Shown piece by piece: positions 1 to 64,000 of a stretch of DNA of 64,000 nucleotides (the first letter of the stretch is position 1; each line of letters starts with the position of its first letter). A program made the translations under genes and the position numbers. Source of the stretch: Microthyrium microscopicum (taxonomy: Eukaryota); assembly GCA_010405405.1 (NCBI GenBank), contig MU004231.1, positions 3,646,884 through 3,710,883 on the forward strand, read 5' to 3'. The notes beneath the pieces were generated by a model that saw nothing but the letters and a program-made list of their open reading frames with translations, had not been told where the DNA came from and made no database searches.

Positions 1-2529
1 TAAATATAGTTAGCTAAAATAAGAAATATTTAACTAGAATATAATCTACTAATATAGCTTATATACTACTATACTAATTAGGCTCTATAGATTAAGATAA
101 GATAAGCTAAAAATAGGAATTACTTAATCTAAATTTATAAGTATAGTATAGTTAGTTATAGATTACCTATTTTATTTATAGTTAAGAAGCATATTATTAC
201 TTATACTCTAAAAGTATAAGTAGAGTTATAGAATTTAGTAATAACTTATAGGGATATAAGTCTACTAGTAAGTAATAATATAATATTAAAAATAATAAAA
301 ATTCTCTAAGTCTAGTCTTAAAAGATTAAATAAGAATTATTATTTATCTATCTTTAAGTAAATAATATATATCCTATAGGAAATTATTATTAGGGTTATT
401 AGTTAAACTAAACCCTTTTAAATAGCTATATTTTAAGTTTCTACTCCTTTAATTATTATCTTATATTATTTAGTCTTCTATAACTTCTATTTTTTCTTAC
501 TAGTAATAAGGTAAGTAATTTACTAAAATATAAATTTACTAAAGTCTTCCTTAGCCTTTCTAGTCTTTACGATATTAAGACGTAGCTTAAGTACTAATTA
601 CTTATTATCCTTATAAAATAAGTAAGTCTTATAATATCCTTCTATAATATAATTTATATAAGCTTCCTTAAATAGAATGCTTCTATTCTTAACTTTTATA
701 ATTATATAGGTAGTATATACTAATATTAGTTCTTTACTATTCTTTATTTAGAATAGACTAAGACTTTAAATTTTAGAATAATACTAATAAGAGTATTTAA
801 CCTAACCTATAGTAAAGTAATATACTATTATAATATATAATAAAGGTAATATCTTTAGAATATTTATAAGCTAAGAAGTAAAACGTTTATACTATTATAG
901 ACCTTATACTAATTAGTATTTAAGAAGTACTTAAAGTATTATTAAATTAGTATTATTAAAAATCTATTTTTAAAATAAGTAGAAAAATAATTATATAACT
1001 TAAATATTAATAGTTTTAGCGTAGTTATTAAAGATAAACACTTTTATATTACTAAATATATATTACTTCTCTAAGAACTATAGAATTAGAACCTAAAGGT
1101 CTACTTTTAGTATTAACTTCTTACTTATAGATAATTTAGAAAATAGTAATAGCTTCTTAACTATAACTTAAGTTAGAAAAGTTATTAAACTTTTAGGTAA
1201 TACTATAGTCTTTATATTATTTTATAATAAAGTTATAAAGCCTATATTAGTTATATTATCTTAAGTACTTTAATATATATATACTTAACTATAAGTAGCC
1301 TCCTCTATAATAAGTTCTAAGTTACTTACTTAGTATTTTTAGCGTACCTCTTTCTACTATTTAACTATTTCTACTTTATTATTAGCTATATAATACTTTT
1401 CCTACTAAATTTATAAATTTCCTTTATAAGCGCTATATAGAAGTATTATATTATTATAATAGCAAGTTATTATAGTTACTAGTAATTCTTTATAATCTAA
1501 AATTAGCTACACTTCTTCTCTTTTTAGAAAAGGAATAAATCTATATTTAAAACCTCTTTTTATTATAGTAGTATCCTCTTTACTATAAACTAATATTAAT
1601 AGATAATTATAATTATAATAGCTCTTATCCTTTTTAACTAATTATTTAATAAAAGTAAAAGTCTAGTTTCTATTACTTTATATAAATAGTATAGCAAGTT
1701 AATTTACTATTTTACTAATAGGAATAACTATAGCTAACTAAGCCTACTTAAGCTTTTAAGAAGTTTATAGTAATTATACTAATATTTCTTAATAAGGAAG
1801 TTTTTTGCTATATAATTAGAAATTAGTAAAAGGTAGAGATATTTATAGTAATTAAATTAGAGTAGTTTAATAGCTTACTAAATATACTTAGTTTAGATTT
1901 ATAGACTACTTAATTAAAGTAGCTTATTAAATAGATTCTAGTAATAAGGATTTATCTAAGTTTAGAGTAATTAAGTCTTTAGTAAAGCTTCTAAGTATTT
2001 TTAGTATACTTAAAATAGTTATAGTATACTTAATATTAAAGCTTATAGATATATACTTTAGAGCTATTATTATAAGTTTTAGTAAAAGAAATTATATCTT
2101 ATAGTTATTTAAAGTATTCTTTAAATATAGGAATATAAAGAAGAAAAAGAAGTAGAGAAGTTAATAAATTAAGAAATTAAATAAATTATAAATATAAACT
2201 CTTACTATTAAGCCTAAAATTACTTTATTATAAGAGGTTACTACTTCGCTTAATTACTAAAGCTTTAGCCTTTAAGGCTTTAGAGCTTTAAAGCGCTTAA
2301 CTAGTCTAGTTCTTCCTTACTATATATAGATATATCTTATAATTATTACTATCTTACTTACTCTATTAGTAAATTGCTAACTACTATATTATAATAAGTA
2401 TATCCTAAAAGAATAAAGACGCCTAACTATATAGTTAATATCTAATAGTATTCTAGGTAGCTAGTACTAATAACATCTAAGCCCTTCTAGATTATATAGT
2501 TTTAGTTTTATAAGTACTATAACTATTAG

Positions 2530-2897
2530 TATAAAGAATACTATTTTATTATTAGAATAGGTAATAAAGAGAATAATATGCTTATTATAAAGAATAGAAG
2601 GTATAATAGATATTTTATAAGTATAAAGAATATTACTTTATTAGTAAAATAAGCAATAAGTAGCATAATACACTTTTTTTAGAAGGTAAGATATATAATA
2701 AATATTTTTATAATATAAAGAGTATTACTTTATTAGTAGGACGAGTAATAAAGAGTATAATATACTTATTTTAGAGGGCAGAATATCTAATAGATATTTT
2801 TATAACGTAAAGAGCATTATATTATTAGTAAAATAAGTAATAAAAAGCATAATACGCTTATTTTAAAGGGTAGGAGACGCCTTATAATTCTTCTTAA
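2530..2897. repeat. Four degenerate tandem copies of a 92-bp unit
   Basis: The unit start (T/C)(A/G)TAAAGA(A/G)...TTATT recurs at 2530, 2622, 2714 and 2806, an exact 92-bp period. Copies differ mostly by transitions. Confidence 0.8.
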
Positions 2898-5800
2898 AGC
2901 TATATAAAGTCTATATTTTTATAATAATATACTATTATAGTTATTAGCTTACTAAATATACTTATAATAATTATTATAGGCTAGTTAGTAGTTTCTATTA
3001 GCTAAGAAAAAGATAGTATAGAGGATAATAGTACTTAGATTAAATAGATATTTTAAGGGTATAAAGAGAATAGTAGAAGTACTAGTAAGGATATAGAATT
3101 TAAATATTAGCATAAAAAATAAGAGAGGTAGTTTATAAAATAGAGAATAAGAAATATAGAAGTAAAGACTAGTAAAGATTAGAAGTTAATATAGTATTAA
3201 AAATTAATAGGTTAGGAACTAGACAAGATATAGACTATATAATTAGAACTAAGGTAAATAATTAGCTTAGAAGTAATAATATTATCTAAGATCTTAAAAG
3301 ATTATTATATAACTCTATTTATTTAACTAGATTTAGTAAGATTAATATTAGTAGCGTATAGATCTCTTACTATAACCTTCTAAATTCTAGTAACTACTAC
3401 TCCTTAATTCTTATATTAGTATTTATATAATATAAAATATCTATACTTATTTTATATACTATGTCTCTATTAGCTATTATAATATAATAGATAAGCCTAC
3501 TAGATAGAACTACTATCTTATAGAAACACCTTTAATTATAAATAACTTCTTATCTAATTTACTATTAGTATAATTATAATATAGAATATCCTTACTATAA
3601 AAGGACTAGATTGCTCTACTAACTTCTTTTATAGATTAATTAGATAGAAATAAATCATCTCCTCTCTCTAGCCTACTATATATTTCTTTAACTTACTATA
3701 TATCTAATCTAGGAATACCTTGCATCCTAAAATAAGAGCTTTATTATCTAAATAATTAATATTACTACATTATACGTAAGAAGCCTATTATAGTATTAAT
3801 TTATATATCTCTATTAGTAAAATAATAAATCTATAATAAGTGCTATCCTTAACTACTAGCTAGCTACTAGCTATATATAAGATTAACTATTAAGTTAACT
3901 ATTATTTCTTATATTAATACTAACTATATTTAATTACTAGCTAGCTTATTATCCCTTCTAGACTACTTACTAAATATTTTGTTAATTTTTAGAAGTTAGT
4001 AATAATTATATAAAATATATATATAGTAGTACTTCTATCTAAAGTCCCTTTACTAAATATCTTATTAATATCTTTATACTAGTAGTAATTTTATAAAATA
4101 TACTACTAGTAATATACTTATTAAAAGCTTAATTATTAAATTCTTTATTAGCTACTAAATATTAGAGGTAATAACGCGAAATATAAAAGTAGTAATAACT
4201 CTTAATAGAAGCTATAGTTTATATATTATATTAATCTTTAAATATTAAAGATACTAACATAGAATCTATACCTAGTATTACTTACTATCTAGAATTGTAC
4301 TATAGAAGGTATCTTATCTAGCTAATATTAGTAGTAATTATATAGAATCTCTTTTTAAGTAGCACTTCTTAGTAAAAGAGCTATATTAGTTAAAATTCCT
4401 TTTAGTAACTATTTGCAATAACTAGATAGTAGAATTAAAAAGTATAATTTATAAGGTACGTTCTCTACTCTAAGTAATATATTATTTATCTTTATTAAGT
4501 TAATAATATCTCTTATAATTTAGTAGCTATAGATTATAGAAATCTTAGCTTTTTTTAAATAAAGATATCCTATAGTATATTCTTACGTATAAACTATATA
4601 TAGTCTTATTACTATTTACTTTATATTATTATATAAGATCTAGCGCTTTATTAAAGTCTAAAACTATATAATTATATTAGACAATAATACGTATATTTAA
4701 TAATATTATAATTATAAAGAATAACGTTAGAAAGATTTAAGTTTATAAGCTAGTATTATCTTCCTTAGCTATAACTAATAAGTAAGCAAAGCTTTTAAAG
4801 TACTATTATATAGAATCTTATTAGTTATTACCTCCTACTTATATTACCCTTAGTAACTAAACTAAAGCTAAATCTAGAGCTACTAAATATTAATAGTAGC
4901 TAGAGATAGTAGATATTATTTAACTATAATTACGTCTAATAATTATAACTATATACTTCCTTATAAGTTAAGTATAACTAGAAGATTAGCTATATTAAGG
5001 AAAAGAGCATAAAATATTAGCAACAAGAGGCTAATATTAATTATTAGAACTAAACTAGATAGCATAATACTATAAACCTATTCTTTATCTTCTAAGGCAA
5101 GTAGATAAGAAATAACGTTTTTAAAACTATAGTATACGCCTTCTTATATATAATATATATATTAACTATTTTAATATTTAAAGAAATTAACGTACCTTAT
5201 TATTACTAGTTAGTTAATTTAGGACTAAGAATAAGGAACTACTATTAGATAATAAGATAAGTATTAAGTATATTTTTAATTAATTATATAGTATTTCTTA
5301 TAACTATATAAAACTATAGTTTTAATAAAGATACTAGCAATTTTAATACTAGACTATTAAAAGATTTAAGAGAATAAGTCTACTATTAGGTATAAAATAC
5401 TAGACTTTCTAATTATATATATATAAAATAAGTTACTACTTCTTATAAGAAAACTATTTAGATAGAGAAGAATTGCTTAGAGTTACTATAAGCCTAAGTC
5501 TTAACTAAAGATTAGTAAAATAATTTATAGTTTAAAGAATATATACTTATATTTATAATCTAAACTAAGACCTAAAAAATATAATAAATTAAAGGGTAGT
5601 AAAAATTAATTTAAGTATACTAGCTATTATTTAGTCTCTAGTAAACTAACTATCTACTTAGATTTTATATTATTACTTATTACTAAGTAGAGAATAAGCT
5701 ATTATCTTTTAATTTAAGCACAATATAAATAGCTATTATAATAAAGAGCTAAAAGAATAGGCTAATCTAACTAAAAGGACATTATGCGTTAATATTAACT

Positions 5801-8800
5801 TAATATTATATATACATAAGTATTTCTTAATACTTTCTCTCCTAGCTTAATACAAAGATAGTATAATAGTATAATATAAGTACTATAGAAATAAAACTAC
5901 ATTAATTAAAATTAGCTTTAGTCTAAGACTTAGACTATACTATGTAAGAGAAGAAGTTCTACTTATAGAATTGCTAAATACTCTAAATAATAAAAGGCAT
6001 ATAGAAATAAACCTAAAAGTAAAGGCTAAGTATAGTACTAATAATAAACTTAGTTAGAATTATAGGTTAGTTATTAAAAGTATAGTACTTAAAATTATTA
6101 TTATAGTTTAGAGTTATATTAGGATTTAAAAGTTAAAAGGTTCTTAGTAAGTTCTATATTATTACCTAAGTAGCGTAATTAGATAATAACTATAAATTAA
6201 TAATATTAATAGCTTCTCTTTTAAAATTATAAAGACTAAAGATTAATTTATTAAGTAGTTTAGGTAGCTAGAAAAGTATAAATATATATAAGTATATATC
6301 TATAGAGCTAAATAGAAGTATAAATTATTAGAATATAATTATAGAATAGAACTTATAGCTTTCTTATTACTAAGCTAATAGATAGCTAAAAACTAAAATA
6401 GAATTACCTTTCCTAGTATAAGTAGTAAAAGAAAGTATTAAGTAATAGTAAATTATAAAAGAGAAAAGATCCTTACTTTAAAGGTTAATAGATAAGAGTC
6501 TATATTAATAGTACTAGGTAAATAAAGTTAGTTCTTAAATAAATATAATATAGTAAAACTTATAGTCTTTTAATATAAGACTAAATATAAGATACTATTA
6601 TAATATATAGTAGATAGCATAAGTAATTAAAGTAAATAAAGATAAAGAAGTTCTTACTCTTAAAGAAAGTAAAGAACTCTAATAGAAAGTTAAAAAGTAG
6701 TATAAAGAAGTAATAAAAGTATAGATAAGTAAAAGAGTTTTATAAATAATAACTTAATTAAATAACTACCTACTTAGTAAGAAATAAGTAAGAGTAATTA
6801 GTATAGCTATAAATTATAATATAACCTAAACTAAAGTAGTAAATAATTATATAACTATTATTATATAATATAATAGCCTTTACTAGTATAATATTCTAAA
6901 GAAACCTTATAATTAATATACTATAAATAGTAATAATATCTATAAAAATAGTTATCTTTCTATAATAATAGTAGTAAGTATAAGCATTAGTAATATTAAA
7001 AGAGTATATAGAAGCTAAGAACTTATAATATTAATAGAAAAATATAGACTAGAATAGCTAAGAGTAATAATAGTTAGTAATTATAGCTAAAGTATTAATA
7101 TTAGCTATTATAGTAACTAAATATATAGAAAAAGGTAAGGAAATTATAGTTCTAATAAATAGTAATCTCTATAAGAAGAAGTTGCCTTTTACTAATATAA
7201 AGTAAAGTATAGTAAGAGTAAAGATTTTAAGAAAGGCAAAATAATAAATATAAGTATTTAATATAAGTAATAACTTAATAAGTATTAAGTAACTTACTTA
7301 TCTAATTTTATAATTTAATATTAATATATAGTAAATACGTAAAACCTATCTAGTAGTTTCTTAGTTAATAGTAATAAGTAGCTAATAATAGATAGACTAA
7401 ATTAGTATTAGAAGTACTATCTCTATAATAGAAAGACTTAGCTAAAGTCTAGTAAATAAGAATAATAGTATTAGTATTATAAAAGATACGTAGTAAATAT
7501 AATAGTAACTCTTCTAAAGCTAAACTATTAAGAATAAGGGCTATATAATTAAAGCTAAGGATACTAGGTTAATTTTCTTAGAATATATTAAAAGATATTA
7601 ATTAATAGAAAGCATATATTTAATTAATTAGCATTTATAGTTCCTTTCTTTAACTTTATCTTATTAAATTTATATTAACTTTATTAAATCTTTATATTAG
7701 TACTTTAATTATATTATATTTATTAACTTTAAATATATAATAACTTTCCTAACTATAATAAAGTATAGCTATTTTACCTCTTAAATTAATCTATATATAG
7801 TATTAAATACTAATAGTTATAGTTAAATAATTATAATAAAAATAAGAACTAAGTTTATATAATTATAATAATTCTATTTATTATAATTATATAGGATATA
7901 GAGTCTTATAATTAGAACTACCCTAAAACCTATAGCTATTTAGAAGAAGCTAAACTAAGCTTATAAAGCTAGGTTAAACCTTACCTTATAAAGATAAAGC
8001 GCATTAAGATATATCTTATAATATTAAGCTATACTAGATATCTATAGTCATTTAGTAGAGTTCTATAAACCTATAAAGCTAAATTAAACTATTAATTATA
8101 AAGAATAAAATATACTAGAGTAGTTATTATTATTATATATAAAGTATATTAAAACGCTATTCTTTACTACACTATACTTATTACTACTTAAGTTAATATA
8201 CTAACTAAACCTTTACTAATAAGTAAAATTACTATAAACTTTTTATATTTTTTTAGTAATCTTCCTAATACCTTCTTCTTCCTAGTTAGTATATTTATAA
8301 GTCTAACTATACTATAACTATCCTTTAGTAGCTCTACTATATAGTACTATAAATACTAAAACCTAGGTTTTTTAAGTATATTTCTTACCTCTAAAATATA
8401 TACTTAGTATATATAATTCCTAAGCTAGTAATGCTTATAAACATTATTACTAGTTAGAGTCTTACTAATATCTATCTCTTCTATATAACTAATATAAGTT
8501 ACTTTATACTTCTAATTAGATAATATAGCCTTCTACTAGTTAATAATTACTAACTAGAAATAATCTAGTACTAAAAAATAACTTAAAATATTACTACTTT
8601 TATAAAAATACTAAGAGATTTTCTTAACTAAACTATAAGCCTTAGTAATAACTATAGCCTTTAAGTTAAAAGACTTAATTAAGCCTAAAAAGGAAGCCTT
8701 TATAATAATAGCTACTATATAAGCTATAAGTAAAACTTTTATAACTTTAACTTCTTTATTAAAGTCTATATAGGTAGTACTATTATAAATACTAATAAAA

Positions 8801-11188
8801 GAAATTAGGGTAGTAAAAGATAGTAAGTTAAAAGAAAATAATATAATAATATATATAATAAAGAAGTTTATAATATAAGAAAAAACTTTACTAAAATATA
8901 GTACGCTAGCTAACTAAGGAAAAGAAAAAAAGGAAGGAAAAGAGCTCTAAGGCGTCTTAATAAAAAAAGTAATAAAGCTCTCTTAAGAGTAAAGAAAAGA
9001 AAGAGACTAAGAAAGTATAAATAAATTATAACTATTATTATTATTATAATTATTATTATAGACTAGCGTATTATCTCTATCCCTATTCTATATATATAAA
9101 TCCTCCTTTTCTATAGTAGAAGGAGCTTTTTTAAAGATAAGTAAATTTTCTTCTTATAAAGTAAGTAAATTACTATTAAAATTAGTAAATAACGCTAAAG
9201 ACTCTTACTTAAAAGAACGTAAGAAAGTAAGTAAAATAAAGTATCTACGCTTATTTAAGAGCTTAAGCTTAAATAATAATAGTTATTAAATTACGCCTAG
9301 AGGTATAACTATATAAGAAGACTATTATAATAGTAGTAGTAGTAGTAAAGAAAAAGAGAGAGGAGTAAGTAGATTTAAGAGTAGCAAGCCCTAGACTACT
9401 ACTTATTCTTCTTAATTATTATTACTATAATATTATTAATATTATTATTTATAATTTAAAAGTAAAGAAATATACTTATTAGTATTAGAAAGAATATCTA
9501 GAAGGTCTACGCGCTTATTATAGTACAAACGTATCTCTTATTAATAAACTATTCTAGATTCCTTAATAACTACTATATAGGCCTTTAAGCTATATATCTT
9601 TTTTTTATCCTTAAAATTATACTTAAATAAATTAGTATAAATATATAGTATATTATAGCGCACTAAATATACTAAAGGCTAGTAATATTAAGGTATCTTT
9701 AAAAGTCTAATAAAAAGCTAACATTTATAAAGGATATATAAAGCTAATATATATATTATTAAAGAACTTTAAAATATAAGGTAAAGAGAGGTTTTATTAT
9801 AATAATACTCTTATCTAACCTATACTCTTATAAAAACAAAGCCTAGTTAGTTTAGGCTATTATTTTCTATTAAAGCTATCTCTAAGAATAATATCTTATT
9901 ATTCTTTCCTAAAGTATAAAGTTCTAGTAAATTATATAAAGTTTTATAAAGATATTAGCTAATTATATACTAGAATATCTTTATAGAAGCCTATTTACTA
10001 TAAAAGCATTAATAATATAAAATAGTAGATATTATAAGGCTACCTAATTATAATAGCCTTATAATAGAATAAATCTCTTAAAGATATAGAAAGTCTATAA
10101 GTCTATTCTTTAAGTACTAGAAGCATTATAAAAATCTAGAGTACTTACTATTAATCTTAGAATTAAATATTATAGAATAAGATTAACTTACTAAAAGCTA
10201 TAATAATACTACTACTATAAGGTATAGAATAAATAGCTACTATATAATATACTTCTAAGCCTTAAAATAAAAGAAGTCTAACCTAATCTAATAATATATA
10301 ACATAAATTTTAAAAAATAGTCTCTACTATATAAATTAAAGTTATTCAAATTTAGTAACTAAAATCTTATATTATAAAACTAGGATTAAACCTATAAGAT
10401 TAGTAACTATATTATTACCTATCTATAAGCAAGTTAATAAGATTTATATAGTATTATCTATTAAATATTAACTACTTACTAGCTACTTATAAGCCTATAA
10501 AGATAAGCTATAATAGGCTTAGAATAGGTAGTATTTAAGATAATAGTCTACTTAAAGCTTATTAAATAAATATAAATTAACCTAAGGAACTCTCTTAATA
10601 TAAGGCTTAATAAATAAGTAAGGGATATTAAACTAAATATATATAAATAAGGACCTAATTTCCTAGGCTACTAAGCTACTAAGAAGTAATAAATATAATT
10701 TTAAATCTAGCGCTATAAACTTAAAAGTAATAACTAAAAATTTAATATTAATACTATAAAGATAATAATTAAGTCTAAAGAAGTATAAGAATTAGTCTAA
10801 GAGTTAAACTTAAAAATAAACCTAAATAGCCTTATATATATACTAACTAGAGGTTATTAAGTAAATAAAAGAACTTAAAACTACGTATAGAAAAATATAT
10901 AAGTAATATAGTATATAACATTAATATTAATATTAAACTTACTAAATATCTTTATAAAGCAAAGCTTTATAAAGCTTAAATATAGAGTAAAGGTATAATA
11001 AAGAGATATAAAGAATCTAAAGCAATAAATATAGTTAAATACCTATTAGGCTTTAGTCTTAACTAGTTTAAGTAGGTACTATAATAAGCTATATTTACTT
11101 CTTACCTTTTAGCTTACTAACTCCCTTTCTATAGGTACTAATATTAATAATATTACTATATAGTAGTTAGTTCCTCTTACGTACTATA

Positions 11189-11473
11189 NNNNNNNNNNNN
11201 NNNNNNNNNNNNNNNNNNNNNNNNNNNNNNNNNNNNNNNNNNNNNNNNNNNNNNNNNNNNNNNNNNNNNNNNNNNNNNNNNNNNNNNNNNNNNNNNNNNN
11301 NNNNNNNNNNNNNNNNNNNNNNNNNNNNNNNNNNNNNNNNNNNNNNNNNNNNNNNNNNNNNNNNNNNNNNNNNNNNNNNNNNNNNNNNNNNNNNNNNNNN
11401 NNNNNNNNNNNNNNNNNNNNNNNNNNNNNNNNNNNNNNNNNNNNNNNNNNNNNNNNNNNNNNNNNNNNNNNNN
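11189..11473. other. Assembly gap (285 N)
   Basis: Run of N. Confidence 1.
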
Positions 11474-14400
11474 ATCTTAAATAATCTTAGTTAATATTAA
11501 TTAATTAAAGAGTAGTATTTTATTAATATTAGATATAGAGTAGGTAGCCTACTAGAAGTATAGAACTCTATATATTAGTATTAAAAAATATACTAAGCTA
11601 AAGTAATAATTAGTTAGGAAAAGTAGTATTATACTTCCCTTTTTTTATAAAAATTAATAAATACCTAATATATATTTTCTAAATATAGCTTAACCTAATA
11701 GTTCTCTATTAAGCTCTTTTCTCTACTTATTTAATACTAATAATACTTAGTAACTAGATAGCTCTTTTATAACTAAGTAGTATACTTAAAGTATCTTTTA
11801 CTTATCTACTAGCTCTAGCTTAGATTAAGCTAATAAGTAACTCTATAAAAGTACTATAATATATAGTTCTATTAGTAAATAGAGATATAGAACTACTTAG
11901 CTTAGAATCCTTAAGAATTATAGTATTAACTATAGCTTATAATATATAATAATAAAAAGGCTTAGAAGCTAGAAAAGAGGCTAATAATCCTAGAGCTAAA
12001 CTAAATATTAGCATAGTACTAAATATACTTATTACCTAAAATAGTAAGCTACTTTAGTAATGCTATTTCTTATCTTATTTATATACTATAGCTTTAAAAT
12101 AAGCCTTAATATTAGTATAGTTAGCTTCTTACTACTATATAATAGTCTTATTAGTATCCTTAGCTAAGTTAATCTTAATTACTTATTAATTAGTAGATTA
12201 AGATATACTCTAGCTTCTTATTACCTCTTTTTATTTTCTATATTTCTATCTCTATTACTTAAGTTTAGTAAACCTTATAGGTATTAAAATAGCTAACGCC
12301 TTAAGCTTTTTAAGTAGGTCTATATTATAGTTATTATATTTATCTTAGTTATAAAGAAGAGTTACTTAATCTTTTAACTAATCCTATTCTATTAAGAATA
12401 GTAAATTACTAAGCTTAGTAGTATTAAAGAAGATATAGGCTAACTATTATTAAGTATAATAGCTTAGTACTATAAAAGATAATATACTATATTTAGATAT
12501 AGTAGAGAGTAGATATAATCTTTATATCTAGTTTTACACCTAAACTATAATCTCTTCTAAAGTAAACTAGCTATAATTATTAAGAGTTAGAAGTTTTAGT
12601 TAGGCTAATTTATTTTTATAAAAAGTAATCTTTAAAAGTAATAGGGCTAGGTTATATCTATTATAGTAAAGTAGTAAATCCTAAAGTAATAAAAATAGTA
12701 TCTAATCTTTACTAAGAAACTTCTAGATTATAATATAGATATAATTAATATTTACTAAATTATAGAACTTTTAGAAAGTTTTTACTTATTACTTAGTCTT
12801 AGGTTTAGAAAAGAACTCTATCTTCTTTAATTTTTTTTACTTCTCTATTATATTCTAGGTTAAAAGTCTAGCCTAAGACGAACTAGCTATAAGAGATTCT
12901 AGTTTAGTAGATTCTTATTCTATATTAGTAAGGCTATTTTTATTAATATCTAATATATTACCTAGTATCTATACTTATAATAAAGAATATAATAAAGCTT
13001 ACTAGGAAAGAGCTAGCTAAGACTAATATTATTATTATATAGTATAATATAATAAAAGTATATAATATATAGTAGTTTTCTATTAGCGCATTATAGCTAT
13101 ACTAGGCTTAGATATATCCTAAATAAGTTATTCTTTTATATATTTATTATATAAGTAATATAGAAGCTAAATTTTAACTATACTATAGTTACTTTTACTT
13201 TACGTACTATAACTAGTGTACTACTAAAGATTTAGTATATTATAACTAATTAGTATTTTCTAAATAATAATAAGCATAATATTAGAAATATAGTAGCTAA
13301 GCCTAAAATAAGTTATTACTACTATAATTTAAATCTTAGAGTTAAGTTTATAAAAAGTAGTATAGTAGTAATTTTAATTATACTTAAATAACTAAGATAT
13401 ATACTCTTTAATAATCTTATTAATATAAAATACTCTAGCTTTTAAATTATATAAGTACTTCTTAAAGTAATTATTAAAAAGATAAGAAGTAAGTATAACT
13501 AGTAAATAGTAAAAGTATATAAGTATAGTTTAAATACTAAAGATACTATTAATAAAAATAATTATCTTTAGTATCTTAGATAAACTACTAACTTTAATCT
13601 TATAGTTAGAGTATTTATATATATACTTATACTTAAGTTTAGGATATTAGCTAGAACTATTAATATTAATACTTTCTTTACCTAAAGGTTTACTATTAGT
13701 ATTATTCTTATTCTCTATAGAATAAAGATTAAATCTAGGACTTACTATATCTATACTAGCATTATACTTATTATTAAACTATACGTCTTAATATTAAACT
13801 TCTTCTTAGCTAGTAGTTACTTTATAGTAATTCTTATCTACTAAGATAATAGTTTTATATATCTACTAAAATATATACTATAGAATATTATAAAAATTAT
13901 TAAAAAAAGTAAGCTTACTTTTCTTAATAAAGCGTATAATAATAAAAAGATCTAGATAATTAATACTTATTCTTAATAGAGTAGTTTATTACTAATATTA
14001 ACCTAACTATTAAAAGCTACTAAGCTAAAAAACTATTTCCTATATTAGTTAACTTAAAGTACTAGTATATCTAAACTAAATAATATTCTATAGTAGTATT
14101 ACTTTAAGCTTACTAATTATAGTAAACTTTATTTAAAAGTTATACTACTAATAAACAAAATAATACTTATTAATAGCAATATACCTAATTCTTTACTAAA
14201 ACTCTACGTCCTTTAGAAGTTTTTAGAAGTCTAAAAATAATACTAGCTCTAGTAATAAGAGAATATAACTAAAGTCTCTTCTCCTTATCTTATAAATAAG
14301 ATATTAAATCTTCTCTTTAGAATCCTCTATTAGTAAATAAGGATTATATCTTACTATATTCTTAATATTATTATATTAGTCTTCTTTAAGTCTATTAAGA

Positions 14401-15779
14401 GGAATAATCTAAAGTATAATCTTACTAGTAAGAGTACTATAGGCGTATAGAATTAAGCTTTTACTAAACTTAGTTTTAGCTATTAAAAGTATATCCTTAT
14501 TACTATAGATTAATATATAAAGAGCTTAAATCTAAGCTTTTTTTAGCTTAATATCTAGATAGAATTATTTTAAAGTATTTCTTAATATACTAGACTATTT
14601 CTCTAAATAACTTTTGCTTTAAGTTAAGATATTAATTATCTTCTAAATAGTTTCTAGTTTTATTCTAAGTATCCTCCTAGTATATTTATCTAGTTCTTCT
14701 AGCTCTATCTCGTCTAAGTTATATAGTAATAGAGAATACTATATCTTTTAGTTATTAGGATAAATACTAAATTATCTCCTATTATTCCTTTATATAGCTA
14801 ATAGCTTCTTTTTAAAATCTAGAGGCGCCTTTTAAATTCTTAGTATCTTTTTAAATAGCATTATTAACTTAAGTAAAATAGTTTAGACCTAGGACATATA
14901 ATAAGCATAATAGTTTAGTAGTAAAGCATAAGTAGAGTAAAAAAACATTATTATAAATCTTCTAATATCTTCTAATATCTTTTAAGATTATCTAGATCTT
15001 ATAAGAAGTAGTAACTTTATAAGGCTTATTAAAGATTTTACTAATGTCTTATAAACCTTAATTAATATATAGCGCTAGAAGACTTTCTATATTTATTAAC
15101 TATAAGCCTTTAAAAGTCTATATATATATCCTATAATAAGGAATTAAAAGACTAGGTAGATAATAATATAGTAGCTAGTAGAATAAAAAGAGAGTATATA
15201 CTACTACTAATAATAATAACCTAAAAATAATATACTAAATTAAAATAGATATTAGTTTTAAATATATCTATATATATAAAATTATATATACTATAATAGT
15301 TATTTAGTAGTTACTAGTTAAAGATATACTTACTAAAATATAAATATATTAAATATTTTTAGATATATAGGAAAGATTAGTTTAATTTTATAGTTTCGTA
15401 TTAGTTCTAAATAAAAATAGATTTATTAAAAAGCTAGTTTCTAATTTTAGGTTTATATAGTCCTAATTTTAATCTATAGCGCTATAAAAGTAATAGTATT
15501 AAGTTATTTATAAAAATAGCAAAATTACAAAGTAAGTTACTATAAAATTTTCTTAGTTGTCCTTAGACATAACTACGTCGCAGCTAGCGAAGACTTGGCG
15601 CAATCTGATTAGCTAAGATAAACTCGGATAGGGATCTTGTGTCTAGCTCTAGCGTCAGAAGCTTGTCCTGTCCCAACTTCACCTCTTGTCCCCCGCCTAC
15701 AGCCCACCACCCACCACCCAATCTCTTCACAGCCTTTAAACCCAACGTCCCCTTTTTCCCTTTGATCCCAAGACGAGCC

Positions 15780-18440
<2,661 letters not shown>

Positions 18441-21164
18441 AAGTCTCGTCACCTAACGAATCCGGGTTTCCAGCCTGCCGCAAAGTCCCCCGAATCCCGA
18501 AATAGCCCACGGCGTTCTGCGATTCATGACCAGGACATTGAGACAATTTCAGAGCTACATACAGAACCTCCTCCTGGCTCTGCTTTGTGGCGGGTTCCTC
18601 CTCACCCTCTACTTTCTAGTCGTCTCCTGTCGTCCTTAAAACCCAGTCCTACCACGAATCGTCGTCATATTTCTACGACGTCCAAGTATGATTCTCCACA
18701 AAGATCAGCTCCTATACCTATCCCACAGCGACAGAAAGCTCCGTCTCATCCGTTGACGTCTCCTCGCGCTCGATCAAAGTTATCGACCTCTATTCAAGAG
18801 CGGATGTCGCCACCCTGGCAAGAATTAGAAGCTCGGGCAAAGGAACTACTCGGCTATCGTTCCAAACGAGATTCAAAATATGGCTCTCCCGATTATCATC
18901 CCCCGAGATGTAGCCCGGGGGGTCCAATTTCAAAAAAGGACTAGAGACTACTACAAAAGCATTCGGAGCCTTTCTCTAACACACGGAAGATGTTCAGTCT
19001 AGCTTTGGCCTGAAAAAATGTGGATAGAGCATGGTGTCGACATTTAGTGCGGTTGCACTGCTTCAACACAACTCTTCTCACTTTCAAAAATAGAAACTAT
19101 GGTATATTTAGATCAAAGAGGCTTCCGGACTTTGGCTCTCATTGCGTTAGAGGTCATGTTTCCCCCGAAAAGAAAGCTCGTTGCAGATGTTAACCTGGTT
19201 GGACATGTTCCTTCCTTGAAGATGGGTTGTTTGTATATAATGATCTATACTTGTATGGTGCTTTCGCACCTGGCAACGATACCCTTGAATCCATTATTGT
19301 ATTGTACTTTTCAGTAGCATTGTTTAGGATGAGCCTTGTCAAATGAATGCTTATTCGCATTAGTGGTGCTTCTACTCAGTTCTGGATTACGTTCTTGTCT
19401 TGCAGGAAGGCCACGTGTAGGATATCTTGGTTAGTGAATGGAAAAGACTTTAGGTACATGTACTGCTGAGACATTGAATACGTGTTTCGTCTTGTTCTTG
19501 ACTTCGACATCCATCTCATGAAGGGCTCTGCGAAATAACTCGTGTCGGGTGCTGTTCAGCGCCCGACACCAAAAAGTCAAGATTACAGATGATGAGCCGA
19601 AAACTGCCTCACATAATAGTTCATTATTTTCCTAAGTGCCGCAAAGATTTATACTTGTGGCAAATGGTGTTGCGGATCCACAAAGCTGCAGTGACTGACG
19701 AATGGTTCAACTTGCAAGCTAAGTGACATCTGAGCCTCCATCGAAAATGTATCTATTACCACGCTTCTACGTCAAATTACGGAACTTGACTTTTTGCTTT
19801 ATCTAAGAGAGACGACCTGACTGGAAAACTGGGAAGAGTTTAAAATCAAAATATGGGCTAGATTTTGAGGGAGGACAAGGCTGAAGCCTAATAACTGCCG
19901 GTCGTGGCGAATCAGATGACTTTTCATTGGTGGTGTATTTGGAACGCCAACAAAGCAGACCGCTAGATCAGCCAAAGAAACTCGGCAGGATAAGCCACTG
20001 ACTAGTCGAAGTTTCTGTGCGAGGCTCTTCGGTTTTTTTATTGTACGGCTGCTGCACGTTCAGTTGCACAGCAAGGACGGTCAAGACGGTGACCGGGTTC
20101 ATGGAATCTTCAATAGAGCTTCGAGAACATCAGACTTTAGAGTCGAATCAGAATCCGAAAGGCTTGACCTACTTCTATCAAACAGTCCGGTACCTTGGGT
20201 GTCTTCTCGAATGGTCATTTACTTGATGCCGGCCGTCTCAATGCTTGGCCACGACCAGATCAAAGATCAGGGACATGAATTTCTACGGTATGATTCGAAT
20301 CGGCTGCCTCGTACATTACGTTTGATGGTCTCACTTACGTCCCTATTCCAGGAACTGCATATTGAACCACCAAATCCTACCGACGTGGTAAGTCTTCGGG
20401 ACGGCGGGACCAAGCGAACCATAGTCCAGCCGCCCAGATCTATAGGTTCTGCATTTTGGATAGCACGGCGTCTGCCAAGTTGAACAGAGTTGGGGCTCAT
20501 AAACATTTAATTTTAGCCTTGAATGGCTCACCGATGTCGATCATACAGGTGATCTGGCGGACTGTTGCTGGAAGAAAAAGTTGGGCAAGTCGTATAGAAG
20601 AAAGCAAGATAATCACGGGAGTAGACGTGTGTTGGCAATGATGTGTGATATCAATTTCTGTAATCTGTAACTAAACCCAAAAGCTCACCAATACCCGACT
20701 ATATGTAAGTGACCCAACATTCGCGGCTCATATTTCATGGCTTCATAGGTTCGCTTCAAGAAGTCTCGTTTGGTTTAGATTGGTCGATTATCAGACTGAG
20801 TGTAGCGGCCTGCCTCGACAATTACAATGATAATAGAATCACGGTGGCTCTCGTCGTTTCTGGCGTTGACGGCACTAGATCACTGCCCATGGTTTCGAAA
20901 ATTTGGTTCACGTCTTTATTCTGTTTGTTTTAGTATGGTCCTTTCTACCACTACCACAACCATGGATTACCTGAGTCTTGTGAGCCGTTCTTGAGTACCG
21001 ATCTTTCTCGCGACCATAAATATGAACCATCATTCCCACTCAATCTTTCCTTTCTTCTATTCTTCCAAAAATTCCCCGTCCATCGAACTTCGAACATAAT
21101 TACGAAGCTCGTCTGATCCATCCGATCTACCAACCTGTCTATTCTTGAGATAAAAATCTCCGAC

Positions 21165-23508
21165 ATGGATTCCAAGACCAAAACAGCCGATAAAACGGCT
21201 ACGGCTACGCTCAGAGCGACGGCCGATGTCAACCGTATCGAGGCTCCCGTCACGATTAAAGCATATTTCATGTGCGCATTTGCTGCATTCGGTGGCATTT
21301 TTTTTGGCTACGACTCTGGATATATCAACGGTGTCCTTGGTTTGTCTCCCTCAACAGGATGGCGAATGTGCTGTGCTCCCATCACCTCTGATGTCTCCCA
21401 TCAATCGCGCTCTAGTATCGAGTGTTTCGTCTGCCATCGAAGGCGATAAAAGTTTTGACTATTTATCGAATGAGATGGGAAATGAAGCATCTTCTATTTC
21501 GCGGCCGTTTGGTAGCCATGACTGTGATGGGAGTGTGCCATTATCTTACCATCATTTGTTCACGCCTTCCAAACGAAGATGACTGACATTTATTTTAGCC
21601 ATGAACTATGTTATTGCCCAATTTACTGGCCTACCCGAATCTGCGAAAGCCGATAAAGGCCTCTGGATGATTCCTGCGGGTAAGTTTTTATCTTTGAAGA
21701 ACATCCTAGTTTGACGCCATCGAGTGTTGTGGCTTCCATAGCACTTGATGGCCACCAAAGAGCATGATGGGATGTCGCGCTGAAAGACCATTTGGTTTTT
21801 TGAACGCTTTTAAGCTTGGGTAACACTCTTTCTTGAGCTTTTACTAACGACTTTCAGGTCAGCAGTCGCTTATTGTCTCCATCCTCTCTGCTGGAACCTT
21901 CATCGGAGCTCTCTTCGCTGGCGATTTGGCTGACCGTATGGGTCGAAAAATCACTATCATCTCTTCCTGTGGTCTCTTCCTAGCAGGTGTTGCTATGCAA
22001 ATCGCCGCAGAAAACTTCAAACTTCTCACTGCTGGACGTGCTATTGCTGGTCTAGGGTAAGTTCAAAGTTCTTGATGAAGTTGGAACCATATTTTCTGAC
22101 CAAGATCAGTGTCGGTGGCGTGTCTTGCACAATCATCCTCTACATGAGCGAAATCGCACCTCGCAAGATTCGAGGAGCCTTGGTTGCTTCCTACCAGTTT
22201 TGTATCACCCTCGGACTGCTCGCAGCTTCAGTTGCCTGCTACTTGACTCAGAACCGTAACGACTCGGGCTCTTATCGTATTCCAATCGGTCTCCAAGGCG
22301 TCTGGGCCATCATTCTAGCCGTTGGACTCATGTTCTTCCCCGAATCACCACGTTACCACGTCATGCATGGAAATATCGACAAGGCCAAACAGTGCCTTGC
22401 AAAGCTTCGCGGTCAAGAAGTCGATTCGCCATTCATTCAAGAAGAGCTCGCTGAAATCGTCGCAAACCACGAGCACGAGACTAATCTGATGCCTTCAACA
22501 ACCTACCTCTCGAGCTGGGCAAACTGCTTCAAAGGTGGCATCCGAAAGTCCAACAGCAATCTACGCCGCACCATTCTAGGAACCTCACTTCAAATGATGC
22601 AGCAATGGACTGGAGTCAACTTTGTGTTCTACTTTGGAACCACATTCTTCACCAACCTTGGCACCATTCAAGATCCATTCCTGATCAGCATGGTTACTAC
22701 CTTGGTCAACGTTTGCTCCACCCCAATTTCTTTCTGGACTGTTGAAAGATATGGTCGCCGAGCTCTGCTCATCTGGGGTGCCCTAGGAATGGTTGTCTGC
22801 CAATTCATCGTTGCCATCATTGGAACTGCCACTCAAGGAGGACCCGCTGAGACCAAGGTCATGATCGCTTTTATCTGCATCTACATCTTCTTCTTTGCCT
22901 CAACCTGGGGTCCAGGCGCTTGGGTCGTTATTGGCGAGATCTTCCCTATCTCAATTCGTTCTCGAGGTGTTGCTTTGTCCACAGCTTCCAACTGGCTATG
23001 GAACTGCGTAAGTTTTAACTCATCTCTAAGACCAATCTCTAACTAACAAATAACAGATCATTGCGCTAATCACACCCTGCCTCGTGGGCAAAGATCGTGC
23101 CAATCTTGGTGCCAAAGTCTTCTGGATCTGGGGTTCCCTTTGCTTCGGCTGCTTCCTATACTCGTACTTCCTCGTCTTCGAGACCAAAGGTCTCTCCCTT
23201 GAACAGTAAGTCATACTGCTCCCCCCTTTTTATCGCATTGGATAGCATACATAGCAAGCGATCTTTTTTGCGTAGTATATGGTAGACATCGCAGGCGATG
23301 GGAATCATTCGCTAACTCAACCTTCTCTAGGGTCGATCAAATGATGGAAGAAACCAACCCACGCCACTCCAAGAACTGGAAGCCAACAACCACATTTGCT
23401 TCACAAATGGGGATGACTGGCGACAAGGCTAGCGATCCCACCACCGGCAACGGCGAAAATATGTCTGATGAGGATGCTTCGCGCAAGGCCTCGGGATCAC
23501 AGGTCTAG
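21165..23508 (+). CDS. MFS sugar porter, high-affinity hexose transporter type; exons 21165-21339, 21599-21679, 21858-22056, 22110-23007, 23057-23205, 23331-23508
   Basis: Sugar porter motifs GGIFFGYDSG, LADRMGRK, YMSEIAP, PESPR, QQWTGVNF, WGPGAWVVIGEIFP and ETKGLSLEQVD. Five GT-AG introns (259, 178, 53, 49, 125 nt) keep the frame. Confidence 0.93.
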
Positions 23509-24099
23509 ATGTCATCACGACGCAAGTGGACGGGTGTTGGTTCATCATAAATGAGTGTAGACCCAAGGCCCATTGTTTTTAATGTTCTTGTTTTGGGCCT
23601 GGAGTGCTTGGGGTTGTTCATGACGCCGCTCATGTTTGCTGACGCCTACTGGCATCGGGTTAATAATAGTTTTGGTAGTTAAATATAGCTAGACACCTCT
23701 AGGACAACTTGTTTCATAAGACACTTCTCTAAGCCATCGCATCTGGTGAGAGCCATCGCATCGATCAGCAACGCTGTCTGTGGGAGCCATCGGTTGCGCT
23801 GGGATCCATCAATATTTTCGACAATTTGAAATAGATGAGTAAATAATTAAGTGAGTTTGGAAGGTGAGATTGATTTAAAGCTCCGGGTTAAGAACGAGCA
23901 TTTCTTGCGCGCGGCTTCAGCCTTGCTCAAATCTAAAGTCCGCAAGGCTGAAAGTCAATGAGATCATCATTCAATCCATCAGCTCTAAAAACACCAACCC
24001 TCGTTCTCCAAACACAAACAAGACCTGTGTAGAACTTTATTAACGACAGACCAGCTCACACGGTTTCCGTCTCAACTGTTAACTCACCTCCATCTCCTA

Positions 24100-25002
24100 A
24101 TGGGTATCTCACACTCCACCGCCCGCTGGGCAGCACCACTATCCTTCGCGATCGATTTCGCAGCACAGCAATATGGCATGCTCGCAACACCGAACATGAA
24201 AGACGTACACGATGCCAACATCTCCTTCTGGTCGCCACAACCATATTTCATCGCAGCTTTCTTCTTTCCGCAGCAAATCTTCCAGCTGGTCTGGCTGTAT
24301 AGACTGTATAAGCTTGATCCGAAGAAGGGCGTGAAGGAGAAGAAGGAGGTTGATACTATGGTTCACTTTGTCCCTTATTATATCGTGGGCAATTTGTGCA
24401 TTGCCAGTAAGTTGTTGGATTATTTTGGGCTGCTAGTGTTCATTGCTAATGGATGAAATAGCATGGATGATCTTTTGGAATTCATCAGCTCTTAAGACGA
24501 GTAATGTTTTCGTTCTTATCAACTCTATCTCCCAGCTCTATTATATTTCGGCCCTGCAGCCTCGCATGGATACTTCATCGACCTCCTCAATCCTCACTCA
24601 CGTCGTCTCCAAGACGTTTGCGGGTATCGGTGTTTTGGACTTGCTGCACAACGGTTCCGTGGCATACTTTGACCACCAGGGTCCTAACACTCTCGTTAAG
24701 GTCTTGACAGGTGTGGGATTTGGTGCGGCGGCTTGTGTGAGCGACTGGATCTTTGGTGGCTGTTTGGTGTACGATTTGGTTGCGCTGGCCGTCGGACAGA
24801 GAGCTGTTGGACAGACGTCGTGGAGTAATCTGTTAGGTGCATATGCTCTTGGTACTGCTGGTATTGTGGGTTTGAGGAATTACGTCAGGTAGGGGATTTG
24901 TGTTGAGGGTAGACCCGGGACGCTGATTCTTCGTCCAGGCCTCCTTATACGAAAGTTGACGCTGGGAACTACGAGGCTGTTACGACAGAAGAGGAGGTAT
25001 AA
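24100..25002 (+). CDS. Multi-pass membrane protein of unknown function; exons 24100-24406, 24462-24888, 24939-25002
   Basis: Two hydrophobic ORFs joined in frame by a 55-nt intron (GTAAGT..CTAAT..TAG). A 50-nt intron leads to a short last exon. CA-rich 5' leader. Family not recognised. Confidence 0.8.
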
Positions 25003-25600
25003 GTTAGCTGCAGCGGAGCGGCGCATTGGTGCGGCCGGCGGTACATTTGGCGTTATGGATCGATTCTTCAGCATTTGTAAATATATGTCAAAGCAATGGA
25101 TACTACCTTCAATAGACGTCAGCATGTGGCACGATTTTGTGCATCGGGCTTCGGTGACCTATGCTGATATCTGTCTCTGATGGGCGTTTCCAAACGGATA
25201 TGAATCAGAGCAAGCCTTCCACATACCGAGAACTTTTCGGCCTTTGGGGCCTTTCTCTATCCCTCAAGATCACGACCATAGTATCTTTCAGTGGTAACAC
25301 TGCTGTTATTGTCTATAGATATATATGCTAAAGAAAGTGGAGATACTTTTTATTCCCAAAGACAAAACATCTAGTAATGCCATTCCTTATCATGGTATCA
25401 TGCAAAACATATTAAACTCAATCCAGAGTTTTCTTGTTGCTTTATTCGTAGAAACAATTACGCTCATAATGCAAGGTGTACGTGCAAAGGTGTGCGGATT
25501 CATACTCCAGCTCGTTCCCAGATGGAAGATGTTAGAGTATTAGGCAGGTATTGTGAACGGCCTTGGCTCCCAGCTGATTCTCAAGTGGTTCCCCAATGGT

Positions 25601-26903
25601 TCAGCCTCCTGATGCTTCCCGGTAGAAGGAGATACTCTGGTTCTCGCCTGCCACGACGAACTGCTCTCCTCGTCCGAGTCGTGGTAGCCATTTTGCGCAC
25701 CAGACTGGTTTATCGGACTCGCCGTGTGTTGCTACGCAGACTCTTGTTTCCATGCCCCATATTTTTACTTTGCCGTCGTAGGAGCTGTGTGTGAATTTAG
25801 TACTCGGTATGTTGACTGAGGGCGAGAGCACGAACCTGCTTAGTAGCCATTCGCCTGTGGAGCTAAAGTCGAGACTCATAATCCATGAGTTGTGGCCGGT
25901 GAGATTGGCGACTTGTTCACCGCAGCTGACATCGTAAAGTGCGATGACCATGGAGTCACCAGCGGCCGCCAGGAGTGTGTTTTCGGGTGAGAATGCTACG
26001 GTCCGGACTGGCTTGATAAGACCTATAATGGTCAGTGTCTAAGTGGTACACAGGGAAAGGTTGACTTGCCTGGTAGTGAATGTAGCATCCTTCCTGACTC
26101 GTTGTTGAATAGGTATAAACCGCCGTTCTCATGCCCTGAAGCTGTGAATCTACCATCTCGACTCTATATCAAGTCAGCCAGCAGTCATCCCAATCGTGTA
26201 CATGATAAACTTACCACAGCGACACTCATCCCAAAGCTACCCTTCGTCTCATACTCCCGTATCTTTGTGTACACGCCCTCCTGCACCTTGCTCATATCCC
26301 ACATGCTTATACTCCCATCATACGCCGTCGCTGCAAGCAATTGGCCATTTTCGCTCAGTGAGACTGCCCATAATTCGCCAACTTTGCCTTTCCCCTCCGT
26401 CAGACTGCCCTTGGACTTCCAGGTCTGACTCTCGTCAAACACCCATACATTGACTTCGCCGCCAAAGCCAGCGCTCACAGCGACAGTACCATCTGCTGCT
26501 GCTGTGAGGTGGTGTGTGCCAAGTTTGTGTGCGCCCGTTAGTGTTTGTGTCAGCGCAAAGTCGCCAGTGCATTCGTGGATGGCGAGTGACGAGGCGCCGG
26601 AGCCCGAGAGTACAGATGTCTGCGTGGGCGCAAGGGCGAAGATGTCGGTGGGGTGCGCATTGTCGATTGTGTGGGTAGTAAGGTACTGCTTGGACTGGGA
26701 GAGAGTCAGCGGGCGCGCGAAATGAATCTGGTGGCAGTGGCGAGGGTATGGGTGGTTATGAGAATTATAGCGAAGGCGCGAGTCTTTTGACTGCGCAACG
26801 GAGAGGACGATCAAGTTGAAAGCTCGCCGCAAAACACATGCTGTATATAATATCGATGCTCTCTGTGAGGGTGGAAGAGGCAGTGGAATATAATACTAAC
26901 CAT
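25601..26903 (-). CDS. SKI8: WD40 protein of the Ski8/Rec14/WDR61 type; coding exons 26903-26901 (ATG only), 26694-26215, 26163-26070, 26022-25836, 25784-25601
   Basis: N-terminus MSKQYL..AH..DIF, plus AHKLG.HH, YETKGSFGMSV, SLPGLIKPVRTVAFSP, LTGHNSWIMSLDFS and SSYDGKVKIW, typical of fungal Ski8/Rec14. Introns are 206, 51, 47 (GC-AG) and 51 nt. Confidence 0.85.
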
Positions 26904-27591
26904 GGTGGGGTGATTGTGTTTCTAACAAAACGTAAATGACAGGAAGTTAGAGGAAGGTTGCACAAGTGATAGAGACCAAAAGCTAAGAGGCTAGGAAGAG
27001 GGCGCAGAATGGATAGCTGATACAAGTGAATTAAGGCGGTTTGGTGCAGCGCAGAATTGTCAGAGGAAGTAGAGGTAAGAGCTTGCCAGGTCGGGCGTCG
27101 GAGTATTTTCCGGTTCCAATCCTTGAGGTTTTGAGGAAGGAACGAGGGTCTCCATCCTTTGCTCTTGCCTACTTTAAGATTCACGCTATCCCTTTTTTGA
27201 CAAGGTACAAATGTCATTTATTGCTTTGAATCTGAGAATAATCCACAGCAATGTCAATTGATTGTTGAATCAAACACCAGACAAGGTCGCGTTAGGTTGT
27301 AATTAGCTATATGCGCAATGTCTTCGGTCGACCTTGCAGTCATCGACTGTCCTGCTTCTGGTCCAGCCAATAACTCTGCATGATCAGACCAAAACAGTGT
27401 TTTTGGAATCTAGTCCTTGTTGCAGTGAGTATATTGTCACCTTTAGCACAAAACCATCAACTAGTACATACATCTATATTTACATTTCGCCTCCACCTGT
27501 ACATGGCAGTTGAAGGCGTGAGTATCTCAGGTCTTGACATGCATTTCTGAGCATTCAGACTTGGAGTCCACCTTTTACAGGTATCTTTACA

Positions 27592-28241
27592 TCATGCCCT
27601 TATCTCATCTGTCTTGCGCCCGCCTTCAATCGATTCAGCGGCCTTGGTCTTGGATTCTGCCAACTCCTGCTGATTGTAAAGAGATGGCGCATCTTTCTCC
27701 ATGGGTATCTCAGTCTCTGATTTTCCAGCATCAAGTTGTCGGAGTTCTGCTTCGAGGGCCTCTATATCCTCGTGTTTATGTTGCTCCAAGTCTTTAGATT
27801 TTGAATATGTGATCGATTCGCCTCTAAGAACCTTGTTCCACGAGCTCTTCCAGTAGGTTCGAACGGCTGACATCTGTTAATGCTGAACTTTTGAGATCAA
27901 GTAAAAGGCATACCGTTAACGCAGTAAGGACACAAGTAAACTGCCCGCTTAGGTCTTCCACAGCTAGGACATTTCACAATAAACATGACGTCCTTGAGAG
28001 CTTTGCCAGCAAACTGCCTACTCCGCGACCGAGATTTCGAAGTCTTTTTCTTTGGTACTGCACGTAATATGCCATCCCATATATCTTGTAGTATGGAAGA
28101 AGGTCTAGGTAGTTGGCCGACTGGTATTGGGAGGGCAGACATGCCAAAGAGAGGTAGTGCTATCCGCCATGATGTAGGAAGTTTAGGGAGAAACGCAGGT
28201 ATGGCGAGGTTGAGTGAGGGTATTGCAGGCTGAAAAGCCAT
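27592..28241 (-). CDS. MRPL32: Mitochondrial ribosomal protein bL32m; exons 28241-27914, 27866-27592
   Basis: Presequence followed by IWDGILRAVPKKKTSKSR and the zinc motif KCPSCGRPKRAVYLCPYC. 47-nt intron GTATGC..CAG. Confidence 0.88.
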
Positions 28242-28684
28242 GGTGGAATGGCGGAGTCGAGCTCCTGGTTGAAGAACGAATGCGATTTGGCAGTGTACTG
28301 TTGATTTAAACGATGATAGCTGATGGTGGTGATGTACCGTACAGTAATTTGATGTATGGCCAAAAAAAATGCAGTAGCCAATGGGCTTGGAGAGAAGGCA
28401 CGGGTCATTGCGGCGATTGCCAAGACCAGCGCGTTGATTCCCAATTGGGTAGAGCGCGACGGGCACCCCTTTCCCTTGCAAGCCAACAAGCCAAAGCACT
28501 TGCCAAAGTCTACCGTCCCTGGATTCTTGCAGACAACCACTCTTCATCTTCATCCCCGACTCTCCGTCTCTTCTTCACCCTCAAACAATCCATCGTGCTA
28601 CTCTACCAAGTCGTCATATCAATTCCCCGACAACTTTCCTCTTGACGCAGCTCCGCGCATATTCCCGTCCACAAATTCTCCGCC

Positions 28685-29859
28685 ATGGCAATGGTATCTG
28701 ACCAACAGAATACTGTCTACCCAAAAAGTCACGTCGGCTTTGACAGCATCACTTCACAAATCGAGAAGAAGTTGCTGAAGCGCGGTTTCCAATTCAATGT
28801 CATCTGCGTCGGTTAGTCTTCCAATTCCGCCTCCATTGAATGTTCCAAGTCAATTAATTGTTGTACAGGTCAAACCGGTCTTGGAAAATCCACCCTCATC
28901 AACACCATTTTCGCATCCCACCTGATTGACAGCAAGGGTCGTCTTACCCCAACCGAACCCATTCGCAGCACCACCGAAATCCAAACCGTCTCTCATGTCA
29001 TCGAGGAGAACGGCGTGCGCCTGCGATTGAACATTGTTGACACCCCTGGCTATGGCGATCTTGTGAACAACGAGCGCTGCTGGGACCCAATCGTCAAATA
29101 CATCAAAGATCAGCACAGCGCTTATCTTCGCAAGGAATTGACTGCCCAGCGCGAACGCTATCTCCAGGATACGCGCATTCACTGCTGTCTATTCTTCATT
29201 CAACCTTCCGGTCACGGCTTGAAGCCAATCGATATTGTTGTGCTGAAGAAGTTGTCGGAATTTGTCAATGTTGTTCCCGTCATTGCCAAGAGTGATAGTT
29301 TGACTTTTGAGGAGCGGGCTGCCTTCAAGGAACGGATAAGAGAGGAATTTGCCTTCCACAACTTGCGTATGTACCCATATGACAACGAGGAGCACGACCA
29401 AGAAGAAATTGCCCTCAACGCTCAGATCAAGGTATGTTTCGTGTGCTACTTTGCTCCAGAGTAAGGCTAATGAGAGACAGAACATCATCCCTTTTGCTGT
29501 TGTTGGCTCAGAGAAGACCATCGTTGTCGCTGGAAAGCAAGTCCGTGGCCGTCAAAACCGATGGGGTGTCGTTAATGGTATGTACTCGAGCATGTCAAGT
29601 CAGGAGCATCACTAACCAAATCGCAGTCGAGGACGAGAACCACTGCGAGTTTATTTACCTCCGCAATTTCTTGACCCGCACCCACCTCCAAGACCTCATC
29701 GAGACCACTTCTCAAATCCACTATGAGAGCTTCCGCGCCAAGCAACTTCTCGCCCTCAAGGAGAGCAGTGCCGTCGGCCACTCCAGCCGACCCATTAGCC
29801 CTTCTGCTGATCGAGAACTTAGCCGGAACTCCCAGCGCATGACTATGAACGGATACTAA
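28685..29859 (+). CDS. CDC10: Septin of the Cdc10/AspD class; exons 28685-28811, 28869-29431, 29481-29577, 29627-29859
   Basis: SHVGFDSITSQIEKKLLKRGFQFNV, GQTGLGKST, DTPGYGD, AKSD and the septin unique element RQNRWGVV. No C-terminal coiled coil, as expected for Cdc10. Introns 57, 49, 49 nt. Confidence 0.93.
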
Positions 29860-30283
29860 GGCAGCTGCTTTGGCCGAGGCTTTTGTTCACTATACAGACT
29901 TTTCTCTCCAGTACCCCTTTTTAATCATGGGCAAACTTAATGCCAGTTCATGCCTATGGTGTCCGTCGGCCACGGAAAAACAAGTACCCCTGATATCGAT
30001 TGTGTTTAGTTGGTGTGTTGGTTTTGTGCAAGTTCTTGCTGCTAGCATCTCATCTGGCTGGGAGCAGGAGGGCGTTGCATGAGGAGTGGGTTCTAATAGC
30101 AAAACAGTCATCCTCAAAGCCTTTCTAGTGCAATTTCTTTGGTGGAGAGGGCGACTTAGCGACATCTATGTATCTAGCAGTGTTTCTTCTGCCAACTTTC
30201 TATAGTATGAAAAGCGTTGACTCCTTTATATCCGTTTGTAACCTTGATATCAGCAGTCAGTGTGACTGCAAACGCCCCAGAGC

Positions 30284-30435
30284 TATTGTGATGAAGAACA
30301 TGCCAAGGGATTAGATAATTGTGGGACCTAATTAGGGATGACATAATCCCCTAATTAGCGTGTCCTAAAAACTATATTAGGCCCTTAGACTCTTATAGTA
30401 ATTAACTACGCTTTATTTCTTATATTTTTATAATA
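30284..30435 (+). repeat. 5' LTR (152 bp)
   Basis: Aligns without gaps to 39688-39839 with 20 differences, all transitions. Contains the inverted repeat CTAATTAGGG..CCCTAATTAG. Confidence 0.93.
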
Positions 30436-33400
30436 TCTAGTAGTAATAATTTAATTTAATTAGGACTTCTAAATAATAAACCTTTTATAGAAATCTTTAG
30501 ATTTACCTTATTACTAATAATTACTTAGGATTAATATCTAGCAAAATATACTCTAAGAATATTATTCTCTAATTAGCTAGCCTTATTATAGCTTAATACC
30601 TAGTAACTATATATTAGAAAATAATTCTTAGAATATTATATATAATAATATTTCTTACTATAATATATTCTAAAAATATCTTAAATTATTATTAATTTAA
30701 ACTACTACTTTAAGAATTATTAAATATATTATAAGAATTATCTCTCTTATAATAATACTCTCTTTATCTTTACTAATCTTTATTATATTAATTATATAGT
30801 TATTAGACAAAATATAGGAACTTTTCCTTAGAAAATTCCTTAGAATAATATTATAAGAACTTTACTATATAGATTAAAGCTAATAAATAATAACGTAAAC
30901 TCTTAGCCTTAGGTTATCTTAAGAAATTAAATTAAGATTTTATTTATACTAAAGAAGTATAAAAATCTATCTTAGAATAATCTCTTAACTCTAGATTCTA
31001 TTTAATTAACTTTAGTATAAAAACTTTTAAACTTTAAGACTCTTTTCCTACTTTACTAAGATTATACTTTTTATTAAAATTATTACTCTTCTTTACTAAA
31101 ATAAATAACTAGTATAATAATATTATAACCTAAGCTATAGAATAAAATACCTAATAAGTATAATACTAAGCCTAAGTTACTAACTTAAGTTCTTAGAATA
31201 AGTAACTTACTTCTATATTACTAAATAACTTTCTTAGTATACTAAATCTTAATCTTAACCTTATAACTTAAGTTATTAACGTTTAGTAATTAGGGCTTTA
31301 AGTTTTAAACTATTCTACTAATATATATTAAGTTAATTCTTAAATTATTAACTATCCTTCTACTAAACTATAAATTCTCTTTTAGGCTTAGAATTATACT
31401 CTTAAGGAACCTAACTATATTCTCTAAGCCTATAATTAAACTTTTTAATATAATAATAATAAAAATTAATAGTCTATAAATAGGCTTATTTCTCTTTAAG
31501 AAGTATTATTTTACTTTACTACTAATAGATAAGTTAAATAAGATTATAGCTCTAAACTTATAAAAGACGTCTAATATACTTAGTAATAGAAAATAGTAAA
31601 TTATATTACTAAATTAACTTTTTGCCTTAATATAAGTAAGTTAACTTTATATACTTAAGATTACTAAGTAAATAAAATTAAGGCTTATATCTAGACTTAA
31701 GCTTTAATTTAGAAAACTTTATAAATAGGTATTACTTACCTAAACTTTATAAGAAAGCTAAGTAAAGAGTTAAATAAAACTATTAAATTACTTTTCTAAA
31801 TTTTTAGTCTTTAAAAACTTATTAAGATAATAAGAGATATTCTTTAAGAATAGAGATAATATTTAACTAAGTTTAAGATACTTCTTAATAGTTTATTCTT
31901 TAGGAAATTAAGTAAGTATAATACTTAGGCTAAGAGCCTTCTTTATACTTTTAAGACTAATAAAGATATTCTTTTATTAAATTTTACTTTATCTAAGTAG
32001 TAAAAAATTACTAAGATTAAAGAATATTTCTTTATTAAGTAACGTTTCCTATAAGCTAACTTAGCCTAGTAATAAGCTATAGAGAAGTTTAAGATACTTA
32101 AAAGTTTATTTTACTTCTTTACTTACTTTTAACTTATATTTAGTATTAAAAAAGATATACTTAAAGTTAATATTTAGTAAAATTATATATTATAAGTTTT
32201 ATTTACTAAGAAATTTATCTATTATCTTTATATTCTATAAACTTAAATAAATCCTATATCTACTAATTATAAAATAAGTATCTAAATCTAAAAAGGCCTT
32301 AAAGAATAGGTTACTCTTAAAGCTAAGTATAAGTATAGTATTATTCTTAACTCTATAGTTAATATTTTAGCCTTTAAATAAGAGATTATTAAATATAATA
32401 TAAACTTCTATAAGAATATATATAATACTTATAGTACTTATAAGCTAAAGTAACTTAATAAAATCTTTTCTAATTTTAAGAAAAATAAAGAGCTTATCCT
32501 AAATACTAGTTTTAAAGAATATTTTAAAAAAGTTAATAGTAATAGCTATATTAATAATAAGCTTAAGTTAGATAATAAAAATTTAAGGTAGCTTAATACT
32601 ATAAATAGCTATAGTTACTATTCTAAAAGATAATATAATACTTAATACTTTAGAAAATTTAACTTTAATAAAAAGTTATAGCTCTCTTATAAAAAGGACT
32701 CTAAAGATAAAAAAGCTTTTATAAATAACTTTAAACTTAAGTACTAAAATTATAGTAAACTTAGCTACTATACTATAGATTATAAAAAGCCTAACTAGTA
32801 ATAATAAAATTTAAAAAATTATTATTACTAGAAGATAAATAGAAATCTTCTAGCTTAGAATTAGAATACTTTACTTATTTATATAATAATTAATAAGCTT
32901 TTCTTAACTATATAAGTAAATATAGTAATACTTTTTTATATTTACTTATTTACTTATATTATAAAAATTATTCTATTAAGACTATAGCTTTCTTAGACTT
33001 AAAAGCTAATTTTATTTATATTAGTTAAAAGATTATTAAGAAACTTAAAGCTTTTATAATACTTATCTTAAAGAAAGAAGTTACTCTTATAAATAGCTAT
33101 ATAGTTATAATTTCTCTTAAGATTTATTTACTTTATTATATTAGGACCTTTTATAGCTACTTTAAGGCTTATATCCTAAATATTCTTAATCTTAATATTA
33201 TTTTTAGACTCTTATAGTTCTAGTTATATAATCTATAGATTAATTAAATAATAAGATAAATTAAGCTTATAAAGTAATACTTAGAAGGCTCTTATACTTA
33301 TAAGCTTACTATAGGACGCTAGGTAGAGCTTTTTTAAAATAAGAAAAGCTATTTAAAATAAATAAAGTAATTTATAACTAGCTTTCTTTATATAATCTTT

Positions 33401-36400
33401 TAAGTACTTTAGAATAGAGTAAAAAGAGTAAAAAATAAAGTTAAAGGCGTTTTTTAGCTAATTTAAGAAATATAAGAATAGCTTAATATTTTCTTAATAA
33501 TTAATAACCTTAATATTAATAAACTTATTCTAAAAAATAAAGATATATAAAAACTTTTAAATAATTACTATAAGTCTTTTTATTATATTCTTCCTAAACT
33601 TTTACTATATTCTAAATTTAATTACGAAATCTTTATTAAGAACACTCCTCTTTATAACTAGGCTTATTATTAAATATCTAGCCTATAATTAGAAAAGTAA
33701 GAAAAATAGATTTAAGAACTATTTACTAAAGGACTTATTAGAGTTTTAGGAAGTCCTTAGAATTTCTCTATTTTATTTATATTAAAGCTAAGAGAAAAAT
33801 AAAAAATATATATTAACTACTATTTACTTAATATAGTTATATATAAAGATACTTATTCTTTATTATAGATTAATAAGTATCTTAATACTATTAGTAAAGT
33901 AAAATTCTTTTCTAAGCTTAACCTCTTATTAGACTATTAATAAGTCTATATAGTAAAAAAAGATATTAAGAAAATAATCTTTAATACTAAGTTTAGGAAG
34001 TATAAGTTTCTTATTATACTTTTTAAATTAATAAATATATTATTATTTTTCTAATATATAATAAATATACTTCTTTAGCTTTTTTTATTAATCTACGTAG
34101 TTATTTATCTAAATAATATTATTATTTACTTAAATACTATAAAGGAATATTATAAATATATTACCTAAGTTCTAAAAATCTTTTAAGATAATAAGCTCTA
34201 TACTTATTCTAATAAATATATCTTTAAGGTTAAGAAGATTAAATTCTATAGCTATAAAGTAGAAAGTTAGTAAATTTAATCCTTATATAAAAAGATTATT
34301 TTAATTAAGTCCTAGCTTATATTTAAGAATATATATAAAGTATATTAATTCTTTAGTTTTACCTTATATTATTAATAGTATATTAAGAACTTTACTAAGA
34401 TTACTACTCTTATCTTTAACTTCTTAAAGAAAGCTAATTTAGATATTAAGAAAAAGAAGTACTATCTTATTACTTAGACTTATTAATATACTATAGCCTT
34501 TAATAGAATTAAAACTTTATTAACCTTATTACTTATTTTAGTAGTATATAATTTATAAAAGTTTATAAAGCTTTAGATAAATACTTTAGATTATATAATT
34601 AGTTATAAGCTAGTATAAAAAAATAATTAAAGTAAATAGTATTTAGTTACTTTTAATAGCTATAAGTTAAGTAAAGCTAAACTTAATTATCTAGTATATA
34701 AGAAAAAACTTTTTATAATTAAGAATATAATTAAAAGATATTAATACTACTTCTTAAGAAAGACTATTAAAGTAATTATAAATTATAATAGCTTATAGTA
34801 TATAAATATAATTAAGAATAATACTTAATATATTACTTAATAAATTAAAAAGTTCTAAGAATTTAATCTTATTTTTATATATTATAAAGGTTCCTAAGTA
34901 GTAATTCTTAATACTCTTAGTTACTACTTAAACTTTTAAAAAGAATAGATTAATACTATTTAGGAAATAGAGCCTAAAGATAGTAATAATAACTTATCTT
35001 TTAAGATATAAGCTATCTTATTAGAACCTTTATAAAAGTAAAAAAAATAGAAAGCTTTCTATATATAGAGCTTATAAGAAGTATTAAAAAAGAAAGATTA
35101 TACTATTTCTATTAATATATAGAAAAAACTCTAAAAAAGTATTCTTAATTATTTTTAGATTAATCCTAATAATAATATTAGAAAAAAACGTAAATATCTA
35201 TTCTTAGAAAAAGATTCTACTAAAGCTAAAATACTTACTAGTTTATTCTATATTTACTTTCTTTATTATTAAGACCTTATTAAGAAAGTATATAATTAGT
35301 ATAGATACTTATTATATATAGGCTTTACTAATATCCTTAAACTAGAAGGTTAGTAGCTAAAAATAGAGAATAACTTTTAAGAATTTACTAAGTTTTATTT
35401 TATATATTAAGTTTAATAGATAAATTAAAGTAAGCCTAAATATAGGTCTTACTATTAAGTATAAAACTTATAGCTATTTAAGGCTTAGAGAATTAACTTA
35501 ATTAGTAAACTTTTATAGAATATTTTTAGAAACTAGTATATTATCTATATAATTAACTATACTATAGAATAACTTATTATAAAAGTAGTACTAAATACTA
35601 CTACTTTTATAGTTATAGAATTTATCTATAAGAAAATTATTTTAAAATATAGTTTTTTTTAATTATTAATCTTAAATAATAAACCTTAGTTTATTTTAGA
35701 TATAATCTTATTTTTATTATAATAGATAAAGACTAAGTACTACTTAATAGCTTTATATAATTCCTAGTTTAATAAAAAGATTAAGAGATTTAATAGCCTA
35801 TTAGGTATATTTTTAACTAAGTTCTTAGAAAAGAAACTTATAGCTAGCTAAGATCTATACCTAGATTAAGTAGTTTATACTATTAAGATATAAGCTTATA
35901 CTATATTAGAAATATCTTCTTTCTTTCTTATCTATAAGAAAAATTCTAAGGACTTTAAAATAGATTAAGTAAAAAAAGATAAATAGGCTAAATTAATTAA
36001 TACTATACCTTTTATTTATATAATTACTAAAGATTACTTAAAAAAGGTTAGAATTACTAAGTAAGTTTATTATAATACTCTATTAAAATAAACTATAGCC
36101 TTAAACCTTATTAATAGTAATATAATTTTAAAAGAGGACTTTATTATTAAGTTCTTTATAGGTTCTTATATACTTCTTAAAAACTTAAATAAAACTAAGT
36201 TCTAAGTAGTATAATTTAGCTCTTATAAAGTCTTAAAAGCCTACTTCTTAAGAATATACGCTCTTAAGATACTTAATAGAAAAATACTTAAAAACCTTAT
36301 TTATAAGAATTACTTTATATAGATATATATATAGAAAAAAAAAAATATTATTACTAGAACTAGTTATATTCTAAGTATAAGTAACTAAATAAAGATAACC

Positions 36401-39400
36401 TTAAAAACGTTTTAAATAAAAAGTATAGAAATAAGATAAATATATCTACTATAACTAAAAAAGACTAGCTTAATAAATTAAAGAATCTTTTAGTAGAGTT
36501 AATTAATATTAAGAAGTCTAGTACTAAGAAATATTACTTAAGTCTACTTACTATCTTTTTTAATCTTATAAGAAAAGTTTAAAAAGCTAAAATAGGTATT
36601 TATAAATAAAAAAAGAAATATTTTATAATAATTATTTATAACTTAAGTAATAACTTAGAGACTCTTATAGCGTTAGAATATATTCTTTCTAACCTAATTC
36701 TAGCTTTAGTATAAAGTAATTTAGAATAGATAAAGTAAATTATATAGAAGATAGAATATTCTATAGTACTATAAGATTTAGTAAAAAAGAAGAATAATAA
36801 TATTCTTACTTTCCTAAATTAAAGCTTAGTAAAGAAGGAAATCTTTCTAACTATAGTAGATTAAGAATTAATTTTTATATTATTAGAATAATAAGAGTAG
36901 AGAAATAAATTATTAAAACTAAGGAGCTATAATAAAATTACTACTTTAATTATCTATATACTTATACTAAAAATAATAGATCTATATAAATAAGTATTTA
37001 ATTCTAGAGAGAACTATTAAGATATTAATTCTTTATTACTAGATACTATAAAAGTAGAAGTTCTTCTTATAGATTACTTTAAACTTAGTCTACTATAAGA
37101 AATAGATATAACTAAAGAATTCTTATAGAATACTAATATATTTAGGCTAACTATAATACTTAGTAGTTCTATATATTCTAATACTAGTCTATAATATTTA
37201 GGATTAGGATAAAGATAGTAAAAGGCTACTTCTAAATAAAAGATTATTTTACGTATAAATATAGGTAAGGTACTTATAAAAAAAAAAAGAAAAATTAACT
37301 TTTTATTATCTTTTTTATAATCTTTCCTAATTATATTTATTTAAAAAACTAGTTATAAGAAATTACTTTTATTTTATTATTAATTTAAGTAAACTATTAT
37401 AAGCTATAATAAATAAGCTAAATCCTTAGATCTTTTTAGTAATCTCTAAAACTATTACTAAAGATATTTAAATATAATAAGTTATTTTTAAATCTCTTTA
37501 ATAATTCTTAAGACTATTATTAAAGTCTACCCTTTAATAAACTAATAAAATAAGACTAAGAAATATAAGAATATTAAAGAATTATTACTATATATCTTAC
37601 TATAATCCTATAAAGTTCTATCTTTTTAAGACTTATACTTACTTCTTCTTTTTATTTTCTAAAAGCTTTACTTAGGCTACTAATTTTATAGTAATTTTAG
37701 CTATTCTAAAGTATTCTTTATTAATTAGTAACTTAAAAATACTAAGAAAAATAGATAACTAAATAATAATAGAATTTAGACCTTTCTTTTAATTCTATAG
37801 TAAGATATAGTCTTTATAGAATAAATAAGTTTAAAGCTTACTATTAAATATATAATTAGTATAGATACTATTTAGGAAAAAAGCTTTATTTTTCTTATAT
37901 ATACTAATAATATACTTATTATAAGTATAGACTTATAATAAGTCTTAGTAATACTTATAAGCCTTTTTCTACTTTCTTTCTATAGTTATATATATTATAA
38001 AAGTCTTTAAATAAGAAAATAATAATAAGATATTCTTAATTAAAAGTAAAGTACTTAGATACTAATAAATTCTTTACTAAGGTATAAGTATTAGAATATT
38101 AGTAATCTTTATTAGAATACTTCTATCTTTTTAATAATACTTTAAAAGCTAGAAAAGTAATTTCTAAGTTACTTTCTTTTTTAAAAGTTTAATATCCTTA
38201 AAGGTAGAATACTAGTTAGAGTTTAGAAACTTAATTTACTTCTCTTAATAATTTATACTCTTTTTAGTAATTAGTCTTACTATATTTATATAACTATATA
38301 TAGTAAATAGCTCTTTTAGAATTACTATTAAGCTTACTTTATATTTATACTTCTAAAGTCTTACTTACTTTAACTTTTATTTATATTTATTATATATAGC
38401 TTTAGTAGTTTTAATATACTTATAAGTATCTTTTAAGCTTTTATTAGTAAAGACTAGTTAATCTTTATAATCTTTTATTTTTTACTTTATAAACTCTTAG
38501 TATTTTACTAAGTTTATTAACTTCTTTTTAATAGCTTTATACTTATAAGTTAAAACTATTATAGAAGTCTTAGTATAGAACTTATATACTTATAATAAGT
38601 TAAAAAGTATAGAAATTTTATACTTAGCTTTATAATTACTTTCTAATAAGTCTAGACTTTTTATTATATACGTTAATCTTTAAGTAGAAGTATTATTAAT
38701 AGAAATTATTTAATAAGATATTCTTAGTATTATAAAAAGTATTAAAAACTTATAGTAAGAATAAGAGATATTATTAAAAATATTACTAAAGAGATCTTCT
38801 TTCTCTTTATTAGCCTCTAGGATTTAGTTAATTAGCTAGAAACTTATAGAATAAGAATAATACTTAACTAAATTATAAACTAATTCTATAAGAGTTTTCT
38901 TATAACTTAGTAAAAAAGATAGAACTTTAGTCTTAACCTTTTTATATAAATAGGTTATATAAAGTAAAGGCTACTTCTACTTATCCTTCTTTAGAGTATT
39001 AATAATCTTTTAATAAGTACCTAAATAAGAAGAGTTTTCCTTATTAGACTTCTAAGAGCTACCTTTCTTTAAAGTACTTAAAAAAGTTATTTTAAGAACC
39101 TTAGAAAGTATAAATAGTAAGTTTTAAGTAAGAAAAATATATAAAGTTACTTATATTTAATAATATTAGAAGTATAAGAAGAAATCTATTTCTATTAGCT
39201 TAAAAGTATTATAAAAGTATAATAAAGAAGAAGAAGAGAAAATAATAGATTATAAAGCTTTATAAATATAAGATTAGGCTTTTATTTCTATATTTACTTA
39301 GACTAGTAATTACTACTTAGTTCTTTATTACTATCTATATATTACTTCTTATAAATTTTACTCTTTAAGACTTTAATATATAGATTATACTTATTCCTTA

Positions 39401-39687
39401 CTAAATTAAGTAGCCTTAGTATACTTATATAGATAAACTTTTCTAAAGGAATTAAAGGGCTATAAATACCTAAGTGCTATTTATAATAACTTAACTAAGA
39501 TCTTAAGGAAAGTTCTTAGGAAATAATATCTTAGAGGTTACTATTTAATATAACTAGGGTAATAAACCTAGTTCTTAAGTAAAGGTTCCTTATTAGTTAT
39601 TATAATATTCTTTTTATTTTACTTATTTATTAAAGCTATAGCTATAAGATTTATAATCTTAAAAGAGTTTACGCTAGTAAGAGAGAA

Positions 39688-39839
39688 TATTATAATAAAG
39701 AATATGCTAAGGAATTAGATAATTATAGGACCTAATTAGGGATAATATAATTTCCTAATTAGCGTGTCCTAAAAACTATATTAGGCCCTTAGACTCTCGT
39801 AGTAATTAACCACGCTTTATTTCTCATATTCTTGCAACA
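39688..39839 (+). repeat. 3' LTR (152 bp)
   Basis: Ends ...GCAACA (canonical CA end) and is followed by the TSD AGAGC. Confidence 0.93.
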
Positions 39840-39927
39840 AGAGCCCTGCTGATTGGTCAAAGCTCACCTCACCACCAACTCCATCTCCAGATCCTCGAGT
39901 CCAAAATCTCCAAGAACTGGCCATGCT

Positions 39928-40864
39928 ATGCGCCCAAATCTTCTACCACGACTATCATTTTGGTACCAACATTCCTCTATTTCCGCGGCCTCCGTATTAA
40001 ACTCATACCGCTTCATTCACCCCGCAATACCCTCATACGCCTTCACCACATTCGCAAACCCAAAAACAAAACCCGCCCACCTTCAAACGGCACGCTTTCT
40101 CTCCACGATGCCTCCAACAGAACCCCACAGAGGCCCAAAGCCAATCGTGATCTCCGGTCCAAGCGGCTCAGGCAAAAGCACCATCACCAATCGCCTCATC
40201 GCTGCCTACCCAGACCGCTTCATGTTCTCCGTCTCTCGTACGTGCCCAAAAGCTCCCAGATAACTACACCTTTGAAAGACTACACCAATACATTTCTCGG
40301 CCGAAAGCTTACGAGTACGTAGACACAACCCGCCGTCCACGGTCCGGCGAAGTCCCCGGCCAACACTACTACTTTCTAACCCGCGATCAATTCGACAAGC
40401 TCATTGCAGAAGGTGGATTCATTGAACACGCTGAGTTTAGCGGTAACAAGTACGGCACTAGCTATATGGCTGTACAAGCTGCGCAGGATGCGGGCAAGAC
40501 TTGTATTCTTGATATTGAAATGGAGGTATATACATTCCCCCATCACTAATTCCCTACCAACCTATGCTACACCCTTCCATAACCATGAAGCTTCAGCTGA
40601 CGAGTCCACCAGGGCGTAAAACAAATGCACAACTCCCACCTCCAAGCCCGCTACCTCTTCCTCTCACCGCCATCCTACGAAGAGCTCGAGAAACGGCTAC
40701 GCGGCCGAGGAACAGATAAAGAGGAGGATATTCAGAAACGGCTGAAGCAGGCGAAGACGGAGATGGAGTATGCGGAGACGGAAGGTGTGCATGATAAAAA
40801 GGTGGTTAATGATGACTTGGAGAAGGCGTATAAGGAAGTTGAGGAGTTTTGTTTGGCTGAATAA
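39928..40864 (+). CDS. GUK1: Guanylate kinase; exons 39928 (or 40108)-40237, 40323-40525, 40613-40864
   Basis: [15 protein letters not shown]-loop, [56 protein letters not shown] and VNDDLE. Introns 85 and 87 nt. The start codon is ambiguous (two in-frame ATGs). Confidence 0.92.
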
Positions 40865-41479
40865 GCTTTGGTTGAGTACATAGGGATAGCAGATATCAGG
40901 GCGGTAGCGCTGTTGCTGGTTTGGAACGGTGACGATGGCTATGAGGTTTGGCAGCATATTTATGAGTTGATGAGAAGCATCAAGGGGAGTAGAGTATGTT
41001 GTTAAAATGGATTGGATTGATAGAGCACAGCGAACATATTATGCATATACTGTTATATTGTGTTGATGATGTCTAGTTGGTTCAAGCACCTCTGCATCAG
41101 TCAATGTATAAAAACTTTGAAATGTAAAACATTTCATTCTTGTAGTCAAGGGGCAAGAGAAGACTCGTGGCGAGGAATTATCACGCTTCTGATGAAGAAC
41201 GTCGCTAATGTTGCTAGAAGGAAACCAACCACTACGATATCGTGACTGAGCTCTGATTAATCCTGCGATACCAGCTTCTGGAAGCCACAAGAAAGCAGAA
41301 TGACGATGCTTGAACAAGTTGAAGATGCTTCCTGAAGAGATTTGTGGTTTGGTCGACTTGCTCAGGCATCAGCATTTTTGGCCAAGGTTGAAGGTTTGCT
41401 CATGATCGTAAGAACAGCAAAGTCTTCCGCTCTTGAAGACAGCACATTTTCTATAAGAGAGGTCTCTCCGTCCTATTTT

Positions 41480-42120
41480 TTGAATAAACCACAGACAATA
41501 CTCTCTCACACAAATTACTCGAGTCTCAGTACTGACTCTCAAAACACATCACCACACCCGACATCAAGCTATTTGAGCTTCACAGTCAAAAACACAACAA
41601 CAAAACAGTAAGTTACAAATGATCCTCAAAGTGTCATAATATGCAAGGTGTCCGGTCCTACTCTTATCAACTACAGTGCCTGTTACAATAATCCAAATCG
41701 ACCTGCAGCTTTCATCCCATCGTCAACTCGTACGCATCCAACATAATAGATATAAATGGAAGCTGCACTTCGATCTGACAGCCATTGTATTTTGAAGGGA
41801 TTATCATCGAAGCAGCTCGATTAACTCGATACCAGAGAGCATACTAACTTTCAAACAGACCTTCAGTGTCGTATAATGTCATTACGTCCACTTATTCAGC
41901 TGAGCCTGAGCACTGCTTTCCTACTCACGCCTCAGCCAACCTGCACTATACCCTAGAGCGCGAGAAAGTACACGCAGCTTGGCAAGCCGATCTTAACGAA
42001 AGACGGACAGAAGGTGAGAAGGACTCTGCGATGAGAAAGCAAGGGCAGCAGCAGTTCAAGACAGATAAAAAGGATACACCAGCTATGGGATTTGGTGGAC
42101 ATGATGGGCGTGTTGCGTGA
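41480..42120 (+). other. Candidate orphan spliced transcript (intron 41608-41858) with only a short or interrupted ORF; ends approximate
   Basis: CA-rich ATG-free leader, GTAAGT at 41608, TACTAAC at 41842, CAG ending 41858. ATG at 41876 opens 26 codons before a TAG. Confidence 0.45.
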
Positions 42121-43945
42121 TAGATAGATGACCTAATATAGAAAGGTTACCTTGTAGTCGATGGAACAGACATTGATTAGGTACCAATGTAGTAGAGAAA
42201 GAAAACATCCATTACTTCATATGCCAGAAAGAAACTGGAGCCAGAGAGGTATTGGTTCGGACAAAGAATGTCAGATATGCTGCCTAGCAGCTTGGCCTTC
42301 TTCTATCGTGACTATGCTATGCCAAGTTGTCTTTTCCAAGCTTTTGATACTATTCAGTAAAGAAGAGTCATCATCGCTAAGTAGAAAATTCGGCAGTGAT
42401 TCGTCCTGTAAAATACTAATGCGGTGGACTCGCTCGGACACAAAGTACCCAGAGCCATAGAGAAATTGCTCATGATCATGGAAACTTCAGAGGCTACCCA
42501 CTGTTCAAAACATCACACTTGCAATAAATAGCGCTGCTCTCGTCGAATTCAGCAACTAACAGATCAAGCCACTACTGCATCTTAACTCTACACAACACCC
42601 ACACAAATCACTCAAGTCTCATTTCCGACTTGATAAAAACACCATACTATACCAAGCAGCCGAAGGCGGTCAAATTAAGCAGAGAACGCACAAAATAACC
42701 GTAACAGTGATCTAATAATTTGACAAAGAAGTACAACAATGCCACTCCCAACTCGAAGCATGGCCCTTATCACAGCACTGGACGATTCCTGGTGTTCAAA
42801 CACTTCTCAACGACCAGAGAGAGCCAATGACAAAGAGAGGAACAGCAATGTGGCAGGTGCAAGCAGATGAAGAACGATGCGCAAGCTGGTGGCACGAAGA
42901 CGTGCGATAAGTGTGCTGCGTGCAGGAAGTGATGGAACAATTCGGAAGGATGTTTGATAAAAGAGGCATTAGAGAATGTTGATGCAGAAAGGGTTGGTAT
43001 GGAAATAAGGGTTCTTCTCATTCAGAGTTGATGGAACATCATCGTTTGGATAGAGAAAGTACGATATATGCGCTCACTAAGAGAGAATAAGACCAATGGT
43101 ATGAGTAGCTTGAAGTATTCTGTTAAGTCTATATGGATAAAGCGTACCTAACAACGCATTTGAACCGCGCAAACAATGCCATCAAAAAAAGATCGTGCGC
43201 AAGAAAAACACAAGGCACAACCGCCGCAATCCAAAAAGTTCAACAGGTACTAGTATCTAGTCGTAGGTATCACAGCTCAGACCAACTAAACACAGCTCAA
43301 GAGTGAGACACGTTCCAAGAGCTTTTGTCCAACAAAAAACGGGCTCATAGAGCTTCCACACCACCGCAAGTTGGGACGCAGCGTCGTTGAATTCGTCATC
43401 ATCGTGAATGTCCTCCTCGCTCGCGTGTGGCGAAGTGATAGGAAAGAAGGGAGCTATCCTTTGCCATAATGAATAGGCTTGGATACGTCAACAATATGCA
43501 AGATTTTCAAAATAGAAGACTGCTGATATTGATGATTTCCCGGGTATGAACATAGCAGGGTATGAATGCTTCTTTTGAACGCCAAGAGCGTGCGATGGTT
43601 GGATATGGGATATGTTGAACGTCGCTTCAATGCTGGTGAAAAAATTTGCCTCCGTGGTTTGAAGATTAATAAAAATATAACTAGGGATTTTTGGAAAAGC
43701 CAGGGATTTGCAAGGCCTCGATGAAGACACTTGCATAAACGGATTACCAGCTTGAAATGCATTGGATGCAGCATGGTACTTGGGTTTGTGGAATTCCTTG
43801 TCTTTGGCACGTTGAAAATGACTTGTGGAATCTTCTCAGGGCGTTGAAGCTGAATGCAAGGTTCGCTGCTTTTGGTTGCTTTAGGACGAGCATACGAAGG
43901 GTTGGTTTGCGCGCGATGGACTGTTGTCCAAGTTGTCGTATGTCC

Positions 43946-46749
43946 TCACGATCGACCGGTGGAGTTTGCTATCGAGATATCCAAGTTACGCTCACGGATG
44001 ATAGGTGCGTATTTTGGCTCTCGCATAAACTTTGGAACAGAATCCTAAAATTTATTAGTAGATGGGGCGAGAAGGATGTTAGAAAGCTTACACTAGCCAT
44101 AAGCTTGAAGACGGAAGTTTGAGCTTGATCGAACAGACTGGCAACCTCATCAAGGCTGGCTATCGTGGCTTCATCATCACCAACGGCTCGAGTCATACGA
44201 GCTGCTAAAGCTGTTCGTAGAGAATGATCGATATTCAGCTCACATGGAGAGCCTGGAGCGAGGAATGCGTTATAGAGACCTAAAAGCTTGTTAGCTGATT
44301 TTTGCAATGTTGTTGATGACAAGCTCACTGTAAGCTGCTGCTAGAGTTTCTCGAATTGTATCCAGCCGTAATGATGGAGAGGCGCGCTTTGCAGTGTTGT
44401 AGTTTGTGAGGAATTCCTTAACATCCAGGTAAAACGCTAAATTCTCTTCGCAATGAGTATCGCGCAGAAATTCTCTAAACAGTAGACGAAGTGCAGCATC
44501 GCGAATGATCACGGTCATGCGATTGGCATTGGAGTCTCTACCTCCTTCCATCCTTCTAGGAGCCATTCGCTCATTACCGTTTTGACTAGTGCTTCTAGCG
44601 CTTGGAATCCATCCTGCAACTCGTTGTCCCTTATCCGTAACGTAGTATATTGATGTCTTCAAAGGTGAGAATTTTCCAGGTTGAATCGTGCCTTCTACAG
44701 GATGTATTAGGCCGTACTCCACAAACAATCCAGCCAACTCGATTGTTTCCCTTCGGTCAACCATTGTGCAACAATCCATGAGCCAGTCTACCGCAGCCTT
44801 TCCGGTAAATGTGTTCCAGTATGTCTTGTCAGAAATCTTTCGTTCTCTGGCCATCTTAACGCCAACCAAACCAGTCTGATAGTCAGTAACTGAATCCGAG
44901 TCTGAATTGGCCGTACTCCATTTCAAATTTGGACCGTCCTGCCCCACGAATCGGCGAAAAACAACCTCTATTGTAGCTTGATCCCGATATATTCTATCGC
45001 CGTCGGATTCACGCTCTAGAAGCACAAGGTGCATTGTGTTTCTGGGAGATTCGAGCAAAAGCTGGACATGTCGTTGATTGATCCCGTTTCGATTGCAGAA
45101 TCGTTGCAAAATATGCATGCCCTTGGGTGTGAGCTGCCATACTGCGTTCTTTGATGAAAAATCGTTCCGTCCATCAACAGACTCAACAAATCTGGCTTCA
45201 AGAAATTTTTGACAAACTGATTTAGCCATTTCTCGAGCCATTGAAAAAGTTGTCGTCGTCGTTGTAGTTACGATTCTAGATGGGTCTTTCGGATCCGGCA
45301 TGCGGTTCGATTGTGAAAATTTCAGCGAGCCAAGATTTGTTATAGCCTCATCAGATGTGAATGTGTGATCTATCCGTTGAAAGCGCACGCGGTGGGGTGT
45401 GAGAGGAAGGCTGACCATCAAAGTTGAGAAGAGATCTTTGAAATCCTAGAGGAAAAATTAGCATATGAATTCTTGGCAGAAAGTACCGGCAACGACAAAT
45501 AATGAATTTGTAGACCTCCAGGATGGAAAGCAAGCAAACGCATTGGGTTGGGATTGTGACGTGCAGGTAAGATCATCGCAATGCCACGAGGAAGCTACAG
45601 GCAAGCTCCAGGAGCTCGAAGACAGGATGCAGATCGCGAAATAGGGCAAAAAGACACCAGAGTACTACTCACTCTTGTATAGGGCCGCTCATCTTCGGTC
45701 ATGCGAAGGAGCCTTGAAGATGTTTGATGCATCTTGCGTGAAATATCGTGTTCACTGATTGTCTGAAGATGTCGTAAAGCCTCAATGGGGACGGACAACC
45801 AAGTAGCCGCAGTCGAGGTAAATATCCTCGGAATGCCTTGCTCAGTGAACAGAGATGGCGGTTGGCTCTTTTTGAGGGAATTGCTGAACCTTCGGGCGAC
45901 ACTGGGTCTACGGCTAGGTACAGGAGACGGAGTAGTAGTAGGATATGGCTTAGAGGGGTTGCGGGATTGTGCTACCTGGGCGGGATTACACGACGTCCGA
46001 GACAGCACGTTACCAGATCTTGATTCCTGGTCGCCGGAATTGTCGCGTGGCAGCGAAGCTGTACTACCAGTGATTGTAGCTTGAGATGATTGCGCGAATA
46101 GCGAGGTGGAAGAGGTTCTTCGCCAAACACGAGAGAAGGTGGACTGGTATGATTCGGATCTAGCAGACGACGATGCTAGGCGAGACAATAGTGAGGGGAC
46201 GCGACTTCGACTTGTGGAGCGACTTTCTGACAAGCTAGGGGCGGGGGAACCAGCTCGGGATGAATAGGAGGAATTGCAACAAGTCTGGGACTGAAGTGCG
46301 GGATCTTGTGGGCTATCGCTATCGAAAACCACAGATGAGACTGGGGAAGGTGAAGCAGCGGAATGGAGGTGTATAGGGGGAGTAGCAACAGCAATAGGAC
46401 CAGTTTTGATAGAGTCGAGAGATGGAATTACAGTAGAGGCAGAGGAGACCACGGAATTGCGATCAACGGCAGGGAGAATTGTAGAGGAAGAATTTGACGA
46501 GGAGGAGTGGTGATAAAGCTGGATTTGGGAAGTGGAGTCAAGGCCAGAGAGGGTAGTGGTGAGTGAGGTGTTGGAGACGGCAGGGCTAGGTGCTGAACTG
46601 GACCTTGACTGGGAGATGGCGGCGATAGAAGCAGAGCTGGTGGACTGCAGCAATGCAGCAGTAGTAGTACTAGGAGTAGTAGTGGTGGTGATGTTGGCGG
46701 AAGATATTGGTGAAGATGGCCTGGGGGGAAAGGAAGAAGACGGTAGCAT
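43946..46749 (-). CDS. flbA: Regulator of G-protein signalling, FlbA/Sst2 type (two DEP domains + RGS); exons 46749-45673, 45445-44329, 44279-44092, 44044-43946
   Basis: MHQTSSRLLRMTEDERPYTR|DFKDLFSTL, FSQSNRMPDPKDPSRIVTTTTTTTFSMA, FTGKAAVDWLMDCCT, LFREFLRDTHCEENL.FY, FLAPGSPCELNID and LMAS|DSVPKF. Introns 227, 49, 47 nt. The start may be 46749 (Ser/Thr-rich N-terminus) or the internal Met near 45731. Confidence 0.92.
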
Positions 46750-49722
46750 GCCCGTTGCAAAAGTGGTGTTCGGGTGGTAAATGAGAATTAGTTTGGGGTT
46801 AGCTTAGGTTACCACGAGGGCGACACGGTCCTCTCAGATCCTGTGCCTTGTGGGGCCCTTCCTTGGGTGGGTACTAGGTACTGTATTGTAGTCTGTGGGT
46901 GTTTGGGTACCTACCATGTAGGTAGGCACAGTAGTTGGCTTTGATGTGCGGCTACTGCTTTTAGCAATAATTGAGCACCACCAGTTCCTACTGCAGGCTT
47001 CCTAGACAGGAAAGGAACACCACGCGCGCTGCACGCTGCACTACCTGTTACTACTAGAGTACGGCTCCGTTGGTGTGGAAGCCAGATCCCACAAGTAGAC
47101 AAGACTGGCAAGTGGGCTTCGAAAAGGGCAGGAACACCCTGCGATCCCGTCACTTCCTTCCAAATTCCACGGTCCAGTCTGCAGTTGTGTTTGCAGCCAA
47201 GCAATGCCCAATCCCAACAGCGCGAGATTATTCGGACCGTACAGACTGAATGACTGATTGTATCGAGCCGGGCGCTGAGCTTTGCTTGCTCACAATTGGC
47301 AATGTCTGAGATTAGAAGCTGTTCTTGGATCCGAAATTTCAAGAGCCGCGATGTCCAGCGTTTCTGATATCTGCCACAGTGCCAATAGAGATCTCAACCT
47401 CCACGAAACCTTAGACAACTTACCCAAGCTGCTGGATTGCGAGAGCTAGTTGACAATGAACCGTTCCGTTAGCATCAATGGCGCTCTCTATCAGACCAGG
47501 GACGCTTGTTTCCGACCTTGTGGCCGTGCAATAGTCGTTCGAAATGTCAGCTGCTATACGCCAGTCGGGTTGGTTTCAAGTGTAATAATTAGCAGCCGTA
47601 GTGAGCTGCTTGCCGTTGGACGGTGCACAGGCGAGACAAGGGCGGCTCAGGCTGAAGCGAGTATTATTGGAAAAGCACCGAATGTTGAATGTCGAAAAAG
47701 AGGCCTGTCGTGCTAAAACGTCTAGCGGACCAGATTTCGGTACGCTGTTCATGAAGCGCCGAAACGATATGCACTTGGTCTGTTTTACACGCTGTGGACG
47801 TGGGAAAACAATCGTACAAAGTGTCTGCACTTCATGCCCTGTCCTTGTTTGTACTAGACTGGGAGCACAGAGTGAATGGGTACCGCGTGCCAGCAAGCAC
47901 ACTCAACGTGGCAGTGAGGACGAGCAAGGACAGTCGCAGGGACTCAGGGAGCCGTCTCAGGGATTCGCGGGACAAAGAGGGCGACTGCGCAAGGGTCGGA
48001 CGCCAGAAGAAAGTTCAAGGAACAGGGTAGAGACCAAGCAAGTGCTTTTAACAATAACAAATTGCTATATAGCTAGCCGAGGCGATATTATTGACAAGCA
48101 GCGAAAGGTTTTTGAAGGATGATGGAAGCACCTTTGAACTCGAGAAATAACAACCAGCAAAAGTTGCGATTATTTACTAAATTACTAACCAACGTCCATC
48201 ACTTCATCTCCTGTCATGCCGCTCAGAGTGCAAATCGGGCAAGCCAAGTGCGAATTGGGACGGCAACAGACGATCTCTGCCGTTTCTCCTGAAGGATTGT
48301 CTGCCACAGCTCCAACAAAGAGACCAGATGGCAGAAAAGCAGACCACAACCCAAAGCGGCACACAGAGTGCGGTCAGGGATGAACATGGATGCGCTGCCA
48401 GGAATTAACATGGGAGGCCTGCAGCCATGCTCACGGTGCAGAAAGCACGTTAATTTTGCAAATCTTGCTCGTTGATCGCCCAGAGGCAAGCGAACACTGC
48501 ATGGCAACTCTCCTGCTCGCGTGGTACCCCTGGTTGGTCTTTCGGCTTACAATGCTTTGATTCGCCTCACCTTGATGAGCATTCTTGGCTGTTGAAATGA
48601 ATGGCCAGTTCAGCTCTCTGTATGCCACCCTGTTGATACTTCTGGAAATGATTGACAATGCCAGTGCTCCAACAGCCTTTCATTTATATCTTAGGCTCCG
48701 TCCGAGCTTCCCGAATTTTGAGCGAGATTGCGGCTGGAGCCAAAGTCCCCGGGTATTAAATCTCCGACACGCTCGCTCAGATCTCTCTGCCAGCCAAACC
48801 ATTCATCAAGCCCATTATTGAAAAAGTGGCTCACCCATAGCGCTACAGACCACGGCTTTGGATTTTGTGATACGTTGAACTTCGACCATACATTATACTT
48901 GACTGCCTGCTTGCAATCAGCTAAGGTATGCTATCACACTACCATTGGGCTATGAGGCCTTCCGAATGAGCTCACTTTTGCTGCTACGAACGCTTGACGT
49001 TAGGCATCTTCCACAAATTACATTTATCTTATGCAGTCTTTGCGCATCGAAAAAGCAAACCCCACTACATCTCGACACCTGCACCGGATCGTACAGTTTG
49101 CATTGCGCGAGAAATGCTTGATTTTGGCGTTTGTAAGACTCGGTCTAGAATGTTGTTGCTTTTCTAGATCTTTCATCGGCCAATGATCAAGCTCCAGGCA
49201 ACGTGTCTGTGCTATCGCATGTTCTATTCCACTCAAAGAGATGTTGACTGCAGTTGTAACTGTGATTGAACTCAAAAAAAGAGTGTCGTCGTGCAAAACA
49301 TCTCACAGAAAGATGGAACTCGTACAATCTCGATTTGATTGGTGGAGGTAATCTGACTCATCTTGATGCCACGCATTTTCCACATGGCCAACAGCTTCGG
49401 CTCGTGGTTTCCACATGGCGTTTATGCGAGACTCTGTTTCATGAGCTGTAATACCGGTGACCACTTATGAAGATATATTACCAATTTTGGACAGCATAGC
49501 ACACTAGATTAGTACAATTATTGGTCTATCGCTCGGCAACTTCCGATCCATAAGTGAATGACTGAGACTAACTTGCTTGTTCATGCTTACATGACGGTGG
49601 ATTTTGACGACTGCATATTATCGCCAGTTTGGCGCCCATCATGCAGCTCTTCAAGAATTACCACGCGAGGGCAGAAGGAAGAACCGTCATTTCCATTCAA
49701 TTGTTCCATTACCTCCACTACT

Positions 49723-52700
49723 GGGGAGGGTTAGCAAACCAAATCGTGCCAAATTAATTTGAGTGTTTTCTAGCCAAATCTAGGTTAGGAGGCGTTAGCG
49801 CTTAAATCTATAAGTATCACGTAGAGATAATGCGTCACATACAAATTTCCCCTACACACGTTTTCCTACTATAACGTTACTATATTTTAATCTATCTTAA
49901 CCAAAAAGAGCCTAAAATAGATGCTATTAAAGTTAATGATATCAAGATAGCTACTATTAATGTTTTAGTAATGCTAATATATAAGATGCTTAACAACGAA
50001 CGATAAGATAAAGAATATAGGCTACTAATTAAATATATGCTATTTAATTAGTATCTTAAAGATAAGTTAGAGTAAATATATAAAGTTAAATATTAGTATA
50101 CGCTATAAGCTTAGGTTAAAGTAATATCTATAATACTAATTAGTATATAATAGATTTAAGAAACATAAAATATAATAGCTAGCGGAAATATTTAATCTTA
50201 ATAACGTTCCTCTTCTATATTAAATTACACTACTAGATAAAGCTAATTTCCTATTATGTATAGTATACTATAAGCTTGCTAGAATTTATACCTACATTAA
50301 TATTTATTAGTACTTTAGAAGAAGTATTAGTTATATAAAGTTTTGCTTTAACGCCATATTATTATACTTATACTATAAATATATAAAGTTATTATTATAG
50401 TTCTACCCCCTCCTTATACTATTAAGATATAAATAATACGCTAGAGCTATTAATTATACTAGTAGTACATACAAATTTTAGGGCTAAATTAATAGAATAT
50501 ATATTAACATTAGTAAGCTAGAAGGCACCTAGATCTAGCAAGAATTCTATAGTAGTTATAAAGGAAACTACTATATAAAAACGTAAGCTATAGCTACGCC
50601 TAATAAAATATTACTAGTACTTAATTATAGCCACTTTAGATCCTCAAATGACCCCCTAATGTTAATTAATTCTAGTCTTAAAGATAAGATTTAATAGATG
50701 TTTAGTAATGATCTAAAGAAGCTATTATATAGCGACGTAGCTTATCTTACTAACGATATAATTATATCTCTATACTAGGGTACAGAATTACCCCTTTAGT
50801 AGTAGAACTTTAATCTATAATAAGCTAGTATTTGTGTTGTTATAGAGTAGATGTTTGTCATTTTAAAGAACTCATAGTAAGGAGGGACGTCTAACTATAG
50901 GCATAATATATAGATAGGATTAATACCTATAGTATATTATTAAACCATATTAGTATTGCTTTAGAACTATAGAATAGTATTATAAGAATATAATCTTATT
51001 TAGAGTCGTTTTAAGGTTTTACTACTATTAATTAATAAATATTTAAATCCTATAAGTATATTTAATATTCTAATGCTATTAGAAGGGGAAGAATAAAATA
51101 ATTTAAACGATATAGAATAGTTATAGTATTTATTAAAGATATTAAAGTTATAAAGTAAAGTTAAATATTCTTATTAAAGAAGGAAAAGTTAATAAAGTAG
51201 GGTTAGCCAATTATTTAACCCTTTTATATACTTTTAAAGCTTTTAGTATCTATTATAAGATTTATATAAAAACTATATTCTAACGCTATTACTAAATTAT
51301 ATAGAGAATACTAGAATACTCTTACTAACGTCTATTACCTATAAGACCCTTTAATAACTTCTTTATCTTCGTTATCTCTAAGCGTAATCTATTTACTTCT
51401 TCTCTTAGACTTATAACTTTACCTTCTTTACTACTACCACTATTACTACCTATAAGATTATTAGCACTACTACTACTATATTTATTTTAATCTCTAAAAG
51501 CCTAAATAATTAATTTAGACATCTTTATAATAACATTTTTTAGTATACGAACTTCCTTAGTCCTTTTATACTTCTTTTGCGCTCTTAGAGTTAAAGTAGA
51601 AGCCCTTAAAAAATAAGGAATTACTAGAGAGGTAGAGGCACTTATAGGATTTAGCTATAAGTCGTTTAAACTAATATCTTATTATATCTCTACTAATATC
51701 TCTTTAGGATTATTAGATAATTCTTTAACATTACTATCGCTATCTAAAAGAATATTAATTAACAAGGTGCCCTTATCTATAAATCATTAAGTAAGATTAT
51801 TATACATTATAAAGCTATCTTCCTTCTATACCCTCTTTATATTAGAGATACTCTTTTTAGCGATAATAATATTATAATACTACGTCTAAATAGGTTCAAA
51901 TTAATTAAGCGCCTATCTAAATTTATTATATAAAATATTGTACCCTAATAGATTCTTTCTCTCTACTATCTATAAAGGAATTACTCTCTCTATTACTACT
52001 ATATATACTACTCTAGTAAGTCCCTTATCTATTATAAGGTTCTTCTTAGTTTTAAAGAAGATAGAAACTACGTACTACTACTAGATCTTCTACCCTACGA
52101 TAGCTTCTCTACTAATACTACTATAAGTATTAATCTTCTCTAAATAGTAATATAAAACTATAATTAACGCTAGTATAGCCTAATTAAGGTTCCACTTTCT
52201 ACCCCTTAAGGGCATTAAAGATATTAGAATTATAAGAACTATAGGTACTAGAGTTATAGGAACTATAGGTGCTAGCATAGTAGTAAATGCTCGCTATAAA
52301 GAGAAGAGTAAATAAGGCTCTAGCTAGCTCTATAATAGTAATATTAGCATAAACTAATCTAAAGATAGCAACATAGTACTATTTTAGCGTACATCCCTAT
52401 ATTATAGTTAAGGCTAGAAATCCTATAGTAACGACGGTAGCATTCGCTAAGAATTAGTCTTCTAGCCAAATTCTTATATCTATAAGCCTATAGTAAAGTC
52501 AAAGTTAGAATTTTAGCTAAAATACGCCCTACTATAGAGTGTTTACGTAAGAGTTGTCTTATTAACGTTATAGGCTTCCTTAAATAACTCTAGATATTAT
52601 AATTCTTATAGTTCTTATAATTCTTATAATTTTTGCTATTATAGAGGGCGCTAAATTAACTCTACTAGTAAGAAATTAGTATCGTTTAGTAAGTATTATA

Positions 52701-53046
52701 GATTTAAAGATATACTAATGATATAAATAAATTTATATAGTATTTTACTACCTATAGCTATGCTAGAGATTTATTTAACTTTATTAACTTTAATAGCTTT
52801 AGTACCTTTAGGATATACTCTCCTAACGATATTCTTAGACCTATAGATCTATAGATTAACAGTATATCGTTAAAACAACAATAAGCTAATCCTATCTTAG
52901 TATTACTAAACCCTTTTAATTAAATCAAATTAAGGTTAAGCCGCTAGACCTAAGGTCTAGCGAGTCGACCTTAATTTAATTATCTAACGATTTTGGGTAA
53001 AGATCTACAAATCAATTTAGCACGATTTGGTTTGCTAACCCTCCCC
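49723..53046 (+). mobile_element. RIP-inactivated PIF/Harbinger-family DNA transposon (3324 bp), 39-bp TIRs, 3-bp TSD ACT
   Basis: Left end GGGGAGGGTTAGCAAACCAAATCGTGCCAAATTAATTTG matches the reverse complement of the right end with 2 transitions. ACT lies on both sides (49720-49722, 53047-53049). De-RIP reading on + gives WG.IDGT...FYSG.KG.H..K.QA.ATPDG (~50476-50610), YGD.AY (~50728) and RVVIE.MF (~50833), i.e. DDE_Tnp_4-type catalytic motifs. The right half probably held the second gene. Confidence 0.88.
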
Positions 53047-56029
53047 ACTCTAACACGATTTTAAATGCAGATCGAAGAAACCCGCCTTAATATAGATTTG
53101 CCGTGGTCGTTTCTAGTGAATCTGGATATCCCTTTTGATATGCATTCCAGGGATTTTAATAGTACTCTACTCCTAGTCATTGGCGGTAGCCTGATCTCAT
53201 CCACATCGTCGGAATCTAGAGGATTTCTCTTGCCAACCCCGCATACCTGGTCGGAACAGCATTATTTGTTTTATTATCATGTACTTCCAAGGAGTTAGTT
53301 ACATTGTACGCGTGCGTTTTTGATGGGTACTGTTCAACAAGATTTGATATAGATCACTCCACTCAGAATACGTATTTTGATATACCAATCTGCTGGTCCG
53401 TACAGCATTATTGTTTCAGCAAAGTGACAGAATTCTCTTATCGACTACAGCCGCATTCTGTTCCGGTTTACCCAATCCATCCTTCTCCATTTCACTTTTC
53501 TCACAATAGGTATACTCCAATGGTTAGTAGTAAATTAGTAACGTAATTTAAGCAAGGAGAACCTCCTCCCACAGCACTGGATATTATTGTGGATTGCTGT
53601 AGGGTAAATGATCTTCACATTCTTATCCCCGAGAATATCGAAATCCCAAACCATATCTGACCACTTTTGATGATGATCCTCACTTGAAATATTCAAACCA
53701 CTTCTCTTGCATGTTTGCTCTCAGTGCGCACATTCCTAGAAAACTAGTATAACAAGATCTAGACTTCTAGAGTCCCCAACCTTTCGGCCCATAGTTCAAG
53801 CTCTATCTAGGAGAAATATCGAATCCACTGCGGGCTTAGGGTATGCCCCAATGTATTGCTTCCACACCAAATGATTTGCGGTGAGAGTAAAAGCTACGAT
53901 CATCATACTGATCAACGATCTTGGTTTAGTCTTAGGCTTTAGCTTGCGGGCACTAGTATTCCGTCCTTCTTTCAACTCTCTTTAGCACACTGATTTCATC
54001 ATGTAGCCTCATCATTCATTGGTGGGAATAGAAATCAGCAGGTCTTTCACGGGACGATTCTGCACCTTGCATGTCAGTCTCTACTACTTAGTCAATTTAG
54101 TCTTAGAAACTTTACCGTTCAAAGTCATCGTTACTCGTAAATGTACTAGTTGCATAATCTTCAATTCTCTTTCAAGTTAGTGTTTCGTTAGCCACGTTAT
54201 CAGCTCCACAGAATACAGATCTCCAAAGCCCAAAGCAACTTTTGGCCCCTTTAGCATTTTCAGAAATGCAGTGAATAACCTTACACACACTGCACGCCGT
54301 CCGGTCTCCAAATGCGCGCATCCATTTGACTCACCATCTGACGAAAAGTCTTGTAATCTCCTCGGATTAAATAGGAGCAAAGTAGCCTACTACTACTGCA
54401 AGCCTAACAATGCCATGTGCCCGACTACTTGAATAATCACCGCAAGTCGCGCCGCCGCCAACCCAAGAACGTTGGTCACAGCGCATTATTAGGCGTGCAC
54501 CAGCCATCTTCCTTGCCAAACTCTAAGCACTTGTCATCCCACGCCAGCTCGCGTGGCCGCCCAGGCCCCGTTGACCACCTCACACGTGGCAATTAAGCGC
54601 AATCCCATCATAATTACACTTTTCCTTTTCCTCCTCCATATTCTTCACTATTTGTTCGCTTAGACAACACGCGTGCACGTCAACGGAAGAACCCGCACAA
54701 ATAGGTGGGTAATAAAAGGCCCGTCCACCCAACTCTTTCGGTTGGCTTGACAAGGGGAGTTTTGTCCAGACCATCGGGACGTTCGGCGACTGGCATATTC
54801 TTGCTACATTTCTGATAGGAGGCTGGGAATTGGACAGGGTCGCCGCGGTGGTTCATGCTGTCGGCGAAGGCTGGTCGGCAGAGGAGAAGAGCAGGCGTTA
54901 GTCCACAATTCAAACGACGGACAAAGAAGTTAGGACGGTTGCACTGTATCGTACGACTTTCGTTGGGTTTTCAGATTGACAGCAACGTTCAACGACAGGG
55001 TTTCAAATTTGCTGCTCTTAGATACAAAGTGGTAACTACAACCCTCAAAGGGCGAGCAGATCCCAGTCAGTGCACAGCGTGATTCTTAGGATCGGGATTT
55101 GATTCTTACCTCGTCGCTTTCAATATTATCAGCTTTCTTAATTCATCGAGCATACGGATCCATGATAATACTCTACAATTGGTGAGATTGAAGGTCATGA
55201 ACATCATATGTTCATGTCCAGTCGGCAAAACGTCGTTCTACTTTGAGAGCAGGATTAGGATCAATTTTATTGTTCCCATCATTTTCAACATCATATGATC
55301 TTGTCGGACCCTTCGAATCTTATTGTGCCAATCCTGACAATCTCATGTGATTTCTTGGACTCTAGAAGGATTCTAGAAAACAAGGCGAGGTGTAGTTTCG
55401 TTCAAAAGAGCAGGCATATCCTCGATTCTTCCTAGCACCCCGTTGTCCTCCAACCTGGATAATGCGAAATAGTCAAGGTCTACCCAAGGAGATGGTAGTA
55501 ATTCGCTAATGTCAACCATGAACCTCAAGTTCGGAGATCAAAGTTGCAGTGACTAGAGGGTGATAGACAGCTGTTTCTTACTTCAACTCTAGTGACTACA
55601 ATTATCGTCGTGGAAAATCCGTGTTGAATGATTTAGCAAAATACGTTCTATTGTAGTCGAAGTTTGGTAAGGTTATTGCGTATGATTGTTAAATGATTTT
55701 GTTGGACGTCTTTCACTTTCATTGCATGCTGCTTACACAAAAGCATTATCTAGGATATCATTTCCCGTTGTAGGCAATGCGATTCAAGCTCTGCATATGA
55801 ATTCCCACTAATCCTGCGATGCTTCTTCGGCTTCATCGCTACACGACCAGCAGCGAATTAATACTACTGATGAATGGCACACAAACATGTCCGGATAACC
55901 CGAGGGTTCGCTATATGGCACAGTGTTTCATTTGACACTAGTATATTTAGCATAATCCAAACAAGAACAGCTCCAGACGTTCATATCCCGGTTCCACATC
56001 GGGCTTATCACAGCTAACATGTGTTGACA

Positions 56030-58016
56030 TTACTCTGTAGCAGACTGTACATCGCTCTCCAAATCAGACAGCGTCTTGGACCTCCTCTTAGCGTCAATAA
56101 ACAACATAAACTCTCCATACGTTCTCGGCATGACTCGTACATCCCCGTCGACTTCGAAAGAATAGTTGAAAGTGCCCGTCGGTTTCCTCTCGCCATGTTC
56201 AACGTTGCGAACATACGAGTCAACTCGTACTATGACGCGCGTCTTTTGTGCTTCCTTCCCGCCTGCTGTCGCACCGGAGCCATCGTTGTCAGATAGTCCG
56301 CCTTCTACTTCGGGATCAGTGTACACGACTGTTGCTCCAAGGTATAGCACGCTGCCGACTGGGACGGGTGTTTCAAAGGTCGATGGGTCGAGAGAGACGA
56401 AGCGTGGGCGAGCGTGGGCGAAACTGGCTGCACAGCAGAATGCAAGCTCGTAGCTTGCTCGTAGGAGAAAACCACCGAAGATCATGAAATGATGTCGATT
56501 TCGGTATTGCGGTTGCATGATGGCGGCGGAGTGTAGTTTGGTCGCTTCCATCCATGTGACGTTGGACGGCTTAGTATGAGTTGATGTTGTCTCTGGTACT
56601 AGCTGTCAGTCTCACGCTTGTAATCGCAAACATGATGAGGCATGGGATGTGGACTGCTGGAGTAAGGCGTTTGCACAAGCCTACTCCGATCCATCGCGAT
56701 ACCTGCCAGTGATCTCCATGTAGGAAACCAGCTCATAATCATATAGGCCTCAACAACGAATTTCGTGCAGCGAGTATGTTGAAGCCGGAAATATGCTTTC
56801 CTCAAGAAAAAAGGCAGTCAGGGTAGTAGATCGGAGCACGCTATGTTTTGTCTGCCGGCGAAAAGTCATCTCGGATTTATGGAGAGCACTTACCGTGCCA
56901 TTGAACTTGTTTTTGCCATAGAGAATGAATTGTTTTGCCTTCATCAGCATCTGGTGTATACTTTCGTAGCGTTTTGCTTCTTAGCTCTTTTCTCTTTTTC
57001 GAGTTACGTTCTGCTTCATCAAAGATCTTCTTTTCTTCTGCAGTCTCTATCTTGAGAGGATTTATAGCTGTGGGCCTATGAAGAAGTATGAGCAACTGCT
57101 GACGAATGCCAAAAACCATCACTGTGACGCTTACTTTCTTGTCTCTGGATTCAGCGAAACCATTGTACAACTGCAGCTCAACAAGATGGCGCCGCTTTTC
57201 TGACCATTTGTAGCTGCAGCGGCAACCTGTAAACCTATTTCCATGCTAGACTTGCCAACATGTGTCACTTGACCACTTAGTTCGAGGTCGCAGACTTCCT
57301 TCAAAGGGTGGGTTATTGATATTCGATCAAAGGATGCAGTGACTGTTGTGACGCCTTCTCCAGTATGCTTGTATGCAATCACTCCAGACAAGGCATCGAG
57401 ATCCATGAACAGCGCACCGAGTCTACGTATAGAGAGTTAGCTTCACGCTCAGTAAATCTTTTGACTTGATGAGGTTTGCGACACAGATTCGAGCCATCAC
57501 TCCACCTAAGCCTGATAATGGGCGGTCATAAACCCTTAGGGGTTCAACAACAACACTTGCAAGAAGTAATTCCCATTCTGAAGAAATGGACAGTAAAGTT
57601 TATGAGCCAGAAGATATTTCACTAAGGCATAGCGGTTCCACACCAACAGCTCAATCCGTGTAATACGAGACCAAATCCGCTTACCTCACATTGCCCTCAG
57701 AATTCAAATACCCATCCGCTAAAAATTTATCCTGAGCAAGCGGTAACACCACCTTAGTAAAACTATCACTCATAGTTTTCGGTGTGAGTGTCGTCTCCTT
57801 GACCGGACCCGTTGCTGAGGCTGTCGCGCCTGCTCCATGCTCTTTCTCTTTGCTTTGCCGTTCCCGCAAAGCATCAATCCAGGGAGTGGGAACTCGCATG
57901 GCAGTGAGTTCTTTAAACACGCCATCTGTCTGGCGTATCGTCGATGTGCTGAAAGGCCGAGCATGCGCGGACTTGAGACGTTGACCAAGCCGAAGAGCGC
58001 GCTGTCTGGTTGCCAT
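56030..58016 (-). CDS. Double-hotdog acyl-CoA thioesterase (ACOT9-like) with mitochondrial presequence; exons 58016-57685, 57422-57135, 57075-56894, 56598-56030
   Basis: GNVR|LGALFMDLDALSGVIAYKH, VTASFDRI, LSGQVTHVGKSSMEI, MQPQYRNRHHFMIFGGFLLR.SYELA and F..PVPVGSVL. The N-terminus is Arg-rich with no acidic residues (ARPFSTS). Introns 262, 59, 295 nt. Confidence 0.9.
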
Positions 58017-58506
58017 GCTGGGTATGTCCTAGCTCTTGTTCGGCCCTTTCTATTGGAATAAAAAAGAGTTTTATGAAATTGTTCGGATGCTGTTCTTTGA
58101 TTGTCGATAGAATGGTGCTTGAGGGCAGATGGAATTGAGTTTGCCCCATCAAGTACTGCGCAGCCCCCAGTGAATTATCGAAAGAAAATAGTCAATGAAA
58201 CTTCACGAGAGAGTCCTGACATGGCATAAGGAAGTCCTGAATTTTCTAGGATATTAACAGATGGTTGTTTTCAGCTAACGCGCGCCTCGAGGTGATACGC
58301 GATATCAAGCGCTATATAAACTTGTTACTGCATCAGAATACATGGAGTGTATGATAGCATAAAATGGAGCAGAACAGCCCTCTAATTGTTCTAATATATA
58401 CATTCTGATGTATTGGACTGCGCCGAGAACCAGCAGCAAGTCAGGTTGTTATACAATATGTCACAGATTGAAAGAGAAATTGGGTATAAAACTCAAAGTC
58501 AACATC

Positions 58507-60540
58507 CTACACTCGACACCAGACAATAACATCGCCCTTGCGCCTTGAATCGTCATGCCAATGAGTATTGAAAGTTCTCCAACACTCTTGATATCCTTCC
58601 TTAGCCCAGACATTCTTGATGTTAGGTTCCAAATGCTCGAAAAACACTAGATATTCTGGTCGGGGCGATTTGTGTCCAAATATGTCAATTGATTTTGACA
58701 TCGTCTTCGAGTTCTTCATGTTGTCGCGCATCCAGGCTTCTGGGTCTTCGTAGAACTGATCTGCCTCGTCGAGGTATTGTTCTCGATGACTGAACGGAAC
58801 ATCGATGGGCGGCTCACATGTGAGCGCCCACGCTTCTATCTGCTGGTGTATAAGGTGGCTTCGCCATGGTGTGCTGTGGCATGGCATAAGAAATGCAACG
58901 CTTGTGACAACCTTAGGTCCATGGCTTTGCAGTCGACTTTCATGCTGCTCTCGCAAATAGTGCGTAACATCTACGACTCCACGTTGATGAACCTGTGTAA
59001 GGTAGATCGTGATGACCACATTCGCCAGAAGGAGCAACAAAACCCCCAGCCGTTTCAGTGTTTTGCGGGATTTTGTAAATTGCGCGGCTGGATAGGCGGC
59101 AATTATTTGAAGGGCTGGAAGAAGTGGGTATAAGAAACGAACTTCCTTATGAGCTATCAAACTCAAGCTAGTGACGACGAAGCCAACAGTCCATTTGAGA
59201 ACGCTGAGAATAGTAGCCGTCTCATCTACATGATTTGTAGTGGAGGCGGTAATTTTGTTGCGAGCAACAGATTGAAATATTCCCAGACCAGCAAAGGGTA
59301 GGCTTGTCGTCAACAACAAGGGTAATCCCTCGGTGAGATAGTAATCCCACCGGTTTCTGCCGTAGAATACGGCAAGATCCTGAGCCACATTGAAATATAA
59401 AAATCTGAAAAGAGGGAATGTCCAGAATCCATAATACCAACGATCAGAAATGGCAGAAATTGCCAAAATAATAGATCTAGAGGTCGTTAGCTAGATCATG
59501 ACATATGAAATTAACGCCGCAGACTATCGTCAAGCATTGTAGATATATGAGAAAGATAGGGCATATGTCAAGAATATTTGCGGATCCGAAGTTGTACGTA
59601 CCCACAAAGCAGAGCTTCCCTGGCTAAGATAACACGTACATGAGTTGGGGAGTTGTACAGTGCTATTAGAGCCAGAGGTATCCAAATTAGAATATTGGTA
59701 GGTCTTAGTATCGTCGCAAGAGCGGCCAATAAGAGCGAGAGCCTCAGCCTAAAATACCTTAGAAAGTAAAAAAGCTCATGATATATCTATAACTTACTCT
59801 GATATTGACACTGATTTGTTTAATGAGTCTTCATACTTCGGCGTTCGGACGTTATTCCGATTTGACAAGGATATCAAATTCCAAGGCCAAAGACTCAGGG
59901 CCAGTGCTGTCAAAGAAGTCTCGATCGAGTTGGAAAATGTTCGAACAGAGCAAAAAAATTGCCAGGGACTGACAAGGGACAGGATAAGCTAGGAAAAGAA
60001 TCTCATCAGTATCTCATGCACATATTGACAGATTTGGTAACGTGCATACAGTGGTCCAAGCTGAGCGACTTTCTATACCGTAAACTCGTTGGGCGCATTT
60101 CCAGGTGAAAAAATCTGTGCATGTAGCAAAGAATGCTTGAGCGACTTTTGGTCCAGCCAGCAGGATCTGGGAGCGAGAGGCGATACTGGAGGCAGGGAGA
60201 AAAGAGACAGCCCGATATATGGAACCAAACAGCAAGGGATGGAGAGATGTTCTCAGCTGATGGCGCCACTCCTGATTACAAGTCATATTAGCTCAAGTCA
60301 ATATAAGAGTACACAATGGAAAAGTCTATTAATTACCCAAGTGATCCAGGCCCGACTCTGGTCCCCAAATGCAAGCTGCCAGGCGGGCTCTAGGGATTGG
60401 TAGTACTCGTCAGGTTGGAAAAAAGTTGAGATGAGCAATGCATTGGCGACACGTAGTGCAAGCAGCAAGCCAAACAGACCAACAGAAGAACTCGACGATG
60501 CAGCGATGCGTGGTGGTTTGGTGGCTGTGGTAGTTGACAT
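58507..60540 (-). CDS. GPI10: GPI mannosyltransferase III (GT22, Gpi10/PIG-B); exons 60540-60337, 60271-60050, 59988-59798, 59748-59602, 59476-58507
   Basis: [81 protein letters not shown] and [13 protein letters not shown]. Introns 65, 61, 49, 125 nt. Confidence 0.93.
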
Positions 60541-63500
60541 GGCGATTGTCAACCACGACACACGCTGAACTCCAAACGAAGTCAACAATGGTAAGGGCTG
60601 ATTGAAGAAACGGGTCGGGCCATTGGCGTCGCGATTTGCTGGTCCAATAACAAAGATCGGGGAGGCGGGCTCGGCGGACTAGAGCAAGGTTTCCGGCAGG
60701 GAGATGACTTGAAGTTGGAGAGACGAAAGTGCAGGCTGGTCCGAGCTGGCGTCAACGTCTCTAGTGAATCGATTGAGTCGATTTGAGTAGTAGGGTAATC
60801 AAGCTTTAGCTTCTGATCAAAGCGACCAACAAGCACAAACGAAGTACGGTAAGCCTGGGCCAAAGTCTGGATTGTCAAAGAAGGGTAGAGCCGGCATTGA
60901 AAGATGCAGCCAGCCAGTTAAAAGACAAGTCATGAGGGCCTACGAGGGGCAAGCCCGCAGAACAGGAGTCAAAACACCACTCCAGAGCACCGAATAACGG
61001 ATCGTATTATCCTCTTTGGGTTAGTCGCTGGATTCTGCAATCTCTGAGACCTCTATCGGCGAATTGAAGCTCGTTTCTCGTCGGTTCCCTGCGCCAAAGC
61101 CATCCTGCACCAGGCCAGCTGGTCAGCTCGAGCGTGCAAAGTTGCAAACTGAGAAATTTTCAGTTTCCGACTTTGCCGCCCCACTGACACTGTGCGTGGC
61201 ATTGAAAAATCCAACACCAAGGGAGAAAACCGCAACTATCGTGAGCTTTTTGGCTCCATTCGTTCATGTGCATCATTAGGCATACCTTAAACCACCAAAG
61301 CCTATGAGATGGGAAGGATTCATGTTGAGTTGCGAGGCATTGGCAGATTAAGCAGATGCTGCAAAAAAGGCACTAAGGAATACGAGTCGCTTGGTAACTT
61401 ACAGCCGTTATGTAACATTTGAATATCGAGCTCTAACAGCTGATTAAGGTGGGCTGGGAGCGGACATGCGGCATGTGCTCGCTCAACACGCGATCTGTGC
61501 TCAGCCATCGAGGGTGGTGGGATGGATGGCTCGATATTCCTCAATAATATGGAATATCCTTGGCTAACAAGCCAAACCACCTGGTCTGCATTCTCCACTA
61601 TCTGGCCATCAAGAGAACCTATTTGTCTGCCTCTAGGATCGTGAGTGTGCGCCGCTCTCTTGGAAGGTAGCCTCCAAGCCAATCTAGCCGCTTATCTGTC
61701 GTACACTCCATCCAGTCCTCTAGCAACAATTTGGACCAAACAGATATTACTGAATCACTGCTAGCATGTCACTACCAATTTACTTTACACATGCTCCAAC
61801 ACTTGCCGCATGCGCCTTTACAAAAAAATCAGCAAAAGAGAATCTCACCCGAGGGAGCGGTTCACCCCGGCATCGAGCTGAACAATGCTATACCTGCACG
61901 ATATATATTGCCACTTGTCAACGGGTTGGGGACGGTTTGTTGTCTCCCCCTGTCACTGAATATCTGGGGAGTGGTGCAAGGTACCAGTAGTCCTGCCGAT
62001 GGCAAGAAATGTCATGATATCAACAGAACACATTGTCTCAATTGCGGATACGATAGCACAATCTGAGGTGGTCACTGGGTGGATAACATGCTCACTTCTC
62101 CGTACTCAAGCTGTCATCTTATGCCGCTTAACTAATAGGACGATGGTATTTCGATTTAAGTCTGACGCATTGCATCTTCAACCGTTATATACGAGTTGAC
62201 CTGACTTTGAATTCTGTCGGCCAGGTCGGGCTGTGTCGTCTGCAGGATAGACGGAAGGCAAAAAGCAAACAAAACCTGGGGTCTGAACCTCTTTCGAACT
62301 GGATGGCAGTCCATTCAGATTGCTTGCAACCCCAGCACACAGGGTTGTTCTCACTTGAAGCGCAAAAGCCGGTGCTAAACCCAGTGCTGTCTTGACTGGC
62401 TCGAATCGACTAGGGGCTGTTGATCTGTCGATAGTTGCTTGATCGAATCGATTGCGGGACAGTTTTGCGTAAATCATAACCACGTTGACATCCTTGACAG
62501 TTTATGAATTAGGTAGATCTTAAGAGGAGTCGCGAGGGTATACAAATTTGTGATGACCAAGAGTTTTCCAGGCAGTTATGGTTTTCCTCTACGTGTAGTA
62601 TGGTAGATGATGGCAAAATCGAGTTTGATACACGTACAAGAACATGATATCAAGACAAAAAGGCTTCTAGAAGGCTAAAATATGTACAAATCGAGCCTCT
62701 TGATCTTTGACCATGTCATCTCTAGATTATCCGGCTGGCAACAATGCAAGATGGTTTTGCTGTTGCGCGTTAGTAAGACATGGAACTTGATATTCACGTA
62801 TCTCTGCGATGGTGTGAAGCTAAGCCATCGACAAACTTTCATACCCCAGGATCTACAGCTTCATCCGCATCTTGATGCGCACATACTTGTATAGGTTATC
62901 GGACCGAATGGTTTCTTCCCGTCTAATTTGGATAGCAAGCCATATTAACTCCGGGTATATCTGTGCACCGAGAGGTGGCTATAGCTTTGTCGATGATTTT
63001 GATCTGCTATAATTCATGAGCCAATCTGGTGCCAAACACCTATCAAGCACTCAAATATTTAGAGTTCAGACTCACTGGCCAGTGTCTTAGAGACACGATC
63101 TCATGTAGTGTTAAGAATGGCGACTTAGAGTCTTGGACCATCTTGTGCTAATCCTAGCATCCTGCACGCCACCCAGTTAGTGATGCTGATCAAGTGAGTC
63201 TAGCAATTACCACTCTTACTCCTCCGTACTTCCGTAGCAGTATATGCAATGAATAATAAGATTTGAGTAGCAGATTGTAATACTGTACTTGGTCAAGATC
63301 TCCGAGACAACCTTCACTTTGACATCGATCGCAGTCAGAATAAGTACGGTAGTAGCGCTGACAACCCTGAAAACCGGGGATGGTACTACCGTATGTACAG
63401 CAAGAGGTTCTGATTGTGGAGTAAAGTTTGGCTTGGGCAATCATCATGGATCCATACAGGTAACGGCATGAACACTTTGCAAATTGACGCTAACGTGCTG

Positions 63501-64000
63501 CACGTCCCTTTACTAGCGCAAAGCAGGGGTCATTAGAGCTAAAAGCTGCTAAGGCCGTTTCTTTTCAAGTAATCTATCTGCAAAGTTGAGTCAGCAGCGG
63601 CCAGCCTCAATTCCATACCGGCTGGGTAAGATAATCCACTTAATGTCTTCCAAAGTTCCAATTGACTGAGCGACAACTCCATCCCAAGTTCCCAACTACT
63701 CACCGTTTCCACCAAAACCCCTCCAACCCTCTCTCCTCCACAATCCGCTCTCGTCTTCTTTCACAAGTCAGAATCTATATTCCTCTCTTCAACGCCCTCA
63801 GTACGCAAGGCTGATCCTGTTCAGCTACAGCCGTACTCTACCTGTTCTTCTCGCCCAGTCTTCGTCTCCATCGACCATACCCTACTGGGAGAGCCGCCCA
63901 ATCTCTCCTACTTGAACACGTCCTTCTAAAATACTGTCGCTGTGCTATTCCCCAATCCTAGAGAATAGACGAATCCCTGATCTGCTTAAGCGGGTCTTTC

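What the first reader, a model, noticed from the sequence alone, without database searches (positions are those of the whole stretch)
18441..18944. SNF1 reading frame stays open for 167 codons past its TAG: candidate extended Snf1 isoform
Seen: after the normal C-terminus (...[12 protein letters not shown]) the same frame continues KSRHLTNPGFQPAAKSPESRNSPRRSAIHDQDIETISELHTEPPPGSAL and runs into the listed ORF 18585-18944. That is 167 sense codons; a naive (61/64)^167 gives about 3e-4. The peptide looks like a regulatory disordered tail with many SP sites and an SAPIPIP motif. Also seen: a branch point/acceptor (CTAAC at 18453, CAG ending 18473) just after the stop, in phase 0. An upstream phase-0 donor (e.g. 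GTATAT 18117, GTTCGC 18219, or GC-type GCGAGC 18390) would skip the stop in frame. Established: some filamentous ascomycetes convert UAG to UIG (Trp) by A-to-I mRNA editing in sexual tissue. Inference: alternative splicing, editing or readthrough gives a longer or C-terminally swapped AMPK alpha subunit. The TAG-A context is not a classic leaky stop.
Basis: partly seen in the sequence, partly recalled or inferred. Interest (0 to 1): 0.72.

Follow-up and report, generated by a model that had tools for sequence, protein, structure and literature searches.

The report
Coding-like open frame behind SNF1 stop
The energy-sensor kinase gene SNF1 of a leaf-litter fungus ends at its normal stop codon, but the next 167 codons stay open, sit on the same messenger RNA and partly look like protein-coding sequence, so a longer form of the kinase is possible but has not been shown.

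Summary
SNF1 (identical to the 852-aa Microthyrium microscopicum protein) ends at TAG 18438-18440, and the same frame is open for 167 more codons to TAG 18942-18944. Composition-aware chance is about 0.14-0.24%, not 0.03%.

New evidence:
- Spliced RNA contigs cover 15711-19318, so the open stretch lies on RNA continuous with SNF1, with both known introns removed.
- No junction appears near 18117-18473, and the contig reads A at 18439.
- The stretch has strong in-phase three-base periodicity (chi2 36.4; no shuffle reaches it), concentrated in 18561-18770 and absent from the rest of the 3'UTR.
- The tail has no homologue. 77 of 79 orthologues end at the same place, and distant orthologues show only short post-stop frames (median 14, maximum 115 codons).
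- The proposed splice donors are poor. The UAG has no known leaky context, does not lie in a hairpin loop, and the fungus is outside the lineages known for UAG editing.

Verdict: a coding-like tail that could only be made by bypassing the UAG (about 0.4). A non-functional 3'UTR oddity is nearly as likely (0.35). Earlier notes of this scan describe similar tails behind other stops, several of them TAG, in this genome; I did not test them.

The parts
15711..19318 (+). Extent of RNA contigs covering SNF1. These are contig ends, not proven transcript ends.
   Evidence: record 1 covers 15711-16141 and 16190-16636. Record 5 covers 16668-17016 and 17071-19318 with 0 other letters and 0 gaps. There is no cover at 15000-15602 or 19422-20024.
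15780..16141 (+). SNF1 exon 1 (ATG at 15780)
   Evidence: The spliced translation is 852 aa and matches P0004 at 100% identity over the stretches compared (both are 852 aa).
16142..16189 (+). Intron 1 (48 nt, GT..AG)
   Evidence: Joint 16141->16190 in an RNA contig
16190..17016 (+). SNF1 exon 2
17017..17070 (+). Intron 2 (54 nt, GTAAGT..TACTAAC..CAG)
   Evidence: Joint 17016->17071 in an RNA contig; sequence
17071..18440 (+). SNF1 exon 3 coding part, with the adenylate-sensor domain and the canonical C-terminus [24 protein letters not shown]
   Evidence: Pfam PF16579, E 4e-21. The C-terminal motif is shared with 77 of 79 orthologues.
18438..18440 (+). Canonical TAG stop, context GAA-TAG-AAG-TCT
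   Evidence: The RNA contig is identical here.
18441..18944 (+). In-frame open stretch of 167 codons plus a second TAG (18942-18944). It would encode a basic, S/P/R-rich, mostly disordered tail.
   Evidence: pI 10.5, GRAVY -1.15. AF2 mean pLDDT 56.7 with a single helix at residues 125-136.
18561..18770 (+). 70-codon core carrying most of the triplet periodicity (C-rich at codon positions 1 and 2, T-rich and C-poor at position 3)
   Evidence: Chi2 32.3, 0 of 5000 shuffles. Same phase in three successive 90-nt blocks.
18453..18473 (+). Present in the sequence, but no use is seen.
   Evidence: motifs; no joint
18945..19318 (+). Remaining 3'UTR covered by the RNA contig, with no periodicity
   Evidence: Chi2 2.8; cover to 19318

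Best explanation
The 504 bases behind the SNF1 stop belong to RNA continuous with SNF1, in what is annotated as an 878-nt 3'UTR. In the SNF1 frame they carry the statistical signature of a serine/proline/arginine-rich disordered coding segment.

The main product is the canonical 852-aa Snf1. The most likely use of the stretch is that a minority of ribosomes, or a condition-specific form of the mRNA, get past the UAG. That would give a roughly 1020-aa Snf1 with a 167-residue basic, SP-site-rich floppy tail, which could alter the stability, localisation or regulation of the kinase.

Shown: the open frame, its periodicity, RNA cover, the canonical position of the stop, and the absence of visible alternative splicing.

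Inferred: that the stop is ever bypassed, by which route (plain readthrough or UAG-to-UGG editing), and what the tail does.
For: - Open frame: 167 codons, composition-aware chance 1.4e-3 to 2.4e-3. The other five frames have 4-12 stops.
- Periodicity: chi2 36.4 over the ORF, as high as real SNF1 coding segments (31.3, 34.1), against 2.8 for the rest of the 3'UTR and 7.7 further downstream. 0 of 3000 shuffles and 0 of 181 open-conditioned shuffles reach it (highest 22.0).
- The phase is the same in every 90-nt block from 18441 to 18980.
- The position-specific composition does not lower the expected stop rate in frame 0, by my hand calculation from the tables. Periodicity and openness are therefore roughly independent.
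- GC-normal non-coding proxy windows never exceed 15.9 (151 windows). The core's 32.3 sits at the 99th percentile of coding-proxy windows.
- Downstream regions of SNF1 orthologues are aperiodic. 47 of 50 are below 25, and the 3 exceptions carry a convergent gene.
- A codon model trained on two S/P-rich coding segments of this window prefers frame 0: 0.065 against -0.194 and -0.016. It scores the rest of the 3'UTR at -0.07 to -0.11.
- There is no in-frame ATG before residue 121, so frame 0 can be entered only from SNF1.
- The intron-2-spliced RNA contig runs through the whole ORF to 19318.
- Precedent: stop-loss UAG editing adds disordered, destabilising tails to kinases such as FgDbf2 (PMC13123824, passages).
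- Lead only, untested: earlier notes of this scan report coding-like tails behind the stops of other genes of this genome.
Against: - The tail has no homologue. The one hit at E <= 1e-3 among 1.84 billion representatives is a repeat protein unrelated to Snf1. There were none among 72 candidates of similar length. In the 344-1098 aa range only the SNF1 part matched. The Atlas gave no usable hit.
- 77 of 79 orthologue proteins end at the same place.
- In 53 non-duplicate orthologue loci with a second stop, the post-stop frame is short (median 14, maximum 115 codons). None resembles the tail.
- Periodicity is significant only in the 70-codon core. The 97 flanking codons give chi2 11.5, reached by 359 of 5000 shuffles.
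- The general codon-composition score is 0.013, no better than the other two frames or non-coding proxies. However, 3 of 8 real ORFs score as low when left out of training.
- G at codon position 1 is 18%, at the low edge of coding windows (2 of 170 are as low).
- UAG-AAG-UCU is not a known leaky context.
- No significant downstream structure is predicted (z 0.24), and the A of UAG is paired rather than in a hairpin loop.
- The RNA contig shows no A-to-G change and no extra junction. Contigs can miss minor forms.
- The fungus is a Dothideomycete, outside the lineages with reported mRNA editing.
Confidence: 0.4

Rival explanations
1. Non-functional 3'UTR sequence. The stretch is never meaningfully translated. 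The frame is open by chance, helped by a pyrimidine-rich low-complexity core whose triplet pattern comes from slippage of CCT/TCT/CGT-like units.
For: - At p of about 0.002-0.005 per gene, a genome of roughly ten thousand genes should hold tens of such frames (plus my arithmetic).
- The periodic signal is confined to 210 nt rich in CCT (11 in the ORF), TCT (10) and CGT (6) codons, with local doublets such as CCTCCTCCT, CGTCGT and ACGACG.
- The flanks are not significantly periodic.
- No homologue was found.
- No bypass signal was found.
- The general codon score is at non-coding level.
- The tail is absent from all orthologues seen.
Against: - Tandem Repeats Finder finds no repeat even at score 30.
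- A decayed non-coding microsatellite should have lost its phase through indels, yet the phase is coherent over at least 270 nt.
- No non-coding proxy window in this window (151) reaches even half the signal, and no orthologue downstream region without a nearby gene (47) does.
- The signal stops near the end of the ORF.
- An 878-nt 3'UTR is long for a fungus (from general knowledge, not measured here).
Confidence: 0.35
2. Coding sequence of another origin. Either it is a young relic of an S/P-rich gene fragment that landed behind SNF1, or it is an independently translated downstream ORF (non-AUG start, or the 47-codon ORF from the ATG at 18801) on its own or an overlapping transcript.
For: - Periodicity can outlive coding function. 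RIP-degraded AT-rich blocks of this window keep chi2 of 28-44 with no open frame.
- An independent core of about 140 codons would be in frame with SNF1 and open back to the TAG by chance about 1 time in 10 (my arithmetic).
- Contigs cannot prove that SNF1 and the downstream RNA are one molecule.
Against: - No parent gene or homologue exists anywhere, including this fungus's own deposited proteome, which holds P0004.
- There is no in-frame ATG before residue 121.
- A relic should already carry stops.
- No gene-like minus-strand frame exists (12, 10 and 6 stops).
Confidence: 0.15
3. Alternative splicing from a donor inside SNF1 to an acceptor behind the stop (for example 18473) gives a C-terminally swapped Snf1.
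For: - CTAAC at 18453 and CAG ending at 18473 are present with phase 0.
- Two orthologue gene models (P0005, P0067) carry swapped tails that begin inside the last helix. These are automatic models.
Against: - RNA contigs at depth of about 944 show only the two known junctions and run straight through 18113-18473.
- The only fitting donor in exon 3 (18113) is in phase 2, incompatible with 18473.
- The implied introns (84-357 nt) are longer than this gene's real ones (48 and 54 nt).
- Donors at 18117 or 18219 would delete the conserved core of the C-terminal domain.
Confidence: 0.05

Closest known systems
Stop-loss A-to-I mRNA editing of UAG in Sordariomycetes (FgDBF2, FgMOB1, FgCDC14; 403 genes in Fusarium graminearum), PMC13123824, passages read
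   Same: A UAG stop on a conserved regulatory kinase is followed by an in-frame, disordered, non-conserved tail on the same mRNA. Such tails are reported as longer and more coil-rich than in control genes, and they act as destabilising elements.
   Different: Those tails are short (24, 11 and 27 aa in the named cases). The edited A lies in a hairpin loop. Editing is sexual-stage specific and is placed in Sordariomycetes, with an independent case in Pyronema (PMC11087585, passages). Here the tail is 167 aa, the A is paired in the predicted fold, no A-to-G is seen, and the fungus is a Dothideomycete.
Ribosomal readthrough at UGA-CU(A) giving peroxisomal isoforms in Ustilago maydis and other fungi (PMC4207609, passages read)
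   Same: A fungal gene makes a C-terminally extended second isoform by passing its stop codon.
   Different: That signal is UGA followed by CU, and replacing UGA with UAG reduced readthrough. The extensions are short and end in a PTS1. Here the context is UAG-AAG and the tail ends ...PISKKD, which is not PTS1-like.
Type I readthrough context UAG-CAR-YYA (tobamovirus) and the yeast CARNBA consensus. The motif letters are recalled; Skuzeski 1991 was seen only in the reference list of PMC4207609.
   Same: The leaky stop is UAG.
   Different: The six bases after the stop are AAGTCT, which does not fit either motif.
Canonical fungal Snf1/AMPK alpha subunit
   Same: Kinase domain, adenylate-sensor C-terminal domain, and the C-terminal SP(F/Y)P(F/Y)L(D/E)...LAE helix with the stop 19-24 residues after the motif.
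   Different: None in the annotated protein. The difference lies only in what follows the stop.

Membership tests
Snf1/AMPK catalytic alpha subunit | N-terminal Ser/Thr protein kinase domain | tested here: met
   P0004 (852 aa, like the spliced window gene; 100% identity over the stretches compared) carries precomputed PF00069 and PF07714. Kinase motifs are visible in the translation.
Snf1/AMPK catalytic alpha subunit | C-terminal adenylate-sensor / alpha-CTD domain | tested here: met
   PF16579, E 4e-21, 76 bits against a cut-off of 27.1
Snf1/AMPK catalytic alpha subunit | Protein ends shortly after the conserved SPFPFLD...LAE helix | tested here: met
   77 of 79 proteins end there, including this one. 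69 of 80 metagenome loci show the motif followed by a stop 19-22 residues from the start of the motif.
Sordariomycete-type stop-loss A-to-I editing | UAG stop (U at -1 of the edited A) | tested here: met
   GAA-TAG-AAG
Sordariomycete-type stop-loss A-to-I editing | Edited A lies in the loop of a local hairpin | tested here: not met
   In the 41-nt and 61-nt minimum-energy folds the A is base-paired. The folds are no more stable than shuffles (z 0.23 and 1.24).
Sordariomycete-type stop-loss A-to-I editing | A-to-G change at the stop in RNA | tested here: inconclusive
   The one RNA run reads A at 18439 with no other letter listed at 10% or more. It is held only as contigs, its growth stage is unknown, and minor forms can be missed.
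Sordariomycete-type stop-loss A-to-I editing | Organism belongs to a lineage with the mRNA-editing machinery | not testable with these tools
   The fungus is a Dothideomycete of order Microthyriales. The passages read place editing in Sordariomycetes and Pyronema, with none found in Leotiomycetes. No genome was held to inspect AME1 or TAD3.
Programmed stop-codon readthrough with a defined signal | Leaky context (UGA-CU(A), or UAG-CAR-YYA / CARNBA) | tested here: not met
   The context is UAG-AAG-UCU. Motif sources: PMC4207609 passages, and recall for CAR-YYA.
Programmed stop-codon readthrough with a defined signal | Stimulatory RNA structure just downstream of the stop | tested here: not met
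   For 18441-18560 the minimum free energy is -22.8 kcal/mol, z 0.24, and 117 of 200 shuffles fold at least as well.
Programmed stop-codon readthrough with a defined signal | In-frame extension kept open and conserved in relatives | tested here: inconclusive
   Absent in 53 of 53 distant orthologue loci (maximum 115 codons, no similarity). The best orthologue is only 47% identical over the C-terminal region, and no DNA from a close relative could be reached.
Alternative last exon of SNF1 | Junction reads joining SNF1 to the stretch | tested here: not met
   Only the joints 16141->16190 and 17016->17071 are seen. The data are contigs, so rare forms could be missed.
Alternative last exon of SNF1 | Consensus donor in a phase that fits an acceptor with a branch point | tested here: not met
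   The only GTRNGY donor in exon 3 is at 18113, phase 2. The only acceptor with a CTRAY branch is at 18473, phase 0.

The most novel reading that the evidence does not exclude
The Snf1/AMPK alpha subunit of a Dothideomycete is made in a second, roughly 1020-aa form by bypass of its UAG stop, adding a 167-residue basic, SP-site-rich disordered tail. If the other coding-like tails noted behind stops (several TAG) in this genome are also real, this fungus would have a genome-wide UAG stop-loss programme (editing or efficient UAG readthrough) outside the lineages where one is known.
Probability: 0.3. Interest if true: 0.7.

Novelty: new member of a known kind. Interest (0 to 1): 0.45.

Why it matters
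Snf1/AMPK is the central energy sensor of eukaryotic cells, and its extreme C-terminus sits in the core of the heterotrimer. A second isoform with a long phosphorylatable tail would be a new layer of control over carbon-source signalling. It would also be a very long example of a stop-bypass extension on a kinase.

If the route were UAG editing, it would extend fungal mRNA editing to the Dothideomycetes. If the stretch is not translated, the case is still a useful warning. A long open, period-3 frame on the right mRNA can exist with no homologue and no bypass signal, so frame statistics alone cannot call a readthrough isoform.

Tried and rejected
- Whole genome: none is held. I could not run a genome-wide comparison of post-stop frames by stop type, and could not look for AME1 or TAD3.
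- Sequencing runs: no RNA holder is listed on record. The single run X1 proved to be RNA-derived, because both introns are removed and the flanks are uncovered. It is held only as contigs, so transcript ends, strand, expression level and rare forms cannot be read.
- Homology of the tail:
  - Pfam gave nothing.
  - phmmer against 1.84 billion representatives gave one spurious hit to a repeat protein.
  - The word-index searches found nothing for the tail.
  - The protein Atlas gave no usable hit.
  - The scan's own index returned nothing by sequence or by relatives.
- A tblastn hit of the tail to window 55937-56137 (E 0.001) crosses a stop and is spurious.
- The swapped tails of P0005 and P0067 show no similarity to this tail.
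- Decayed microsatellite: Tandem Repeats Finder found nothing at score 30 or above.
- Minus-strand gene: rejected, with 12, 10 and 6 stops.
- Convergent gene as in L037, L003 and L001: not present here.
- Codon-composition and synonymous-usage scores have too little power in this genome to decide. 3 of 8 real ORFs score like non-coding sequence when left out of training.
- AF2 on the single sequence gives a low-confidence coil with one helix. This fits disorder but says nothing about translation.
- Small ORFs in other frames are too short to explain the signal: 18526-18639 (37 aa, hydrophobic) and a 22-aa ORF from the ATG at 18688 (read by eye).
Full report
**What is there.**

The window carries a three-exon SNF1 gene on the + strand. 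The ATG is at 15780, the introns are 16142-16189 and 17017-17070, and the stop is TAG at 18438-18440. The spliced product is 852 aa. It matches at 100% identity, over the stretches compared, the protein that NCBI names 'Pkinase-domain-containing protein [Microthyrium microscopicum]', which is also 852 aa (P0004). That fungus is a Dothideomycete of the order Microthyriales.

The CTAAC at 18453 and the CAG ending at 18473 are also there.

**Is the open frame more than chance?**

- With the local base composition the probability is 1.4e-3. 47 of 20000 dinucleotide-preserving shuffles are open.
- The five other frames of the stretch hold 4, 6, 12, 10 and 6 stops.
- Only 16 of 9808 stop-to-stop frames in the 64-kb window reach this length.
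- None of the other long ORFs of the window is followed by anything comparable. The two larger entries are SNF1 exon 3 itself and the antisense of the septin gene.

At roughly 0.2-0.5% per gene, a fungal genome should still hold tens of such frames by chance. Openness alone therefore proves nothing.

**The stop is the real, ancestral end of Snf1.**

I retrieved 79 Snf1 proteins with the C-terminal third of the protein. Of these, 77 end a few residues after the conserved SP(F/Y)P(F/Y)L(D/E)...LAE helix, at the same point as this gene. The two exceptions are P0005 (Cladophialophora chaetospira) and P0067 (Saxophila tyrrhenica). Both are gene models whose tails branch off inside that helix, and neither tail resembles this one.

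In 80 metagenome loci encoding Snf1 relatives, 69 show the motif followed by a stop.
- Among 56 non-duplicate loci the stops are TGA 30, TAG 14 and TAA 12.
- In the 53 with a second stop inside the locus, the post-stop in-frame run has median 14 and maximum 115 codons.
- Neither tblastn with the tail nor blastn with the 3'UTR finds anything in them.

All of these relatives are distant. The best reaches only 47% identity over the C-terminal region, so they cannot test codon-level conservation of a fast-evolving tail.

**RNA.**

One public run holds the stretch. Its contigs lack both introns (joints 16141->16190 and 17016->17071, both GT..AG). They leave the flanks 15000-15602 and 19422-20024 uncovered, so the material is RNA-derived.

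One contig of 2598 nt runs from exon 2 across the intron-2 junction, through the TAG and the whole open stretch, to 19318. It shows no other letter and no gap. As annotated, the 3'UTR is 878 nt.

No joint is seen near 18113-18473, and the contig reads A at 18439.

Caveats:
- Contigs cannot show ends, strand or level.
- They can drop rare forms. A 3.5% variant at 16607-16666 was nevertheless kept as its own contig.
- A contig across two features does not prove a single molecule.

**An unexpected coding-like signal.**

The stretch is strongly triplet-periodic.
- C makes up 38%, 40% and 17% of codon positions 1, 2 and 3. T makes up 22%, 14% and 36%. This gives chi2 36.4 on 6 df.
- That matches real SNF1 coding segments (31.3 and 34.1). 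The rest of the 3'UTR gives 2.8 and the next 500 nt give 7.7.
- No shuffle reaches the value (0 of 3000). Nor does any of 181 shuffles that happened to be open in frame 0, whose highest value was 22.0. Selecting for openness therefore does not create the signal.
- From the same tables I calculate that the periodic composition leaves the expected stop rate in frame 0 nearly unchanged (0.038 per codon).
- The phase is constant in every 90-nt block from 18441 to 18980 and fades after the second TAG.
- In GC-normal non-coding proxy windows of this window the maximum is 15.9 (151 windows of 210 nt). The 99th percentile of coding-proxy windows is 32.7.
- Downstream of SNF1 in 50 non-duplicate orthologue loci the median is 6.05. 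The three values of 25 or more belong to one group of relatives, which carry a convergent gene directly downstream.
- High periodicity without an open frame does occur here, but only in AT-rich (16-26% GC) blocks that look like RIP-degraded dead coding sequence. This confirms that the signal marks present or past coding.

**Limits of that signal.**

- It is concentrated in a 70-codon core, 18561-18770 (chi2 32.3, 0 of 5000 shuffles). The 97 flanking codons show only a trend: chi2 11.5, reached by 359 of 5000 shuffles.
- The core is rich in CCT, TCT and CGT codons with small local doublets, so slippage of triplet units is conceivable. Against that, Tandem Repeats Finder finds nothing at score 30 or above, and a decayed non-coding repeat should have lost its phase through indels.
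- The general codon-composition score of frame 0 (0.013 bits per codon) is no better than the other two frames or non-coding proxies.
- G at codon position 1 is only 18%. Just 2 of 170 coding windows are as low.
- Both low windows lie in a 402-codon S/T/P-rich ORF at 45598-46803 (minus strand). That ORF shows the same traits, and it too scores like non-coding sequence when left out of training (0.022), as do two other real ORFs.
- A model trained only on that ORF and on the disordered region of Snf1 prefers frame 0 of the tail (0.065 against -0.194 and -0.016). It rejects the rest of the 3'UTR.

On balance the stretch looks more like an S/P/R-rich disordered coding segment than like ordinary UTR, but not decisively.

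**What the tail would be.**

It is 167 residues long with S 27, P 26, R 17 and only one V. The pI is 10.5 and GRAVY is -1.15. It has 8 SP sites, a count reached by 307 of 10000 shuffles.

AlphaFold2 without an alignment gives mean pLDDT 56.7 and one helix, at residues 125-136 (PWQELEARAKEL).

It has no Pfam family and no homologue.
- Among 1.84 billion representatives, the single hit at E 2e-9 is a 920-aa protein built of tandem repeats that matched in seven stretches. It has nothing to do with Snf1.
- Nothing was found among proteins of 91-293 aa.
- In the 344-1098 aa range only the SNF1 part matched.
- The protein Atlas gave no usable hit.

There is no in-frame ATG before residue 121, so frame 0 can be entered only from SNF1 or by non-AUG initiation.

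**Routes past the stop.**

Splicing:
- The only donor in exon 3 that does (GTGGGT, 18113) is in phase 2. The only acceptor with a CTRAY branch (18473) is in phase 0.
- The real introns of this gene are 48 and 54 nt, and the RNA shows no such joint.

Editing:
- Stop-loss UAG-to-UGG editing is well documented. F. graminearum has 403 such genes, including the kinase gene DBF2, where the tail acts as a destabilising element (PMC13123824, abstract and passages).
- The passages I read place it in Sordariomycetes, with the edited A in a hairpin loop.
- Here the A is paired in the predicted folds, which are no better than shuffles. No A-to-G is seen, and the fungus is a Dothideomycete.

Readthrough:
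- The fungal UGA-CU(A) signal (PMC4207609, passages) does not fit UAG-AAG-UCU.
- The UAG-CAR-YYA type (motif recalled) does not fit either.
- No downstream structure stands out (z 0.24).

None of the known routes is therefore supported by a signal. Plain low-level readthrough, or an unknown route, remains possible.

**Weighing.**

Two roughly independent anomalies coincide: an open frame (p about 0.002-0.005) and a period-3 signal not seen in any non-coding control. They lie in the SNF1 frame, begin at its stop, end at the next stop, and sit on RNA continuous with SNF1. That favours sequence that is, or recently was, read as protein from SNF1.

Against this stand several points: the tail has no homologue; no relative is close enough to test conservation; no bypass signal was found; the periodicity is confined to a 70-codon core; and tens of chance open frames are expected per genome.

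My estimates:

| Reading | Probability |
|---|---|
| Real extended isoform by UAG bypass | about 0.40 |
| Non-functional UTR oddity | about 0.35 |
| Relic or independent ORF | about 0.15 |
| Alternative splicing | about 0.05 |

**Earlier notes of this scan.**

For the same genome, earlier notes report in-frame coding-like tails behind the stops of other genes:
- RPC5: TAG, 202 codons.
- HIR1: two TAGs, 141 codons.
- CWC21: TAG, 65 codons.
- SIT4: 82 codons.
- RSC7: UAG, judged an orphan ORF.
- PDK: a conserved readthrough.

I could not test any of these. With about 157 windows read, a handful of long open tails is what chance predicts, so I treat them only as a lead for the genome-wide test in the next steps.

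**Novelty and interest.**

If real, this is a new member of a known kind (stop-bypass C-terminal extension). It would be notable for the protein (the AMPK/Snf1 catalytic subunit), for the length of the tail, and for the lineage. As it stands it is an unproven but testable candidate, at interest 0.45.

Noticed in passing
window 1-15500, about 30000-39000, about 50000-52000: AT-rich blocks (16-28% GC) interrupt GC-normal gene-bearing DNA. Several 500-nt windows inside them (8401-9201, 11701-12301, 13101-14001, 32101-32901, 34001-34601, 51301-51901) keep strong triplet periodicity (chi2 25-44) with no frame longer than about 100 codons (39-57 in most). They look like RIP-degraded dead coding sequence.
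   Followed up: partly
window 16607-16666: The RNA run holds a minor 60-nt contig with one other letter (depth 26.9 against 736.7 for the main form) inside SNF1 exon 2, near 16636-16637. It could be an error, an allele or an edit.
   Followed up: no
P0005 and P0067 (orthologue proteins): Two Snf1 gene models from other fungi (Cladophialophora chaetospira, Saxophila tyrrhenica) replace the last residues of the conserved C-terminal helix with unrelated tails of about 25 and 129 aa. This may be an annotation artefact or a real alternative last exon.
   Followed up: partly
L037 4720-5241, L003 1646-2131, L001 1761-2243 (minus strand): In one group of Snf1 relatives, a conserved convergent ORF of 161-174 codons lies about 190-200 nt behind the SNF1 stop. 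No counterpart lies behind SNF1 in this window.
   Followed up: no
window 45598-46803 (minus strand): A 402-codon ORF with 24% serine (S/T/P-rich), no Pfam domain and the strongest periodicity in the window (chi2 up to 54). It is probably a disordered protein and served as a comparator for the tail.
   Followed up: partly
window 18526-18639 (+ strand, frame +1): A small ATG-started ORF of 37 codons inside the stretch encodes a hydrophobic, membrane-span-like peptide (...NLLLALLCGGFLLTLYFLVV...). It is probably chance.
   Followed up: no
window 15711: The RNA contig begins at 15711 with a 21-letter adapter-like loose end, 69 nt before the SNF1 ATG. This is a possible hint of the transcript start.
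   Followed up: no
window 21934-23043, 28817-29461, 44294-45445 (-), 58510-59490 (-), 26188-26895 (-), 27900-28574 (-): The neighbouring ORFs are ordinary fungal genes: sugar transporter, septin, DEP/RGS protein, Alg9-like mannosyltransferase, WD40 protein and a ribosomal L32p-family protein.
   Followed up: partly
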